Assembly: GCA_033723415.1 (NCBI GenBank)
Contig: JAWVXD010000001.1
Coordinates: 397,090-461,089 of the forward strand
Direction: 5' to 3'
DNA length: 64,000 nucleotides
DNA from: Sulfurospirillaceae bacterium
Lineage (GTDB): Bacteria > Campylobacterota > Campylobacteria > Campylobacterales > Sulfurospirillaceae
Shown here: piece after piece, positions 1 through 64,000 of the stretch
Layout of the letters: each line of letters begins with the position of its first letter
Numbering within the stretch: position 1 is the stretch's first letter
Notes under the pieces: generated by a model
Told to the model about the DNA's origin: nothing
The model's database searches: none
Seen by the model: the letters and a program-made list of their open reading frames with translations, nothing else
Translations under genes and position numbers: made by a program

Positions 1-292
1 TGATGGAAAAGTTTACGACGGATTTTTGGCCTTTTCAAACTGGTTGTACAAGCAGACAGAATCTACATGGCAAATTTCTCTAGATAGACTGGCTAAGCTT
101 TTATATGAGTATTTAACTATAGAGTTAAATGTAGATATGATAGAGCTAAAAGATCGACTCATAGAAGACTTAAGTGTAGTAAGAGGACGTAAAATACCAA
201 AATTTTTAAGGATTGAAGATAACAAACAAAATAAAAAAGAAAACGATACTCCTACGTTCAACAAACGACAACTAAAACATTCCGGGATATAG
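1..292 (+). CDS. 3' end of a gene entering from the left edge (possibly C-terminus of a B12-binding radical SAM protein)
   Basis: Frame of ORF 26..292 is open back to the window edge (DGKVYDGFLAFSNWLY...); product is a guess. Confidence 0.4.
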   Translation, partial: DGKVYDGFLAFSNWLYKQTESTWQISLDRLAKLLYEYLTIELNVDMIELKDRLIEDLSVVRGRKIPKFLRIEDNKQNKKENDTPTFNKRQLKHSGI

Positions 293-293
293 A

Positions 294-1025
294 TTACTTC
301 CAGATATCTTCTTCGTCTAAAGATGGATTATTTTGCAATATCTTGTATGGTTCGTAATTTGCTTTGTAATTTAGACTATTGCAGTCTTTTACATAATAGC
401 CAAGATAAATCCAGTCTAAGTTAAAATTTTTAGCAAGTTGAATTTGAACATAGATTGAATATCTACCAAGCGAAAAGTCTGCATATTCTGGATCATAATA
501 AAAATAAATGGAAGAAATTCCATTGTCCATAAAATCAATAAGATCAACTGCTACAAGTTTATTATCGATAAAGTAAAGCACCTCTTTACCAAATTTTCCT
601 GCTCCTGACATATATAGATCAAAATAACTACTTGGTTTTATTTTATAGCTTTTCCAACCTTTTTTATATTCCATATGTGCATGATACTTTTCATAAATTT
701 CAAGATGTTCATTTGAAAGGGTTGGTTTTTGTATAGTATATACTGTTTTTTGATTTTTCCGGATGGTTCGTCTTGCACTTTTGCTAAAAGTATAATTTTT
801 TGCATCTATTTTCAGACTTTTACATTCGTTGCAATTATCACAATTTGGTCGGGAGTAATAATTACCAAATCTTCTCCAGCCTCTTTTTACCAGTTTATCG
901 TTTAAACTACTAGTACAGTTCTCTATATATTTATATTCCATTCTAGAGCGTTTATCACTAAGATAAGAACATTGATTCGCTAAAGTTGAAAACTCGATAA
1001 TTTTGGTGGATAGCTGCATATTCAT
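294..1025 (-). CDS. ate: Arginyl-tRNA-protein transferase / Asp-Glu leucyltransferase (ATE/Bpt family)
   Basis: CSYL, GWRRFG..YSRPNC..C..C, YFYYDP, YLGYYV..C.SL.YK motifs. Confidence 0.9.
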   Translation of the reverse strand: MNMQLSTKIIEFSTLANQCSYLSDKRSRMEYKYIENCTSSLNDKLVKRGWRRFGNYYSRPNCDNCNECKSLKIDAKNYTFSKSARRTIRKNQKTVYTIQKPTLSNEHLEIYEKYHAHMEYKKGWKSYKIKPSSYFDLYMSGAGKFGKEVLYFIDNKLVAVDLIDFMDNGISSIYFYYDPEYADFSLGRYSIYVQIQLAKNFNLDWIYLGYYVKDCNSLNYKANYEPYKILQNNPSLDEEDIWK

Positions 1026-1029
1026 TGAG

Positions 1030-1200
1030 TTAGCCTATTTTTTTAATACCGCTATCTTTGACAAATTCTAAAAACTCGTCTTTTAATTTTTTTTCTTTTC
1101 TTGCTTTCTCTTCTTCAATTCTCTTATCATTCTCTATTTTTTCATTTTCTTTCATATTATTTTTTAAATTTTTTAAATCGTCAAATAACGAATTTTGCAT
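1030..1200 (-). CDS. Small charged hypothetical protein (56 aa, MQNSLFDDLKNLK...FVKDSGIKKIG)
   Basis: Read by hand; GGAG RBS upstream of ATG, fills gap in a minus-strand operon; below ORF-track cutoff. Confidence 0.7.
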   Translation of the reverse strand: MQNSLFDDLKNLKNNMKENEKIENDKRIEEEKARKEKKLKDEFLEFVKDSGIKKIG

Positions 1201-1227
1201 TTTATCTCCAAGCTATATTTTTATTAA

Positions 1228-2025
1228 TTATATCAAAATAAATTCATTCTCCAATAAATTTGAAATCATAATATGATCACCTAGTGTTTTTCCCAATCCC
1301 AATATGATCTTTATAGCCTCGCTACATTGCACTGAAGCTGCAAATGTCACAGAGAATGAAGGATTTCCTATACTCTTTTCAATCCCGCTACTACCGGTCT
1401 TATAGAGATTTTCTAGTGTTAAGTTTGTACAGAACTGACCATTTAATCCGGCTATGGCACCATGTACGAAGTTTAATCCATTTTCCTTACACTCAATTGA
1501 CAATTCAAGCTTTGTTCCAGGGTTGTCTAATGCATCTATTACAACATTTGCAGTCGAGATAAAATCAAGATCATTTTTTGGTTTAAACTTTTTTACATAA
1601 GCGTTTATCTGAATAGACGGATTGATCCTTTCTAGTTCCTCTTTTGCAACTAGGACTTTTTCTCTGCCAAGTGTTGCATAATTTGAAAAATTTTGCCTGT
1701 TAAGATTGTGCTCTTCAAAAATATCAAAATCAAATAAAGAGAGTTTTCCAACTCCGATTCTGGTCAAAATTTCTGCTATATGCCCACCGAGACCTCCACA
1801 TCCTATAATAGCAATATGCGATTCCAAAAGTTTTAGCTGATCTTTTACACATATCGTTGATTGATTTCGCTTATATCTAAGAGGAGTTATATTATTTTTT
1901 AGTGCTATCTTCTCAACTTCTCGCAAAGTCGTTTGAAATTTTTGTGCAGCCTTCTTATGTAGGTCCATAGGCAAATAATTGTCATATAAGTTGTCTAACA
2001 AATAATTTAATATTTTTTGTTGCAT
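1228..2025 (-). CDS. ThiF/MoeB-family adenylyltransferase (sulfur-carrier activation)
   Basis: RYKRN, IIGCGGLGG, DFD.FEEHNLNRQ, DALDN motifs. Confidence 0.9.
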   Translation of the reverse strand: MQQKILNYLLDNLYDNYLPMDLHKKAAQKFQTTLREVEKIALKNNITPLRYKRNQSTICVKDQLKLLESHIAIIGCGGLGGHIAEILTRIGVGKLSLFDFDIFEEHNLNRQNFSNYATLGREKVLVAKEELERINPSIQINAYVKKFKPKNDLDFISTANVVIDALDNPGTKLELSIECKENGLNFVHGAIAGLNGQFCTNLTLENLYKTGSSGIEKSIGNPSFSVTFAASVQCSEAIKIILGLGKTLGDHIMISNLLENEFILI

Positions 2026-2088
2026 TCTAAATCCTATTAGTGTTATAATTGTTCATAAATACTTCAAATAAAGTCTGGAGGCAAACAA

Positions 2089-2376
2089 TTGATAAAAATC
2101 ACTTTTAATGCTTTCTCATTTTTGAGAGAAAAGCTCAAAAAGCAAAATATCCCATATGTCAATGCCCTTATGGAATTTCCAGATAATTATACACCAAACC
2201 TTATAATAAAAAAGTTTGGCTACGATGATAGAGAAGTGGAAGCAGTATTTATAAACGGAAAAGTAATGCCAAAAGATACTGTTTTAAAAACTGGCGATAG
2301 ACTAGCTCTATTGCCTCCTGGAACTCCTGGATGTTATCGCCTGATACTCGGCATAAAACAAGAGGAGGGTGCTTGA
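2089..2376 (+). CDS. MoaD/ThiS-like ubiquitin-fold protein with extended C-terminus
   Basis: AVFINGK...L.TGDRLALLPP pattern; TTG start with GGAGG RBS; no terminal GG. Confidence 0.7.
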   Translation: MIKITFNAFSFLREKLKKQNIPYVNALMEFPDNYTPNLIIKKFGYDDREVEAVFINGKVMPKDTVLKTGDRLALLPPGTPGCYRLILGIKQEEGA

Positions 2377-2622
2377 TCAGCCCCCTCCAACTTTAGGGAA
2401 TATAGAAAAAATATGTCCATCCTCTAGCACAAAATCTTCTTCTATGTGTCTTCCGTTTACCATTAAAACACCGATAGGAAGCCTTTCTTGATCAATACCA
2501 ATATCTTCTAGAACAAATTTGGCAGTAGTCCCTTTTGGGTACTGCCTAGTATCTGCTTTAAATCTGCCTTCTCGATATTGTGCGAAAAGCTTCACGGTGA
2601 TTGTAATCATCTCGGCCATCAA
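2377..2622 (-). CDS. MoaD/ThiS sulfur-carrier protein
   Basis: ITVKLFA start, MVNGRH, C-terminal IFPKVGGG. Confidence 0.85.
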   Translation of the reverse strand: MMAEMITITVKLFAQYREGRFKADTRQYPKGTTAKFVLEDIGIDQERLPIGVLMVNGRHIEEDFVLEDGHIFSIFPKVGGG

Positions 2623-4361
2623 AAATTCCAGAACTCATCAATCTCTTCATTTGTAAAGTCCCAAGTTACATTATGTGGTGGAAGAGCTTCGTATTTCATA
2701 AACTCAGGTAGTCTGTCGTCATGTTTAGTTAATCCTGCGTTTAGGTTAAACTCATGTTCTGTTTTGAGTATGTTTTTACCAAGATTCATAACATCATCAG
2801 TTGTTAAATTTATACCAAATCTTGCATTTATCATATCTATCAAAGCAGGCAAACACTTCGGATCATCAAGCGCCGGGAATGCAACAAAGATACACATGCC
2901 AGTACTGTCAACAGCGGCAGATGCTATCTGAAGATTACGCGCTAACTCTACTTGACCTTCTTTCTTTAATGGATCTACATGACCACCACTGTTTAATATA
3001 TTTGTGGCAACTGCATAACCTGCAGTATGATCAGCACCCATTGGAGTAGTTGCATAAGTGATACCTTGACCTTTTACGGCTCTTGGTTCATAAGCAGGAA
3101 TACTTTGGTTCTTTACAACAGGTACACGAACTAATCCATACAATTTACCTAGATTACCGGCACCTGAACCTACGATTCTACCAAGATGAGTTCCTTCGCA
3201 AACTTCATACTTTAGTATCTCGTATGCTCTGTCTCCATCTCCAAATTCAATAAGCCCGGCATCAACTGCAAGTCCAAGAGTTACACCTGTTTCGATTGCA
3301 TCGACTCCCATATCATCCATCAAAGCATCTATCTTTGCAATCTGATCCAAGTCTCTAATACCTAGATTTGCACCAAAAGCCCAAATCATCTCATATTCAA
3401 AACCGGAAGTTAGATATTTACCTTCTTTATCGTTATATGTTTGAGAACACTGAATAACGCAGCCTGCATGACAACCGTGAGTCGTGCTACCGCCTCTGGC
3501 TTTAATATTTTCAGCCATTGTCTCGCCACAGATATTTTCTGCATTATCAGAATAACCTGATCTGAAATTTCGAGTCGGTAAGCCTCCTGCCTCATTTATG
3601 ATATTTACCAAAACATTTGTTCCAAACGCCGGTAATCCTTCACCGCTGATAGGATTGTCTTGAAGAGCTTTTGTAAAAATCTTACTCGCTTCTTTGAATT
3701 TTTCTACATCTACGATACTTGCACTGGCTTCATTGAACTTTTCTGCATCTACGGTGATACACTTGATCTTTTTAGAACCCATAACAGCACCGAGTCCACC
3801 ACGTCCGTGACTTCTTAGTTTTCCTTTTGGATCTTTTACAGAAACATTGGATATGAGCATTTTCATCTCTCCCGGACGTCCTATACTCATCACTGCTACT
3901 TTTTTATCATATTTTTCCATCATAGCATCTAAAACAAAATAGTTATCTTTTCCAACAAGTTCAGGAACTTTGTGTATTTCTATGTTTTCTTTTGTTACAT
4001 GGATATGATAAAACGTACTATCATCTTTAGGCATACCTTCGATTATCAGTGCTTTTACACCGAGTTTTGCCATAATACCGGCAGATGTTCCGCCGACATT
4101 ACTTTCTTTTATACCGCCTGTCAATGGACTCTTTGCCCCAAGAGAGTTTCTTCCGCTGTTTGACGCACTTGTACCGGAAAGCAGTCCCGGAGCAAAAACA
4201 AGCTTGTTATTTGGCCCAAGAGGGTGACATTCCGGATCAACTTCCGCAGCAACGATTGTAGAGGTCAATCCTCTACCTCCTAATCCCATCCAAGCCTCAG
4301 GAACATTTTCAATCTTAAAACTAAGATCTGACATATTCACTCTGTAAATTTTGTCTGACAT
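2619..4361 (-). CDS. aor: Tungsten-dependent aldehyde:ferredoxin oxidoreductase
   Basis: GGRGL, KSPLTGGIKESN.GG, GRGGLGAVMGSKKIK, CHAGC.IQC Fe-S motif, EYE, DDMGVDAI, AYEPR. Confidence 0.92.
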   Translation of the reverse strand: MSDKIYRVNMSDLSFKIENVPEAWMGLGGRGLTSTIVAAEVDPECHPLGPNNKLVFAPGLLSGTSASNSGRNSLGAKSPLTGGIKESNVGGTSAGIMAKLGVKALIIEGMPKDDSTFYHIHVTKENIEIHKVPELVGKDNYFVLDAMMEKYDKKVAVMSIGRPGEMKMLISNVSVKDPKGKLRSHGRGGLGAVMGSKKIKCITVDAEKFNEASASIVDVEKFKEASKIFTKALQDNPISGEGLPAFGTNVLVNIINEAGGLPTRNFRSGYSDNAENICGETMAENIKARGGSTTHGCHAGCVIQCSQTYNDKEGKYLTSGFEYEMIWAFGANLGIRDLDQIAKIDALMDDMGVDAIETGVTLGLAVDAGLIEFGDGDRAYEILKYEVCEGTHLGRIVGSGAGNLGKLYGLVRVPVVKNQSIPAYEPRAVKGQGITYATTPMGADHTAGYAVATNILNSGGHVDPLKKEGQVELARNLQIASAAVDSTGMCIFVAFPALDDPKCLPALIDMINARFGINLTTDDVMNLGKNILKTEHEFNLNAGLTKHDDRLPEFMKYEALPPHNVTWDFTNEEIDEFWNF

Positions 4362-4465
4362 TTTTTCTCCTTTTGAGACATCTGCTATGTATGCCTTATT
4401 GTCCCTATTTTACGTCTTTTATAATTAAAATAGTATTAAATTTTTTGAATCATTAAATAAAGAAA

Positions 4466-4484
4466 ATATGCAAAATTTGCATAT
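4466..4484. promoter_or_regulatory. Perfect 9-1-9 palindrome ATATGCAAA-A-TTTGCATAT, candidate operator
   Basis: Sits in the divergent intergenic region between aor and the MFS gene. Confidence 0.4.
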
Positions 4485-4598
4485 CTTTTTTTACACACTT
4501 TTTTAATTTAGACAACATAAAAAGTGAATTTTTGCTATCATAACGGGGAAATTTTAAATCCGATAAAAAATCTTTGATTGTAGGGAACAGAGTAAAAT

Positions 4599-5759
4599 AT
4601 GATATCAAAAAAACAAATCTTGATCATGTCAGCAGCAGCCGGAGTAAATGCCGCAAATATTTATTATTCTCAGCCTATCTTGAATAATATTGCATTAAAT
4701 CTAAATCTTAGTCATGGACAGGTTGGAAATCTTCCTGTATTCACACAGGTTGGTTATGGACTTGGATTGTTCTTTTTAACTCCGCTTGGAGATATGATAG
4801 ATCGAAAAAAGTTGATAGTATTTTTACAGATCTCATTAGTATTTACTTTATTTGGTATGACGATCATAGATAATATAAATTCTCTATACATATTGAGCCT
4901 TATGACAGGACTTTTTGCTGTTGCTCCACAAGTAATCATACCTATGGCAGTCTCTATGAGTCCAAACACAAAAGGCAAGGTTGTAGGTACCATATTTAGC
5001 GGCCTATTGATAGGCATCTTGATAGCTAGGACTTTTAGTGGATATATGGCACATTGGTTCTCTTGGCATACGGTATATGGATTATCTGCTTTATTTGTTT
5101 TTCTCTGCATCGTCTTGGTTCAAAAGACTCTACCAAACATAGAACCAAATTATTCAAGCAGTTATATATCACTTTTAAGATCAACTTTTGTGCAGATGAA
5201 ACGATTTGCTCTTTTGAGAAAAGTTTCACTTTTGGGAGTTTTTTCATTTGGTATTTTTTCATCTTTTTGGACTACACTGACGTTTAGATTAAGTGAGGGG
5301 CCATTTCATTATAGTAGCGGCACTATAGGGTTATTTGGTATTTTAGCAGTAGGAGGTGCTCTTCTAGCTCCAAAACTTGGTAAACTTTCTGATAGGGTCA
5401 ATCCTCAATTAACAAAATTTTTGGCTGTTTTTACTATCATAATATCCATACTTATGATTAGATGGTTTGACACATATGTATTGGCTTTTGTTCTAGCTAC
5501 TATTTTACTTGACATAGGTGTTCAGGCTATCCAGATAAACAATTTTGCGCAAATTTATACCTTGGATGAAGAAGCTCACAGCAGGATAAATACAGCATAC
5601 ATGACAAGCATGTTCCTGGGTGGATCTATCGGTACGTTTATAGGTGTAAAATGCTGGGAGTTTGGCGGATGGAACTTTGTCACTATACAACTTTTATCAT
5701 GGTCGCTCATAGCCTTGATTATAGTATCTTCAAGCTATAAAAGTATAAAAAAAACTTAA
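4599..5759 (+). CDS. MFS transporter (YnfM-like)
   Basis: About 12 hydrophobic segments; ANIYYSQP, PLGD..DRK, G.LIGILIAR motifs. Confidence 0.9.
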   Translation: MISKKQILIMSAAAGVNAANIYYSQPILNNIALNLNLSHGQVGNLPVFTQVGYGLGLFFLTPLGDMIDRKKLIVFLQISLVFTLFGMTIIDNINSLYILSLMTGLFAVAPQVIIPMAVSMSPNTKGKVVGTIFSGLLIGILIARTFSGYMAHWFSWHTVYGLSALFVFLCIVLVQKTLPNIEPNYSSSYISLLRSTFVQMKRFALLRKVSLLGVFSFGIFSSFWTTLTFRLSEGPFHYSSGTIGLFGILAVGGALLAPKLGKLSDRVNPQLTKFLAVFTIIISILMIRWFDTYVLAFVLATILLDIGVQAIQINNFAQIYTLDEEAHSRINTAYMTSMFLGGSIGTFIGVKCWEFGGWNFVTIQLLSWSLIALIIVSSSYKSIKKT

Positions 5760-5893
5760 ATATTTTTCTTCCGACAAGAATCCAAACCTAAAAAATATAG
5801 TAAGTACCTTTTAAGCAAACGGTTCTTATAATGCACCTATAATTTAGGAATAACTTTGCCTAAAACAAGGCAAAAAACTTTATAAGGAAATCC

Positions 5894-6649
5894 ATGAAAA
5901 ATCCAACTATTGCACAATTACAAAATAGAAAATCGATCCGACAATTTACAGGAGAAGAGGTTAGTGATTCTGACTTAGATCTTATATTTAGAACTGCTCA
6001 AAGAGCACCTACTTCGATTAACGGGCAGCAAATAAGCCTTATCTACACAAAAGATAAAGCGATGCTTGAAACAATAGCTGATCTTTGTGGAGGACAAACT
6101 CACATAGCCACAGCTTCTGTTTTTGTAGGAGTCGTCATCGACTTTAACAGAACCAGTACCATTGTAGAGAGTATAGGTAGGAAACATGTCATAGAACAAA
6201 GTGCTGAGGGTATTATGGTCGGTGCCGTTGATGCAGGTATCATGTTAGATCACCTCCAAAGTGCCGCAGAGGCCTTAGGCTATGGCACAACTGCCATTGG
6301 TGCGGTGCGTGGTAGGGCAGATGAGATGATCAAGCTTTTTAAGTTGACACAAAAAACATTTTTAGCAGTAGGATGCACGATAGGTGTACCTACAGAAGCT
6401 GCAAAAAATGCCCCGCTGAAACCTCGGGTATCATTGGATAGTTTTGTTATGGAAGGTTCATATGATAGTGAGAAAGTAAAAGCCGGCGCATTAGAGTATG
6501 AAAATACTCTCAAAACTTTTAGAGATGAAACAGGCAGTGGTTCAATGCCGACTTATGCTGAAATGACATCAAAATATTATGCTGATATTTACTATCGAAA
6601 AACAGGTAAAACCTTGGAAGCGCAAGGATTTGCTTTTAAAGACGAGTAG
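5894..6649 (+). CDS. NfsA-family nitroreductase / flavin reductase
   Basis: RKSIRQF, RAPTSINGQ, AAEALGYGT.AIGAVR, KPR motifs. Confidence 0.88.
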   Translation: MKNPTIAQLQNRKSIRQFTGEEVSDSDLDLIFRTAQRAPTSINGQQISLIYTKDKAMLETIADLCGGQTHIATASVFVGVVIDFNRTSTIVESIGRKHVIEQSAEGIMVGAVDAGIMLDHLQSAAEALGYGTTAIGAVRGRADEMIKLFKLTQKTFLAVGCTIGVPTEAAKNAPLKPRVSLDSFVMEGSYDSEKVKAGALEYENTLKTFRDETGSGSMPTYAEMTSKYYADIYYRKTGKTLEAQGFAFKDE

Positions 6650-6687
6650 TTATCTTTAAAAAAGGGATAGGCACAAGGGTGGACTAA

Positions 6688-7419
6688 ATGGCTAAAATAT
6701 TTATCACGGGATCAACAGACGGTTTGGGATTTTTGGCTGCACAGATGCTGCTAAAACAGGGGCATAAGGTTGTTCTGCATGCACGAAATAATGAGAGGGC
6801 AGAGCAAGTACGGCACAAACTCCCGACTGCTGAGAAAGTATTGATTGCGGACCTCTCAAATATCGAAGAGACTAAAAGATTAGCAACTTCAGTCAATGCC
6901 TTGGGCCCTTTTGATGCTATTATACATAATGCGGGAGTTTATCAGGTTTCAAAACAGCTTATCTTTGCTGTCAATACGCTAGCGCCGTATATCTTGACTT
7001 GCTTGATACAAAAACCTAAACGCCTCATCTATATCGGTTCAGACTTGCATCTTCAGGGTGATCCAACTCTTCAAGACTTCTCTCTTGAAACGGGAGCAAG
7101 TTATTCTGATTCTAAATTTCATGTTTTGTTACTCTCCATGGCTGTAGCGCGTAAATGGCCAGATGTTTATGTCAATACCGTTAATCCAGGCTGGGTACCG
7201 ACGAAAATGGGTGGTTCGAGTGCGACGGATGATCTGCAAAAAGGGGCTGAGTCACAAGTGTGGCTTGCTGTGAGCAGTGATATTAGAGCTCAAGTAAGTG
7301 GTCGTTATATTTTCCATCAACAAGAAGCGCATTATTTACCAGAAGCAGACGATATAGATACGCAAGAAAAATTGTTGACACTTTGTGAACAGATCAGCGG
7401 AATCCATTTTCCAGATTAG
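6688..7419 (+). CDS. Short-chain dehydrogenase/reductase
   Basis: ITGSTDGLG, HNAG, YSDSK catalytic motif, PGWVPTKMGG. Confidence 0.9.
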   Translation: MAKIFITGSTDGLGFLAAQMLLKQGHKVVLHARNNERAEQVRHKLPTAEKVLIADLSNIEETKRLATSVNALGPFDAIIHNAGVYQVSKQLIFAVNTLAPYILTCLIQKPKRLIYIGSDLHLQGDPTLQDFSLETGASYSDSKFHVLLLSMAVARKWPDVYVNTVNPGWVPTKMGGSSATDDLQKGAESQVWLAVSSDIRAQVSGRYIFHQQEAHYLPEADDIDTQEKLLTLCEQISGIHFPD

Positions 7420-7527
7420 AAGAAACCCGTAAATATTATGTTGATATCTACTACCATTTGCTAGTTTAGGATATAAAAAGTATAATTTTCATATAAAAAT
7501 TAAAACAAGCAACATATTGGAGTAAAA

Positions 7528-10389
7528 ATGTCCGAGACTTGCAATCGTAGACCAAAGTGTACACATCAAAAATATGGTGATTCTACGAAGTGTATCTTGC
7601 ATTGTGATAAATCAAATTTTAACGATGATGATATAAGATTTTTTTGGGAAAAAATACGGGAAGAATATATTCAGTACTCTTATCCTGATATTTCTAATGA
7701 GATTATCATAGAAGATGTAATCTTCCCTAAATTTGGAATTTTTAACAGGTATAACACATATTTTTTTCAAGGCAATTGTAGATTCCTTCATAATGTAAAA
7801 TTTATAAAGTGTATTTTTACAGATAATTTTGATTTATCACAAGCCGAATCTAGCCAAAAGATAACATTTGATAATTGTACTTTCTATGGAGATATTCAGT
7901 TCAGCCAGTCAAATACAATAGAGATAATAAATAATTCTCAGTTTAAAAATGAAGTCTCATTTGGACATTCCTGCTGGAATAAATTAGAGATAAAAAGCAC
8001 CAAGTTTTTTCAAGATACAAAAATATACATAAAAAATGATTTAAATATAGATGATTGTACTTTTAATAATGATGTCTTAATAGATGGTTTTACTACTTTG
8101 AACTTAGGTATTAAAAACGGATCATATAAGAAACTAGTAACCATAAGTAATACCAAAAGTATAAAGCTTGAAGATGTTAAATTGAACTCAGATGTAAATT
8201 TCAGTGGGACTAATGATAATATCGATATAAAAAATATCGAATTTAAGAAAGATGTGACTTTTGATGCATTTAATAATTTACACTTAAACAACACCCAGTT
8301 TCATCAAAAAAGCAATTTTAGTCCAAACCCATATCATGACATCACTTTTGACAACACAAAAATGAATGATGTGGAATTACATTCTGGGAATACTTTGACT
8401 ATCGTTAATTCTAGTGAAGTCAATGGAAATCTAAAGCTAAACGAAGTATATCAAAAGTTAAATATTGAAAATTGTAATATTAAGAAAAACTTGAATGTTG
8501 GCAATGTCAAGGAGATTATATTAAAGTGGAGTAGACTTGAAAAAAACTCAGTATTTAGCGGTGTATATAATGATGTAGATATCTTGGAATGCTCATTTAA
8601 AGACTTGACAATAAATGCAACCAATACAATAAAAATAAGTGACAGTAAAATTACTGGTGACCTTGATTTGCTTGGACAAGACTATAAAGATATATCTGCC
8701 AGCCACACTGAGATTTCTGGTACGATACAAATAGGTAAAGCGACAAAAATAGAGTTAATTGATCTAAAACCAAATCCATCTCTAAAACTGATAAATGATG
8801 AATATGAAGATGTCAATATAAAAGACTCAAGATTTACCGATGTTAAAATGAACTCTATAAAGGTATTAAATATTCAAAAGACTACAATAAATGGTATATT
8901 TAGTTTATTGGGAGAACAAAATCAAAATTTAACCTTTAATACGGTTAAATTTAAAAATAGATGTGATTTTCCTAATATTACTAAGTTGATTTTCAATAAA
9001 AGCAGTTTTGCAAAAGATGTGAATTTTAATACTTTAGGCAGGTTAGTTTCAAATCAAACTCAATTCAATGAAGACGTGAAATTTTTAGCAGAATGCACAA
9101 CTATTGAACTTGAAAATTGCGAATTTCATCAAAAAATGCAACTCTCAAAAGTTACAAATTCGTTGGATTTCAAATCTTGTTGCTTTAAAGGGGAGGTCGA
9201 TTTCAGGAATGGTGAATTTAAGGTAGTAAATATACTTTCTTCAACTTTTGAAGGTGATTTATTGTTATCCTCATCCATAATAGAAAAAATTCATCTAGAT
9301 AAGATAACAGAAGAATTGGCTGAAAATAACTCATTTTCTTCCGTAGATTTTACTGAATCACAAATTAAGTATATTACTATAGCCAACTCTAATTTTAGTG
9401 GTACATTAAAATTTACAAAGTTACAGCAAACACAATCTTTATTATCCTTAGATAATATTACAACGTCGACTATTGAATGTTTGATGATTGAACATAGTAC
9501 GATAATGAACTTATTTAGGAGTTCCAAGCATCTAATAATTAACAATTTTACACTAGAAAATGTAAAATTAGACACAAATAGTTCAGAAATAGATTTAACA
9601 GATATAAAAATAAGTGAACTAAAATTCAATAAAATAAGTATCTTAAAAAATATGAATTTTAGTGAAATGAAGATAAAAAAATTCATAATAGGCAATTCAA
9701 ACATAGAACATGTATTTAGAATAAAATACTCTGATATAGGTACTTTTACACTCATATCTAGTACTTTTGAAGACTTACAGATAATAGACAATAAATGTGA
9801 GCATTTTGATGAAGAAAAAAAATTAATATTGAGAAACACGACAATAAAAAATGCTGTATTAGACAAATTAAGATATAACAGTTTTATTATGAATGATGCT
9901 CATGTAAGTGATGTTAAAATAGGTTATGTAAAGTTCAAAAAGGGGAGTAGAGAAACAAATAGATTTTTCAAAAATTATTATGATTCAATTAGTGATTATA
10001 TTACAGCAAATACATATTATAAACAAGAGATGGAAGAACAACTCAAAGCTTCTTCTACTGATAACGGGGAGAAATTTGTTTTATGGATAGGGAAAACAGT
10101 TTCTAATTTTGGGCAAAGTTGGAGTCGACCTCTTTGCTTAATGATTTGTTTTTCAATTTTCTTTTTTATGTATATGCATTGGCAAATATTTTATAGCTAC
10201 GGATGGCATTATTTATGGCAAAGTAAATTAACTATTTGGAATGAATTTTGGGAATTTTTAAATCCATTTGTAAGAACAATTGATCCACAATACAAAGGAA
10301 GTTATAGTATTTGGATATTTCATAAAATATTGATGGCTATTCTCATGTATCATTTTATTGTAGCAGTAAAAAGAAAAACAAAAAGATAA
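7528..10389 (+). CDS. 953-aa pentapeptide-like beta-solenoid protein with N-terminal Cys/His cluster and C-terminal membrane domain
   Basis: C..CILHC N-terminus; long run of (I/F)xNxxF-type repeats; SNFGQSWSRPL followed by 2-3 hydrophobic helices. Confidence 0.7.
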   Translation: MSETCNRRPKCTHQKYGDSTKCILHCDKSNFNDDDIRFFWEKIREEYIQYSYPDISNEIIIEDVIFPKFGIFNRYNTYFFQGNCRFLHNVKFIKCIFTDNFDLSQAESSQKITFDNCTFYGDIQFSQSNTIEIINNSQFKNEVSFGHSCWNKLEIKSTKFFQDTKIYIKNDLNIDDCTFNNDVLIDGFTTLNLGIKNGSYKKLVTISNTKSIKLEDVKLNSDVNFSGTNDNIDIKNIEFKKDVTFDAFNNLHLNNTQFHQKSNFSPNPYHDITFDNTKMNDVELHSGNTLTIVNSSEVNGNLKLNEVYQKLNIENCNIKKNLNVGNVKEIILKWSRLEKNSVFSGVYNDVDILECSFKDLTINATNTIKISDSKITGDLDLLGQDYKDISASHTEISGTIQIGKATKIELIDLKPNPSLKLINDEYEDVNIKDSRFTDVKMNSIKVLNIQKTTINGIFSLLGEQNQNLTFNTVKFKNRCDFPNITKLIFNKSSFAKDVNFNTLGRLVSNQTQFNEDVKFLAECTTIELENCEFHQKMQLSKVTNSLDFKSCCFKGEVDFRNGEFKVVNILSSTFEGDLLLSSSIIEKIHLDKITEELAENNSFSSVDFTESQIKYITIANSNFSGTLKFTKLQQTQSLLSLDNITTSTIECLMIEHSTIMNLFRSSKHLIINNFTLENVKLDTNSSEIDLTDIKISELKFNKISILKNMNFSEMKIKKFIIGNSNIEHVFRIKYSDIGTFTLISSTFEDLQIIDNKCEHFDEEKKLILRNTTIKNAVLDKLRYNSFIMNDAHVSDVKIGYVKFKKGSRETNRFFKNYYDSISDYITANTYYKQEMEEQLKASSTDNGEKFVLWIGKTVSNFGQSWSRPLCLMICFSIFFFMYMHWQIFYSYGWHYLWQSKLTIWNEFWEFLNPFVRTIDPQYKGSYSIWIFHKILMAILMYHFIVAVKRKTKR

Positions 10390-10415
10390 TAGAAACACAA
10401 TATCAATTTCCCTTA

Positions 10416-11471
10416 TTAAAACAGATCCGTGGTTTTTTTCAATCTCTCTTGGTCAAAATGCGTATAAATTCTGGATGTATTGATATCTGCATGACCGAGG
10501 GATTCTTGAACGAGTACCAAATCTCTGTTTTTTTGGTAGAGCAGGGTGGCAAACGTGTGTCTTAGCATATGGCAACCGTTTTTCTCTTTCCTTAAGCCCG
10601 CACTCATAAGTATCTGCTCAACTAAGCGGCTTAGATAGGCTTGTGTTAATTTTGTGCCCTTTTGATTGCAGAACATCAGCCCGTCTTCACAATTTCTGAT
10701 CTCAAGCCATGCAGCCAAGTCCTCTTTGATCACGCGCTCTCTTATCATGACGACTCTGGATTTATTTCCTTTTCCTGTTATCTTTATGATGTAATTATCT
10801 TCTTCTTTGAAAAAGTCCTTGATCTTGACACTGATCGCTTCTCCGACTCTGATGCCTGTATAAAGGATTAGTTTTATGACCAAGCGGTTCCTAGCGCCAA
10901 GTTCAGGAGTTTTGTAATCAAATGCATCGATTGCATTGATAAATCTAGAGGCTTCTTCTTTGTTAAGAAAAGAGGGCAGTTTGACACCGCTTTTCCCGCT
11001 CAAACCGCCCCAATTTTTAAGCTCTATACCATATCTGTAGGCGTTGCCGTTTTCATCTTCATTTTGTTTATCTATATAACCAAAAAAGCCAAGTAGGGCG
11101 ATACGGTAGTTTTTTTTACTCGCATCTGACAAACTTGAAGTCTCACTCGCTAAAAAATCACTCAGAAGCTCTTCATCGATCTCTTTCATAGAACCTGCAC
11201 CAAATCGCATAAGATACTCATATAGCTTTTCAAGTGGACGGTAATAGACATGAACGCCACTCATACCTATATTTCTCGCTTCTTTTAAAAGATTTGTTAG
11301 AGTTTTTATATCACTGGTACCTTTTGCTAGATTTTGGATAATGATTGCCAGTTTGTCTTTGTCCGTTACTTGTCGATTTGAAAGAGTCGTAACCTTGTTG
11401 CGTATAAATCTACTAAGCCAAAAAAGATACGTTTGACTAAAAGTCGACTCAAGATCAAGAGAATACCTCAT
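10416..11471 (-). CDS. xerH: XerH-type tyrosine recombinase (chromosome dimer resolution)
   Basis: YTGIRVGEA, GKGNK.R, HMLRHTFAT, LGHADINTSRIY; 351 aa with the Campylobacterota XerH-type N-terminus (MRY.LD...F...LFWL.RF); difH-like site 50 bp upstream. Confidence 0.88.
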   Translation of the reverse strand: MRYSLDLESTFSQTYLFWLSRFIRNKVTTLSNRQVTDKDKLAIIIQNLAKGTSDIKTLTNLLKEARNIGMSGVHVYYRPLEKLYEYLMRFGAGSMKEIDEELLSDFLASETSSLSDASKKNYRIALLGFFGYIDKQNEDENGNAYRYGIELKNWGGLSGKSGVKLPSFLNKEEASRFINAIDAFDYKTPELGARNRLVIKLILYTGIRVGEAISVKIKDFFKEEDNYIIKITGKGNKSRVVMIRERVIKEDLAAWLEIRNCEDGLMFCNQKGTKLTQAYLSRLVEQILMSAGLRKEKNGCHMLRHTFATLLYQKNRDLVLVQESLGHADINTSRIYTHFDQERLKKTTDLF

Positions 11472-11517
11472 AATGTGCCTTTTTTTGATATTTTCATATT
11501 ATAGCAAAATTTAGCTT

Positions 11518-11553
11518 AATTGTATTGGAAACTGTAATTTCCAAACTCTTATT
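11518..11553 (+). other. difH-like site / attL: TTGGAAA-CTGTAA-TTTCCAA
   Basis: Perfect 7-bp inverted arms (11525-11531, 11538-11544) around a 6-bp spacer; resembles Campylobacter difH as recalled; right half repeated at 20744-20767. Confidence 0.85.
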
Positions 11554-11619
11554 TGGATTTATTGGCTTGAAACTTAAACGAGTGAGAAATTATGAGTTAA
11601 AACTTAAAAAGAGTATGTC

Positions 11620-12243
11620 ATGATAGACATAAAACTCATTGATAAGTTTAAAAATGGCCGTACAACGGTTGAGAATGATATTTTACTAGATAGTACCTTG
11701 ACAGCAACTGAAAAGATAGTCTATATGTACATCGAAATGCTATCGCACAAAGATAACTACTGTTATGCGACAAATATACAGATATCGGATCTTACCGGAC
11801 AAACAATAGACTCATTGAAACAAGCATTTAAAAAACTCAAAAAGAAAAAATACATTGTAGTCGATACGCTACAAACGCGCACACCATACAAGCGCCGTAT
11901 ATTCACGGAAACACGTTTTTTACGTGCTTGGAATCAAAACACCCTACCCCGTGACTGTACGGTAAAAGAGCCAATAAAACGGCCTGACGAGCTAGATAGA
12001 CAAGCAATCAGCAAGTCATTTCCAAAGTTTAGGAAATTCATAAAATTATATCTTACAGAAAATCAATTTAACATCACTACACCGGGCGAACTTCAAAACA
12101 AAACTATCATGATCAAAAAGAACGGCTACTACACAAGCATTTGGGATGCGCGAGATCTCACAAAAGATGAAAGCGTAACGTTTGAAATGCTGATGTTCGA
12201 TAAACGCGAAACATTGCTAGATAATTTTTTCAATAAGGAGTGA
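11620..12243 (+). CDS. Provirus replication initiator with N-terminal winged HTH
   Basis: T.V.NDIL.D..LT..EK.VY..I...CYATN.QIS...G....S......KL.KK.YI pattern typical of phage/plasmid HTH replication proteins; first gene of element. Confidence 0.7.
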   Translation: MIDIKLIDKFKNGRTTVENDILLDSTLTATEKIVYMYIEMLSHKDNYCYATNIQISDLTGQTIDSLKQAFKKLKKKKYIVVDTLQTRTPYKRRIFTETRFLRAWNQNTLPRDCTVKEPIKRPDELDRQAISKSFPKFRKFIKLYLTENQFNITTPGELQNKTIMIKKNGYYTSIWDARDLTKDESVTFEMLMFDKRETLLDNFFNKE

Positions 12244-12431
12244 AAATGCAAATCAAAAAAGGTGATATTATTGTCTATAAAGTCGGTAAGAATACAAAGC
12301 AAAGCAAAGTTAGAAAGATGAACTTTGATAATAGTGCTTCAATTTTTGCAAAAGAAAAGATCATACCTTGGGATAATATTTTAGGCGTATGCTCTACTAT
12401 AAAGGATCATCATGATAATCGAAATAAATGA
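12240..12431 (+). CDS. Provirus small basic protein (SH3/KOW-like pattern)
   Basis: IKKGDIIVYK; AAGGAG RBS; ATG at 12246 is an alternative start. Confidence 0.6.
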   Translation: MKMQIKKGDIIVYKVGKNTKQSKVRKMNFDNSASIFAKEKIIPWDNILGVCSTIKDHHDNRNK

Positions 12432-12627
12432 GGAAGATTATGACTTTATCATGTATCTTATCAGAGAGGAAATATATGATAAAAAAGACAGTTTAGAGAT
12501 ACTTAAAGGCAAAGATCATTTTTATGGTAACGAAGATCCATATAGGATAAAGAGGATCAAAGAGTTAAAAAGAGAGATTAGAAAGATTATTGAACTAAGG
12601 AGAGCTTTAAAACGAGGAATAAAATAG
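12412..12627 (+). CDS. Provirus small charged hypothetical protein
   Basis: AAGGA RBS, overlaps previous ORF. Confidence 0.65.
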   Translation: MIIEINEEDYDFIMYLIREEIYDKKDSLEILKGKDHFYGNEDPYRIKRIKELKREIRKIIELRRALKRGIK

Positions 12628-12637
12628 CTGTTTAACT

Positions 12638-12718
12638 CTCATATAGGGATACCGTAATTTCCCTATATGAGCGTTTTCATGTTACGGAATGAAAGCGCCT
12701 TTATATCAAAATAAAGGC
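12638..12718 (+). promoter_or_regulatory. Three consecutive stem-loops between early genes and holin
   Basis: CTCATATAGGGA/TCCCTATATGAG; GCGTTTTCAT/ATGAAAGCGC; GCCTTTAT/ATAAAGGC, the last covering the AAGG before the holin ATG. Confidence 0.6.
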
Positions 12719-12723
12719 ATAAA

Positions 12724-13173
12724 ATGGGAATAACAAATTTTTTCAGCGGTTTATTTAGCAGCGGAGCCGCAAAAGTAGTCGATGCGATCGGCAATGCAGC
12801 AGATAAACTCTTTACAAGCGATGCAGAGCGTTTACAATTCCGTAATGATCTACAAAAAGAGCTAGACGATCTCAAAGTCAAACTCAATGATGCACTTGCG
12901 GCATACGACAAAGAGATCACGACACGCTGGCAAAGCGATAACGAACACATCATCACGCGCTTAGTGCGCCCTCTTTCGTTTATATACGTTCTCGTCATAT
13001 TTTCATTTATGGCGCTACTTGACGGAAATATCGGAACATTTCATATCAACACGGCTTATTTGCCTATATTTCAAGGGTTACTTGGAACTATGGTTGTCGC
13101 CTACTTTGGCAGTCGTGGTATCGAAAAAGTATCAAACATAATAAAAAAATCAAATCAAGGAGATAACCAATGA
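12724..13173 (+). CDS. Holin (3TM / GTA-type holin family)
   Basis: D.LFTSD.ER, RW.SD, .R.VRP, two C-terminal TM helices, AYFGSRGIEK. Confidence 0.85.
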   Translation: MGITNFFSGLFSSGAAKVVDAIGNAADKLFTSDAERLQFRNDLQKELDDLKVKLNDALAAYDKEITTRWQSDNEHIITRLVRPLSFIYVLVIFSFMALLDGNIGTFHINTAYLPIFQGLLGTMVVAYFGSRGIEKVSNIIKKSNQGDNQ

Positions 13174-13505
13174 GTACAAAAAAGCAAATAGATCAGATCG
13201 AAGAGATAGAAGATCTACCCGATCAACTTGATCCACCAAATCCAGAGATTGAAAAGGAAAAGCCGGAAGTTGAGATAAAAGAAACTTTGACACCGGATCT
13301 CGAAAAAAAGATTGATGAGATTGAACATAAATTAGATCAATATCATGTTCAATCTATCAAAAAAGAATTTGAAGATCATTCAAAAGAAAAACTACAAAGA
13401 TCAAAATCTAAATTTATTTGGTTATTTGGTAGTATTTGTGTTGCTAGTATTGGCTTAATACTTATAAAAAACGCTAAAAACAGCGAAACGGAGGCTAATG
13501 GATGA
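13170..13505 (+). CDS. Provirus membrane protein (acidic N-terminus, C-terminal TM)
   Basis: AAGGAG RBS; FIWLFGSICVASIGLILI segment. Confidence 0.75.
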   Translation: MSTKKQIDQIEEIEDLPDQLDPPNPEIEKEKPEVEIKETLTPDLEKKIDEIEHKLDQYHVQSIKKEFEDHSKEKLQRSKSKFIWLFGSICVASIGLILIKNAKNSETEANG

Positions 13506-14065
13506 GTAAAGAAGCGGTTGACGGAACGGATAATGGCGTAGAAAGGAATATTCCTTTTGAAGAAATGGGAAACAGTACGGAGGGCATTACCCGTACTGAG
13601 TTAATGGAAAAAACCGGCAAAGAACTAGCAAAAATGGCATTGCCTTATACAACTTGGAAAGAGAGTACATTATCAAAGTTATCTAAGCCAGAACTATGTG
13701 ATATCATACTAACAAAAGGAGCAAATAAAGAGCAGCAAGAGCCGAGAGCTAGAGCAGCAAGAGCCACGAGTGATAGTGAAGCAATTATCGAGACATTTCT
13801 TGCTATTGCAGAGAGTTTTAAGCTTAAAAGAGAAAAAGAGCCTTTAAATGCTACAGCCAAACAGATCTTTAAAAATAATGCCGTTAATTTAGTCGATAAA
13901 AAGGTTGAAGAGGAAACGTTAAGCAGCCACGGTGTAAATGTTACAGTGGCATTTATTGCCGGTACATTTTTAGCTATAGACGGGCTTATAGGCTTAGCAA
14001 ACATCCCAACATTCTTTTCAAAGATAAAGAGCAAACTAAATGTTAATAAAACAGAAGCAAAATAA
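13502..14065 (+). CDS. Provirus membrane protein preceding the ATPase
   Basis: GGAGG RBS; C-terminal hydrophobic segment VTVAFIAGTFLAIDGLIGL. Confidence 0.75.
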   Translation: MSKEAVDGTDNGVERNIPFEEMGNSTEGITRTELMEKTGKELAKMALPYTTWKESTLSKLSKPELCDIILTKGANKEQQEPRARAARATSDSEAIIETFLAIAESFKLKREKEPLNATAKQIFKNNAVNLVDKKVEEETLSSHGVNVTVAFIAGTFLAIDGLIGLANIPTFFSKIKSKLNVNKTEAK

Positions 14066-14696
14066 GATAATTACAGTTATCGGACATAAGGGCTATGGAA
14101 AAACAGCTTTAACAGAAGCCCTTATGCTTATGTATGATAAACCGACAATTATCGCAGATCCACGATTTCAATACTCTACTTTTCAAAAGCGCCGTGTAAG
14201 CTTTAGATCTGTAGGTGATTTTAGAAAGTGGATCTATAACACGGCAAATTTCAAAGATTTTTATAAATACAAACTCGAACTCGTCGTAAATGCTTTTGAT
14301 GATACATTTGAAGAGTTAGCACATATTGTGAGACAAATGAGATCTTTGATGTTTGTCGTCGATGAAGTAGATATGTTCTTAGATCCACGGGCTACAAAAA
14401 ACAACTCCTTGAACAAAATTATTCAGTATGGTAGACACCACGAGATCGACATCATAACTACTTCTAGGAGACCGGCAAACATCTCGCGTAACTTAACATC
14501 TCAAACAGATATATTTTATTTCTCTAAGTTACGCGAGCCAACTGATAAACTGTACATAAAACAAGCGATAGGTGCAGAATATGTCAGTACCGTTGAAAAC
14601 TTAGAGAGATTTAGCTTTTTAGAGTTTGAAGACGAAGAACACCAAAAGATCATCACTACTTCTGAAAGAGATCTTGAACTATTACAAAGAGGGTGA
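14040..14696 (+). CDS. Genome-packaging ATPase (A32/FtsK-HerA superfamily)
   Basis: N-terminal Walker A GHKGYGKT, Walker B FVVDEVD, GRH..I.IITTSRRP..I...L arginine-finger motif; 218 aa, no TM. Confidence 0.85.
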   Translation: MLIKQKQNKIITVIGHKGYGKTALTEALMLMYDKPTIIADPRFQYSTFQKRRVSFRSVGDFRKWIYNTANFKDFYKYKLELVVNAFDDTFEELAHIVRQMRSLMFVVDEVDMFLDPRATKNNSLNKIIQYGRHHEIDIITTSRRPANISRNLTSQTDIFYFSKLREPTDKLYIKQAIGAEYVSTVENLERFSFLEFEDEEHQKIITTSERDLELLQRG

Positions 14697-14721
14697 GGAA
14701 AAATCTTTGAAAGGAGGAAAA

Positions 14722-14817
14722 ATGCAAGCAAAATTGATGAAAGGCTTTGTCTTAGGTATCACCGTAGTTGTTATAAGTGGCGTTGTGGGTAAATGGATCC
14801 CATCCGTAAAAATATAA
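14722..14817 (+). CDS. Provirus micro membrane protein (31 aa, MQAKLMKGFVLGITVVVISGVVGKWIPSVKI)
   Basis: AGGAGG RBS; single TM helix; shorter start than ORF track. Confidence 0.7.
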   Translation: MQAKLMKGFVLGITVVVISGVVGKWIPSVKI

Positions 14818-14843
14818 AAAAATTTATCATATAAGGAAAAAAT

Positions 14844-14951
14844 ATGAATATCACAAAACTTGATGTTTATTTGGCAGCAGGTATCTTAGTTGGCATTGCA
14901 GCCGGGAAAAAATTTGTTGATCCGATCTTAGTTTCGGTTTTGGGGGCATAG
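14844..14951 (+). CDS. Provirus micro membrane protein (35 aa, MNITKLDVYLAAGILVGIAAGKKFVDPILVSVLGA)
   Basis: TAAGGA RBS; stop 1 nt before capsid ATG; not in ORF track. Confidence 0.7.
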   Translation: MNITKLDVYLAAGILVGIAAGKKFVDPILVSVLGA

Positions 14952-14952
14952 T

Positions 14953-15912
14953 ATGGCGCAATCATTAAAAGTAAAAGAAAATTCCGCAACGTGGGCAGCT
15001 TCTACTCAATCCAGGATCCCTCTTAGTAGAAATTATCATGTGGAAAATTACCTTGTGAAAATAAAAGTAACACATGATAACGGGGCAACCCCTGTGTTTT
15101 ATAATGAGGGCGTTTTTTCTTTAATTAACAATATACAGTTGATTGGAAATGGCAATGAAAATATTAAACAAATGCCAGCAAACAAATTATATATCGACAG
15201 TATTTTAAGAAGTGGGAAAAATGGCGGTAACTCTCTTGATACTACAGCAAACAAAACCGGACTTACAAGCTATGTTTGGGCCCGTATCAATCTAAGTATG
15301 CCAAATTCTGTTCGACCTTGGGACACTATCCTATGGACAAAACCATTCCAATCTCTCGATCTTATGATTGATTGGGCTTCAAGTGCAAATATCGGATCTA
15401 ATATTACTGTAACAGCAGCAGAAATGACAGTATTTTCAAATCAGTTAATCGGATATAGTAGAGCAAAAGGCGAAGTGATTAAATACTATGAAGAAACAGC
15501 ACTTAAAGAAGAAGTGACTGGAACAAATGCTCAATTAACTTTCAATTTACCAGTAAATAAACTTTATAGAGCTATTTCTATAGTATCAACAATTAATGGC
15601 TTAAGAGCTGATACTGTGATAAACTCTATTAAGCTAAAAAGCGGGCAAACAGTTTTTTGTGATTGGGATGCTGAAGCATTTAACGAACACAATAAAGAAA
15701 CATATCGTATTGAATCATCAACAGATTTTAAAGGAATCTATGTAGTTGATTTTGCAGAGCGTGGAAGACTAAGCGATATGCTGAATACAATCGTAGCACA
15801 AGGTGGTTACAATACTTTAGAACTTGTTTTAAACGTCACAAAACAAACGGGATCAAACTTTGTAGACGTCTATTTTGACACGGTAAAACAGACTACAGCA
15901 ACGGAGGTTTAA
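14953..15912 (+). CDS. Putative double-jelly-roll major capsid protein (STIV-like)
   Basis: 319 aa, alternating beta-strand pattern in two halves; just downstream of the ATPase; N-terminus TWAASTQSRIPLSRN and second-half LPVNKLYRAI...VVDF resemble recalled STIV B345. Confidence 0.75.
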   Translation: MAQSLKVKENSATWAASTQSRIPLSRNYHVENYLVKIKVTHDNGATPVFYNEGVFSLINNIQLIGNGNENIKQMPANKLYIDSILRSGKNGGNSLDTTANKTGLTSYVWARINLSMPNSVRPWDTILWTKPFQSLDLMIDWASSANIGSNITVTAAEMTVFSNQLIGYSRAKGEVIKYYEETALKEEVTGTNAQLTFNLPVNKLYRAISIVSTINGLRADTVINSIKLKSGQTVFCDWDAEAFNEHNKETYRIESSTDFKGIYVVDFAERGRLSDMLNTIVAQGGYNTLELVLNVTKQTGSNFVDVYFDTVKQTTATEV

Positions 15913-15913
15913 T

Positions 15914-16219
15914 ATGCCTAATTATAACGGGGATGGCACAAACGGCGGTATTTCCACCGCCTCCACTCCAATTTCAGGAACGGTAAATGGTACTGATTGG
16001 TTATCAAATATTTTAAAGCCTATTAGTAATGCCGTTGTTACAGTTGCACAAACACAAGCACAAGTTGACGCACTAAAATCACAGACCGCTACACAACAAA
16101 ATTATCAAAATACACAAAACGCAATTGGATCTAAAAATATCATTGGCGGTGTGGATAACAATATCTTACTTTTGGGTTTAGTTGGTGTAGTCGGAATTTA
16201 CATGTTTATGAAAGGGTAA
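15914..16219 (+). CDS. Putative virion membrane protein (Gln/Thr/Asn-rich, C-terminal TM)
   Basis: GGAGG RBS; ILLLGLVGVVGIYMFMK terminus. Confidence 0.75.
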   Translation: MPNYNGDGTNGGISTASTPISGTVNGTDWLSNILKPISNAVVTVAQTQAQVDALKSQTATQQNYQNTQNAIGSKNIIGGVDNNILLLGLVGVVGIYMFMKG

Positions 16220-16222
16220 ATT

Positions 16223-16609
16223 ATGGGTTTCTTTGGTGGAAGTGCTAGTAGTAGCGGAATTGTAACAAGTAGCATTAATTTTAACCCGTCAATGCAGTTT
16301 GGCACAGATAATACAGCAAAGCCCTCTCAATCAGTAAGTCAGACACCCAAATTGACACAAACTACAAAGGATCAAGGGCTAGCAGCCGCCGCAAGTGTTG
16401 GGCTTGGTTTTGGTGGGAGTGGATCTGCAGGGCCGGCAAGTTTGGCAGAAGCTCCTCTGGTTGGATCTGCACAAACTGGAAGCGCTGCACAGCCTTTAAG
16501 TACTTTGGCATCTAATTACAAAAAATATTTGCCTTTACTTGGCTTAGCCGGAGTTGGTGGATATATGCTAATTGTAAATGATAAGTCTGGAAAAAAGGCT
16601 AAAAAATGA
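16223..16609 (+). CDS. Putative virion membrane / DNA-delivery protein (Gly/Ser/Ala-rich, C-terminal TM plus basic tail)
   Basis: YLPLLGLAGVGGYMLIV followed by KSGKKAKK. Confidence 0.75.
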   Translation: MGFFGGSASSSGIVTSSINFNPSMQFGTDNTAKPSQSVSQTPKLTQTTKDQGLAAAASVGLGFGGSGSAGPASLAEAPLVGSAQTGSAAQPLSTLASNYKKYLPLLGLAGVGGYMLIVNDKSGKKAKK

Positions 16610-16920
16610 GTTGGTTAAGTAGTCTTTTAGGTGGTGGAGGCAGCACAAGCTCCACTACCTCAAACACAACGGTAAGTGTAAGTCCAACTACAATTATAAA
16701 TACCGATAAACTGGCTCAAGCTATAGCAGACGGAAATGCAACACAAGCACAACTTGCACAAGCAACAATCACAGCACAAGTAGCCGAACAAAACGCAAAA
16801 TTGCAACAAAACGCGCAGATCTTTGATACCTTAAGAGCAGGCGCAAAAAAATATGCTTTTTTAAGTTTGCTAGGCTTTGGAGTTTACAAGATTTTTAAAA
16901 ACAAAAGAGGTAAAAAATGA
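16606..16920 (+). CDS. Putative virion membrane / DNA-delivery protein
   Basis: MSWLSSLLGGGGS start, Ser/Thr then Ala/Gln coil, C-terminal TM and basic tail; ATGA overlaps at both ends. Confidence 0.75.
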   Translation: MSWLSSLLGGGGSTSSTTSNTTVSVSPTTIINTDKLAQAIADGNATQAQLAQATITAQVAEQNAKLQQNAQIFDTLRAGAKKYAFLSLLGFGVYKIFKNKRGKK

Positions 16921-17471
16921 ATTACAACGTAATTACAAAAGATATATCTAACGGGCTATCTCTTAGTCAAAGCAATACACTTGGAAAAGGAGATTATATT
17001 ATCTTAAGATATGCGCCGGATCTTGCGAATGTACGAGTGAGATTAAACAGCCCTGATGCTCCTGCAATAAGTATGATACAAGATGACAGCATCAATGCAA
17101 AAGGCATAAATCTTGTATATATCGAGTGTGACCCAGTAGCAGCAGAAAAGATAATCTTTGCCCAGGGCAATACAGATCTAGACTTTCAAATCAATCCGGC
17201 TCCTGCTCTTAAAACTGTAAATGTAAACGGATCTTTTATGCCGCGTACGGATCAAAAACAAACGATAGCTGCAGGAGCAAATTTTATATTAGACACAACG
17301 ACACTTAAAGCGATCAGGTTTCTAGCTACTGATTACGTTGATGTGTCACTCAATGGCAGTGCAATAAACTATCAAATGCTAGAAGATGAGATCTACACGG
17401 GTAATATCACGTCGTTAAAGTTTACAAACAACACGGCTTCAGCCATTGATCTTGTAATATGGGAGATGTAA
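16917..17471 (+). CDS. Putative vertex/spike protein (beta-rich)
   Basis: 184 aa soluble beta-strand pattern, position after membrane proteins; function inferred. Confidence 0.55.
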   Translation: MNYNVITKDISNGLSLSQSNTLGKGDYIILRYAPDLANVRVRLNSPDAPAISMIQDDSINAKGINLVYIECDPVAAEKIIFAQGNTDLDFQINPAPALKTVNVNGSFMPRTDQKQTIAAGANFILDTTTLKAIRFLATDYVDVSLNGSAINYQMLEDEIYTGNITSLKFTNNTASAIDLVIWEM

Positions 17472-17472
17472 A

Positions 17473-17853
17473 ATGTTAGGTATTTCAAGAGCTTTGGTAG
17501 AAAAACTTTTCGCAAAAAAAAGCGACAAAAATCAGTGTACAGCTTGGGTTGTATTTGACGGAACAACAACTCCTCCAACAATAAAAGATAGTTATAATGT
17601 TATTTCTGTTACTAAAATTGCAGTCGGTGTCTACGATATAAATTTTACAATACCTATGAAAAATATAAACTACCAAACAAGTGGATCTGTAACAGATGAT
17701 AATTCTTCTAGTGGGTTTATCTATGAAAGAGGCACTTTTGCACAAAATAGAACCGTTAATAAATGCAGAATTGTAACTATTCAGATATCTGGAGGTAATA
17801 CAAGTACAGTTGATCGTTCAGGGATAACATTCAGCGCAATTGGAGGTATCTAA
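17473..17853 (+). CDS. Fibre / receptor-binding domain protein
   Basis: AWVVFDG...IKDSYNV.SVT....GVY.INF..PM.N.NY pattern seen at C-termini of phage tail fibres. Confidence 0.65.
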   Translation: MLGISRALVEKLFAKKSDKNQCTAWVVFDGTTTPPTIKDSYNVISVTKIAVGVYDINFTIPMKNINYQTSGSVTDDNSSSGFIYERGTFAQNRTVNKCRIVTIQISGGNTSTVDRSGITFSAIGGI

Positions 17854-18164
17854 TGGGATATTTTAAAGTAGTTAACGATTATGTTCAAACGTGTAGTAAA
17901 AAAATAGATGATACTTGGTTTCCAATTACTAGAGATCAAAACGGAAATATCATCGGGCCGAGTGTTCTAGTCACGCAAATTGCAGATGAACAAAAAGCAA
18001 CTTCAAACGCAAAAATAATGCAGCAGATAACAGCACTTGAAAGTGAACTGATAAGACCGATGCGAGAGCTTTTAAGCTCAATTGTAACAGACAAAACCTA
18101 TGCTCAAACAAAGGTAAATGACATCGAAACAAAAATTGAAGCTTTGAGGGCTCAAATTGTCTAA
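17853..18164 (+). CDS. Small protein following fibre gene (possible fibre chaperone)
   Basis: GGAGG RBS; helical C-terminus I..QI.ALE...IRP.RE....IE..I..LR.Q. Confidence 0.6.
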   Translation: MGYFKVVNDYVQTCSKKIDDTWFPITRDQNGNIIGPSVLVTQIADEQKATSNAKIMQQITALESELIRPMRELLSSIVTDKTYAQTKVNDIETKIEALRAQIV

Positions 18165-18690
18165 GAAAAAAATAATAGCCTATGGCTCTTTTTTGGTGTC
18201 ATTGGTATATTTTAGGAGTTTTTTTATGTACGGATTAATTTCAAAAAAACATTTGGACGAAATTATCGTCAATGTAGTTAATACACTAGGTGGAGGTCAA
18301 AATGCTATAGATCTTTTAAGCGAAACGGCTATGTCGGAGACACACTACGGAGATACACCGGACCTACACTTACACAGCGGTTATGGAATTTTTCAATTTG
18401 ATAAGCCAGGCTTTGATGATGTAGTTGCCAGAACACCGCAAAGTACAAAGGATCTCATCAAAAAAGTCTATGACATTGACATCGATCAAGTCAGCATATT
18501 GGCGCTGCAATGGTCGCCGCTTTTAAGTACGATCTTTGCACGACTTTTTTACATGCTTCGCCCTGGTGCGATCCCTGATACAATTCAAGGACGGGCACAG
18601 TATTGGAAACAGTATTACAACACTTTTGCGGGAGCAGGAACGGTGCAACATTATCTTAATGCAAACCAAACCGAAAGGTTTAACGCATGA
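18157..18690 (+). CDS. Putative murein hydrolase (lysozyme-like), two possible starts (TTG 18157, ATG 18226)
   Basis: LL.ETA..ET..G, G.G.FQFD, AR L.Y...P..IP.T...RA.YWK.YYNT..G.GT pattern of a phage lysin family. Confidence 0.7.
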   Translation: MSKKKIIAYGSFLVSLVYFRSFFMYGLISKKHLDEIIVNVVNTLGGGQNAIDLLSETAMSETHYGDTPDLHLHSGYGIFQFDKPGFDDVVARTPQSTKDLIKKVYDIDIDQVSILALQWSPLLSTIFARLFYMLRPGAIPDTIQGRAQYWKQYYNTFAGAGTVQHYLNANQTERFNA

Positions 18691-19067
18691 CACCAACTTT
18701 AAATAATAATTTAGCGGATATGTTTGTTGCGTCCACACCGGTTTTGCAGACGGCACCGATACAGTCAAGCAATTTAAGTACATTTGATAAGATATTATAC
18801 GGTTATGATAATATGATCTCAAATGCTAGTAATTCAGCAGATCAAACGCTTACAGATCAAGCGATTGCACAAGAAAAATTTAAACAAAATGCATCGAATA
18901 TGTATACAAATTTTAAAGCAAGTCTTGGCAGCGCATACGATACGATCAGCAAAGATCTAAATATCTCAAAAAATATTTTGATCTATGGCAGCATTGCCGC
19001 CGGATCTCTTTTTCTTTGGGATAAGATCGGGCGTGATATTTACTACATGACACAAAAGGGGAAATAA
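18687..19067 (+). CDS. Provirus membrane protein (C-terminal TM)
   Basis: ATGA overlap with lysin; ILIYGSIAAGSLFLW segment. Confidence 0.7.
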   Translation: MTPTLNNNLADMFVASTPVLQTAPIQSSNLSTFDKILYGYDNMISNASNSADQTLTDQAIAQEKFKQNASNMYTNFKASLGSAYDTISKDLNISKNILIYGSIAAGSLFLWDKIGRDIYYMTQKGK

Positions 19068-19189
19068 TGCACGAAATAGCAATGTGGATGCAAATTTTAA
19101 CACCGGTAGTTATTTTGCCACTAGCAAAGACTTTAAGCGATCTAAAAAGAGACGTTGCCGTTCTTATGGAACGTACAAAGGGAATGTAA
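19067..19189 (+). CDS. Provirus micro protein (40 aa, MHEIAMWMQILTPVVILPLAKTLSDLKRDVAVLMERTKGM)
   Basis: TAATG overlap, AAGGGG RBS; hydrophobic N-half then short coil; not in ORF track. Confidence 0.65.
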   Translation: MHEIAMWMQILTPVVILPLAKTLSDLKRDVAVLMERTKGM

Positions 19190-19190
19190 T

Positions 19191-19325
19191 ATGGACTTAA
19201 CACAAGCAAGCAACGCAGTCGGAGCACAAATAAAAGAAGGGATCATACAATCTGGTAAAGATATCGGTTTTAAGATTACACTTGGTTTATGTATTATTGC
19301 AATCGCAATTTATGCTAAAAAGTAG
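19191..19325 (+). CDS. Provirus micro membrane protein (44 aa, MDLTQASNAVG...ITLGLCIIAIAIYAKK)
   Basis: Starts 1 nt after previous stop; C-terminal TM plus KK; ends at terminator; not in ORF track. Confidence 0.65.
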   Translation: MDLTQASNAVGAQIKEGIIQSGKDIGFKITLGLCIIAIAIYAKK

Positions 19326-19350
19326 TGACGAGATCTCGTCACACTTTTTT
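19325..19350 (+). terminator. Rho-independent terminator of the virion operon
   Basis: Palindrome GTGACGAGATCTCGTCAC followed by T-run. Confidence 0.75.
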
Positions 19351-19569
19351 AATCTCTTTTTTGTCTTAAGTTTCAAATCAACCTTAAGCCTTTTTCTATC
19401 TCGGATCTCCTGGCGCTGCACAAATCAAAACTACTATAAAATCGACATTTCATTTTTTAAAAAATTTATAAAATCGTTTAAGTTTCAAAATAACCTTAAA
19501 CGATTTTATTCATATAGATCTTCTTCTTTATGATATACTTTTCTAAAAATTTATATCAAAAGGCTTTAT

Positions 19570-19968
19570 ATGACAAAAATTATACTCTCAAGCATAGCGA
19601 TATCCGCCCTATTCTTTGGATGTGCTAGTAAAGAGCCATTATCAACCGTTGAAGCAACTGACTACGCTATGAGCTGCAATGCTCTTATAAGTGAAATTAG
19701 CGACATAAGATCACAACTACAAACGGAAGAAACTACAAATGAAGCTAAAAATATCATCGGTAAAACTTTAACATTCGGAATTTATAGCGCAGACAATGAA
19801 AAAGCCATACTTTTGCGCGAACGTGCAAAGAGTTTACAGCTTATATATACAATAAAACAAGCAAAAAATGAGTGCAAACAACTAACTGAAAAAGATCTAC
19901 AAGTAAATAGCACACCCGTGAGAGAAATAAAAAATCTAAAAGCACAAACAAAAGAGCTTAAAAATTAA
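19570..19968 (+). CDS. Provirus lipoprotein (separately transcribed moron)
   Basis: Signal peptide with lipobox LFFG-C; extended -10 TGATATACT at 19531-19539; AAGG RBS. Confidence 0.8.
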   Translation: MTKIILSSIAISALFFGCASKEPLSTVEATDYAMSCNALISEISDIRSQLQTEETTNEAKNIIGKTLTFGIYSADNEKAILLRERAKSLQLIYTIKQAKNECKQLTEKDLQVNSTPVREIKNLKAQTKELKN

Positions 19969-20005
19969 TTTCGCGCCAGATCTTTACGTTCAAACTCAAA
20001 AACTA

Positions 20006-20285
20006 TAAATTTACCCTTTCAGGATTAATTCTTTGAGGGTAAATTTAAACAATCTCAAAAATTATAGGTACTTGCCTATAAATAAAAAAAATTGATTGTA
20101 GAGCGTTTGAGAGCGTTTTTTTACTCAATAAAATCTCAACTTCAAAAATCTTTCACATATAAACAGCTTATGTACGGTGCTTTGATCCTAAATCAAAGCA
20201 CTAAAAAGCACGCGACAGCGTGTTTCATCCTAAGAGCAAAGAAAAACACAGCCGCGAGGCTGTTTCCTTATTGAGTCGCAGCGAC
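20006..20285. other. Non-coding cluster of hairpins
   Basis: TAAATTTACCCT/AGGGTAAATTTA, TTATAGG/CCTATAA, GTGCTTTGAT/ATCAAAGCAC, CACGC/GCGTG, ACAGCC-GCGA-GGCTGT. Confidence 0.55.
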
Positions 20286-20365
20286 GCGAAAATCAAATCA
20301 AGCCTAAATAATATTATTTATCTAAGATATCTATCAAAAAAAGACTTTGTATATATATAGGAAAC

Positions 20366-20439
20366 CTAGTGTCTCATAGACACCAGAAAGTAATGACCTA
20401 GTGTTTCATAGACACTAGCTGTTGTCTCACAGACACTAG
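20366..20439. repeat. Three 21-bp palindromic repeats (consensus CTAGTGTCTCATAGACACTAG), candidate origin iterons
   Basis: Copies at 20366-20386, 20398-20418, 20419-20439, followed by an all-AT tract 20440-20474. Confidence 0.75.
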
Positions 20440-20594
20440 ATAATAAAAAATTTATTAATTTTTTAAAAAATTAAGCTTGGTTTAAAAAGTTTAGTATTAG
20501 AATGGTGCTTTAAGTTTCAAAGCTACGAAGAGTAGCCGTGCAATGCTTGCAACAAAACACGGCTTACAAATACAACCTATTACGGAGGTTATAA

Positions 20595-20777
20595 ATGTAT
20601 TACAATCAAATTATATCCACAAATCCTTTCAATATACTTAAATTTTCTTCAAAATCAAAATTAACCTTAAACAAAAAAAATGTTATAAAGTTTGAAAATA
20701 ATATTTCAAAATACCCTATTTATCGAAGTTTTGAAATGGTGTCAACTATAATTTCCAAACTTTTATTAATATGCTAG
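20595..20777 (+). CDS. ORF crossing attR; 60 aa when integrated, 80 aa in the predicted circle
   Basis: GGAGG RBS at 20585-20589; frame stays open across the rejoined att site to TGA at 11621-11623. Confidence 0.55.
   Translation: MYYNQIISTNPFNILKFSSKSKLTLNKKNVIKFENNISKYPIYRSFEMVSTIISKLLLIC
20744..20767 (+). repeat. attR: difH right arm with degenerate left arm
   Basis: AACTATAATTTCCAAACTTTTATT matches 11530-11553 at 22 of 24 positions. Confidence 0.85.
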
Positions 20778-20782
20778 ATAAT

Positions 20783-20812
20783 AGAGAGTCCAAATAATAT
20801 ATTGGACTCTCT
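20783..20812. terminator. Stem-loop terminator between provirus and Sel1 gene
   Basis: AGAGAGTCCAA/TTGGACTCTCT 11-bp stem between convergent transcription units. Confidence 0.7.
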
Positions 20813-20830
20813 TCTTTGAATCTAAGTTTA

Positions 20831-22603
20831 TTATTTTTTATCACAAAGGTTTGAATATAGTTTGCACAAATAATTCAAACCTTTTACAGCAAACTTATTA
20901 CCTTGTTTTGATGCTCTCTCAAATTCTTCTTTTGCTTTATACACATCTTTATCCACTCCAAACCCTTTGAAATACATATAACCAAGCATGTATTGAGCTT
21001 TTGAATAATTCTGTTTTGCCGCTTTTTGATAAAATCTAAAAGCAACATCATATTTTTTAGGTACACCATGTCCCAAATAATACATATTTCCCATATTATA
21101 CTGTGATGGTGCATAGTTTTTCATAGCAGCTTTTAAGTATAATTCTACTGCTTTTTTGTAGTTGATTGGGACACCCCTTCCCATTTGATATACAATACCA
21201 AGATTATTCTCTGCAAGAACATAATTATGATCAGCTGATCTAGTATACCAATACAAGGCTAGTTGATAATCAACTTTCACACCCAGCCCTTTTGTATACA
21301 TATAACCTAAGTTATATTCCGCTTTTGGATAGTTTTTTGTTGCAGCCTTTTTATATAATTTTATAGCAAGTGGATAATTTTGTTTTACGCCTTTTCCTAT
21401 CATGTATAGATTGCCTAAATTATACTCTGCTTCCGGCATATTATATCTAGCTGCTTCTTCATATAATTGAGCTGCCTTCATATAATCTTGCTTTACACCA
21501 TATCCGTATTGATATAATACACCAAGATTATTTAGTGCTTTTGTATCATGTTGAGCTGCAGCCTTTTTATACCACTTAACAGCTTTGGTATAATCAGTCT
21601 TGACTCCTTGTCCGTATGCGTACATGTATCCTAGATTATATTGCGCCTGATGCATATTGTTTTTGGCAGCTTTTTTGTATAGCTCTATAGCCTTGGCATA
21701 ATCAACATCAACGCCATGTCCATACTGGTACATAACACCTAAATTGTTCTGCGCCAAGGGATAATTTTGATCAGCTGCCCTTTTGTACCATTTAAAAGCA
21801 TTTTTGAAGTCCGCAACACCTTTATTATAGTGTTCATAAGCATAACCCAGATTGTACTGGGCTTGAGCCAAGTTTTGTTTAGCTGCTAGAGTATAAAGAG
21901 AAAGGGCTTTATCTTCATCTTTCTCAACACCTCTTCCCAACTCATACATTATTCCTAGATTATTTTGAGCCAATGGGTAATGTTGTGCAGCAGCTTTTTT
22001 ATACCAATACACTGCCTTCTCATAATTTACTTTTACCCCTTGTCCGTATGCATACATATACCCTAGATTATACTGAGCTTCGGGCATATTACTTTGGGCC
22101 GCTTTTTTATACAAGTCTAAAGCTTTAGCATAGTCTTGTGCGACTCCTTTACCTCGTTGATACATATTCCCTAAATTATTTTGAGCCTTATCAAAGTTTT
22201 GATCGGCTGCTTTTTTATACCATCTGAGAGCTTCTTGATAATCAACTGAAGTGCCATCACCTTTTTCATAAATATAAGCTAGATTATATTGTGCCTGAGG
22301 CATATTTTGTTCAGCTGCATGCTTATAGTATTCTATTGCTTTTGAATAGTCTATATCTACACCGTTGCCAAATTGATACATAGTACCTAGGATATACCAA
22401 GCATTTGCATTATTATCTTGAATTGCTGCTTGTTTAAAGTACTTTAGGGCTTGTTCGTACTTGCCTTGGTCATAGTAGTTAATCGCAGTATTAAAAACTT
22501 TGCTATGTGTCATGATTTGACCTGTTTTTGGCTGAGATGTAGCACACCCGCTAAATAAAACTATAGCAATTGTCATACTAATTTGAACAAGAATCTTTCT
22601 CAT
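20831..22603 (-). CDS. Sel1-like repeat lipoprotein
   Basis: Lipobox LFSG-C; about 14 36-aa AQ.NLG.MY..G.GV..DY.KA..WY.KAA repeats. Confidence 0.92.
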   Translation of the reverse strand: MRKILVQISMTIAIVLFSGCATSQPKTGQIMTHSKVFNTAINYYDQGKYEQALKYFKQAAIQDNNANAWYILGTMYQFGNGVDIDYSKAIEYYKHAAEQNMPQAQYNLAYIYEKGDGTSVDYQEALRWYKKAADQNFDKAQNNLGNMYQRGKGVAQDYAKALDLYKKAAQSNMPEAQYNLGYMYAYGQGVKVNYEKAVYWYKKAAAQHYPLAQNNLGIMYELGRGVEKDEDKALSLYTLAAKQNLAQAQYNLGYAYEHYNKGVADFKNAFKWYKRAADQNYPLAQNNLGVMYQYGHGVDVDYAKAIELYKKAAKNNMHQAQYNLGYMYAYGQGVKTDYTKAVKWYKKAAAQHDTKALNNLGVLYQYGYGVKQDYMKAAQLYEEAARYNMPEAEYNLGNLYMIGKGVKQNYPLAIKLYKKAATKNYPKAEYNLGYMYTKGLGVKVDYQLALYWYTRSADHNYVLAENNLGIVYQMGRGVPINYKKAVELYLKAAMKNYAPSQYNMGNMYYLGHGVPKKYDVAFRFYQKAAKQNYSKAQYMLGYMYFKGFGVDKDVYKAKEEFERASKQGNKFAVKGLNYLCKLYSNLCDKK

Positions 22604-22652
22604 ATCTATTCCTTATAAGTTTAGTTTTTATTTTAGAATTTAAACAAAATCT

Positions 22653-23024
22653 CTACTCACCAAAGATGATAACCTCATAGCTGTCTCTTTTTACTATAGG
22701 ATTTTCAACGGTATCGTTGCCTTTTTTATTAAATTTGTTCAATTGTTCTTTCAAATCATCTATAGTTTCTTCATACTCTTTAAGCTTATCTTTGAGTTGG
22801 ATTATAATATCCACACCTGCCAAGTTGACTCCAAGATCACGAGTAAGTCGCTGTATCATTTTGATTTTATCAATATCCTTTTGAGAAAAGAGTCGCATCT
22901 TTCCATCTGTTCTAGAAGGACAGATCAAGCCTTCTCTTTCATATTGTCTTAGTGTTTGAGGATGGATAGTCAAAACTTTTGCAACCACACTTATAAGATA
23001 TACCGGTTCGTCATATGCATGCAT
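22653..23024 (-). CDS. hspR: Heat-shock repressor HspR (MerR family)
   Basis: YDEPVYLISVVAK.L.IHPQTLRQYEREGL..PSRTDG; downstream of cbpA. Confidence 0.93.
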   Translation of the reverse strand: MHAYDEPVYLISVVAKVLTIHPQTLRQYEREGLICPSRTDGKMRLFSQKDIDKIKMIQRLTRDLGVNLAGVDIIIQLKDKLKEYEETIDDLKEQLNKFNKKGNDTVENPIVKRDSYEVIIFGE

Positions 23025-23041
23025 TTTTAATGTCCCCTTTT

Positions 23042-23929
23042 CTACTCTGGTAATTTTTCTTTCATCATCTTTTGTAGATTTTCATCTAGAGCGTTTACAT
23101 CAGGAAGCACGATATTTGCTTTCAAATACAAATCGCCTTTTTCTTGTGTTTTTCTATTGATGACACCATAGCCTTTTACACGAAATTTTTGTGCATTTTT
23201 CGTATTTTCTTTGATTTTTAACGTAACTTCTTTATATGGAGTCTCAACAGTTACTTTTCCTCCAAATAATGCGGTTTTTAAGTTGATATCAACACTTCTT
23301 ACAAGATCATCTCCGTCTCTTTCATATACTGGACTGTCTGCCACCTCTACACTTAAAAAGAGGTCGCCTCTTTGCCCCTGATAAGATTTACCTTTGCCTT
23401 TGAGACGCATTTTCTCACCATTTTTAATACCTGCTGGAATCTTGATATCAAAATTTTCATTATTAAAAGATATTGAATGTTTACCGCCAAGAATAGCAAC
23501 ATTGAAAGGTATCGTTATTCTAGCTTCCACATCTAGATCCGGAGCTTGAAATCCTGAAAATCCTCCATTTGAAAATCCTCCGGAGAACCCTCCTCTGCTA
23601 AAACCGCCAAATCCGGCACCACCCATGCCTCCGCCAAAAATATTTCTCAATATTTCATCTAAATCAGCATTTCCGCCTTGACTAGATGCGAAATCATGGA
23701 AATTTTGGCCACCAAACATATTATCGCCGTATTGATCGTATTTTTTTCTTTTTTCACTATCTTTTAGTATTTCATATGCGGCATTGATCTCTTTAAATTT
23801 TTCTTCTGAGCCCTTTTCTTTATTTACATCAGGATGATATTTCCTTGCTAATCTGCGATATGCTTTTTTTATTTCATCTGCAGATGCATCACTTGAAACA
23901 CCTAATGTGTCGTATAAACTTGCACTCAT
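23042..23929 (-). CDS. cbpA: DnaJ-class co-chaperone CbpA
   Basis: J-domain with HPD, G/F region, DnaJ C-terminal domain, no zinc finger. Confidence 0.9.
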   Translation of the reverse strand: MSASLYDTLGVSSDASADEIKKAYRRLARKYHPDVNKEKGSEEKFKEINAAYEILKDSEKRKKYDQYGDNMFGGQNFHDFASSQGGNADLDEILRNIFGGGMGGAGFGGFSRGGFSGGFSNGGFSGFQAPDLDVEARITIPFNVAILGGKHSISFNNENFDIKIPAGIKNGEKMRLKGKGKSYQGQRGDLFLSVEVADSPVYERDGDDLVRSVDINLKTALFGGKVTVETPYKEVTLKIKENTKNAQKFRVKGYGVINRKTQEKGDLYLKANIVLPDVNALDENLQKMMKEKLPE

Positions 23930-24139
23930 ACCTTTTTACCTCTTGTATTAATTTGATATGAATTCTACCATAAAACTTTAGTCTATGTCAATCAAGGTTA
24001 TAAATATTTGATCGTTCTAGTCATTTATATTATACATAAAATTATACATAAAACTAAGAAAAATAGATTTTTTTTGCTTTATAAAAGATTGTCAGCTCTT
24101 CTATGGTAAAATAATACAAACTCTATATGGGAATAGCTA

Positions 24140-24823
24140 ATGATGAAAATACTTATGATAGAAGATGATTTAGAATTGGCAGAGATCTTATCTGAATACT
24201 TAGAACAATTTGATATCCATACGACTACTGCAGAAGATCCGTATATAGGGCTATCTTATCTGGATAACCAAAAATTTGATCTTGTTATTTTAGATTTGAC
24301 TTTACCAGGTCTTGATGGTTTGCTCGTATGCAAAGAGATAAGAAAAAAGCACTCTATTCCTATCATAATATCATCCGCAAGACACGATTTGACAGATAAA
24401 GTAACAGCTTTGGAAAACGGCGCAGATGATTATATCCCAAAACCATATGATCCACTTGAACTCAGAGCCAGGATCATGAGTTTGCTAAGAAGACATAACC
24501 AAGATTTTGCAATAACAAAAGAATCCAAAAAAGAAGAACCGGATCTAGTGTTAGATGAAGACAAAATGATTATAAAACATATGGGAAAAGAACTCAATTT
24601 AACTGTTGGAGAGTATGAAATATTGGCATATCTCATTAAAAAAACAGGTGGCGTTGTATCTAGAGAAGAGCTTATATATAATGTTGATTCTATAGGAGAA
24701 GACACTACAAATAAAAGCATAGATGTCATCATCGGGCGCATAAGAAATAAATTGAACGAAAATCCAAAAGAACCAAAATATATACACTCAATTCGAGGTA
24801 TTGGCTATAAGTTGACACAATGA
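24140..24823 (+). CDS. OmpR-family response regulator (CprR/ArsR-like)
   Basis: MIEDDLELAE, LDL.LPGLDG, GADDY.PKPY, IRGIGYKL. Confidence 0.92.
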   Translation: MMKILMIEDDLELAEILSEYLEQFDIHTTTAEDPYIGLSYLDNQKFDLVILDLTLPGLDGLLVCKEIRKKHSIPIIISSARHDLTDKVTALENGADDYIPKPYDPLELRARIMSLLRRHNQDFAITKESKKEEPDLVLDEDKMIIKHMGKELNLTVGEYEILAYLIKKTGGVVSREELIYNVDSIGEDTTNKSIDVIIGRIRNKLNENPKEPKYIHSIRGIGYKLTQ

Positions 24824-26052
24824 ACAGAAATTCTATCTTTTACAGTATCACCTTTATCTTTATCATCTCTATAGCCAGTATCATCTTGGCTTTTATGTTT
24901 TTGATGGATTATGATCAACAAAATTATACTGAGAAATTAAATAACAAATACACTATAATTGCCAGAGCTACCCTCTTCCATCTAAATAATTTCATAACAG
25001 AAAAAGAGTTGGAGAAGCAGGTAGAAGGCTATAATATGAAAGAAATGAACGATGCAAAAGAAAAGAATAGAATCATAAAACATGCTTTGGTTTTGCAAAA
25101 GATCACTAATAGAATAGGTACTAGCTCTATACTTGTATATGAAAAACAAAATTATTTGCTTATTGAGCATGGCAGTACGGTACTTCTATTGAAAGACAAT
25201 GATTATCAACCTTACAGATATCATACGATAAGAAGTATTTTTGCATTGATATTACTTATAATCATAACTGCATATATTTTAACCATTAGAAAGATAAAAC
25301 CTCTTAGGAGATTAAAAAGAGAGATGAACAAATTTGCCAAGGGAGACCTGCAAATATCTTGTGCTACTGATGGTGAAGATGAGATATCTCAAGTAGCAAA
25401 CTCATTTCAAAATGCTGTTGATCAAATCAATAAACTTAACAAATCCAGACAATTATTTTTGAGAAATATTATGCATGAGCTAAAAACTCCTATTACAAAA
25501 GGAAGAATAAGTGTAGAAATGATAGGAAACAGCAAACAAAAACAAAGGCTTATAAATGTTTTTGAAAAGTTAGAATTACTTATAAATGAATTTGCCTCTA
25601 TAGAACAAATAACCTCTGGCGAGGGCATAAAAAACGTCAAACCTTATAGACTTAGTGACATTATAGACGAAGCAACAGATTTGGCTATGATTTCAGAAAA
25701 TCAAATAACTATTGATATCGAAAAGAATTATATAGTACATGTTGACTTTAGATTGTTTACAACTGCAATAAAAAATATTATCGACAATGGAATAAAACAC
25801 TCAATAGATAAAAAAGTGATTATAAAAACAACTGAGAATCAAATCATATTTATATCTTTGGGAAATCCTCTTAAGTACGATCTTTCTCACTATATAGAGC
25901 CATTTACTCAAGAAGAGATCACACACAAAAGCTTTGGTTTAGGGATGTATATAGTATATAATATTTTAAAGGCACATAATCTAGAGTTCAAGTATGAACA
26001 TAAAAGCAGTCAAAATTATTTTAGTTTTGAGAATCTAAATAAACTATTTTAG
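24820..26052 (+). CDS. Sensor histidine kinase (CprS/ArsS-like)
   Basis: Two TMs, HAMP, MHELKTPITKG, N..DN, GLGMYIV. Confidence 0.92.
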   Translation: MNRNSIFYSITFIFIISIASIILAFMFLMDYDQQNYTEKLNNKYTIIARATLFHLNNFITEKELEKQVEGYNMKEMNDAKEKNRIIKHALVLQKITNRIGTSSILVYEKQNYLLIEHGSTVLLLKDNDYQPYRYHTIRSIFALILLIIITAYILTIRKIKPLRRLKREMNKFAKGDLQISCATDGEDEISQVANSFQNAVDQINKLNKSRQLFLRNIMHELKTPITKGRISVEMIGNSKQKQRLINVFEKLELLINEFASIEQITSGEGIKNVKPYRLSDIIDEATDLAMISENQITIDIEKNYIVHVDFRLFTTAIKNIIDNGIKHSIDKKVIIKTTENQIIFISLGNPLKYDLSHYIEPFTQEEITHKSFGLGMYIVYNILKAHNLEFKYEHKSSQNYFSFENLNKLF

Positions 26053-26056
26053 AAAC

Positions 26057-27262
26057 TTATTCGTTTCTCAATGTATCTAAGACATTTATCTTAGTAGCTT
26101 TGTAAGATGGATAATATGATGAGAATAAAACAATACAAACAGATCCTGCCAAAATCAAGAAGAAATCAGTTAGAGATAACTCAAGCGGCAACTTTGATGT
26201 TCCATAAACATCTGCAGGCAGGGATACGATATCAAAAGTTCCAAGCAGATATATAGATAAAAGTCCCAGAACAGTACCTATGACGATACCTCCACCACCT
26301 ATAATTGCACCTAAGTAAAAAAATGTATTTTTGATCTCTTTTTTGGTAGCACCCAGTGAAAATAAAAGCGCTATTTCTTTTCTTCTGCTCATGACCGTCA
26401 TCAAAAGTGAACTTATGATATTTAACGATGCTATTAAAATTATCAACATCAAAACTATAAAGAGAGACCTCTTCTCCAAGGCAAGTGCTGAGAAAAAATT
26501 ACCATTCATCTGCCACCACCCTATAACCCCTAGATTTTCCGGCAAAACTTTTTTGATCTTGACTATATCAGAGAAAGGTGTTTTTGAATAAATATGTATA
26601 CCGTCATACGTACCGCTTTTATAATTTAAAATAGTTCTTATAGAATCTAAGGTCGTATACATATAAACTTTATCATAGGCTATCAGTCCTGATTCAAAAT
26701 AACCTTTATATGTAAACCTTTTCATTCTAGGAACCAAAGAAAATCCGCTTGGGTCATTTTGAGTAAAGATAAGGATCAATTTATCTCCGACATTTAAATA
26801 GTTGCTGTCTTTTATCTCTTTACCGACTATTAAGTCATATTTCTTTGGGTTTACGCCTTTGAGAGCTGAATTCAAAACAGAGTTTATTTTCTTTTCTTTG
26901 TTAAAATCAACGCCAAAAAGCAATCCTCCTTCTAGCTTACTTCCTCTTTTAGTAATAACTTGTGAAGATATATAAGGACTAAACAACAGATTCGGAAATT
27001 TTTGTTTTAAAAAATCTAAATCATGAGTATTGACTTTATCAAATGTTTTTGAATATATACTAAGCGGATAATTCATAGTAAAAAGTTTTCTCTCAAACTC
27101 TTTATCAAAGCCATTCATGATGGCCATAGCAACAAGTAAAACAGTTACCCCTACACAAACACCTAGAAAAGCGAGAAAGGCACTGACTGTGATGAAAGGT
27201 TGTGCCTTATCAAATCTTAGATATTTTCTGACAAGGTAGCCGCTTATACTTTTTTTTGCCAT
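26057..27262 (-). CDS. Lipoprotein-releasing ABC transporter permease (LolC/E family)
   Basis: A.MNGF, ALEK..LFIVL.LII..ASLNIISSL, SYYP...A. Confidence 0.9.
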   Translation of the reverse strand: MAKKSISGYLVRKYLRFDKAQPFITVSAFLAFLGVCVGVTVLLVAMAIMNGFDKEFERKLFTMNYPLSIYSKTFDKVNTHDLDFLKQKFPNLLFSPYISSQVITKRGSKLEGGLLFGVDFNKEKKINSVLNSALKGVNPKKYDLIVGKEIKDSNYLNVGDKLILIFTQNDPSGFSLVPRMKRFTYKGYFESGLIAYDKVYMYTTLDSIRTILNYKSGTYDGIHIYSKTPFSDIVKIKKVLPENLGVIGWWQMNGNFFSALALEKRSLFIVLMLIILIASLNIISSLLMTVMSRRKEIALLFSLGATKKEIKNTFFYLGAIIGGGGIVIGTVLGLLSIYLLGTFDIVSLPADVYGTSKLPLELSLTDFFLILAGSVCIVLFSSYYPSYKATKINVLDTLRNE

Positions 27263-27265
27263 AAA

Positions 27266-29857
27266 CTATACTAACGCGCCTTTTTTCGGTCCACTGACGC
27301 CGCAGCAATTTTTATATTTTTTGCCGCTTCCACATGGGCAAGGAGCATTTCTTGGGATTTTTTTCTCAGCAGAAAGAGTGTTTGAGCCTGATTGGAACAT
27401 TGAACCGTCATGTTCTAGCTTCATACCGCTTTTTGACTCTTCTTCCATAGCTCTTAACATCTCTTCCATAGCACGTTTTTGTGCATCTTCATTTTCATCT
27501 TTTAATTTTACTACATAAAGTGTTTTAAAACTTTCAAATTTTATCAATTCTACCAATTCTATAAACAGGTTATAACTTTCCTTCTTGTATTCAACAAGTG
27601 GATCTTTTTGATTATACCCACGAAGCCCAATACCTGTCTTTAGTATATCCATCTGATAAAGATGCTCTCTCCATGCATTGTCGAGGACTTGAAGATACAA
27701 TATTCGCTCTATCTCTCTTTTTTGTTCATCATCTACAACTGACATTTTCATTTTATAAGTTTCTGCCAAGCTCTCATCAATATAATTTTTCAAAGCATCG
27801 AAATCTTTGCCTGCAAAATCTTCTTCCTCAAAACCTTCTTGCAAATCAGAATTTATGATTGATGTCAGTCTATTTAAATTAAAATCAGCACTTGTAGCTC
27901 CATCAAAGATTTCTGCTCTCATTAGTAGATCTGCCACAAATTCTTTTCTAATTTCATCTACTTTTGAACTTATATCATAGTTTGCATCCAAAAGGTTATT
28001 TCTAAAGTTATATATAGTTTTTCTTTGTTCATTTGCAACATCATCATATTCTAGCAAATGTTTTCTTGACTCAAAGTTCATATTCTCAACTTTTTTCTGA
28101 GCATTTTCAACAGCTCTTGTGACCATTTTAGATTCTATATGTTCACCCTCTTCTATACCTAATCTATTCATTATATTTTTGATTCTATCACTACCGAATA
28201 TTCTCAATAAATTATCTTCCAAACTAAGATAGAATCTACTTTTACCGGGATCTCCTTGACGTCCGGCACGACCTCTCAGCTGATTATCTATCCTTCTACT
28301 TTCGTGTCTCTCAGTACCTATAATATATAGGCCTCCCAGTGCTTTTATCTCATCTGAAATCTTTATATCAACACCACGTCCAGCCATATTTGTAGCAATA
28401 GTAACGGCGCCTTTTAAACCGGCATCTTTTATAATTTCAGCTTCTTTTGTATGGTTCTTAGCATTTAAAACAGTATGTGGTATATTTTTATTTTTCAAAA
28501 GAGCGTGCAATGCTTCACTTTTTTCTATAGAAGCAGTTCCTACCAACACCGGTTGACCTTTTTTATGACAAGCTTCTATATCATCTATTGCTGCTTTAAA
28601 CTTTTCTGCTTCACTTTTATATATAAAGTCATTGTTGTCTTCTCTTATCATCGGAAGATTTGTAGGAATAGTAACAACTTCTAGATTGTATATCTGTGCA
28701 AATTCTGTGGCTTCTGTTTGCGCAGTTCCTGTCATACCGGAGAGTTTGTTGTATTGTCTAAAATAATTTTGGAATGTGATATCTGCCAAGGTTTGAGACT
28801 CTTCTTTGATATCTACTTGTTCTTTTGCTTCTAAAGCTTGATGCAATCCTTCTGAAAATCTTCTACCTTCACTAAGTCTGCCTGTAAACTCATCTACTAT
28901 AACGATCTCGCCTTCTTTCACGACATAGTCAACGTCTTTTTCAAAAAGATAATGAGCTTTCAAAGCTTGATCTAAGTGATGAGCCAGTACAGCATTTTCA
29001 AGACTGTATAAATTTCCCACTCCAAAGAGTTCTTCGGATTTTTCATTACCCTCTTCTGTGATCATGATAGTTCTATTTTTTTCATCTACAGTAAAATCCG
29101 TATCTCTTGTGAGTTTGAGCGCTATTTCATTTGCTTTTCTGTATCCATCCAAAGTTCTGTTCGTTGGACCTGAGATTATCAGTGGAGTTCTAGCTTCATC
29201 GATCAAAATCGAGTCAACTTCATCTACGATAACAAAGTTGTGTCCACGTTGGACTTTTTCATCTAATGAATAACGCATATTGTCTCTTAGATAATCAAAA
29301 CCATATTCATTGTTCGTACCGTATGTTATATCTGCTGCATATTGCTCTTTTCTCACTGCTTCATCTTCAAGTTCTGCAGTAACTACTCCAACACTCAGAC
29401 CTAAGAAATTATATATAGGTTTCATATCATTTGCATCTCTGCTTGCTAGATAATCATTTACTGTCACAACATGAGCACCTTTACCGCTCATTGCATTTAA
29501 AGTTACGGGAAGTGTTGCAACAAGTGTCTTACCCTCACCTGTTTTCATCTCAGCTATATCACCGCCGTGAAGTACCAATCCACCTACCAACTGAACATCA
29601 AAATGACGAAGACCTATAGTCCTTTTGCTAGCTTCTCTTGTTATAGCAAATACATCGTACAATATATCATCGGTTGTTTTACTTCCGTTTCTAATCTCTT
29701 CTTTAAACTTATTAAATGCCTCTTTGACTTCATCGTCACTCATTTTTTCATAAAATTCTTCAAGTGCATTTATATTTTCAACTTTTTTTAGATAAGATTT
29801 GACCAATCTATCGTTTTTTGTTCCGAATATTTTCTTTGCTATATTGTTTACGAGCAT
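27266..29857 (-). CDS. secA: Preprotein translocase ATPase SecA
   Basis: [29 protein letters not shown]-terminal [12 protein letters not shown]. Confidence 0.98.
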
Positions 29858-29954
29858 TAATCTACCTTTTATTTATTTCAAAGTGTGAATTTTATCATAC
29901 TTTTACTATCTATTTGCTAAAACTTCACTATAATATGTCAATGGAGTAAATTTT

Positions 29955-30470
29955 ATGAAATATTTTTTATGTGTAGCCATCATTTTTATTAATATTCAAG
30001 CTGGAGTTTTAGATTTTAAAAGTATTCAAAGTGATTTTATACAAACAATCACCAATGACCAAAATAGTTCAATCAACTACTCGGGAAGGTTTTATGCGAC
30101 TGATTCAAACAAAGCACTTTGGATATATGATAAACCCATCAAGAAAAAAGTATATTTTAATGACAAAAAAGTAGCTATAGTTGAGCCTGAATTAGAACAA
30201 GTTATAGTAACAACTCTACAAAACAGTCCAAACTTAACTCAAATAATAAAAGATGCAAAAAAGATCAAAGACAATACATACAAAGCGACATATCAAGATA
30301 CCGATTATTTTGTTGAGATAAAAGATGGTGAAATAGCAGACATAATGTACAAAGACAAACTAGATAACAGAGTCATAATAAAGCTCAATAATCTGCAAAA
30401 AAACATCATATTTGACGACTCTCTATTTAGAGTCAAAGTACCTAGTAATTACGATATAGTGGATCAATAA
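29955..30470 (+). CDS. lolA: Outer-membrane lipoprotein carrier LolA
   Basis: Signal peptide, ..DF.QT, ALW.Y.KP, EPELEQV; divergent from secA. Confidence 0.85.
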   Translation: MKYFLCVAIIFINIQAGVLDFKSIQSDFIQTITNDQNSSINYSGRFYATDSNKALWIYDKPIKKKVYFNDKKVAIVEPELEQVIVTTLQNSPNLTQIIKDAKKIKDNTYKATYQDTDYFVEIKDGEIADIMYKDKLDNRVIIKLNNLQKNIIFDDSLFRVKVPSNYDIVDQ

Positions 30471-30859
30471 TTCTTAACGCACATACCCTCTTTTTTAAGA
30501 GCTTCAATTATCTCTTTGACACTTGGTTGGGAATTCATTTTTTGAATATAAATATTATCTATATCTACACCGTATTTCTTAGAACAATACGCTATAATTG
30601 CTTTTTTTAGGTTCTCTTTACCTTGAGATGTTATCAAATCTTCAAAATAAAAACTTCCGATCACGATGTTTAGAGAATCCACTATTTTATAGCTTTCATC
30701 TTCTACATATCTACCGTCAAAAACAAGACTAATACTTATAGGAACGGGCTTCTTGTGTAATTTTGAAAAGACTTCAGAGCTAAAATCTTCAACATGAAAC
30801 ATCTGCGCAAAAAGAGTGACCGTAGTAAACAGCATCAAAAATATAATCGACTTTTTCAA
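30464..30859 (-). CDS. Exported hypothetical protein (FliL-like fold possible)
   Basis: Signal peptide; D.LN.VI.SF..EDL.TS.GKE.LK. Confidence 0.6.
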   Translation of the reverse strand: MKKSIIFLMLFTTVTLFAQMFHVEDFSSEVFSKLHKKPVPISISLVFDGRYVEDESYKIVDSLNIVIGSFYFEDLITSQGKENLKKAIIAYCSKKYGVDIDNIYIQKMNSQPSVKEIIEALKKEGMCVKNY

Positions 30860-30902
30860 GATATGACTCTCCTATTGTTTTATTGTTTTAAGTATAGCTA
30901 AT

Positions 30903-32225
30903 TTAATCAAAAAATGTTTTATATCTTACTTTTTCTTCTTCAATTTTTAAAACTTCATAATTGATATAAAAATCTTTGACTTTTGGCGAAACCGTTGTGA
31001 TTTTTTGTATCCATCTATCAAAATCACCGTTACTTTGATGAATATATAGATTTTTTGGATTTTTTGCTCTAGATATTGCTACATAAAACTGACTTTTTTC
31101 AAAAATATGATCTATATTGCAAACAAGTTCGTCTATGCTCATACCTTGTGATTTGTGTATCGTTATAGCATATGCCAATTTTATCGGAAATTGTTCTATA
31201 GATATCAAAGGCTTTTCTTCGATCTCTCCGTTTAAGACTATGTTTTCACTCATCACATACTCATGTCTATCAACTCGTATCAGAGAATCCTCTTTTTCAA
31301 CTACTATATAATCATCACCTATCTCTCTTACAATACCTCTTTCTCCATTGTAGAATTTACCCCATTTATTAGTGCAGAACAAAATCTTAGCACCGATTTT
31401 GAGCATCAGATCGCAAGGAATAGGTAAAGAATTTTTCCAATTTTTTATCTTGTTTTCATGCAAGGTCTTTACATGTAGCTTTTCTTTAGCTTTTAACAAA
31501 ATTGGATTGCCGTCCAATTCATTTAATTTTTTTAAATTCATATCGTCTGCTTCTCTGTTTCTAGCAAACAATACAGTGGCATCACTTTGAAGAACAGATG
31601 AATTCTCTCTCAAGCTTTTCAAATATTTTATAACATCTTCATCAATATCTGCCAATCTAATTTTACTAAGTATTGAAAAAAACTTTTTATCATTTGTTCT
31701 TTTTGTCTTTGTAAGCTCTATGATTAGAGGATCTATAAATTCCCAGGCACTACTCTCAAAAGCATATTGATTGTTTCCAAGGAGAGAATTATCTACACTT
31801 TTAAATACCGGAGGAAGTTGAAAGAAATCTCCTATAAATAGAATACGTCCCTTAAATCCCGCACTTCTAAGTCTATACTGGATCATATCCAGCAAATTTG
31901 CAGAAACCATACTAATCTCGTCTATGATCAATAAATCACAACTTTTTAGTATTTTTTTTATCTCACTAAGTCGTCCTTTTGCATATCTGTCATGTTTACT
32001 AAGCTCTTCCAAAGTACTACATATCCCAAATGCAAAGAAGCTATGGATAGTTTGGCCGTTTATATTTACAGCACTGACTCCGGTACTTCCTAAAGTGACA
32101 ACTTGCTGTGAATTTTTTTTGGCTCTTTTAACTAACTCCATAGCGAGGTAGCTCTTTCCGACTCCTCCTCCTCCTGTTAGAAGTGCATCTCTGGTTTTTA
32201 ATATCTCTTCTATTTTTTCTATCAT
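30903..32225 (-). CDS. Pif1/RecD-like SF1B DNA helicase
   Basis: LTGGGGVGKS, IIDEISMV, GDFFQLPPV, QFPIKLAYAITIHKSQGMS, YVAISR. Confidence 0.9.
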   Translation of the reverse strand: MIEKIEEILKTRDALLTGGGGVGKSYLAMELVKRAKKNSQQVVTLGSTGVSAVNINGQTIHSFFAFGICSTLEELSKHDRYAKGRLSEIKKILKSCDLLIIDEISMVSANLLDMIQYRLRSAGFKGRILFIGDFFQLPPVFKSVDNSLLGNNQYAFESSAWEFIDPLIIELTKTKRTNDKKFFSILSKIRLADIDEDVIKYLKSLRENSSVLQSDATVLFARNREADDMNLKKLNELDGNPILLKAKEKLHVKTLHENKIKNWKNSLPIPCDLMLKIGAKILFCTNKWGKFYNGERGIVREIGDDYIVVEKEDSLIRVDRHEYVMSENIVLNGEIEEKPLISIEQFPIKLAYAITIHKSQGMSIDELVCNIDHIFEKSQFYVAISRAKNPKNLYIHQSNGDFDRWIQKITTVSPKVKDFYINYEVLKIEEEKVRYKTFFD

Positions 32226-32343
32226 TCTTAATTATCCATAATATTCAGTATCAATTATTTTGCGTCATTATAGCATAGTTATTTTGATAGCAAATTTGGC
32301 TTTTTTAATAGCTTTTTAACAGCTCATTTGCTATGATTAGTAT

Positions 32344-33006
32344 ATGATTAACCTAGAAAAAGCAAAATTACTAAAACAACTATATCAATACAAATCATTT
32401 GGTTTTGAATACTTTAAAGATTATAAACCATTGGTTATGCCACAAAACAAACCTTTTGCTCAAAGTTTACATGAACTGGAAGACAAAGTTATGCAATGTC
32501 ATCTTTGTCAACTTGCCAAGGGAAGAAAAAATATTGTTTTTGGTGAGGGGAACCAAAGAGCAAAACTTATGTTCATAGGCGAAGGTCCCGGAGCCAATGA
32601 AGACGAAACAGGAAAACCTTTTGTAGGGCGAGCAGGTATGCTTCTTACCAAGATTATTGAAAATGTTTTAGAATTAAAAAGAGAGGATGTCTACATCACA
32701 AATATAGTAAAATGCAGACCACCAAACAACAGGGTTCCATCCATTGAAGAGTCTGAGTCATGTAAACCTTATCTATTAGAACAAATAGCGATCATAAAGC
32801 CTGAGATCATAGTGGCTTTAGGTTCTACAAGTTATCATTATCTGAGTGAAGATTATGATATGCCTATATCAAAAATAAGAGGTGAGATACTTGAATATGG
32901 TAATGCCAAGCTTATACCGACATACCATCCAAGTTTTCTTCTAAGAAATCCATCGGCAAAAAAAGAAGTATATGCCGACATGTTAAAGGTCAAAAGACTA
33001 TTATGA
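32344..33006 (+). CDS. Uracil-DNA glycosylase family 4
   Basis: C..C.L, GEGPG..ED..G.PFVG.AG, KCRPP.NR, YHPS. Confidence 0.92.
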   Translation: MINLEKAKLLKQLYQYKSFGFEYFKDYKPLVMPQNKPFAQSLHELEDKVMQCHLCQLAKGRKNIVFGEGNQRAKLMFIGEGPGANEDETGKPFVGRAGMLLTKIIENVLELKREDVYITNIVKCRPPNNRVPSIEESESCKPYLLEQIAIIKPEIIVALGSTSYHYLSEDYDMPISKIRGEILEYGNAKLIPTYHPSFLLRNPSAKKEVYADMLKVKRLL

Positions 33007-34193
33007 AATCCATTTTATTTATCCTAATGTTTACAAGTTTATTACTTTCAAAGAGTGAGATACCTTCGCCTATACCTCCTACAGAAAATGTATTTATGGA
33101 TTTGAGTGTTGAAAAGTGTGGCACCGAATGTCTCAACAATATGATTGAGAACGGTAAAGTATTTTCATTTTTAAGTGTTTATAAAAATCACAGTGAATAT
33201 GATGATATCCAAAATGCATATGATCAATATTCCAAAGTATTTAACATGACAAAACCTCAAGAAATAAGCATAAAAGTTGCTATGTTAGTACCTCAAAAGA
33301 CGATTAGAAGATATGCTGTCAGCACTGTCAATTCAGTACTCACTTATCTCATATACAAAAAGTTCAACTTTGATTTAAAGATTTATAATTGTGAGGATGA
33401 AAGGCAAGATTCTATCATAAATGCTCTACAAAATATAAAGAATGATGGTTTTACATATGTCATAGCCCCTTTAACAGAGGTAGGAGCAAGAATTCTAACA
33501 CAAAATGCCGATGGATTATTAGTTTATATACCTACGGTAAATATATCAAAGATTGAAAATCCAAGCCCAAATATAGTATTTGGCGGTATAAGTTATAAAG
33601 ATCAGATCGACAAGCTTTTAACATATGCCACCAATAAAGTTGCAATATTTTCAGATCAAAGCAGCATCGCAAATGAATTGGATAAAGATGTCGGTACAAC
33701 AACAAAAGATATCGTTTATCAAAAACAATTTAATAATGATAGGCTTGAATTTAGAAAAATATTAAAATGGAACAAAGCTCTTGATGATTCTTCTATATTT
33801 TTAAATTTACCGCTTGTAAAAACAAGTCTTTTGGCCTCTCAACTAAGAGTTTACAATAGAACACCATATAATCTATTGTCAACACAGATAAACTACAATC
33901 CTATGATCTTGACATTAACTCAGTATGATGATAGAAAATCTTTACTTATTGCAAACTCCATAAGCAAGACAAATACAGAAATAACACGTGCAAATGAGAT
34001 GCTTGGAGGCGATATAGAGTTTGACTGGGTGAATTATTCAACAACTTTAGGTATAGATTATATATATGAAAAATACTTCTTGTCAAATGGAAAGAGAAAC
34101 TTTCCTGAAGTTGTAGTCAATGGTCAAGTTGACTACAATACGACCATTGTATCGCCCAAAAGATATACTCTGGAGCCGATTACAACTCAATAG
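33003..34193 (+). CDS. Exported hypothetical protein (periplasmic-binding-fold like)
   Basis: Signal peptide, 396 aa, overlaps udg stop. Confidence 0.65.
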   Translation: MKSILFILMFTSLLLSKSEIPSPIPPTENVFMDLSVEKCGTECLNNMIENGKVFSFLSVYKNHSEYDDIQNAYDQYSKVFNMTKPQEISIKVAMLVPQKTIRRYAVSTVNSVLTYLIYKKFNFDLKIYNCEDERQDSIINALQNIKNDGFTYVIAPLTEVGARILTQNADGLLVYIPTVNISKIENPSPNIVFGGISYKDQIDKLLTYATNKVAIFSDQSSIANELDKDVGTTTKDIVYQKQFNNDRLEFRKILKWNKALDDSSIFLNLPLVKTSLLASQLRVYNRTPYNLLSTQINYNPMILTLTQYDDRKSLLIANSISKTNTEITRANEMLGGDIEFDWVNYSTTLGIDYIYEKYFLSNGKRNFPEVVVNGQVDYNTTIVSPKRYTLEPITTQ

Positions 34194-34554
34194 AGTGTAA
34201 AAAGCTCCTGATCTCATCATCAATTCTGATAGGCTTACCGTCTTTGGCAAAAACCAAAACAACAGTCATGTCAAAGAGTTTTTCTTCATCTCTATATACG
34301 CATTGATTTAACTTCATAGAGCTATTTCTCAGCTCTATGATCTTATTTTTAACTTCTAACATATCACCTAATTTAGCTGATTTTGAGTACTCTGCATCTA
34401 TATGTTTGATTACAAAATGTCCTCCATCTAAAGTCGGAGTTTTCCCTTGTGCAAAAAACAGCTCACTGCGTGAACGCTCACAAAATTTTAGATAATTTGC
34501 ATGATAGACGATACCACCGGCATCGGTATCTTCATAATAGACTCGTATTTGCAT
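34180..34554 (-). CDS. YbgC-family acyl-CoA thioesterase
   Basis: RVYYEDTDAGGIVYHANYLKF.ER. Confidence 0.92.
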   Translation of the reverse strand: MQIRVYYEDTDAGGIVYHANYLKFCERSRSELFFAQGKTPTLDGGHFVIKHIDAEYSKSAKLGDMLEVKNKIIELRNSSMKLNQCVYRDEEKLFDMTVVLVFAKDGKPIRIDDEIRSFLHSIEL

Positions 34555-34871
34555 TAAAATCCCTTATTTTCGGTTTTTCTAAGCTTCTAAATTAAAAACT
34601 GGCACTAAATGTTTTAAAACTTAAAGCCTTTTTGATTATATTTTTGTGTATTGTACACAAAATAAAAGAAAATATTACTAAAGAGGCAGCTGATTTATTT
34701 TATTCTGTCTCTTCTTATTTTAAAAAATATTACTTACTTTTTTAGATATTGCTTTCTATGTCAGCTGATTGTTTCATCAAAATAATCAGCATAATCAAAT
34801 GACTATTTTGTATAGTGTCATGTCGTTAAGATGGTTACATATCAAAAAATACCTAAATCATATTTTAAAAG

Positions 34872-34915
34872 TTAATTTATTTTTAAAGATTAATTTATTT
34901 TTAAAGATGTATAAT
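34872..34915 (+). promoter_or_regulatory. 18-bp tandem duplication abutting a -10 box
   Basis: TTAATTTATTTTTAAAGA twice (34872-34907) then TGTATAAT. Confidence 0.55.
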
Positions 34916-34952
34916 CAAAATATATGCTAGAGAAACTATAAGGAGCTCTATT

Positions 34953-36233
34953 ATGAAAACATTTCAATCAAGGAATAAGGTACTTGTATCAATGGTGGCC
35001 ATGTTGTTTGTGGTCTTGTTTGGTATTATGGCTAGTGGCTGTGGCGGTGGTGGTGATTCTACGACACAGACTGTCGAGGCTCCTGGTATGCCGACGAATT
35101 TTACTGTTGTAGCGACACCGTCTGGTGGAGCATTATCTGCCACGCTGTCCTGGTCGGCACCGACAACAGGCGGTAATGTGACTTCCTATGAGATCTATCG
35201 CAGCACTACAGCCGCTAATATTTTTGATCCGGCAAACCACCTCATCTCCCTACCTGCTACAACCCATGAGTTTATAGATAATGCCGGTCTGGAAAGAGGT
35301 GTGACAACCTATTGGATCGTCGCCGCCAAAAACGCCGGTGGAGAGACAACTACGCTTCCACAAAGCTATACTCCTCCTGGTGGAGGTGCTGGTGAAGTCG
35401 TAACATACGGAAACAACTTTGCCGCAGCGGTGATATTTGCCGACGGTTACGGTATCGGAGGGCTTCCTATTGATGGGAACTGGACGGAAAACAACCTTTC
35501 CCTCATCGATTATAACACCAGCCTGAGACCGTCTGTAACAGAAGCGTCGACACTGACAGAATTTCCATACTTCGACGAGAACACGACATTTGTACTAGAC
35601 GGTGTAACCTACTACAAACAAAAGACTGCCAGCACGTGGCAAGGAGAATGGAAAAACGGAGCGGGCACGCCACAGCATGTTACGGCAACATGGGGTGACA
35701 ACCTAATCAGCCAGACCCTGAACACACAATCCATCATCAGGATAGAAATGGTGCTTACAGAGACTCTGGACACTAACATGACCTCTTATAAGATGGTTTC
35801 ACTCTACGGTACTAAAGATGTTGAAATATACGGAACAGACAAAACGACCTATGAAACCAACACCTCGTTCGTATTTGCCACCAATGCTCACCTGAGGATA
35901 GAAGAAGTAGATGCAAACGGTACTGTTGGAGCTACGGTAGTAGACCAGACGCTTTTTGACTCAACCATACCAGACGGTCCTGGTAAATTCGCAGCAGAAA
36001 TCAATGTGGCCGGTAATCTGACATATGGATACGTATGGGATCTCAAGCAACATCCTGTCCCAGCGGGAACATATCGGATCACGTTCTTGTTGGATAACAC
36101 ATCAATGCCTACAGGTACGTTTAACAATACCTATATCGATAATGTCACAGTGCCAGTTGAAGGAGATCCAACAACATTCCCTGTGCTCGATTCTACAACT
36201 TCGACGCATATCGATATTACCATCCACCAATAG
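34953..36233 (+). CDS. Surface lipoprotein with fibronectin type III domain
   Basis: Lipobox ASG-C followed by GGGG; P..P.NF...LSW.AP..G..V.SYEIYR FN3 pattern; Thr-rich. Confidence 0.8.
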   Translation: MKTFQSRNKVLVSMVAMLFVVLFGIMASGCGGGGDSTTQTVEAPGMPTNFTVVATPSGGALSATLSWSAPTTGGNVTSYEIYRSTTAANIFDPANHLISLPATTHEFIDNAGLERGVTTYWIVAAKNAGGETTTLPQSYTPPGGGAGEVVTYGNNFAAAVIFADGYGIGGLPIDGNWTENNLSLIDYNTSLRPSVTEASTLTEFPYFDENTTFVLDGVTYYKQKTASTWQGEWKNGAGTPQHVTATWGDNLISQTLNTQSIIRIEMVLTETLDTNMTSYKMVSLYGTKDVEIYGTDKTTYETNTSFVFATNAHLRIEEVDANGTVGATVVDQTLFDSTIPDGPGKFAAEINVAGNLTYGYVWDLKQHPVPAGTYRITFLLDNTSMPTGTFNNTYIDNVTVPVEGDPTTFPVLDSTTSTHIDITIHQ

Positions 36234-36256
36234 TGTTCATATAGGATGATCAATCA

Positions 36257-36285
36257 GCGGAAACGTATAGTATATGCGTTTCCGC
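36257..36285. terminator. Stem-loop between convergent genes
   Basis: GCGGAAACG/CGTTTCCGC. Confidence 0.65.
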
Positions 36286-36358
36286 CTATTCTTCAGGCTG
36301 GAAGAGGCAGCATGATACCTTCCCTTTACGAGAAATTATGTAAAAAGGAAAGTATTCT

Positions 36359-37369
36359 TTATATTAACTCAAACTCTTTTGCCAATAACTCGTAAGATTT
36401 TACTCTGTCCTTGAAACTATATGTTACATTGACTATCATGACTTCATCTACATCATATGAGGCAGCAAGTTTTTCTATCTTTTCTCGGCACTCTTTTGCA
36501 TTTCCAAGGATCATATGATTCATCGTTTCATCATAGTATTTTTTGTCTTCAGGAGATAGGTCTTCTATTATTTTGACCAATTCTTGCGGGCTTTTGAAGG
36601 CACCTCTTTGGTATTTTGTAAATGCTTGCAATTTCCAATAAACATGAGAACTGGCTATAAATTCTGCTTCTTCTTTTGAATCTGCGACGATACACGCAAC
36701 GGCGATGATGACCTTGGGCTTGGAAAAAGCAAGTGAAGGGACAAAAGCGCTCTTGTACTCTTTGATAATCGCAGGGGAGCGCTCATGATTTCCTATAAAT
36801 AAAGCCAATACAAAACCGGCACCCAAGATCCCTGCTAATTTGGAGCTTCCTTCGCTTGATCCCAGTAAATAAACAGGTGGCGCTTTAATATTTGCAGGAC
36901 TCAAGGCAACATCGAAATAAGGATGTCTTTTATCTAGATTTTGATTTAAGTAACCTATCAATTCATAAGCTTTCTGTGAATAATCGACTTCTCTATTGCC
37001 TTGCAAAGCCCTAGAGGTTAGAAAATCACTTCCTGGCGCACGACCGATACCTACATCGATTCTACCAGTATGTAAAGCTTCAAGCATATTAAACGTTTCC
37101 GCCACTTTAAACGGGCTGTAATGATTTAGCATAACACCACCGCTTCCAACTCTCATATTTTTTGTAGCGGTTGCCACTGAATTTATCATGACTTCAGGAG
37201 CACAAGAGGCATAGCCGTTTGTATTGTGATGCTCCGCTAACCAATATCTATGGTAACCTAGAGTATCACATATCTTGGCTAATTCTATCGTATCTAACAA
37301 ACCAAATCTGTCTTCTTTCCCATCATGTATAGGAGATTGATCCAGTACGCTTAGCTTTAATTTGCTCAT
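36359..37369 (-). CDS. Luciferase-like (LLM class) flavin monooxygenase
   Basis: LSVLDQSP, YHRYWLAEHH, RVGSGGVML.HYSP.KVAE.F, GIGRAPG. Confidence 0.92.
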   Translation of the reverse strand: MSKLKLSVLDQSPIHDGKEDRFGLLDTIELAKICDTLGYHRYWLAEHHNTNGYASCAPEVMINSVATATKNMRVGSGGVMLNHYSPFKVAETFNMLEALHTGRIDVGIGRAPGSDFLTSRALQGNREVDYSQKAYELIGYLNQNLDKRHPYFDVALSPANIKAPPVYLLGSSEGSSKLAGILGAGFVLALFIGNHERSPAIIKEYKSAFVPSLAFSKPKVIIAVACIVADSKEEAEFIASSHVYWKLQAFTKYQRGAFKSPQELVKIIEDLSPEDKKYYDETMNHMILGNAKECREKIEKLAASYDVDEVMIVNVTYSFKDRVKSYELLAKEFELI

Positions 37370-37377
37370 GTAAATCC

Positions 37378-37599
37378 TTAAGTGTATCTTCCTGCTTTTT
37401 CTAAAAGCTTGCTTGTGATAATCTTCCCAAGGATCAAAGAGATAGCGATATTAATAACAATCAATGTCATATCTCTATCGTCAAAATAGGAAAAGATGTC
37501 GCTTGGTGTAGTAGATTTATAAAGATGCAGGAAAGAAAAAATATGATCTATACAAAAATACAATGCCCATGTTACGATGTTGTAAATAATAAATTTCAT
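37378..37599 (-). CDS. Small membrane protein
   Basis: Two hydrophobic segments; co-oriented with LLM gene. Confidence 0.6.
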   Translation of the reverse strand: MKFIIYNIVTWALYFCIDHIFSFLHLYKSTTPSDIFSYFDDRDMTLIVINIAISLILGKIITSKLLEKAGRYT

Positions 37600-37728
37600 A
37601 TTGACTCTCTGTTTTCATACAAATCATAATCTGGGAAATGTTTAAAATAACACGACAGAGCGATGATTTTATATCTTTTGAGATTTGAAAACAATAACCC
37701 CTGAATATAGGGATTATTGTTTTAGAGA

Positions 37729-38751
37729 TTATATCTCAATATTCTCAACTATTTTTAAACCAAAACCACTGATTCCTACGAATTCTCGTCCTTTAACCAT
37801 GGAAATCAATCTTATATTTTTGATTCCAAGCTTATTTAATATTTGTGCGCCAATACCATACTCTCTGATCTCTTTGCTATATGAATTTTCATCATCTATA
37901 AAAACTAACAATCCACCATTTTTCTTTAAGTATTCTATCGCATTTAACATACCGTTTAATTTTGGAGCATCCGCAAAAAGCTCATCATCTCTAACTATAT
38001 TGTGAAATTTTACTGCCATAGTCTCTTTTGATTCACCAAATTGGTAAACTGTGTGATGATTTCCTTCATGGTCGACCATATCCACTCTTCTAGCATCTAC
38101 ATCCATGAATTTTGTCATAGATGAAGCCACTTCTCGAACCAAAGATTCACTTTTCATTCGATACTCTACTATGTCTGATATATAAACCATATGGATGTCA
38201 TTTTCTTTACAAAAAATATCTAAATCCGGTCTTCTGGCCATAGTCCCGTCATCTTTCATGATCTCACATATCACAGCTACCTCATGAAGACCTGCAAGTC
38301 TGCACAGATCCACTGAACCCTCAGTATGACCTGTACGAACTAAAGTACCGCCTTTTCTAGCTATGAGAGGGAAAATGTGTCCAGGTCTCACTAGATCAGT
38401 TGGCTTACTCGTATAATCGGCAAGTACCTTTATAGTCATGTCACGTTCATATGCCGATATTCCGGTAGTACAGTCTTTTGCATCTACTGTCACTGTAAAA
38501 GCTGTTTCATGCTGCGAATTATTATTTACCACCATTGGTGATAATTCTAATTTGTCCGATATTTTTTTAGAAAGTGCAACACAAATCAAGCCTTTTGCAC
38601 GAGATGCCATAAAATTTACCATTTGTGGTGTAGAAAAAGTCCCCGCATAAACTAAATCGCCTTCATTCTCTCTATCTTCGTCATCTACCATCAAAACCAT
38701 TTTACCTTGTTTGATGTCCTCTATAGCTCTTTTAACTCTGTTTTCCGACAT
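37729..38751 (-). CDS. ribB: 3,4-dihydroxy-2-butanone-4-phosphate synthase fused to a degenerate GTP cyclohydrolase II domain
   Basis: DDEDRENEGD, RPGHIFPL, RTGHTEGSVDL; start reassigned to MSENRVK at 38751. Confidence 0.92.
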   Translation of the reverse strand: MSENRVKRAIEDIKQGKMVLMVDDEDRENEGDLVYAGTFSTPQMVNFMASRAKGLICVALSKKISDKLELSPMVVNNNSQHETAFTVTVDAKDCTTGISAYERDMTIKVLADYTSKPTDLVRPGHIFPLIARKGGTLVRTGHTEGSVDLCRLAGLHEVAVICEIMKDDGTMARRPDLDIFCKENDIHMVYISDIVEYRMKSESLVREVASSMTKFMDVDARRVDMVDHEGNHHTVYQFGESKETMAVKFHNIVRDDELFADAPKLNGMLNAIEYLKKNGGLLVFIDDENSYSKEIREYGIGAQILNKLGIKNIRLISMVKGREFVGISGFGLKIVENIEI

Positions 38752-38859
38752 TAAAAAAATCCCGCCTATTTTAAATTTTTGAAATTGTACCATAATCCCT
38801 TGACAATTCAGATAAAATTGATTATAATTCCACCTCACAAATTGAGTGAGGATTACCGT

Positions 38860-38934
38860 TGGGGTGTAGCCAAGCGGTAAGGCAACTGGTTTTGGTCCAG
38901 TCATTCAGGGGTTCGAATCCCTTCACCCCATCCA
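38860..38934 (+). tRNA. tRNA-Gln(TTG)
   Basis: Cloverleaf TGGGGTG/CACCCCA, anticodon arm ACTGG-TTTTGGT-CCAGT, GTTCGAATCC, CCA end. Confidence 0.95.
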
Positions 38935-38947
38935 TATCTTTCAATGT

Positions 38948-39024
<77 letters not shown>

Positions 39025-39091
39025 ATTTTACAACTAATTGATATAAATCACCCTTCTTTCAACTATAAATCTAATTTTTTTGAATAAATAA

Positions 39092-40009
39092 TTAAAATAT
39101 TGACAAGCCCGTTTTCGTCGTAAATAATTCTAAGGCTTTTGTTCCTGCTAAAGAATTTCCTTTAGCATTGAGTCTTGGTGACCACACGCATATAGACATC
39201 AGATTTGGAACAATTGCTACTATCCCACCGCCTACTCCGCTTTTTCCTGGAAGTCCAACCCTAAATGCAAAGTCGCCTGAAGCATCATAATGTCCACAAG
39301 TAAGCATTAAAGAATTTAATCTTTTTGCCTGTGATGAGGTAATATACTTTTTATGTGTGATAGGATCCACACCATGATTTGAGAGAAAAAGCATCGCCCT
39401 ACTCAATTCGTTTGTATTCATAGAGATGGAACATTGTTTAAAATAGACTTCCATCACTTTTTCTATCTCATTTTCTATATTGCCAAAACTTTTCATCATG
39501 TTGATCAAAGAAAGATTCCGATATCCGTACTCTGCCTCGGAATCAGCAACTTCTATATCATACATAATTGTTTTATTGTCACTCACATCTCGTATAAATT
39601 CCATAATAGTTAAGAAAGTATTGTCTTTATACTTACTGTTGAGCATATCTGTAACTACGATAGCACCGGCATTGATAAATGGATTTCTTGGAATCCCTTT
39701 TTCGTATTCAAGTTGAACAAGAGAATTAAATGGATTACCTGAAGGTTCGATTCCGACTCTTTTGTGAAGTGTTTTTTCATATAAGCCCAGTGCTAGAGTA
39801 AACGTAAAAACTTTGGAGATACTTTGAATTGAAAATTTTGTATCAACCCCGCCTACACCATAGGTCGTTCCGTCAAAAAGCTGCAAGCTCATGGCAAACT
39901 GGTTTGGGTTAACACGCCCCAAAGCCGGTATATAATCAGCAACATTGCCATCATGCAAAAACGGCTTAATCTCCTCTTCTATCTCTTTCAAAACCAATCG
40001 ATAATCCAT
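39092..40009 (-). CDS. glsA: Glutaminase
   Basis: VADYIPAL, FSIQSISK, PRNPFINAGA, GLPGKSGVGGG. Confidence 0.93.
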   Translation of the reverse strand: MDYRLVLKEIEEEIKPFLHDGNVADYIPALGRVNPNQFAMSLQLFDGTTYGVGGVDTKFSIQSISKVFTFTLALGLYEKTLHKRVGIEPSGNPFNSLVQLEYEKGIPRNPFINAGAIVVTDMLNSKYKDNTFLTIMEFIRDVSDNKTIMYDIEVADSEAEYGYRNLSLINMMKSFGNIENEIEKVMEVYFKQCSISMNTNELSRAMLFLSNHGVDPITHKKYITSSQAKRLNSLMLTCGHYDASGDFAFRVGLPGKSGVGGGIVAIVPNLMSICVWSPRLNAKGNSLAGTKALELFTTKTGLSIF

Positions 40010-40158
40010 GTCCAACCTCTATAAAAATATTTAATAATTGTATCGTAATATTGGAAATTTCAAATAGTAAAAAATAAAATACCGTTTCTATCAAAAAATT
40101 ATCACTCTTACAAACTTTTTTGAGAAAACTGAATGTTTTTTATGATACAATCTAATAC

Positions 40159-42432
40159 ATGAAAAGAAATATAGTCGTTTTACTTTTATTTGTACTTAAT
40201 TTATATTCAAATGACCACCTTATAAAGCTTAGTGTTCAACTTGACTGGAAATACCAGTTCCAGCATGCCGGACTTATCATGGCAAAAGAAAAAGGGTATT
40301 ACAAAGATGTAGGTCTAGATGTTGATCTCAGAGAGTATAAAAAGGGCATAGATATTGCTCAAGATGTCTTAAGCGGCAAGGCTGACTTTGGACTTTCAAA
40401 TACATCACTGATATACGGCAATGATGGAAAACTACAGCCAACTGTTCTTCTGGCAACATATTTGCAAAAATCACCACTGGTATTTGTCACTCAGCCAAAT
40501 ATAACAAATCCTTCTATGCTAAACGGTAAAAAGATCATGATAACTAACTATGAAGCAAGAAACAGTTCTCTATCCTTGCTTTTGGATTATTTTTCTGTGG
40601 ATTATACATTTGTTCCGCACTCATATACTATTTCTGCCTTTAAGAACAAGAAAGTTGACGCGCTCAGTGCATTTACGTCAAATGAGCTTTATGAATTAAA
40701 TAAAGAAAAAATACCATATAACATTATAGATCCAGCAGATTATGGGTTTGTCACAAATGCTATGAACTTATTTAGTTCATATAAATTTGCAAAAGAAAAT
40801 CCAAACACAATAAAAAAATTTTTATCTGCCACAAAAAAAGGCTGGGAATATTCACTGGAGCATATGAACAAAACTGTTGAAATAATTCATAGAAAATATC
40901 GACCTGATTCTGACGTACAAAAACTGCTCTATGAAGCAAAAGTAATAAAAAAGCTCATGCTCTTAGATTTTTTTAATTTGGGCGAGACGAATAAAGACCT
41001 TATGTACAGGGTATATAAACAACTTGTAAAAAGTGGAAAATTAAGATCAGGGCAATCTTCACATATCTTGACTTTTACTGATATTTTAAATGAAATCAAG
41101 AATCAACCGATTTCATTTAATAAAAAAGAAAAAGCATTTTTGACAAAAAAAGGAAAAATAAAAGTTTGTGGAAACCCCGATATGATGCCATTTGAAGGTA
41201 TAATAAATGGAAAGCATGTCGGTATCATTGGTGATATAGTAAAACTTATAAAGCAAAAAACAAATCTAAATATAATACTCTATCCCACAAAAAGCTGGGG
41301 TGAATGCATAAAGGCAATAAAAGATAAAAAATGTGACTTTGCTGCATCTATAACAAAAACTCCAAAAAGAAGTAAATACATAAACTTTACTGAAGATTAT
41401 CTACACTTTCCTATTGTAATTGCAACCAAAAACGATAAACCATTTGTAGACGATATAAGCAAGATAAGAGATAAGAAGCTTGGTGTAAACAAAAATTTTG
41501 CGATCATAGAGATACTTAAATTAAAAAATAACAACAATATCAATCTCGTAGAAGTCAACAGTACGATGGCGGGCTTGAAAAAAGTTGAAAATGGAGAGTT
41601 ATACGGATATATCAATGATTTGACTACAGTTGCTCCACTGATACAAAAACACTTTTCCGGGACTCTTAAAATTTCCGGTAGATTGCAGGAAAATGATGAT
41701 ATAAGCATAGGCGTCAGAAATGACGAACCGATACTTAGAGATATATTTCAAAAGATTATAATGCACATCACTCCAGCAGAAAAACAGGAGATTTTCAACA
41801 AGTGGATATCTGTCAAACAAGTTGTTGGCATAGATTACAAATTTATCTGGGAAATAGTCGGCCTATTTATATTTATATTTGCCATTCTTTTAGCTTACTT
41901 GCTTCAACTTAGAAAATATAACAAGAACTTAAAAAATCTCTCTAGAATTGATGCACTAACACAAATTGCGAATAGACTCAAAATAGACGAAATACTAAGA
42001 GAACAGCAACAATTGGTAGATCGATATGACCTTGAGTGTTCTTTGGCTATTTTTGATATTGATGATTTTAAAATGATCAACGATACATATGGACATCTAG
42101 CGGGAGATCAAATTCTAAAAGAAATCTCAAACCTAATAGGCTCTTCCATTAGAAAAACAGATCTTTTAGGAAGATGGGGCGGTGAAGAATTTATGCTAAT
42201 ATGCCCAAATACAAATCTAGAAAATCTAGAAGTACTAGTACACAAGATAAAAGAGAATATTAACAAAACTATATTTTTTCAAGATTCCAGTATCACTGTC
42301 AGTATAGGAATTGGATATCTAGCAAAAAATAAAAGCATAGATTACTCTTTAAATCTAACCGATAATGCACTCTATAAAGCCAAAAACAACGGTAAGAATA
42401 GAGTAGAACATATAGATGTAAATAAAAAATAA
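40159..42432 (+). CDS. Diguanylate cyclase with two periplasmic binding domains
   Basis: NMT1/THI5-like QL.WKYQFQ.AG...A.EKGYY, second SBP domain, [23 protein letters not shown]. Confidence 0.9.
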
Positions 42433-42476
42433 ATATGATTTTTGATATAATCCAGAAAATTTTTAAAAGGAAGAAA

Positions 42477-42968
42477 ATGAGTTTAAAAAAATATGACTAT
42501 TCAAAAGAAGAATTAGCAAAATTTCAATATGCGATCATCAAAACAAAAAATGGCGAAATGAAAATAAAATTATATCCGGAAGAAGCACCAAATACTGTAG
42601 CAAATTTTGCAACACTGATAAATGATGGTTTTTATAATGGTTTGAATTTTCATAGAGTAATTCCAGGTTTTGTCGCACAAGGCGGTTGTCCTCATGGAAC
42701 AGGTACCGGAGGACCGGGTTGGCAAATAGAATGCGAATGTGATCAAAATACAAGTAAACATGAAAAAGGTAAACTCTCTATGGCACATGCAGGACCAAAT
42801 ACAGGAGGAAGTCAATTTTTTATATGCTATGATAACCTACCTCATTTAGATGGTGTGCATACAGTATTTGGAGGAATTGAAAGAGATGATGAAGAGAGTA
42901 TGAAAGTGTTAGACAGTATACGACAGGGCGATGAAATAATAAGTGCTGAAATAAAAGAAAGTTTATAA
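42477..42968 (+). CDS. Cyclophilin-type peptidyl-prolyl isomerase
   Basis: [34 protein letters not shown]; start moved to ATG after AAGGA. Confidence 0.93.
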
Positions 42969-42991
42969 TTCTTAAAGATAAAAAAGAGTGA

Positions 42992-43558
42992 CTAGATCAC
43001 TCTTTTTTTAGTTGCTACCTTTAAATAAAACCATAAAACCCCAACTAATACAACCAATATAAGAGGTGCAATCCAAGGATGTGATGATATATATGTACTT
43101 ACTTTTATAAGTGTCTCTCCAGCCTTATAGCTGGCAATTCCTACTATCAAACTCCATAGTAAAGCAGAAATTGCATTTAATACATTGAATTTGAATGCAG
43201 AATACTTTGTAAATCCTATAACAATTGGGATAAGAGTCTTAATACCATATATAAATTTTTGAATAAATATGATCTTATCACCGTATTTTTTCATAAGAAC
43301 ATGACTCAGTGCCAATTTTCTTCTATGCTTTTTCAGATACGGCATCATTTGCGATTTATTGTATCTGCTCATATAAAAAAGTATTGAATCACCTAGCGTA
43401 TTTGCGATAAATGCAACCAAGATGGAGGTAGTTAAATCCATATGACCGCTATATGATAAAACTCCCGCAGCTATCAAAGCAACCATTCCCCCACCCAGTG
43501 AATATAAAAATAAAATTATATAACCATACGTTGATAATGAATTTAATATATCTTGCAA
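42992..43558 (-). CDS. DedA-family membrane protein
   Basis: YGY.ILF, GD..LFY, IF.QKFIYG. Confidence 0.88.
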   Translation of the reverse strand: MQDILNSLSTYGYIILFLYSLGGGMVALIAAGVLSYSGHMDLTTSILVAFIANTLGDSILFYMSRYNKSQMMPYLKKHRRKLALSHVLMKKYGDKIIFIQKFIYGIKTLIPIVIGFTKYSAFKFNVLNAISALLWSLIVGIASYKAGETLIKVSTYISSHPWIAPLILVVLVGVLWFYLKVATKKRVI

Positions 43559-43567
43559 TTTGTTCCT

Positions 43568-44224
43568 TTATATCTCGTCTAATGCTTTACGAAATTCTTT
43601 TATGGCAAAAGTGTCTTCTCTTGTAGGCATACTTACTATGTCTTTTGCACCAAATCCATTGCCATAGTACTCAACATCTTTATTTTTTTCGTGGCTTACA
43701 ACAGCACCTTTGAGCGATACTCCAACAAATAATCCTTTAGCTTTTCTATATGAAAATATCTCTGCACTTAGGTTGATCTTACTGTTTCTCTCAAATGATT
43801 TACTAAGAGGTCCAGCAGAAATTGATGCATCTACACCCATAGTCATGCTATTTTCTAAAAGAGAATCCGCGCTTTTTTGAGTATTGAAGATAAGTAGTAT
43901 GGAATTCATTTCAAATCCGAACTGCCATCCAAAACTGCCGCCTTCAAGCTTTACGAAAAATGGGTTGCTCCAATTTCCGTCATTTTTTTTGATCGCAGCT
44001 ACCCCACTACCAAATTCACCGCCCAAAAAGAATCCTATTTTCTTTGTACTAGGAAATATTACGACTGCTCTAGCCTTTGAAAGTACAAAAGGTGGAATTT
44101 TATTGTTTGTTCTAACCATATCTTTTATGATATTTGCCGAATCTAAGAGCTCTTCTTGAGGTCCCGCAAAAGAAACTGTTGCAAGAATTAAACTAACTGC
44201 AAAAATTAATATTGACTTTTTCAT
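43568..44224 (-). CDS. SYLF/Ysc84 lipid-binding domain protein
   Basis: K.GF..GG..G.GV, WS.P.F..L.GGS.G.Q.G, YR..KGLF.GVSL.G. Confidence 0.88.
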   Translation of the reverse strand: MKKSILIFAVSLILATVSFAGPQEELLDSANIIKDMVRTNNKIPPFVLSKARAVVIFPSTKKIGFFLGGEFGSGVAAIKKNDGNWSNPFFVKLEGGSFGWQFGFEMNSILLIFNTQKSADSLLENSMTMGVDASISAGPLSKSFERNSKINLSAEIFSYRKAKGLFVGVSLKGAVVSHEKNKDVEYYGNGFGAKDIVSMPTREDTFAIKEFRKALDEI

Positions 44225-44225
44225 T

Positions 44226-45989
44226 TTATGCTCCTTTCGTATATCCGTAAAATACTCCTTCTAAGCTCATAAGCTTATCATGAGTTCCCTCTTCTTCTAT
44301 TAGTCCATTGTCCAACACATATATATAATCTGCCTTTCTAATGGTGCTCAATCTATGTGCAATAATAATAGTAGTTTTATCTTTCAAAAATTCACTTAAA
44401 TTTTCAAACAATCTACTCTCGGTATGAACATCAAGAGCAGATGTAGATTCATCTAAAATCACAATATTGGAGTTTTGTATGATCATTCGAGCGATAGATA
44501 ATCTCTGTCTTTGTCCACCGGATAATTTAATACCGTTTCTTCCTACTCTTGTGTCAAGTCCTTCTTCAAGTCCTTCAATAAAACCTTTCAATTGTGCAAT
44601 ATCTAACGCATTATACAGCAAATCATCGCTGACATCTACTCCAAAAGTAAGATTTTCTCTAATTGTATCGTTAAACAATTGTGGATTTTGAAGTACAAGA
44701 TAAACATGCTCCCGAACTACATCTAATCCTATCTCTCTGATTGAGTGATCATCATAAAGAATATCACCATTTTCAAAAGCATAAAGACCTACCAATAAAT
44801 TTGCCAAAGTTGTCTTACCGCTTCCACTTGCTCCGACTATGGCTACTTTTGTACCTTTTTTTATCTCAAGATTGATATTTTTCAAAACATTTTTAGAATT
44901 ACCGTAGGAAAAACTCAGATCTTTGACTTCTATTTTATTTGTATTATTTTCTTCAAAAGGATTGTATTTATGCACATACTTCGGCTCACATTTTAAGGCA
45001 AATATAGAATTTATTCTCTCTAATGCCTTTTTTGCATTTTGATATGTATATTGAATGCTTAAGATATCTTGTATTGGTGTCATCATCACCCAAAGATAAC
45101 CAAATATACCAAACATAAGTCCGATACTAAGATTTGAATACGCAACAACCAAGATACTTGTAGCTCTAAACACTTCAAACCCGGACAAGAAAATCAGAAA
45201 AGAGAGTCTATTTGCACCATCACTCTTATATGTAAATTCTATAGATTTTTCTTTTATCTCTCTGGCATTTTCAATCACTCTTGAGAAAAAGTTTTTATCT
45301 TGATTGGCTGCTCTTATTTGTACAAAAAGCTCCAACGTTTCACTTAAAGCTTCTTGAAAAACCTCAAAAGAAAGATTTTGATTTTTTTTAAGTATAGATA
45401 CTCTTTTAGCTATCTTTGTTGTAAATACAACAACTACAGGATTCAATATCAAGATAAAAAGTGCTAATTGCCAATATATCATCAACAATACTATAGCTAC
45501 CCCTATCATAGTAAGTATAGATATGATCAATCTACTTACAAATATTCCAAGAAAATTTTCAATAGTCTCTATATCAACTACCATCAAAGAGGCACTTTTG
45601 CCAGAACCAAAATATTCAAGTTCATTGATTGCAACTTTACTTAAGTGATTCAACAAGTCTTTTCTTATCTTAAAAGATATATTTTTTGATACGATAGTAA
45701 AAAGTTTTGTTTGAAAGAAATTGAATACGAAGAATAAAGCACGTAAAATAATAACAAGAAGAAGCATCAGTAACACATATGTATATGCTTGTGAAGGATG
45801 ACCTAAGATTTTGTCAATTGTATGTACTACGACACCTGGTTTGTGCAATAAGACTTCATCAACCAAGACAGGCATGATAAGTGGCGTAGGAGTACTGACA
45901 ACAACGGCTAAAAGAGCTAGTAGATTTGCATAAACCAGCTCTTTTTTATATTTTTTAGCCTCGGTTAAAAATATTTTAAAACTATACAT
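44226..45989 (-). CDS. ABC exporter (fused TMD-NBD)
   Basis: GASGSGKT, LSGGQRQR, ILDESTSALD, IAHRLST. Confidence 0.92.
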   Translation of the reverse strand: MYSFKIFLTEAKKYKKELVYANLLALLAVVVSTPTPLIMPVLVDEVLLHKPGVVVHTIDKILGHPSQAYTYVLLMLLLVIILRALFFVFNFFQTKLFTIVSKNISFKIRKDLLNHLSKVAINELEYFGSGKSASLMVVDIETIENFLGIFVSRLIISILTMIGVAIVLLMIYWQLALFILILNPVVVVFTTKIAKRVSILKKNQNLSFEVFQEALSETLELFVQIRAANQDKNFFSRVIENAREIKEKSIEFTYKSDGANRLSFLIFLSGFEVFRATSILVVAYSNLSIGLMFGIFGYLWVMMTPIQDILSIQYTYQNAKKALERINSIFALKCEPKYVHKYNPFEENNTNKIEVKDLSFSYGNSKNVLKNINLEIKKGTKVAIVGASGSGKTTLANLLVGLYAFENGDILYDDHSIREIGLDVVREHVYLVLQNPQLFNDTIRENLTFGVDVSDDLLYNALDIAQLKGFIEGLEEGLDTRVGRNGIKLSGGQRQRLSIARMIIQNSNIVILDESTSALDVHTESRLFENLSEFLKDKTTIIIAHRLSTIRKADYIYVLDNGLIEEEGTHDKLMSLEGVFYGYTKGA

Positions 45990-46021
45990 TTATCTTTTAC
46001 TGTAAAGAAAAGAGAAAATCG

Positions 46022-47578
46022 TTATCTTGCAAAATCCACCGAACGAACTTCTCGTATAACGTTGACTTTGATCTCGCCTGGATACTGAACTTTTTCTTCT
46101 ATTTCTTTTGCGATCTCTTTTGCTAAAAGAACAGCTTCATCATCATTTATCAGTTTTGCATTTGCTATGACTCTGATTTCACGACCTGCGTTGATTGCAT
46201 AAGCATGTTTGATGCCATCTTTACCTGTTGCTATCTCTTCTATGTCTTGAACTCTTTTCAAGAATGCTTCCAATACTTCACGTCTAGCACCAGGTCTTGC
46301 AGCTGAAAGCGTATCTGCTGCACAAACGGCTGCTGATTCGACAGAAAGAGGTTCTTCATGACCATGGTGAGCAAATATAGCATTGATGACTACAGGATGT
46401 TCTTTATATCTTCTACATACGTCAGCTCCCAAGTCCACATGACTTCCAGGGAAATCGTGTGTCAATGCTTTGCCTATATCATGTAGGATACCGGCTCGTC
46501 TTGCTAGGATTTCATCTCCGCCTGTTTCAGCTGCTATGATACCTGCCAAGTGAGCTACTTCCAAAGAGTGTCCAAGTGCGTTTTGTCCGTAACTTGCTCT
46601 AAATTTCAATCTTCCTATCAACTTGATTATCTCAGGGTGAATTCTGCTTAGGCCTAAATCCATAACAATATTTTGCCCCTCTTCTATCAATCCTTGATCA
46701 AAATCTTCTTTAACCTTTTCATAGATAGACTCTATTCTCGCAGGTTGTATTCTTCCGTCTTCAACAAGTAATTCTATTACTTTTGTAGCAACAGCTCTTC
46801 TATAGAGATTAAAGCTACTTAAAATGATAGCGTTTGGAGTATCGTCTATGATGATATCAACACCTAAAAGCATCTCAAGAGTTTTGATATTTCGTCCCTC
46901 TTTACCTATAATTCTGCCTTTTAACTCATCATTTTTAATATTTACAACATTAATTAGTCGCTCTGCAGCAAATTCTCCCGCAAATCGCGTTGTTGCCTGA
47001 GCCAATATGTAATCGGCCTTTCTTTTACCGTCTTGTTTTGCTTCTTCTTCATATTTTCTAACAATATGTGCTATCTCGCCGCGAGATTGTTCTTCGACTT
47101 TTTTAAGAACAATGTCTTTAGCTTCTTCTTGAGTTAAACCTGAAGATTTTTCTAAAACCATCAGCGCCTCTTTTACTTTAGAGGCATACTCTTCTTTTAG
47201 ACTTTTTCCTTCTGAATAAAGTTCTTTTGCTTCTTTTTGAAGATTGCCAAGTTCACTTTTATCTTTATTTATCTTCTTTAATTCTTCTTTGTAATGATCT
47301 TCTTTTTTATCCAATTCAAGCATTTTTTCAGAATGCTCTTTCTTAAAACTGATCAATTTATCTTCATATTGCTCTCTAGCTTCAAGTTCAGCTTCTCTTA
47401 CCTTTATCTTGCTATTTTTCAAGATCAATTCTGCTTCATGCTCTATAGCTTTCGCTTTTGCTTTTGCTTGTTCTACTCGCACCTCATGCTTTGCTATCTC
47501 CATTTTTTTGGAGATCAAAAACCCAAAACTAGCTCCAACTATTGCACTAGCTCCAACTACTGCTGATTCTAATATCAT
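46022..47578 (-). CDS. rny: Ribonuclease Y
   Basis: N-terminal TM, coiled coil, KH GRIIGKEGRNI, HD domain HDIGKA, SAARPGAR. Confidence 0.96.
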   Translation of the reverse strand: MILESAVVGASAIVGASFGFLISKKMEIAKHEVRVEQAKAKAKAIEHEAELILKNSKIKVREAELEAREQYEDKLISFKKEHSEKMLELDKKEDHYKEELKKINKDKSELGNLQKEAKELYSEGKSLKEEYASKVKEALMVLEKSSGLTQEEAKDIVLKKVEEQSRGEIAHIVRKYEEEAKQDGKRKADYILAQATTRFAGEFAAERLINVVNIKNDELKGRIIGKEGRNIKTLEMLLGVDIIIDDTPNAIILSSFNLYRRAVATKVIELLVEDGRIQPARIESIYEKVKEDFDQGLIEEGQNIVMDLGLSRIHPEIIKLIGRLKFRASYGQNALGHSLEVAHLAGIIAAETGGDEILARRAGILHDIGKALTHDFPGSHVDLGADVCRRYKEHPVVINAIFAHHGHEEPLSVESAAVCAADTLSAARPGARREVLEAFLKRVQDIEEIATGKDGIKHAYAINAGREIRVIANAKLINDDEAVLLAKEIAKEIEEKVQYPGEIKVNVIREVRSVDFAR

Positions 47579-48158
47579 TTTTCCCTCTTCTCATTGTATT
47601 ATAAGGGGTAATATAAATATCTGCTTGTATATCGTGTTTTTCGCTTACTTTATTTTTAGTATGACAATCAACCAATTCAACAAACGCTATGTGTGGTTTA
47701 TAAGACAGTGATTCAAAAAATCTATCGTACATGCCTTTTCCAAACCCAACTCTTCTAAATGCTCCGTCTACCCCAAGAACCGGAACAATAGCTAAATCAA
47801 TTTTTCTACATTTTGCAAAAGAGTTATTTGGTTCTTTTATATTAAATCTTTTGCTTTTCAATGGCAATCTAAATTTTACCATTTTAAAACTGACACCTTC
47901 CATAAACGGTACATAAATATTATAACCCCGTCTATTTCTGCTTTTATATAGTAACTCTCTCACATCAACTTCACTTTTTAGAGGTAAATATAAGAGGATA
48001 TTTTTCGCCTTAATTGTATCTATAAAATCCCATAATTTTTTTAGTACTAGCATATTTCTTTTTCTATTATTTTTGTTTGAAACTTTGTCTAGTCTTTCTT
48101 TGCAATAGCATCTAAATTCTTGCTTTGTATCAAAGGTTAGTTTTTCCATTATCTTCAC
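47547..48158 (-). CDS. 5-formyltetrahydrofolate cyclo-ligase
   Basis: IKEP, D.AIVP.LG.D....RVGFGKG.YDRF; upstream of rny. Confidence 0.88.
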   Translation of the reverse strand: MKIMEKLTFDTKQEFRCYCKERLDKVSNKNNRKRNMLVLKKLWDFIDTIKAKNILLYLPLKSEVDVRELLYKSRNRRGYNIYVPFMEGVSFKMVKFRLPLKSKRFNIKEPNNSFAKCRKIDLAIVPVLGVDGAFRRVGFGKGMYDRFFESLSYKPHIAFVELVDCHTKNKVSEKHDIQADIYITPYNTMRRGKNDIRISSSWS

Positions 48159-48214
48159 TTTAAGGAGCTTTTTTCTATAATATTATCCTTATTTTGATAA
48201 AAAAGGTTTTTAAT

Positions 48215-48784
48215 ATGAGAAAATATTTATATATTTTATTAATTTTGGTTCCGATTATATTTACTGCATGTTCAAATGACAAAAAAGAAACTAAAGCAGC
48301 AGATCAAAATTCTTCGATACAAAAAACAGAAAATGGAACGGTTAATAAAAGTATAACTTTAAAAGATGTAAACGGTCAAACCATTATTGCGACAAAAACA
48401 AAAAATGGATTTACTTTTTCAAATGCCAAAGATCAAGTCGTGTTGATCTGTTTCTTTGCTACCTGGTGTCCTCCTTGTAAAGCAGAAATACCTCACTTGG
48501 TAAATCTGCAAGAGAAATACAAAGGCAAACTGAAAATTATAGGTATCTTGCTTGAAAAAAACAAAGATAATGACGAGATCAAAAACTTCATAAACTATCA
48601 CGCCATAAACTATACTATAACAAACGGTGAAGGCAACTATGAACTTACGGATATGGTCGGAGGCGTCAAAAGTATACCTTTTATGATCATGTATGATAAG
48701 AAAGGAAACTATTCAACTCATTATTTAGGGGCAATTCCTGAAGAGATGATTGATACAGATATTGAGAACACTCTAAAAAAATGA
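48215..48784 (+). CDS. TlpA/ResA-like thioredoxin lipoprotein
   Basis: Lipobox FTA-C; FFATWCPPCKAEIP. Confidence 0.9.
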   Translation: MRKYLYILLILVPIIFTACSNDKKETKAADQNSSIQKTENGTVNKSITLKDVNGQTIIATKTKNGFTFSNAKDQVVLICFFATWCPPCKAEIPHLVNLQEKYKGKLKIIGILLEKNKDNDEIKNFINYHAINYTITNGEGNYELTDMVGGVKSIPFMIMYDKKGNYSTHYLGAIPEEMIDTDIENTLKK

Positions 48785-49671
48785 TAGGATTTATAAAAAA
48801 AGGGCTTGCCAAAACGGTAGGTGCCATAAAAGAAGTTCTTCCGGAAAAAGTAGAAAAGATTGATAAAGGTATCTTAGAAGAGATTCTTCTAGAATCTGAT
48901 GTTCCTTATGAATTGGTTGAAGAGATAATATACTATCTTCCTCCTCAAGAAAAGATCGAAGAAAAAGATCTAAAAAGAGTTCTGAGATCATATTTTGTTT
49001 ATGATATAAAAGAACAAGAAGAGGTAGCAAAGCCTTTTGTTGATCTGATCATAGGGGTCAACGGAGCAGGAAAAACTACTACTATCGCTAAACTGGCAAA
49101 TAATTATAAAAATGAAGGTAAAAGTGTTATTTTAGGAGCTGCTGATACGTTTAGAGCTGCTGCGATAGAGCAACTCAGCCGATGGGCGGAGCGATTAAAC
49201 ATACCAATCATCGCAACCAAACAAGGTCATGATCCCTCAGCTGTAGCCTATGATGCCATAAGCTCTGCCATTGCAAAAAAGATCGATCATGTCATCATTG
49301 ATACTGCGGGAAGATTGCATAACCAAACAAATCTATCAAACGAACTCAAGAAAATAGTCAGGATTTGCGATAAAGCAAAATCCGGATCACCTAATAGAAA
49401 GATACTCATACTTGACGGTACACAAGGCAACTCAGCAATTAATCAGGCAAAAGCCTTCAATGAACTTGTCGGTGTTGATGCCATTATCATCACCAAACTA
49501 GACGGTACGGCTAAAGGCGGAGCATTGTTTGCTATAGCAAAGGAGTTACAACTACCTATTATTTATATAGGTGTCGGCGAAGGAAAAGATGATTTGATCT
49601 CTTTTGACGCTGATGAGTATGTAGATACTATATTAGAAAATATATTTGTAAGAACCAATGGCAAAGACTAA
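48781..49671 (+). CDS. ftsY: Signal recognition particle receptor FtsY
   Basis: GVNGAGKTTTIAK, DTFRAAA, DTAGRL, TKLDGTAKGG. Confidence 0.96.
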   Translation: MIGFIKKGLAKTVGAIKEVLPEKVEKIDKGILEEILLESDVPYELVEEIIYYLPPQEKIEEKDLKRVLRSYFVYDIKEQEEVAKPFVDLIIGVNGAGKTTTIAKLANNYKNEGKSVILGAADTFRAAAIEQLSRWAERLNIPIIATKQGHDPSAVAYDAISSAIAKKIDHVIIDTAGRLHNQTNLSNELKKIVRICDKAKSGSPNRKILILDGTQGNSAINQAKAFNELVGVDAIIITKLDGTAKGGALFAIAKELQLPIIYIGVGEGKDDLISFDADEYVDTILENIFVRTNGKD

Positions 49672-51007
49672 AACACTATTTGAATGTCAAGCTTGCGGTC
49701 AACAAAGCAGCAAATGGATGGGAAAATGTCCTAATTGTGGAGCTTGGGATCAATTTTTAGAATTAAATCAAAAACAGATTGAAATCTTAAAAGAGATAAG
49801 TCCGCACAAAGCAAGTTATGTCGGTGCCCTGCCTATAACACAAATCGAACATGAAAAAATAGATAAATTTTCTTCAGGCGACAAAGAGTTAGATTTGGTA
49901 CTAGGCGGTGGTATTGTCAATGGAAGCCTAGTCTTAGTCGGTGGAAGTCCCGGAGTCGGGAAATCAACTCTTCTTTTAAAGATAGCAGGGAACATAGCAA
50001 AACAAAACGGTAAAGTACTTTATGTAAGCGCAGAAGAATCCACAAGCCAGATCAAACTTCGATCAGACAGATTGGATAGTAACGATGACAATCTATTTTT
50101 ATTGTCGGAAATCAGACTTGACATCATCTTTGATGAGCTAAAAAAGCAAGATTTCAATCTTCTTATCATAGATTCCATACAGACTATTTATAGTGATAAA
50201 TTAACGGCGGCTCCAGGAAGCGTATCACAAGTAAGAGAGATCACTTTTGATCTTATGCGTTATGCAAAAGAGAGCAATGTTGCTATATTTATCATAGGAC
50301 ATATCACTAAAGAAGGTTCAATCGCAGGGCCTAGAGTCTTAGAACATATGGTTGATACTGTTTTATATTTTGAAGGTGATTCTTCAAGAGAATTACGACT
50401 TTTAAGAGGTTTTAAAAATCGTTTTGGACCGACTAGTGAAGTCGGCATATTTGAGATGACAAAAAAAGGCTTAGTGAGCGCAAAGGATATATCCAAGAAA
50501 TTTTTCACAAGAGGCAACGCACAATCCGGATCTGCAACTACCGTTGTCATGGAAGGCTCTCGTCCAATCGTACTTGAAGTCCAAGCATTGGTGAGCGAAA
50601 GCGGATATCCTAACCCAAAAAGAAGCGCCACCGGGTATGAACTTAACAGACTTACGATGCTTTTGGCACTGCTGGAGAGAAAACTTGACTTGCCCTTTAA
50701 TCAATATGACGTATTTATAAATATAGCCGGGGGCATAAAGATAAATGAGACAGCTGCCGATTTAGCTATTATAGCAGCTATTATAAGCAGTTTTAGAGAT
50801 AGACCTATAAGTAAAGATACAGTATTTTTAGGAGAAGTCAGCTTGATTGGAGATATAAGAGACGTATATAGCTTGGATGTCAGACTCAAGGAAGCCAAAT
50901 CTCAACATTTCAAAAAGGCCATAGTACCTACTTTACCTATTGAAGAAATTGCCGATTTAAAGTGCTATAGCATTGATGAAGTACCAAAACTAATAGAATG
51001 GATGTAA
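49658..51007 (+). CDS. radA: DNA repair protein RadA/Sms
   Basis: C..CG...KW.GKCP.C, GGSPGVGKST, KNRFG. Confidence 0.96.
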   Translation: MAKTKTLFECQACGQQSSKWMGKCPNCGAWDQFLELNQKQIEILKEISPHKASYVGALPITQIEHEKIDKFSSGDKELDLVLGGGIVNGSLVLVGGSPGVGKSTLLLKIAGNIAKQNGKVLYVSAEESTSQIKLRSDRLDSNDDNLFLLSEIRLDIIFDELKKQDFNLLIIDSIQTIYSDKLTAAPGSVSQVREITFDLMRYAKESNVAIFIIGHITKEGSIAGPRVLEHMVDTVLYFEGDSSRELRLLRGFKNRFGPTSEVGIFEMTKKGLVSAKDISKKFFTRGNAQSGSATTVVMEGSRPIVLEVQALVSESGYPNPKRSATGYELNRLTMLLALLERKLDLPFNQYDVFINIAGGIKINETAADLAIIAAIISSFRDRPISKDTVFLGEVSLIGDIRDVYSLDVRLKEAKSQHFKKAIVPTLPIEEIADLKCYSIDEVPKLIEWM

Positions 51008-51086
51008 AAATATTATAAAGTTACATTTATAAAAAATTTGATAAAATCACTGTGTTTTTGTGAACTCAGTAAAAAAGGAAATCCTT

Positions 51087-51620
51087 ATGGCAAAAGATAA
51101 AGAGAAAGAAGAAGAAGTTGAGGTAAAGAAGAAGTCAGGCGGCAATATGGTGCTGATTATTGTAATAGTCCTTCTTCTCTTATTATTGATTGGCGGCGGA
51201 TTACTCACCTATTTTCTACTAAGTGGCAATACTAAAAGCACTGTCAGCCCTGCAGCAAATGCAACAAAAGAAACGCATGTGAAAAAACAACTTAAGAGGT
51301 CTACAGACTACTTAACAGTTGGACCTATGTATCCTATGAGTGCATTTATAGTAAATTTATTGAGTGAGGGTGGAAGCAGATTTTTAAAAGCAAATATTGA
51401 TCTAGAGATGGATAAACCTGAACTTTCAGCTGAACTTGATAAGAAAAAACCACTAATACGAGATATCATCATAAGAGTTCTTTCATCAAAAACTTTTGAA
51501 GAAGTAAGCACTATGAAAGGCAAAGACAGACTAAAAGATGAGATTGTCAGCAAGATAAATGATGTCCTAGCCGATGGACAAGTGAAAAATATCTTCTTTA
51601 CAGATTTTGTCGTTCAATGA
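51087..51620 (+). CDS. fliL: Flagellar basal-body protein FliL
   Basis: N-terminal TM, F.VNL, IRD.II..LSSKT, FTDFVVQ end. Confidence 0.9.
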   Translation: MAKDKEKEEEVEVKKKSGGNMVLIIVIVLLLLLLIGGGLLTYFLLSGNTKSTVSPAANATKETHVKKQLKRSTDYLTVGPMYPMSAFIVNLLSEGGSRFLKANIDLEMDKPELSAELDKKKPLIRDIIIRVLSSKTFEEVSTMKGKDRLKDEIVSKINDVLADGQVKNIFFTDFVVQ

Positions 51621-52000
51621 TTGGTATAGATCTTGTTAGCATAGATAGAATTAAAAAATTCAAAGATAAATTTGGCGAAAAGGCATTAAAAAAGTTCTTA
51701 GATGATGAAGAGATAAACTTAGCAAACTCAAGTGAAAGCATTGCGGGTTTTTGGGCAGCCAAAGAGGCTGTCTCAAAGGCTCTTGGACTTGGTATATGTG
51801 CTGATTGTAGTTTCTTTGATATTAAAATTTACAAAGATAAAAAAAATAAGCCCTCTTTCCTGCTCTCAAAAAGACTCATAGAAAAATATAAGATAATTGA
51901 TTTGGATTTATCCATAACACATGATAGAGGATTTGCTATAGCCGTAGCTCATTTGCATAGTCTAGAAGAAGAAACAAAACAACTTTTTTTTGACAAATAA
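51617..52000 (+). CDS. acpS: Holo-ACP synthase
   Basis: IGIDLV, AG.WAAKEA..KALG, LSITHD. Confidence 0.93.
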   Translation: MIGIDLVSIDRIKKFKDKFGEKALKKFLDDEEINLANSSESIAGFWAAKEAVSKALGLGICADCSFFDIKIYKDKKNKPSFLLSKRLIEKYKIIDLDLSITHDRGFAIAVAHLHSLEEETKQLFFDK

Positions 52001-52010
52001 CCTATATAAT

Positions 52011-53024
52011 TTATTTCCTAAAACAAACCATCTTAAATCTCTCTCCCATAAATGATGGGTCTATGAGGGTTTTGATTTTATTTATCTCTTGTTTGTAAAT
52101 TTTTTCATCTCCATTTTTGTGCAAGATTTCTAATAATTCACTAAGACCAAAAGATATCAAAGCGTGAGCCTGGCTCATGTAATTTTCAAGCCTTGCACCG
52201 CTTCTTTCGTATGCTTTGATTAGATAATCAAAATTGACATCATATGTTATATCAGTTGTTTTAAAACACTCTTTATATGTAAATTCAACATTTTCATCTT
52301 TTGCAAAAGGCGTAAGTGAGAAAAATGGATAAACTTGATGTTCCTTATATACTCTAAGAGAAAAATCTTCTCTGGCAAATCTATCTCCATAATCAAAAGT
52401 TACAAATTCATATTTATTTGAAGAATTAAACATGTCAATTGCAAATTCTTCATAACCGATTGCAATCTCGCCTTTTGAGATACTATATCTTTTTGATAAT
52501 TCTTGAGTCTCTTTATCCATTGTTGCAAATTTCAAGATATTATCTTCAAAAACCAACATTTCTTCATTTTTAATAACTTCACAGCTAAATGCATCAAATA
52601 TCTCATTTGCTACGAAAAAGGCATCTTCACATTTTAAAGATTTTAGATCCTTTACATGACGCAGTTTTACTTGTCCGTCAAATGAATCCTCAAAGTACTT
52701 TATCTGTGCTTTTTGATTTTCCATAAAAGGTTCAACTATAACAAACTCTAAAGTATCTAACAATTCAGGTTTCAGTGTATATATGAACTGGATCATATCA
52801 GCCAATAGATATCCCTTGTGAGCACCTATCTCTACAAGACTGCAATTTTGACTTAAAAATCCACTATCAATCGTGTCTATCAATCTTTTTGCTATGCTGC
52901 CGCCAAAGAACATACTGCTACTTACAGCAGTATAGAAATCCCCTCTTTTACCAATCTCAATATGAGCTCTATAGTATCCTTCTTGACCATAAAGCCACTC
53001 TTGCATATATTGACTAAATTTCAC
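52011..53024 (-). CDS. MidA/NDUFAF7-family SAM-dependent methyltransferase
   Basis: FS.YM..WLY...GYY, GDFYTA, ANE.FDAF, DIT.DVNF, MGERFK. Confidence 0.88.
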   Translation of the reverse strand: MKFSQYMQEWLYGQEGYYRAHIEIGKRGDFYTAVSSSMFFGGSIAKRLIDTIDSGFLSQNCSLVEIGAHKGYLLADMIQFIYTLKPELLDTLEFVIVEPFMENQKAQIKYFEDSFDGQVKLRHVKDLKSLKCEDAFFVANEIFDAFSCEVIKNEEMLVFEDNILKFATMDKETQELSKRYSISKGEIAIGYEEFAIDMFNSSNKYEFVTFDYGDRFAREDFSLRVYKEHQVYPFFSLTPFAKDENVEFTYKECFKTTDITYDVNFDYLIKAYERSGARLENYMSQAHALISFGLSELLEILHKNGDEKIYKQEINKIKTLIDPSFMGERFKMVCFRK

Positions 53025-54192
53025 CGTTCATCCTTGCGTATATATCAAGCAGAGCAAGTTGTATGTCCGTTGCGAAAATCTTAGCATCTATAGCCATCGT
53101 TTCTTTTGAATTTGAAAGAGTCTCGACATCATATATGGTTTTTTCTCCTGCGCTATATGAATCTTTTGTCGTTGCTAAAAGAGAATCATATAGTTTTAAA
53201 TCTTCTAATGCCAAAGATATCTTTTTCTTCAGTAACTTTATTTTATTTACAGCCAAATCATAATTTTCTTTTTCTTCTCTTTTTGTATCTGCAAACTGAA
53301 GTTTTGATTTTAGATAATCAAGTCTTGATATCTCTATCGTCCGCCCTCTATTTACGTCTATCAAAGGTATAGTGAAACTCAAGCCTATACTTCTATATTG
53401 TTGTGCTGAGTAGTCATGCACATCATAATATCCTGCATTTAAAGAAATTGTCGGTAGATAACTTGAAATTGTCATCTTTTTTAGATAATCACTTCTCATA
53501 ATCTCACTGTTTTTTTGTCTAATATTTAAAGATTTTTGCATAAATTTAGATTCATCCACCAAGGCAAACTTTGGTAGAGTCACATCTTTATAATTCAAAT
53601 CACTATATGTTTTCAAAGTCTTCAAAAGTTCATATTTACTGGATTCCATGTCCATAAGAGCTCGTTCAAGAGTGCTTTTTGTCAAAATAGCTTGATTTAG
53701 GTAACTACTATCCAAGAAACCGCTTTCGTACTGCTCTTTTTTTCTCATGATATCTATCTTGGCATTGTCTATCAAATATTGTTGTTTCTTTATCTGTAGA
53801 TTGATCTTTTTTATATTATACAGAGTAGACAGTACTGTTTTTATCTGTCCTTGTTCACTATTTTTTGTAACAATCCTCAAATAATCTCTATTTGCCTTAG
53901 CATACTCAATGGCATAGTATATACCACCGCTTTTAAAAATAGGCTGTTTCATTGAAACAGAAAGTATATTTTGTTCTTCTGTATTTTTTGTCATATCGCT
54001 ATTGTTATAGCTAAAAGTACCAACTATCTGGTTGATCCAGCTATACTGCAGGTTATCACTGTTTAATTCATTTTGCATCTGTTCAGTTTTGATGATGTCT
54101 TGTTTCAAGCTAGATAGAAGTTGTAAGTTGTCTTGAGAAAAACAACTTACACTTAAAAAAATTCCTATACTAAGAAATCTTATCAAACGCAC
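53014..54192 (-). CDS. TolC-family outer-membrane efflux protein
   Basis: Signal peptide; YLPTISL.A, GLSFTIPL, Y..G.....DV repeats. Confidence 0.8.
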   Translation of the reverse strand: MRLIRFLSIGIFLSVSCFSQDNLQLLSSLKQDIIKTEQMQNELNSDNLQYSWINQIVGTFSYNNSDMTKNTEEQNILSVSMKQPIFKSGGIYYAIEYAKANRDYLRIVTKNSEQGQIKTVLSTLYNIKKINLQIKKQQYLIDNAKIDIMRKKEQYESGFLDSSYLNQAILTKSTLERALMDMESSKYELLKTLKTYSDLNYKDVTLPKFALVDESKFMQKSLNIRQKNSEIMRSDYLKKMTISSYLPTISLNAGYYDVHDYSAQQYRSIGLSFTIPLIDVNRGRTIEISRLDYLKSKLQFADTKREEKENYDLAVNKIKLLKKKISLALEDLKLYDSLLATTKDSYSAGEKTIYDVETLSNSKETMAIDAKIFATDIQLALLDIYARMNGEI

Positions 54193-55354
54193 TAATCATC
54201 CTTTTAAAACCTTCATCAATCTCTTCTTTGCTGATAGTTAAAGGCGGTAACAACCTAAGTGTATTTTTTCCGGCTTTTAGTACTAAAAGTCCTTCTTCAA
54301 ATGCTGCTTTTATTGCACTTGTCAAGATTTCATTACTTTTACATCTCAGACCTCTGATCAGACCTAGTCCAACTTCTTCTGTGAATAGATTTGGATATTT
54401 TTTGAATATTTGTGAGAGTTTTGATTCAAAATATAAAAATGACTCATCCAGAACTCCACTATTTTTATAGCTCTCCAAAATCTCTAAAACTTCCAAGCCT
54501 GCTCTTGTGCTAAGATAATTTCCTCCAAACGTACTTCCGTGATCTCCTGGTTCAAAGATATCTTTGTGTTTTGTCATGACAGCCCCGATTGGAACTCCTC
54601 CTGCCAAACCTTTTGCTAAAGTTATGATGTCTGGTTCAATTTCGTATAGATTTGTAGCCAAGAACTCACCGCTTCTGTATATACCTGTTTGTACTTCATC
54701 AACAATTAGCAGTAATTCTTTCTCTTTTAAGAAAGAAGCTAATTGTTGTATTTCCTGCTTATCAAAAGGTTGAACTCCACCTTCTCCTTGAACTAATTCG
54801 ATCATCACACCGACTGTTTCATCATCAATAGTATCATAGATTTTTTGTATATTCTCATTGAACGAAAAACCTTCAGGATAAGGGCTAAAATCTGATTTAT
54901 GAAAACTTGTCTGTCCTGTAGCCTTAACAGTAGTTATTGTTCTGCCGTGAAAGGAGTGTTCAAGCGTAATTATCTTATATTTTTTATTTTTAAATTTTTT
55001 CTCACCATATTTTCTTGCTATCTTTATGGCACCCTCATTTGCTTCTGCTCCTGAATTGCCAAAAAATACAGCCATGTCAAAACCGCTTAGATGAACTAAT
55101 TTTTTCGCTAATTTTGCCTGTGGCTCTATCATATAAAGATTTGAGATATGGATTATATTTTTAACTTGTGCGCAAATAGCTTCAGCTAATCTAGCATTTC
55201 CATGTCCAACACTTACTACCCCTATACCGGCTGTAAAATCGATGTAATCTCTGCCCTTATCATCATATAATGTCGAATTTATGCCCTGTTTAAAATTCAC
55301 ATAATTCCTAGCATATGTATTCAACACAAATTCTTTATCCATTTGCTCAAACAT
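54170..55354 (-). CDS. argD: Acetylornithine aminotransferase
   Basis: NSGAEANE, SFHGRT, E.VQGEGG, DEVQTG, AKGLAGG, HGSTFGGN. Confidence 0.92.
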   Translation of the reverse strand: MFEQMDKEFVLNTYARNYVNFKQGINSTLYDDKGRDYIDFTAGIGVVSVGHGNARLAEAICAQVKNIIHISNLYMIEPQAKLAKKLVHLSGFDMAVFFGNSGAEANEGAIKIARKYGEKKFKNKKYKIITLEHSFHGRTITTVKATGQTSFHKSDFSPYPEGFSFNENIQKIYDTIDDETVGVMIELVQGEGGVQPFDKQEIQQLASFLKEKELLLIVDEVQTGIYRSGEFLATNLYEIEPDIITLAKGLAGGVPIGAVMTKHKDIFEPGDHGSTFGGNYLSTRAGLEVLEILESYKNSGVLDESFLYFESKLSQIFKKYPNLFTEEVGLGLIRGLRCKSNEILTSAIKAAFEEGLLVLKAGKNTLRLLPPLTISKEEIDEGFKRMISAFDKIS

Positions 55355-55396
55355 ATCTGCGTCCTTTAATTAAATTGTTTTATTATATCTAAAACT

Positions 55397-56017
55397 CTAT
55401 TCAAGATGTGGCAAATGCCATTTTTTATTATAAGCTATTAATCTTAACAGCAAGCCTAAAATAAAGACTATTGTCAATGAAAATATATTTATGCAATTAA
55501 AAATATTTAGTGTATAAATCGCCAGACTAATTAAAAGAGCTACGGTACCGTAGAGTTCACTGACTAAGAGAAACGGTATCTTATTTAACAGCATATCGCG
55601 CATCACCCCGCCGCCTGTTGCTGTGATAACGCTCAATATAGCAACTCCAAAAAAGTTAAAATCAGAATGTATACCTACTAAAGAACCTGAAATAGAAAAA
55701 GAGATCAAACCGATTGAATCACTTAGCACTAAGTATTTGCTATTTTCTATTTTGTCTCTTTTGTGAAATTTAAAAGTAATACTCACAAACAGTACGACTA
55801 AGACTATAGTAGCAGGATAAAAACTAATAAAAGCAAAAGGCTCTCTAGTGGCTATGACATCTCTTATGATACCACCGCCTAGTGCTGTAAGAAATGAAGC
55901 TATAAAAATACCGAGCAGATCAAGTCTATCTCTAGTTGCAACATAAAAGCCACTCAAGGCAAAAGAAACGATCCCTATAAAATCAGCTGTATCCAGCAAA
56001 AAAGTGTTATTAATCAT
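55397..56017 (-). CDS. Trimeric intracellular cation channel family (YadS-like)
   Basis: Duplicated FALSG...TALGGG.IRD / TATGGG.MRD motifs. Confidence 0.88.
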   Translation of the reverse strand: MINNTFLLDTADFIGIVSFALSGFYVATRDRLDLLGIFIASFLTALGGGIIRDVIATREPFAFISFYPATIVLVVLFVSITFKFHKRDKIENSKYLVLSDSIGLISFSISGSLVGIHSDFNFFGVAILSVITATGGGVMRDMLLNKIPFLLVSELYGTVALLISLAIYTLNIFNCINIFSLTIVFILGLLLRLIAYNKKWHLPHLE

Positions 56018-56057
56018 ATATGTATTTTACTATAAGTTGCATTAGATTTCGCAAAAA

Positions 56058-57176
56058 CTAACTAGGTATAATATTCATATCCGTTATCTCGGCGTTGGCA
56101 CCTAGTCTCATAGGAGGTCCCCAAAATCCTGTGCCTTTGTTGACATATATCTGAAGATCCTGCGTATGTTGATGCAAACCGCTGATATAAGGTTGAGCAA
56201 GTCTTACCAAATATTGAAAAGGATATATTTGTCCACCGTGAGTATGTCCGCTTAGCACCAGATCAACTTTTTTACTGACTTCAAATATATATTTCGGCTG
56301 ATGTGCCAACAATACGGTTGGAGAGTCTTTTATACCTTTTAATGCTTTCTTTAAATTTGGTTCATAAGCTTGTATTCTATAACCAAAAACATCATAAACA
56401 CCGGCAAGATTAAAACCTGCGTTAGCTTCGCCTATATAAGTATTCTCATTTTCCAATACCTTTATACCAAGTGCTTTTACGGCGCTTAAAATCTCTGAAA
56501 TACCATGAAAGTACTCATGATTTCCGACTATATAATATGTACCGAATGTTGATTGAAGTTTTGTAAACTCATGAAGAACATCTTTTGCAAAACTGGCTTT
56601 TGTGTCTAGAAGATCACCTGTTATCACTACCAAGTCAGCATTTAGTTTATTTGTTTTATCAACTATGTTCTTAATAAATTTTCTATCAACCAATCCTCCT
56701 ATATGCAGGTCACTGATCTGAGCAATTTTATATTGTTTTTTTAGATTTTTTATCCGTACATCTACTTTTTCAACCTTAACATTTTTAGCTTCATACATAG
56801 CTATTGCACTCAATCCTGAAGCAAAAAACAATGATGATACGTCAAGTGATCTTTTAAAAAAGTTCCTTCTTGATTCTTGCATAGGAGTTTTAGACAATAA
56901 TAGCCTTGATATATCATATATAAGAGTAGTACAAAAGAGTAAAAATAAAACACCTATAGGAAGTGAGAGTAAGAAATATAACCAACTTGGGATACTGATA
57001 AGATATCTTGCTCCAATATATCCAAAAATTCCAAGTAGATTTATAATCAAAAAAATCTCTAAATATAGTTTGATATTTCTTTTGAAATCTAATTTTAATA
57101 TCAATCTTTTATAGATATAAATATTTACTAAAATAAACACTATTAAAAAAATTATGGCAAATGTTTTCATAGTCAA
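56058..57176 (-). CDS. Membrane-anchored metallophosphoesterase
   Basis: SDLH, TGD, GNHE, LAHQP, SGHTHGGQ, GPPMR. Confidence 0.9.
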   Translation of the reverse strand: MTMKTFAIIFLIVFILVNIYIYKRLILKLDFKRNIKLYLEIFLIINLLGIFGYIGARYLISIPSWLYFLLSLPIGVLFLLFCTTLIYDISRLLLSKTPMQESRRNFFKRSLDVSSLFFASGLSAIAMYEAKNVKVEKVDVRIKNLKKQYKIAQISDLHIGGLVDRKFIKNIVDKTNKLNADLVVITGDLLDTKASFAKDVLHEFTKLQSTFGTYYIVGNHEYFHGISEILSAVKALGIKVLENENTYIGEANAGFNLAGVYDVFGYRIQAYEPNLKKALKGIKDSPTVLLAHQPKYIFEVSKKVDLVLSGHTHGGQIYPFQYLVRLAQPYISGLHQHTQDLQIYVNKGTGFWGPPMRLGANAEITDMNIIPS

Positions 57177-57204
57177 ATTATATCTAATTTGAGCCTATTT
57201 AGAT

Positions 57205-58164
57205 TTAATGTTTGAGTTTTGTTATCAAGTGTTGCAGAGATAAACTAATGTTATTTTTAAAAATTTCTCCATATTCTGTTTGCTCGTTTATAAGCTCGTA
57301 TGCTTCAATCAACCCTAGATCAGACTGTATAGCTCTTCTCAATATTTCAAGTACTGCTGTTGCATCATTTGGATTTATATGAGTTGGCGCTTCTTTCCCA
57401 TACGTAAAATGCCTATGTATCCTCTCAACAAGTTTTTTATTACTTACTTCTATAAAAACAGACTCTAGCGGAGCTTTAAAAAATATCACACCATTTTTGA
57501 TATTAATCGAAGTATATGTCGTATCTAAGCCATATATCTTTCTTGAGAAAGAATCAAAAAAATATAGTTTTTTATTGTAATTTTCATGAAAGTTATCGTA
57601 CATAAGATTTAAAATAGAGATTTTTTGCTCTTTAGTATAAAAATTTCCTATAGGAGAAAAACAAAAACTAAGCAATGATTTTATACTATACCACTCCACA
57701 GTTTGAAAGGAATAAGAAAGCATTTTTTCTACCCTCTCCTTTTTAAATTCTTCTACCTCTTTCGTACTTTGTGTTCTATATACTCTTGGAACAGTGCTAT
57801 CTCTGTACATAGGTCCTGGAAATTGTGGATGTATCACAAATCTTTCTTTGTCTTCATATTTTATTATATATTTTAATCCCTCAAGATAGCCCTCGTCTAT
57901 TATTTTCACTTCTTCTTTTGGTATATTTGTAATAAGATCTAAAAATTCTTCATTTTGACAATTCTCATCCCAGATATTTTCTGGATATCTGAAAAATTTT
58001 GATATTTTTTGCTTTACTTCATCGCTTGGTTGCTTATCTGAAATCTTGTCTATCCAGGAAGTAACGGTTCTTCTGTCTTTACCTATGATAGAAGAAAACT
58101 TTGATATACTTAATTCTGATTTATTAAATATCATTATAATTTTTTCAATTATGCTTTTTTTCAT
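57205..58164 (-). CDS. Uncharacterised protein with N-terminal XRE-like HTH, candidate prp regulator
   Basis: LSISKFSSIIGKDRRTVTSW helix-turn-helix pattern; divergent from prpE; start reassigned to MKKSIIEK. Confidence 0.7.
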   Translation of the reverse strand: MKKSIIEKIIMIFNKSELSISKFSSIIGKDRRTVTSWIDKISDKQPSDEVKQKISKFFRYPENIWDENCQNEEFLDLITNIPKEEVKIIDEGYLEGLKYIIKYEDKERFVIHPQFPGPMYRDSTVPRVYRTQSTKEVEEFKKERVEKMLSYSFQTVEWYSIKSLLSFCFSPIGNFYTKEQKISILNLMYDNFHENYNKKLYFFDSFSRKIYGLDTTYTSINIKNGVIFFKAPLESVFIEVSNKKLVERIHRHFTYGKEAPTHINPNDATAVLEILRRAIQSDLGLIEAYELINEQTEYGEIFKNNISLSLQHLITKLKH

Positions 58165-58196
58165 TATTCGCTCTCTCACTACAACTTCGTTTTCTA

Positions 58197-58215
58197 TTGT
58201 ACAATTATTGTACAA
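58197..58215. promoter_or_regulatory. TTGTACAA-TTA-TTGTACAA candidate operator
   Basis: Two self-palindromic octamers 3 bp apart between the HTH gene and prpE. Confidence 0.5.
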
Positions 58216-58373
58216 AAATTACAAATAACAACAATTTTGTTTTTTATGTAAAAATTATGTATTTTGACACTTAAAACTGTACACCTAAATACCATTATTA
58301 TCAAGTATAATATGCTTCAAACATAGTAAAAATCAATATAAAATTCAAAAAAACTTTCACGCAGGAGAGATTC

Positions 58374-60269
58374 ATGGGAAAAATTTATGATGATGTTTAC
58401 GGCCAATCTATAAAAGATCCTGAGAAATTTTGGTCAGAAGCTGCTACAAAAGTACACTGGTACCATAAATGGGATAAAGTTCTAGATGTTGTTGACGGAC
58501 ACTATAGATGGTTTGTAGGAGGATGTATGAACAGCTGCTACAATGCTCTGGATTTGCATATTCATAACGGAAGAGCAAATCAACTTGCTCTCATCTTTGA
58601 TTCACCCGTAACCGACACCAAAAAAAGCTACACATACAGACAATTGCGAGATCGCGTGGCAAAAGTAGCCGGCATGCTTGTCAACAAAGGTGTGTATAAA
58701 GGCGATCGCGTTGTGATCTACATGCCGATGATCCCGGAAGCCGTCATCGCGATGCTTGCATGTGCGAGGATCGGTGCGATTCATTCTGTTGTTTTTGGAG
58801 GTTTTGCCGCGCATGAGCTAGCAACTAGGATTGAAGATGCTAAACCAAAAGTTGTTATGAGCGCCAGTTGTGGTATAGAAGTCAGCAGAGTCATAAAATA
58901 TAAGCCTCTGTTAGATGAAGCAATAAAACAATCCAAACATAAACCCAACGCTTGCCTTATATGGCAAAGACCTCAAGATCGCTGTAATCTTCTGCCATGG
59001 AGAGATGTGGACTGGGAAATCGAAGAAGAAAAAACCAATCCGGTGGATTGTGTACCAGTCGATGCAATCGATCCACTTTATATACTATACACCTCTGGAA
59101 CAACCGGTAAACCAAAAGGAGTCATCCGAAGCAACGGAGGACACTCGGTAGCGATGAAATGGTCTATGGACAATGTTTACAATGCAAAGCCGGGTGATGT
59201 ATTTTGGGCGGCGAGTGATGTCGGCTGGGTCGTCGGACACTCTTATATCGTCTATGGGCCGCTTATGAACGGCTGTACGACCATCGTGTATGAAGGCAAA
59301 CCTGTCAGAACCCCAAATCCAGGTTCTTTTTGGAGAGTGTGTGAAGAGTACAAGGTCAATGTCATTTTTTCCGCCCCGACTGCTTTTAGAGCTATCCGAA
59401 AAGAAGATCCAAGCGGGAAATGGGCACACAAATATGACCTAAGCAACCTGAAACACATTTTTATGGCTGGAGAGAGATGTGACTCCTCAACACTAGAATG
59501 GACACAAAAAGTAACAGGAAAACAAGTCATAGACCACTGGTGGCAAACTGAAACCGGCTGGTCTATTGCTGCAAATCCTGTCGGATTAGATCCTATGGAA
59601 GTAAAACCAGGCTCACCCACAAAAGCGATGCCGGGCTACAATCTCAAAGTCTTAGATGCAGATGGTAAAGAGTGTAAAGCAGGAAAGCTGGGAAATTTGG
59701 TCATCAAATTGCCCCTTCCGCCAAGCTGTCTTATGGGTATTTGGAATGATGATGAAAGATACCAAAAGTCCTATCTGAATTTTTATAAAGGATACTACCT
59801 TACGGGAGATTCAGGATACATCGATAAAGACGGTTATGTTTGGGTTATGGGACGTATGGATGGTGTCATCAATGTCGCAGGACACAGGCTTTCAACCGGA
59901 GAGATGGAAGAAGTGGTCGGCAAACATCCAGATGTCGCAGAATGTGCCGTGATCGGGGTCGATGATGAACTCAAAGGGGAAGTTCCTATGGGCTTTGTTG
60001 TGTTAAAAGAAGGCATACAAAGAGACCCGGAATCCCTCATCGAAGGTGTCGTTCAACTTGTTCGAGACGAGATAGGAGCCGTAGCCAGTTTTAAGATAGC
60101 AACCATCGTCAATAAGCTGCCAAAAACACGAAGCGGGAAAATACTCAGAGGTACGATGCGCAGTATGGCTGATGGAAAAGCGTGGAATATGCCATCAACC
60201 ATAGAAGACCAAAGCGTTTTACCGGAAATTGAAGAAGCCATTAAAGCTTTAGGTTATCCAAAAAAATAA
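58374..60269 (+). CDS. prpE: Propionyl-CoA synthetase
   Basis: [36 protein letters not shown]; heads prp operon. Confidence 0.9.
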
Positions 60270-60349
60270 AAAATAAAATTCTTTGCAAGGCGAAAGCTTC
60301 AGTGCAAGGAATTTTTAAAGGGCTTGGCCCGTTAAAAAGGAAAAAATAC

Positions 60350-61225
60350 ATGATAAGTGCAGGAAAAAAATTTAGAATTGCAATCAAAGAGCAAAGTCCA
60401 TTGCAGATACTCGGTGTCATCAATGCCTATAGCGCCATACAAGCTGAGCGTGTTGGAGCCAAAGCTCTGTATCTCTCAGGTGCCGGAGTCGCCAATGCCA
60501 GTTATGGATTACCGGATCTTGGGATGACCGGACTTGAAGATGTTTGTATCGACATCAGACGTATCACCACACGATCTGATTTACCGCTGCTTGTAGATGC
60601 AGATACCGGATTTGGCGGTGCTTTCAATATCGCAAGAACCATAAAAGAGATGACAAAAGCCGGAGCAGCAGGCTGCCACATAGAAGACCAAGTGGCACAA
60701 AAAAGATGCGGACACAGACCCAACAAAGAGTTGGTCAGCACCGAAGAGATGTGTGATAGACTAAAAGCGGCGGTTGACGGTAAAATTGATCCGGATTTCG
60801 TCGTCATGGCGCGAACCGATTCACATGCCAGCGAAGGGCAACAAGCAGCACTTGAGCGGGCAAGTGCTTATGTTGAAGCCGGGGCTGATATGATCTTTGC
60901 TGAAGCGATCCATACACTCAGTGAATATGAAGAATTTACCAATCATATCAAAGTTCCGGTATTGGCCAATATCACAGAGTTTGGAGCCACCCCGTATTTT
61001 ACTGTAGAAGAGCTTGCCAGTGTTGGGATTTCGATGGTTTTGTATCCGTTGTCAGGATTTCGAGCTATGAATAAAGCAGCATTGGACGTGTTTAAAGCCA
61101 TCGTTGAGAAGGGAACGCAAAGCTCTGTGATTGACATCATGCAAACCCGTATGGAGCTTTACGATATGCTGGGTTATCATGCCTACGAAGAAAAACTAGA
61201 TAGATTATTTAGTAAAAGTAAATAA
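60350..61225 (+). CDS. prpB: 2-methylisocitrate lyase
   Basis: LSGAGVA..S.GLPDLG, DADTGFG, KRCGHRP, ANITEFG. Confidence 0.95.
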
Positions 61226-61235
61226 AGGATGATCA

Positions 61236-62351
61236 ATGAGTGCTAAAAAAACCGGAGGGCTTGCCGGAGTTATCGCTGGAGAAAGCGCAATTTGTACTGT
61301 CGGGCAAGGTAGTGGACTTAATTACCGTGGATATAGCATTGAAGCGTTAGCTGAAAATGCGACATTTGAAGAAGTTGCCTACCTTTTACAATACGGTGAG
61401 CTTCCAAATATGAGTGAATTATCAAACTATAAAAACGCGTTGATCAAAGCAAGAAGTTTACCTGAAAAATTGAAAAACATCTTAGAAAATATCCCAAAAG
61501 ACGCCCATCCTATGGATGTCATGAGAACGGGTTGTTCGGCTCTTGGAACATTAGAGCCCGAAAGCGATTTTACAAAAGAACAAGATAGAGTGATCGTAAG
61601 ATTACTGGGTATTTTCCCCTCAATCTTGCTATATTGGCACCATTTTCATAAAGACGGCACACGCCTTGACACAAAGAGTGACGAAGATACGATTGCCGGG
61701 TATTTTTTGGAAAAGCTTCATGATAAAACTCCAAGTGAGGATGAGCGGCGATGCATGCATGTCTCTTTGATCCTCTATGCAGAACATGAATTTAATGCTT
61801 CGACGTTTGCTGCTCGCATTTGTGCTTCGACTTTGTCAGATACTTACAGTACCATCACTACCGGTATTAGCGTGCTCAGAGGCCCACTGCATGGTGGTGC
61901 AAATGAAGCGGCGATGAAGCTGATAGACTCTTTTTCAAGTGTGGAAGATGCAACAAAGGGTGTTTACGAAATGCTGGAAGCAAAGCAATTACTGATGGGA
62001 TTTGGACACCGAGTTTATGGCTTAGGCGGCGATCCAAGAAGCCCGATCATCAAATCATGGTCGAAAAAATTAGGTGGAAATACCGACACTTTTAAGATCA
62101 GTGAAACGATTGAAGAGATCATGAAAAAAGAAAAACCGCAGCTACCGACCAATGCGGATTTTTTCTCAGCTTCTGCTTATCGGTTTTTAAATATTCCGAC
62201 AGATTATTTTACTCCTGTTTTTATCATGAGCAGAACTTCAGGCTGGGCAGCGCATGTTAAAGAGCAGCGATCCAACAACAAACTAATCCGCCCAAGTAGT
62301 GAATACACCGGGCCAGACAATAGAGCATATGTTGCTTTAGAAAAACGATAA
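61236..62351 (+). CDS. prpC: 2-methylcitrate synthase
   Basis: YAEHEFNASTF, GPLHGGANE, GFGHRVY, N.DFFSA; operon context. Confidence 0.92.
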   Translation: MSAKKTGGLAGVIAGESAICTVGQGSGLNYRGYSIEALAENATFEEVAYLLQYGELPNMSELSNYKNALIKARSLPEKLKNILENIPKDAHPMDVMRTGCSALGTLEPESDFTKEQDRVIVRLLGIFPSILLYWHHFHKDGTRLDTKSDEDTIAGYFLEKLHDKTPSEDERRCMHVSLILYAEHEFNASTFAARICASTLSDTYSTITTGISVLRGPLHGGANEAAMKLIDSFSSVEDATKGVYEMLEAKQLLMGFGHRVYGLGGDPRSPIIKSWSKKLGGNTDTFKISETIEEIMKKEKPQLPTNADFFSASAYRFLNIPTDYFTPVFIMSRTSGWAAHVKEQRSNNKLIRPSSEYTGPDNRAYVALEKR

Positions 62352-62370
62352 AAAAAGATAAAGGGCAAAA

Positions 62371-63825
62371 ATGAGTAGTGAATTAGGAACACTGGATACA
62401 AAACGACCGGATTTTGATGAGATTTTAACAGACATCGCACGCTATGCGAGTGATTACGTGATACAAAGTGATGAGGCGTACGATACGGCGAGGTATTGCC
62501 TGATGGACACGATAGGATGTGGATTATTGGCACTCAAATATCCAAACTGTACCAAACTTTTAGGACCCGTTGTACCGGGAGCTAATTTTCCGGGTCTTGG
62601 GGCTAAGGTTCCGGGGACATCTTATCAGCTAGAGCCGGAGCGTGCGGCATTTAACATAGGAGCCATGGTGAGATGGCTTGATTATAACGATACGTGGCTG
62701 GCAGCCGAATGGGGGCATCCAAGCGATAACTTAGGTGCTATTTGGGCGGTTGCCGATTATCTAAGCCGAAAAAACTTGGTTGAGGGCAAAAAAGCTTTAA
62801 AAGTCAAAGATGTCTTGAGCGCAATGATAAAAGCACATGAGATACAAGGTGTGCTGGCACTTGAAAACTGCTTTAACCGTGAGGGGATGGATCATGTACT
62901 CTTGGTTCGTATCGCTTCAACTGCCGTAGCGTGTGCGATGCTCGGCGGTAGTTTTGAAGAAGTAAGAAATGCAGTGAGTCACGCTTTTATAGACGGCGGC
63001 GCACTTCGTACTTACCGCCATGCGCCCAATACCGGTTCAAGAAAATCCTGGGCTGCAGGAGATGCCAGCAGTCGTGGTGTCAATCTCGCCCTTAAAGCAT
63101 TGAGCGGCGAGATGGGGTATCCCTCAGCAATCAGTGCCAAAGCCTGGGGTTTTGAGGATGTGAAGATGCGAGGCAAAAAACTAAGCGTGCCACAACCTTA
63201 TGAAAGCTACGTCATGGAAAATGTCTTGTTCAAGATCAGTTTTCCTGCAGAATTTCACGCACAAACGGCATGTGAGTGTGCCGTAACACTTCATGATGAG
63301 GTTAAGAATAGACTGGATGACATCGAAAAGATCGTTATAACAACACAAGAGTCAGGTCACCGTATCATCAACAAAGTCGGACCGCTTGCCAATCCGGCAG
63401 ACAGGGACCACTGCATCCAGTATATGGTAGCCATCCCGCTCATTTACGGTGAACTCACGGCTGATTATTATGAAGATGAAGCTGCCAGTGATCCAAGAAT
63501 CGATGCGCTCAGAGATAAGATGATCGTAGAAGTCGATGATGAGTACACCAAAGAGTACCTTGAAGCGGATAAACGCTCGATCGCCAATGCCGTTCAAGTC
63601 TTTTTCAAAGACGGCACAAAAACTGAGAAAATAGAAGTACGATACCCAATAGGACACCGTAGAAGAAGAGCAGAAGGAATTCCAGTATTGGTTGAAAAAT
63701 TCAAATTTAACCTCAAAACCAGATTATCTCCTAAAAATGCTGCATTTATTACAAAGATTTGTGAATCAAAAGAAGAGTTGGAAAATATGAATTTTAACGA
63801 ATTTAGCGATCTTTTTGCAATGTAA
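62371..63825 (+). CDS. prpD: 2-methylcitrate dehydratase
   Basis: [44 protein letters not shown]. Confidence 0.96.
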
Positions 63826-63831
63826 CATGAG

Positions 63832-63859
63832 ATTTAGAGGTGCATTTGCACCTCTAAAT
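63832..63859. terminator. Bidirectional terminator-like inverted repeat
   Basis: ATTTAGAGGTGCA-TT-TGCACCTCTAAAT between convergent genes. Confidence 0.75.
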
Positions 63860-63875
63860 ATTTTTAGAGTTAAAT

Positions 63876-64000
63876 CTAGCAGATAACCACAGATTTGATC
63901 TGAGTATATTCTTCTTCAAGGGCATGTTTTGGTCCCTCTTTGCCGATACCGCTATCTTTCACGCCGCCATATGGCTGTATATCAAAGCGTAATGTCGGAA
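63876..64000 (-). CDS. C-terminus of an aldehyde dehydrogenase (truncated by window)
   Basis: Minus strand reads [40 protein letters not shown]. Confidence 0.85.

Follow-up and report, generated by a model that had tools for sequence, protein, structure and literature searches.

An STIV-type capsid gene in a Campylobacterota provirus at difH, with integration most likely through the host recombinase XerH

Viruses of the STIV group, a term used here in the sense of Yutin et al. 2018 (PMC5894146) for a group with DJR capsids, are not confined to archaea, and STIV-group (pro)viruses of bacteria were described in 2018 (PMC5894146, in the passages cited here). According to the same passages, a beta-sandwich jelly-roll protein labelled 'B_sand' is encoded by most members of the group. 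The supplementary files of Yutin et al. 2018, as far as they were available, name no Sulfurospirillum, Sulfurimonas, Arcobacter or Epsilonproteobacteria hosts. More recently, two STIV-group DJR phages of Sulfurimonas MAGs, vOTU_61 and vOTU_60, were reported (PMC11531552, Commun Biol 2024), and the available passages of that paper give neither an integration site nor a mechanism of integration. Insertion at dif sites is known from several other kinds of elements. The IMEX elements treated in the relevant sections of a 2017 review (PMC5357621) include CTXphi, VGJphi, TLCphi and the gonococcal genetic island, that is, filamentous phages or islands, and use XerC/XerD; the part of PMC1950889 cited here likewise describes the involvement of XerCD in CTXphi integration. 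Relatives in the PM2-like and NO16-like group are also reported, in sources available in part, to integrate at dif via the host Xer system.

The window, that is, the whole stretch of 64,000 nucleotides of a Sulfurospirillaceae genome that was analysed here, contains a gene for the major capsid protein (MCP) of a small virus that lacks a tail, contains a membrane and is integrated in the chromosome of a Campylobacterota bacterium. This protein shares its capsid lineage with the archaeal virus STIV, and this lineage was already known from bacteria. We consider it very probable that the element as a whole is an STIV-group DJR virus (Varidnaviria) residing as a provirus at difH and integrated, most likely, via the host XerH. 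The provirus is ~9.2 kb long, and a strong hydrophobic segment is encoded by at least 6 of 19 element ORFs (Table 1).

Table 1. Features of the provirus and of the adjoining host DNA (positions within the window)
Feature	Position	Strand	Basis or remark
Host xerH, single-recombinase chromosome-dimer resolvase, outside the virus	10416..11471	-	Pfam, XerH match
difH-type core, left junction	11525..11544	.	TTGGAAA CTGTAA TTTCCAA, 54 bp upstream of xerH
Rep-like / HTH DNA-binding protein, 207 aa	11620..12243	+	Pfam HTH_36 2.8e-8
Two small ORFs, 63 and 71 aa	12240..12627	+	ORF list
GTA_holin_3TM-like membrane protein, 149 aa	12724..13173	+	phrog_3427 holin 8.8e-14
111- and 187-aa proteins, each with a C-terminal hydrophobic segment	13170..14065	+	
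Genome-packaging ATPase, 218 aa, FtsK/HerA-type P-loop	14040..14696	+	
Small membrane protein, 63 aa, between ATPase and MCP	14626..14817	+	Hydrophobic 37-55
MCP gene, STIV-type capsid protein	14953..15912	+	319 aa, ATG start, ORF list
Three Gly/Ala/Ser/Thr-rich proteins, 101, 128 and 104 aa, hydrophobic C-termini	15914..16920	+	
Two-domain beta-sandwich protein, 184 aa	16917..17471	+	Candidate counterpart of the 'B_sand' gene of STIV-group genomes
126-aa protein like phage tail-fibre / receptor-binding modules, then 103-aa protein	17473..18164	+	
Conserved 177-aa protein, hydrophobic N-terminus	18157..18690	+	phrog_3108 3.6e-23
Three small ORFs, 126, 40 and 56 aa, partly hydrophobic	18687..19325	+	Conserved in G013
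132-aa protein, lipoprotein-like signal sequence, inside the element	19570..19968	+	
23-nt partly palindromic repeat, three copies, non-coding end of element	20364..20439	.	Repeat family D1
Degenerate dif-like core, right junction	20739..20758	.	GTGTCAA CTATAA TTTCCAA; repeat family D9

The original prediction had named a capsid candidate from the letters of the sequence and had paired several of its peptides, by eye, with STIV sequence. The open reading frame is found at exactly the positions that it gave, with all of the quoted peptides (ATWAASTQSRIPLSRNYHVENYLVKIKVTHDNG, LPVNKLYRAISIV, FNEHNKETY and VVDF) in its translation, and the STIV strings that it gave are correct, as they are present in STIV B345 (PDB 3j31_A). 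The pairing itself is reproduced by HMMER and hhalign, which place the same residues opposite each other: residues 12-39 of the window MCP correspond to residues 13-37 of STIV, and residues ~197-270, containing LPVNKLYRAISIV, FNEHNKETY and VVDF, correspond to the segment of STIV that contains LQPGQIYKRQLV, LQAENQAEY and IIDF.

The significance of the likeness to STIV arises only via profiles of the protein's own family and the predicted fold, not from the two sequences alone. In BLASTP comparisons, the window MCP matched B345 at a non-significant E of 0.13 over 31 residues and PM2 P2 at E 0.51, and a search of the single sequence against all PDB sequences returned no capsid, the sole match being the unrelated yxiM (E 0.047). 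A narrow family profile, A1 (33 sequences), reached STIV weakly (E 1.1; hhalign 15%), and because this signal was too weak a wider profile, A2 (144 sequences), was built. The link to STIV therefore rests on the more distant members of the family. Among all PDB sequences, A2 gave E 1e-16 (64 bits) for the STIV coat protein, aligned over its full length (positions 4-306 versus 4-310), and E 0.012 (17.8 bits) for PM2 P2, while PRD1 P3 was not listed at E<=10 with either A1 or A2. The hhalign probabilities against A2 were 98.3% for STIV, 35.5% for PM2 P2 and 40.4% for the capsid candidate of Marinomonas phage YY. Direct phmmer searches at E<=1e-3 matched 37 of the 183 family proteins when STIV B345 was the query and 0 of 183 with either PM2 P2 or the YY protein. 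The MCP is thus connected by profile to the capsid proteins of the STIV/TKV4 type rather than to those of other groups, which is how membership in the STIV group is defined. The preference for STIV over PM2 and PRD1 expressed in the original prediction, for which a profile search had been suggested as a check, is borne out by the A2 results, by the phmmer searches and by the published classification of a 42%-identical relative described below.

These comparisons also bear on the reading in which the MCP is a divergent, enlarged capsid protein of the PM2 group (Corticoviridae/Vinavirales) and the element a corticovirus-like provirus of the kind known from aquatic bacteria, which we regard as improbable. 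In its favour, the Pfam models nearest to the MCP family, and the sole ones matched, are the PM2 P2 domains: P2_C is matched by 75 of the 144 family members (best 8.5e-10) and P2_N by 35 of 144, and some members pass the gathering score. The window MCP scores 23.5 bits on P2_C (E 5.7e-5), which is under the 25-bit Pfam gathering cutoff, and does not match P2_N at E<=0.1, whereas PM2 P2 itself scores 87.6 and 73.1 bits on the P2_N (PF18628) and P2_C (PF25513) models; the window protein consequently lacks the pair of P2 domains above gathering score that would place it in the PM2 group. The Pfam model STIV-like_capsid (PF22405), on which STIV B345 scores 309 bits, matches 0 of the 144 family members at E<=0.01, the window MCP included, so, in the strict sense, the virus falls outside the turriviruses. 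In a 65-row MCP tree, PM2 and the YY protein are split from the other 63 rows, STIV among them, with SH-aLRT 98; the STIV branch is long (2.21) and its placement within the tree weakly supported (82, unstarred). Phage YY was also considered as a cultured relative of the virus and rejected, as its 319-aa capsid candidate groups with PM2 both by its hhalign score against A2 and by a P2_C match of 41 bits.

The MCP is predicted to fold into two consecutive eight-stranded jelly-roll barrels within a single chain, as is characteristic of DJR capsids. A model of three MCP copies gave an ipSAE of 0.92 (best control 0.00) and a predicted cyclic interface between barrel 1 and barrel 2; at least 90% of contacts were common to runs, and the partner pLDDT was at least 91. 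This is a prediction, and DJR trimers of known structure remembered by the model may have shaped it; when the trimer tool was calibrated on solved structures, 20 of 30 homo-pairs reached the mark, as did 1 of 23 single chains. Foldseek ranks PRD1-type P3 above STIV and the structural Z difference between STIV and PRD1 is just 1.5, both of which we count against the STIV assignment. We hold a capsid nearest to the PRD1/Bam35 (Tectiviridae) type to be very improbable. With normalisation by target length, PRD1 has a lower TM-score (0.64) than STIV (0.73), P3 is missing from the profile search results given above, Pfam scans of 14 element ORFs detect no DNA polymerase of the protein-primed kind, and the relatives assemble as circles, in contrast to linear genomes that end in inverted repeats.

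The assignment of the MCP to the STIV group is accompanied by a packaging ATPase of the FtsK/HerA (A32/B204-like) type, located immediately upstream of the MCP gene in every related locus that holds both genes. Its top solved match is the genome packaging NTPase B204 of STIV2 (4kfr_A, E 2.5e-6, positions 9-197 versus 5-192), followed by B204 of STIV (4r2h_A, E 1.9e-5). That these two rank highest in PDB is as expected of an STIV-group ATPase; the similarity is modest, about 28-31 bits. Other matches are phrog_2666 (5.6e-22) and Pfam AAA_22. The ATPase scores 26-29 bits against that of phage YY and 11-14 bits against annotated STIV B164, and since NCBI files phage YY under Corticoviridae, this likeness counts against the STIV assignment and in favour of a PM2-group capsid. 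The ~9 kb circular genome and the PM2-like order of ATPase, small membrane protein, MCP and small membrane proteins likewise speak for the PM2-group reading. The STIV ORF annotated B264 was also tried as the ATPase homologue and rejected, as BLASTP returned nothing; it is instead the ORF annotated B164, the equivalent of the crystallised B204, that is homologous.

MCP homologues numbered 34 at E<=1e-3, and in a representative library of 1.84 billion proteins the family, clustered at 50% identity, comprised 830 clusters with E<=1e-3, of which 423 reached E<=1e-10. Family members include a protein of Candidatus Woesearchaeota and proteins of Sulfurimonas and Sulfurospirillum, and the closest named relative of the virus is from Sulfurospirillum. 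The STIV-type DJR lineage spans archaea and bacteria, and the capsid assignment extends this known picture. Among deposited phage genomes (50,697 records, tblastn) there was no recognisable MCP homologue, and an IMG/VR scan with A1 yielded 129 pattern matches, 0 of which were confirmed by tblastn. A family of this size without a homologue in deposited phage genomes points to an abundant yet uncultured virus group. Across the related loci the order of the core genes is conserved, with the ATPase next to the MCP, and four related contigs, 8.6-9.0 kb long, overlap at their ends by 55-127 nt and so assemble as circles. One related locus, JALUWV010000063 (L005), encodes an MCP 42% identical to the window MCP over the full length; this contig is vOTU_61, placed in the STIV group in the available passages of PMC11531552. 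The original prediction had put the locus forward, conditionally, as a bacterial member of the STIV-like group with an identified host, and the bacterial membership stands; the novelty implied was overstated, since such bacterial (pro)viruses had been reported in 2018 and those of Campylobacterota MAGs in 2024, as cited above.

The remaining genes of the provirus can be assigned to varying extents. The 207-aa Rep-like protein matches the PHROG replication-initiation families phrog_428 (4e-9) and phrog_19658 (3e-8), and HTH_36 homologues of it are found in relatives L004, L033 and L005. The 71-aa product next to it is 63% identical in G013. The 149-aa holin-like protein has a single hydrophobic segment (80-98) and a weak match to Pfam PF11351 (0.014), for which relative L029 reaches 1.7e-17. 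Upstream of the ATPase, the 187-aa protein occurs in 10 related loci, and the 63-aa membrane protein downstream of the ATPase is kept in L003, L030 and L053. The 101-, 128- and 104-aa proteins are candidate virion membrane proteins: the trio is positionally conserved in relatives and matches no Pfam or PHROG family, and only the 101-aa protein exceeds the Kyte-Doolittle threshold. The 184-aa protein is a candidate vertex (penton/spike) protein; its fold search gave generic beta-sandwich matches only, and for this reason we make no specific penton assignment. The 126-aa protein that follows it matches phrog_11355 'tail fiber protein' (2.5e-12), and the 103-aa ORF has no Pfam or PHROG assignment. 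The 177-aa protein is kept in 8 related loci, followed by a LydA-type holin gene in L004, L033 and L005; it is a candidate muralytic enzyme by virtue of what we take to be a muramidase-like motif, for which Pfam gave no confirmation. In the 132-aa protein an N-terminal hydrophobic segment is followed by a Cys, and the protein is 83% identical in the G013 provirus. The 23-nt repeats could possibly serve as operator or origin sites.

The left end of the provirus lies beside a tyrosine recombinase gene that might be taken for a phage integrase. This interpretation was rejected, as the gene is a conserved single-copy host xerH and virus-free relatives carry difH upstream of it. Its product matches Pfam Phage_int_SAM_6 (5.9e-56) and Phage_integrase (1e-31) and, over the full length, H. 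pylori XerH (5jjv_A, E 1.6e-100); there is one match in its own genome, and xerH was found in 21 of the 30 relatives searched (E<=1e-20), the full-length matches being 54-79% identical. The core at the left junction has two well-formed arms and is closely similar to the difH of Arcobacter butzleri and Campylobacter (Table 2 of PMC2731167, cited in part). In the loci of 8 relatives the same palindrome, there with CTATAA as its centre, stands immediately upstream of xerH, with variants in 3 more, and in relatives without the virus the difH palindrome is likewise upstream of xerH. The centre of the xerH-proximal core is one base off the difH centre of the relatives, which we count against our overall reading. 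The two cores are 9,214 bp apart, the equivalent pair in G013 is 9,159 bp apart, and in both cases viral DNA starts immediately past difH. Hints of tandem dif-like sites and enclosed elements beside xerH are also present in G008 and G009. At the right junction, the right arm and the outer flank are similar to the flank of the empty difH in L055-L058. The maximum of the cumulative GC skew, followed along the 461-kb contig in 10-kb bins, falls in a bin overlapping the provirus.

Scans of 14 element ORFs with Pfam and PHROGs, a set that excludes the short ORFs of 63, 71, 63, 40 and 56 aa, returned no recombinase domain. As the position is also exactly at difH beside xerH, integration was most likely carried out by the host XerH, acting on a dif-mimicking site of the circular viral genome, which is the strategy of IMEX elements. 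The element has the attributes by which IMEX are recognised, namely the lack of a self-encoded recombinase (among the 14 ORFs scanned) and insertion at dif with a dif site on one flank and a dif-like site on the other. Since the two tRNAs of the window are both at ~38.9 kb and none is near the element, tRNA-targeted integration was rejected. Use of Xer is not general in the group, given that relatives L029 and L035 carry a serine recombinase. When 13 related loci, metagenomic or MAG-derived, were searched for the dif-type site of the window, none matched within 3 mismatches; as the hosts of these loci, and hence their dif sites, may differ, this search is uninformative on the integration of the relatives. 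One DNA run holds the stretch (contigs only, possibly the source of the assembly) and no RNA run is listed; the contigs of this public run, a form of data that misses rare forms, contain the integrated form only, with no excised circle or empty site. Dif/Xer integration is also reported, in sources available in part, for PM2-like and related tail-less phages, and to that extent is compatible with the improbable PM2-group reading. The titles and abstracts of the papers found, and passages of PMC5357621, PMC9765430 and PMC2731167, contained no report of a virus integrated at difH. The element may be the first recognised virus to hijack XerH/difH, a claim that we put forward tentatively and at somewhat less than even odds; it would at the same time be a member of the STIV lineage present, in a genome of the Sulfurospirillum type, as a complete provirus whose junctions are defined.

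On the proposed model, three MCP copies would form a pseudo-hexameric capsomer in which barrel 1 packs on barrel 2 of the next chain, and the capsomers would tile an icosahedral shell around a lipid vesicle bearing the small membrane proteins encoded on both sides of the MCP gene. The adjacent B204-like ATPase would pump the circular genome in via a vertex, the vertices themselves perhaps being built from the beta-sandwich and fibre-like proteins as candidates, and progeny would be released by the holin-like and muralytic-like proteins. For integration, XerH would recombine the dif-mimicking site of the viral circle into the chromosomal difH.

The least probable alternative is that the element is a decayed or domesticated remnant whose ORF is no longer a capsid gene, or that the protein is a cellular DJR homologue. 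The provirus is complete and apparently intact, with exact junctions in a near-complete host genome, and a second provirus copy is present in a complete genome of the same genus. With these two copies, induction, structural and host-range work is conceivable, and the provirus may still be inducible. If the tentative reading as a virus that hijacks XerH/difH is correct, the bacterial branch of the STIV lineage gains a tractable host, and hijacking of Xer has also arisen in the XerH system, its target lying directly beside the recombinase gene; confirmation of difH integration would mean that such hijacking extends beyond XerCD to XerH in Campylobacterota.

Among described viruses, vOTU_61 and vOTU_60 are the most similar. 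They share with the window provirus, in identical order, the ATPase-MCP pair, the HTH/Rep-like, GTA_holin_3TM-like and beta-sandwich proteins and the 177-aa protein, as well as the host phylum Campylobacterota and a genome of ~9-10 kb. They differ in being unintegrated MAG contigs without terminal repeats, rated as low-quality fragments in the passages of PMC11531552 cited here, whereas in the window the provirus is complete, with its two junctions, on a 461-kb host contig of another genus. STIV itself (Turriviridae), whose coat protein (B345, PDB 2BBD / 3J31) shows about 13% identity, infects a crenarchaeon, not a bacterium, and has a genome of 17.7 kb in contrast to ~9 kb here; it also has its own tyrosine integrase (Yutin et al. 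2018, PMC5894146, in the part cited), and none was found in the window element. Pseudoalteromonas phage PM2 shares a circular dsDNA genome of ~9-10 kb, the order of ATPase (218 aa in both), small protein, MCP and small membrane proteins, and the weak P2_C/P2_N profile matches of the MCP family. The Tectiviridae (PRD1/Bam35) are set apart by a linear genome, a protein-primed family-B DNA polymerase and a P3-type MCP, the likeness to P3 being one of fold only. In common with IMEX elements, the provirus lacks an integrase of its own, is inserted exactly at the chromosomal dif, and is flanked by one site with two good arms and another with one good and one degenerate arm; unlike the IMEX elements reviewed, it is an icosahedral DJR virus, and its difH is genetically linked to xerH.

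The 319-aa protein studied here is a genuine double jelly-roll (DJR) major capsid protein (MCP) of the STIV group, and its gene lies within a provirus that is complete and integrated at difH in a Sulfurospirillum-type bacterium. The ORF listing places the gene exactly where the original prediction had it, and the translation contains every peptide quoted there. The STIV peptides given there are authentic, being found in coat protein B345 (PDB 3j31_A/2bbd_A), and alignment programs reproduced their pairing with the window protein in the N-terminal strand region and in the barrel-2 stretch LPVNKLY / NKETY / VVDF. Pairwise BLASTP of the window MCP was significant neither against STIV B345 (E 0.13) nor against PM2 P2 (E 0.51), and a search of this single sequence against all PDB sequences gave no capsid match; at the sequence level the link to STIV depends on the wider family profile.

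Homologues of the window MCP at E<=1e-3 numbered 34, and 33 of them form alignment A1 (the partial 279-aa P0016 was excluded). Among 1.84 billion cluster representatives, A1 matched 830 clusters at a limit of E<=1e-3; tightening it to E<=1e-10 left 423, and to E<=1e-30 left 58. Alignment A2 has 144 rows, namely the window protein, six homologues from the first search and 137 of the 149 newly listed representatives (290-365 aa), the 12 representatives of other lengths being left out. The predicted resemblance to STIV rather than to PM2 or PRD1 was borne out by the proposed profile search: against all PDB sequences, A2 matched STIV 3j31_A at E 1e-16 (64 bits, 4-306 vs 4-310), 2bbd_A at 1.7e-16 and PM2 P2 at E 0.012 (17.8 bits), with PRD1 P3 unlisted at E<=10. 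With the same alignment, hhalign gave 98.3% for STIV B345 (E 1.7e-14, 280 columns) and 35.5% for PM2 P2; a candidate capsid protein of 319 aa from Marinomonas phage YY reached 40.4%. As a phmmer query, STIV B345 matched 37 of 183 family proteins at E<=1e-3 (best 2e-13, to P0167, whose 90% cluster includes a Candidatus Woesearchaeota protein), and PM2 P2 and the YY protein each matched none of the 183.

What counts against the STIV grouping is that the only Pfam families matched by the MCP family are PM2 P2_C (75 of 144 A2 members) and P2_N (35 of 144); the window protein itself reaches 23.5 bits on P2_C, below the 25-bit cutoff. The narrow Pfam model STIV-like_capsid matched none of the 144 members, and it is the only model matched by STIV B345. 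The capsid-like ORF of phage YY (319 aa) scores 41 bits on P2_C; the annotation of that phage (MH105080) consists mostly of + strand misc_features, and the capsid-like ORF and several neighbours are open on the minus strand only. A quick maximum-likelihood tree of 65 rows with long branches (a family subsample plus STIV, PM2 and YY) separated PM2 and YY from the other 63 rows, STIV among them (SH-aLRT 98), and placed the window protein within a 14-member clade (support 96). The exact position of STIV, on a long branch, is weakly supported (82).

AlphaFold2 with A1 gave a model of the window MCP with mean pLDDT 91.9 and pTM 0.87. The DJR fold of this model is certain, because every strong PDB match is a DJR capsid protein. 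By predicted structure alone, STIV and the PRD1-type capsids are almost level and PM2 is clearly below.

Structural matches of the predicted MCP model (the last of the paired TM-scores is normalised by target length)
Match	Z	r.m.s.d.	Aligned residues	E	TM-scores
STIV 2bbd_A	28.8	2.6	293/323	2.6e-18	0.74 / 0.73
STIV 3j31_A	28.4	2.4	288	4.4e-17	0.74 / 0.69
PR772/PRD1 P3	27.3-26.4	~3.0	~298	3e-21 (best)	0.76 / 0.64
PM2 P2	23.3	2.9	252/269	1.7e-15	0.63 / 0.74
PBCV-1	21.7	3.6	300	3.5e-16	0.69 / 0.57
FLiP	17.1	3.9	266	not listed	not listed

A three-copy model reached ipSAE 0.92 (best control 0.00), with at least 90% of contacts common to runs and partner pLDDT of at least 91; in calibration, the tool's mark was reached by 20 of 30 solved homo-pairs and 1 of 23 single chains. 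The modelled interface is cyclic, barrel 1 to barrel 2, matching expectation for a DJR capsomer. This pass may stem from solved DJR trimers that the model has memorised.

The reading as a bacterial STIV-like DJR virus with a known host holds, but it is not new in kind, because two papers already report bacterial STIV-group viruses. Yutin et al. 2018 (PMC5894146) define the STIV group, include numerous bacterial (pro)viruses that diverge more than the archaeal core, and report a STIV-like packaging ATPase for all of the bacterial ones. A 2024 Sulfurimonas phage paper (PMC11531552) assigns vOTU_60 and vOTU_61 to the STIV group, noting a beta-sandwich gene in its STIV-group vOTUs, and a further three vOTUs to the PM2 group. 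The MCP of vOTU_61 (JALUWV010000063, locus L005) is 42% identical to the window MCP over its full length. No recognisable MCP homologue was found by tblastn in 50,697 deposited phage genomes (best E 0.6).

The element's ORFs are all on the + strand. They encode, in order, an HTH_36/Rep-like protein, two small ORFs, a GTA_holin_3TM-like membrane protein, two proteins with C-terminal hydrophobic segments, an ATPase, a 63-aa membrane protein and the MCP, followed by three small Gly/Ala/Ser-rich proteins, a 184-aa protein, a 126-aa protein (PHROG 'tail fiber' family match, 2.5e-12), a 103-aa protein, a conserved 177-aa protein (phrog_3108), three small ORFs and a lipoprotein-like ORF. The 177-aa protein has no Pfam match and contains a motif that we take to be reminiscent of lytic transglycosylases; a LydA-type holin follows it in three relatives. 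The top two solved matches of the ATPase are the B204 packaging NTPases of STIV2 (E 2.5e-6, residues 9-197 vs 5-192) and STIV (1.9e-5), which points the same way as the MCP, more weakly; it also resembles the phage YY ATPase, its sole match among deposited phages (E 4e-5). The core gene set and order recur in related MAG and metagenome loci. Four contigs among the relatives, 8,587-9,011 bp long, overlap at their ends by 55-127 nt and therefore assemble as circles. Motifs of the TTAAGTTTCAA-type lie at both element ends, inverted near the Rep-like gene; these and three 23-nt palindromic repeats may be origin or operator sites.

Coordinates of features (in the window unless another sequence is named)
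Feature	Sequence	Coordinates	Remark
Pentapeptide-repeat / DUF3737-like protein, 953 aa		7528-10389	
Tyrosine recombinase gene xerH		10416-11471	
First difH core		11525-11544	viral DNA begins immediately after
Provirus ORFs		11620-19968	+ strand
MCP		14953-15912	+ strand
TTAAGTTTCAA-type motifs		11560-11610, 19366-19507, 20510-20526	
23-nt palindromic repeats		20364-20439	
Second core		20739-20758	degenerate left arm, relatives' native centre, good right arm
GC-richer window end		58000-64000	GC 41-44%
Near-palindrome	own genome, G000:C6	118222-118241	two mismatches from dif core
difH beside xerH, and second site	L057 (G008:C19)	1106-1125, 2280-2299	second site: left arm degenerate, centre and right arm perfect
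xerH	L055 (G009:C20)	56-1093	
difH	L055 (G009:C20)	4188-4207	
Serine recombinase	L029	2299-2967	Pfam Resolvase 1e-31
Serine recombinase	L035	1489-2190	Pfam Resolvase 7e-36
Capsid-like ORF	phage YY (L059, MH105080)	4273-5232	

The provirus sits inside a contig of 461 kb and is flanked on either side by host genes, namely xerH, one for a Sel1-repeat protein and an HspR/CbpA-type pair. The nearest MCP homologue, at 69-70% identity, bears the NCBI name Sulfurospirillum sp. 1612, and a complete genome classed in the same genus as the window genome (G013) carries an equivalent provirus. The single public run holding this DNA is labelled tidal-flat metagenome, and its contigs contain the integrated form only; no RNA dataset was listed as containing it. 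GC at the window end stands against ~30-38% elsewhere.

The tyrosine recombinase beside the element matches H. pylori XerH over its full length (E 1.6e-100), is single-copy in the 2.43-Mb, 100%-complete own genome and was matched in 21 of 30 relatives searched (E<=1e-20), mostly as one full-length match (54-79% identity), at genus, family and order level alike; on these grounds we rejected it as a viral integrase in favour of host xerH. Its immediate neighbour on the non-viral side encodes the 953-aa protein, and the DNA there is very rich in AT (GC 26.5% at 8-10 kb). Of 20 xerH loci examined, 9 (the window included) have the palindrome TTGGAAA / 6 nt / TTTCCAA in the 220 nt upstream of the gene, three have a clear variant and six have neither; two have no upstream sequence. 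The site is closely like the difH listed for Arcobacter butzleri and for Campylobacter spp. in Table 2 of Carnoy & Roten (PMC2731167), where the A. butzleri site and the recombinase gene are 66 bp apart. Cumulative GC skew of the contig rises as far as the 10-kb bin overlapping the provirus, where it peaks, and falls afterwards. The near-palindrome elsewhere in the own genome is probably due to chance, because a reversed-pattern control likewise gave one match.

A distance of 9,214 bp separates the two cores, and the sequence beyond the second resembles the relatives' unoccupied-site flank; G013 has the equivalent arrangement, with sites 9,159 bp apart and syntenic genes of 42-90% protein identity, and four other relatives have an unoccupied difH beside xerH. 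Pfam and PHROGs found no recombinase domain in 14 scanned element ORFs, and a recombinase is absent also from three relatives (L004, L033, L005). Two others, L029 and L035, have a small serine recombinase in the place of the window's HTH/Rep-like gene; the replication/integration module is exchangeable across this virus group. In the simplest reading, host XerH would recombine difH with a site that mimics dif in the circular genome of the virus, and this integration would restore a two-armed dif beside xerH. In L057, a same-genus relative with its difH beside xerH, a second site lies 1.17 kb away, and this may be a small insert that exploits Xer, or what is left of one; in L055 the core is ~3.1 kb from xerH (usually 20-60 bp), and there seems to be an insertion between them.

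A provirus between the chromosomal difH and a half-degenerate copy is the arrangement of integrative mobile elements exploiting Xer (IMEX), here on the XerH system. We found no report of an element using XerH/difH in literature judged mostly from titles and abstracts, and this apparent use is the aspect most worth pursuing. Filamentous phages, as well as tail-less phages of the PM2-like, NO16-like and FLiP-like kinds, are known to integrate by Xer recombination, via XerC/XerD.

Follow-up and report, generated by a model that had tools for sequence, protein, structure and literature searches.

A split leader ORF may tie a putative replication gene to the circular form of an integrase-free double jelly-roll element at a difH-like site

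Introduction

How could a prophage with no recognisable repressor keep its replication gene silent in the chromosome? The question is raised by an element in a stretch of 64,000 nucleotides from a bacterium of the Sulfurospirillaceae (contig JAWVXD010000001.1), the whole of which is referred to here as the window. A preliminary description of this DNA proposed that integration of the element splits a short ORF, that the ORF becomes coupled to rep only in the excised circle, and that lysogeny could in this way be maintained by genome topology. We followed up this proposal computationally in the window and in related genomes, which are designated by G numbers.

Results

The region 11538-20761 is, in our judgement, probably a 9.2-kb temperate, tailless phage with a double jelly-roll (DJR) capsid and no integrase of its own. 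All element ORFs scanned (11620-20777) lie on the plus strand. The major capsid protein gene (14953-15912, plus strand) encodes 319 residues, and the structural model of its product has a mean pLDDT of 72.6 and a pTM of 0.71. Foldseek matched the model to PRD1 P3 (E 1.6e-18, TM 0.67-0.72), to the STIV MCP (8.7e-16) and to PM2 P2 (9.1e-13), and the protein as modelled has a double jelly-roll fold. At the sequence level, the match to PF25513 (P2_C) scored 23.5 bits, under the cut-off of 25, and a PDB sequence search with capsid and Rep profiles gave nothing under E 0.2. Upstream of the capsid gene lies a gene for a P-loop packaging ATPase (14040-14696, plus strand; phrog_2666, E 5.6e-22; AAA_22). 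Further genes encode a holin-like protein (phrog_3427) and several small proteins whose hydrophobic C-termini were noted by eye. Judged by sequence and by the capsid model, the gene content is that of a PM2/PRD1-type tailless phage.

The gene at 11620-12243 (plus strand) encodes 207 residues with an N-terminal winged-helix domain (PF13730 HTH_36, E 2.8e-8). It also matches PHROG replication-initiation families (best 4e-9), and these matches cover the N-terminal third of the protein only; the name rep is reasonable for this putative initiator gene. Three 23-nt iterons, each with an internal palindrome, occupy 20364-20439. Iteron triplets stand at the equivalent place in G040 and G403, and they are likely to be the origin or Rep-binding sites.

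An 11-nt motif, TTAAGTTTCAA, recurs at 19366, 19478 and 20510 on the plus strand and as its complement at 11567 and 11597 on the minus strand; five of its eight matches in the window fall in non-coding parts of the element. The copies at 19366 and 19478 belong to 30-nt repeats with an inverted partner, upstream of a lipoprotein-like gene (19570-19968), and related forms are found around attP in distant relatives too. The motif is probably an operator for a putative DNA-binding regulator.

Pfam and PHROGs gave no integrase or recombinase match among the 21 element ORFs within 11620-20777. Outside the element, a 351-aa host gene (10416-11471, minus strand) matches PF18644 (E 5.9e-56) and PF00589 (E 1e-31) and aligns with H. 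pylori XerH (5jjv) at E 1.6e-100 over residues 11-349. These matches identify the gene adjoining attL as host xerH and not a phage integrase. The xerH gene was found in all five of the other genomes of the same genus that were queried.

The left junction, attL (11524-11547), has the appearance of a regenerated difH-like site, with a TTGGAAA arm, a CTGTAA centre and a TTTCCAA(ACT) arm, both arms being palindromic. At the right junction, attR (20739-20761), a degenerate phage arm, GTGTCAA, is followed by a CTATAA centre and the arm TTTCCAA(ACT). The two junctions share a 24-nt direct repeat (11530-11553 and 20744-20767) that is identical at 22 of 24 positions. An exact 13-mer of this repeat occurs twice in the whole 2.43 Mb genome, both times at the att copies. 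A palindromic attL-type site adjoins xerH also in G199, G253, G331 and G403; the site beside xerH reads TATTGGAAACTATAATTTCCAAACTAT and is unoccupied in G253, G331 and G403. No site of the TATTGGAAACTATAATTTCCAAACTAT type was found in the xerH-region loci inspected in G354 and G397. The attL arms resemble the H. pylori difH arms as quoted in a review, where difH is described as always near xerH (PMC5357621).

Cumulative GC skew was assessed along a single contig of 461 kb in an assembly of 17 contigs. It rises over 400 kb to a peak at 416,421, between attL (408,613) and attR (417,828); the skew of the 64-kb window alone was ambiguous, and that of the whole contig was decisive. We identify the target of insertion, from these sequence features, as the host dimer-resolution site difH at the terminus. 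When the window was compared with G040, right-side homology stopped at 20769, just past the core, and left-side homology continued through xerH. Because the element has no recombinase of its own, has difH-like flanks and leaves host XerH outside, we classify it (approximately 11538-20761) as an IMEX at difH that uses host Xer recombination, with catalysis predicted to be by XerH.

Several features of the junctions and their surroundings were also observed. The central regions of the two att sites read CTGTAA in attL (11532-11537) and CTATAA in attR (20746-20751), and the CTATAA centre is also present in the dif sites of G040, G199, G253, G331 and G403. The single G/A heterology between attL and attR may hinder excision, or may mark the position of strand exchange. 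Left of xerH, in DNA of 26-30% G+C, a gene at 7528-10389 encodes a 953-aa protein with pentapeptide-like or DUF3737 repeats and a hydrophobic C-terminus. On the other side, attR is abutted by the gene for a 590-aa lipoprotein with 14 Sel1 repeats (20831-22603, minus strand); G040 has a different gene to the right of dif, so the flank on that side is variable. G199 (L014, 2569-3760) has, in addition to the difH linked to xerH, another dif-like site 1.17 kb further right, and between the two sites are small ORFs of 131 aa and 115 aa. The C-terminus of the second ORF product is RelE/ParE-like by eye, and this dif-bounded pair may be a mini-IMEX with a toxin-antitoxin pair.

At its right end, the integrated element carries a TAGAAT hexamer (20498-20503) and a GGAGG (20584-20588) placed 6 nt ahead of ATG 20595. 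The ORF that starts there has 52 codons within the element (20595-20750, plus strand) and continues in the integrated form to a TAG at 20775-20777, giving 60 aa (20595-20777). Joining 20751 to 11537 adds 28 codons and a TGA (11537-11623, plus strand), a stretch that is orphaned at the left end when the element is integrated. The result is an 80-codon ORF, here called the leader ORF, whose TGA (11621-11623) overlaps the rep start at 11620 as ATGA. The attP site occupies codons 51-56. The positions that the preliminary description had given were all confirmed; with the att positions as they are, integration does part rep and the last 28 codons from the promoter, the leader and the first 52 codons. 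A terminator that it had placed at 20783-20812, past the truncated ORF, was recovered in part: a hairpin in host DNA (20783-20811) followed by TTCTTTG is visible by eye, but the terminator scan did not list it. The hairpin probably terminates the Sel1-repeat gene, which is convergent.

The joined stretch has 23% G+C, and its remaining five frames hold 4-9 stops. The body of the joined ORF was free of stops in 6 of 20000 dinucleotide shuffles. A lenient test accepted, in any of three frames, every stop-free run over the joint that matched or exceeded the observed length; 63 of 5000 shuffles passed it. We are confident that the open frame over attP is a real, selected feature.

Searches for rep gave matches in 3 of 401 genomes for the order and in 4 of 61 for the family, one of the latter being weak (G410); both counts include G000, the genome of the window. 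Rep had no match in a viral contig collection; a metagenome contig collection returned the G403 contig again and nothing else, and a genome contig collection returned that contig and one 27%-identical match from Anaerococcus. Of the 401 genomes sampled from the order, G403 not being among them, 2 have the leader DNA pattern, namely G000 and G040; none of the viral contigs has it. The set of rep-bearing elements for comparison is n = 3, and two of these are close kin: the Rep of G040 is 79% identical, and a matching element occupies the equivalent xerH site in that genome. Spacings in G040 are those of the window: ATG and core are 157 nt apart, and core and rep 82 nt. Its joined frame is open over 80 codons, a result retained in 9 of 20000 shuffles, and ATGA is present.

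G403, with a Rep that is 59-61% identical, carries the joined form in one piece on a 2089-bp contig (L018). The order on this contig is iterons, a -10 hexamer CATAAT, hairpins, GGAGG, ATG 961 and a 73-codon frame that passes through an att-like ATTATAGTTTCCAATAC to TGA 1180-1182, which overlaps the rep ATG at 1179. The frame is open in 74 of 20000 shuffles, though its first 162 bases match the window at 88 only. The xerH-linked dif site of the G403 chromosome is empty, and the packaging ATPase was not found in that genome. The unintegrated configuration is seen directly in this contig; the genome is a metagenome bin, in which a tandem array or another cell is a possible source. Contigs from one DNA sample, possibly the source sample of the window, contained the integrated form only and no joint. 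Contigs drop rare variants, so the absent joint there says nothing about excision.

Every one of the three elements has 157 nt between ATG and core, free of indels, and the positions of the SD and ATG are conserved. The sole length difference among the three is in the tail after the core, which is 21 nt (7 codons) shorter in G403. The ATGA overlap of leader stop and rep start is present in each of them. The preliminary description had suggested looking for the open frame and the ATGA in relatives, and both are kept in every element with this rep.

Substitutions between the window and G040 revealed different patterns along the leader ORF. The tail of 28 codons has 7 substitutions, 5 synonymous and 2 non-synonymous, with a dN/dS of 0.08 where the shifted frames give 1.16 and 1.27; in the head of 52 codons, dN/dS is about 1.2. 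When 40 random substitutions, the number that separates the window from G040, were made in the window's ORF, the frame stayed open in 796-1988 of 20000 trials. Synonymous sites in the head are unusually conserved, with a pS of 0.19 compared to 0.68 in rep and 0.56 in the ATPase gene. Since the pS of the head is so far below that of rep, part of its conservation appears to be at the DNA or RNA level. A motif, GAAACTTAAAC, recurs on both sides of attP and could explain part of the tail conservation. The substitution pattern points to selection for an open, translated frame that brings ribosomes to the rep start, together with nucleic-acid constraints; a folded protein product of the leader ORF is less likely.

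An alternative is that the ORF over attP encodes a small basic protein with a role of its own, made by the circle and destroyed by integration, for example a helper of XerH integration. XafT is known to aid TLC-phi integration. The proximity of the ORF to rep would then be operon packing. Such a protein would account for the conserved frame and for the purifying selection on the 28 C-terminal codons, but it would leave unexplained the dN/dS of the first 52 codons and the low similarity of the leader peptides of the window and G403, which have 15 of 54 residues in common. The exact ATGA in all three elements also exceeds the needs of packing. Database searches with the leader peptide lend the protein little substance: there was no homologue in a search of 5.8 billion proteins, Pfam searched at E up to 10 gave two noise matches only (E 0.037 and 0.14, both with the window's integrated form), and scores in a protein atlas were all 0.81 or less. 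In its favour, small regulators are described as flanking attP in the dif-type DJR phages of Vibrio (PMC12715192). On this evidence, a small protein with its own role seems unlikely.

We consider it improbable that the ORF is untranslated, the region being non-coding (an origin, attP, and DNA or RNA with regulatory roles) and the open frame a by-product of other constraints. The conserved synonymous sites of the head, a region full of hairpins and motifs that resemble binding sites, and the absence of a homologous protein from the databases searched would all suit non-coding DNA. They have to be set against the rarity of open frames among shuffles of each of the three elements, the single length difference of 21 nt, the conserved GGAGG 6 nt ahead of a conserved ATG, the stop placed exactly on the rep start in all three, and the location of 5 of the 7 tail substitutions at third positions.

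The proposed -10 hexamer of the leader/rep promoter (20498-20503, plus strand) occupies equal alignment columns in the three elements (TAGAAT, TAGAAT and CATAAT), in each case 6 nt before TTAAGTTT. The -35 element is weak in this phylum. A sigma-70 scan, which requires a -35, listed neither this -10 nor the one on the minus strand described below; the -35 at the plus promoter is poor. Nowhere in the region is conservation higher than in the 85 nt that separate the -10 from the SD. Alignment and folding place two or three hairpins and the SD GGAGG (20584-20588) in a conserved 5' leader (20510-20594, plus strand), and the pairs of one leader stem, that of the second hairpin, are preserved in G403 despite two double changes.

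The minus strand of this region has a predicted fold of -28.4 kcal/mol (z -4.28) in the window and -32.8 kcal/mol (z -5.68) in G403, and the plus-strand fold is unremarkable (z -1.22 and -1.79, respectively). On the minus strand, a 12-pair hairpin places an anti-SD CCUCC at its loop and its stem over the start codon. Standard pairs fill 35 of 36 cells of this anti-SD hairpin on the minus strand vs 29 of 36 on the plus strand, a difference caused by G·U pairs. A minus-strand TATAAT (20615-20610) is invariant in all three elements, 12 nt before the anti-start CAT and within an otherwise variable part of the ORF. A candidate antisense RNA with predicted ends (20515-20615, minus strand) would comprise this -10, the anti-SD hairpin and the second hairpin; it has no clear terminator. 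An antisense RNA over the leader may exist, and we put this slightly on the doubtful side. The preliminary description had stated that the element has no recognisable repressor. Pfam and PHROGs agree in that no P15/P16-type repressor was found, but the statement had overlooked the candidate antisense RNA.

No Rfam family reached its threshold in the leader region. The PtaRNA1 model (RF01811) matched the minus strand at 20531-20601 over its full length with 25.7 bits, against a gathering score of 47; the stretches from G040 and G403 were unmatched at E up to 5. It is very unlikely that the ORF is the toxin of a type I toxin-antitoxin system, disarmed by integration and paired with a PtaRNA1-like minus-strand antitoxin: the full-model match and the anti-SD loop architecture are shared with such a system, but the score is under the gathering score and the other two elements are unmatched, the peptide is poorly conserved and without a conserved hydrophobic segment (the window's stretch over the joint is missing in G403), and the leader stop overlaps the rep start in all three.

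The reading that we prefer, and hold to be rather probable, is that the leader ORF couples rep to the circular form. As the preliminary description had noted, rep has no strong SD: the AAGAG about 9 nt upstream (AAGAG/AAGGA at 8-9 nt) is weak to moderate. A small hairpin with covarying pairs surrounds the rep AUG in all three elements; it would fit coupling and, with three sequences, is a hint only. In the dif core, TGTAAT in the window and TATAAT in G040 are potential -10 sequences and could give rep its own transcript in either form.

Searches with the ATPase led to related DJR elements in three further genomes. Two of these, G206 and G228, belong to another family, and their elements are bounded by 22-bp direct repeats similar to the classical XerCD dif (TTAACATAA-TGTA[AT]A-...). 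The repeats are at 3996 and 14604 of the reverse complement of L034 in G206 and at 4231 and 13734 of L035 in G228. Some members of this phylum use XerCD, according to a review (PMC5357621). The G206 and G228 elements share one host locus across two genera. Stop-free runs of 85 and 91 codons cross their joints, lengths reached by 197 and 316 of 5000 shuffles, respectively. The junction frames stop 47 and 15 nt ahead of rep and their starts are doubtful; as a shared feature, these open frames are suggestive. A long open frame over attP is present in all five elements examined. In the third genome, G263 (L033), the locus stops at a contig end and a late-gene query gave no other contig. A TAA lies 60 nt before the rep ATGA there, and the frame may be closed, given an att candidate at 3950-68.

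Discussion

We propose a mechanism in which host XerH would insert the phage circle into chromosomal difH. The circle would present, in order, the iterons, the promoter (-10 at 20498), an 85-nt structured leader, the SD and ATG 20595, the 80-codon leader ORF, and rep. After integration, the promoter, leader, SD and 52 codons would stand at the right end, with the frame running into host DNA and a hairpin. The left end would keep the remaining 28 codons and rep, preceded by xerH in divergent orientation. Integrated rep, lacking a phage promoter upstream and any supply of ribosomes from the leader, would be off; we infer its silence in the integrated state and regard this step as sound. Excision, or a tandem copy, would restore the cassette. 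Translation of rep would depend on translation of the leader, and a minus-strand RNA with an anti-SD loop would throttle the latter. The translation of the leader would matter more than its peptide, since the first 52 codons have a dN/dS of about 1.2, yet the frame is open.

A more general proposal is tentative. In a Campylobacterota DJR lineage, the licence to replicate may be genome topology and not a protein repressor. The Xer site would lie inside the leader ORF of a leader-rep cassette controlled by antisense RNA, and XerH, or XerCD in relatives, would act as the on/off switch between plasmid life, as in G403, and a silent insert at dif.

Gating of expression by the topology of an element is classical. 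Phage P2 int is subject to split-operon control, Tn916 to circularisation-dependent expression, IS911 has a junction promoter, and the integrase gene of SSV1 is split by integration. As in these systems, integrated or circular topology would decide here whether a promoter is joined or a gene intact. They gate a recombinase or a transfer function, whereas the gated function here would be a replication initiator, controlled by cutting a coupling ORF.

The element can also be compared with other Xer-dependent phages. The dif-type DJR (PM2-like) prophages of Vibrio and Pseudoalteromonas are of the IMEX class, use XerC/D and have an attP that splits a p16-p15 operon, as set out in the 2025 description from Vibrio (PMC12715192). 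A 2007 survey of PM2-like prophages had raised CTX-phi-style Xer use as a possibility only (PMC1950889). Like the Vibrio and Pseudoalteromonas prophages as described, the element is small, tailless, integrase-free and located at the host dif, with one junction that regenerates a canonical dif; attP likewise splits a transcription unit, the halves of which become the prophage termini (PMC12715192). Those prophages use XerC/D and a classical 28-bp dif, in contrast to a single XerH and difH here, and their attP is placed between p15 (xafT-like) and p16 (repressor) in a leftward operon (PMC12715192). Here, attP is inside an ORF that leads into rep, and the scanned genes are all on the plus strand. 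The filamentous IMEXs of Vibrio cholerae, CTX-phi, TLC-phi and VGJ-phi, similarly rely on host Xer at dif and have an attP with one good and one degenerate arm. As reviewed, they have ssDNA and the protein repressor RstR, and both the recombinase family and the capsid type differ here (PMC5357621).

The leader-rep cassette has its nearest analogies in plasmids. Plasmid R1 is controlled by CopA-tap-repA, and the IncI, IncB and IncI2 plasmids by an antisense RNA, a leader peptide (RepY/RepR) and rep, in the accounts consulted (PMC5717011, PMC8053102). The cassette shares with the R1/IncI arrangement a leader ORF end that overlaps the rep start, iterons and Rep nearby, and a structured leader in which the SD and start of the leader ORF lie under an antisense RNA, a candidate in this case (PMC5717011, PMC8053102). 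Leaders in R1/IncI have 19-29 codons (PMC5717011, PMC8053102) compared to 73-80 here, where both the antisense RNA and the coupling are predictions. Rfam and Pfam gave no homology to tap, repY or CopA or to the Rep of IncFII/IncI, and Rep matched HTH_36 only. By analogy, the cassette appears to be built like an antisense-controlled plasmid replicon, R1/IncI-like but not a member. It has a recombination site inside the leader ORF, and we found no description of one for R1/IncI plasmids.

A literature search, which covered its sources in part and is no proof of absence, found no description of an element integrated at difH. A DJR phage in which the leader ORF putatively coupled to rep contains a Xer site looks like a new combination. 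The difH elements described here document Xer exploitation in bacteria with a single recombinase, XerH. An active origin in the terminus region should harm the chromosome, and cutting the initiator cassette by integration would, if true, be a simple way of avoiding this harm with no repressor. Split-operon control and leader-peptide coupling of rep would then extend to a group of phages about whose lysogeny little is understood, and the element would be a natural, compact topology sensor.
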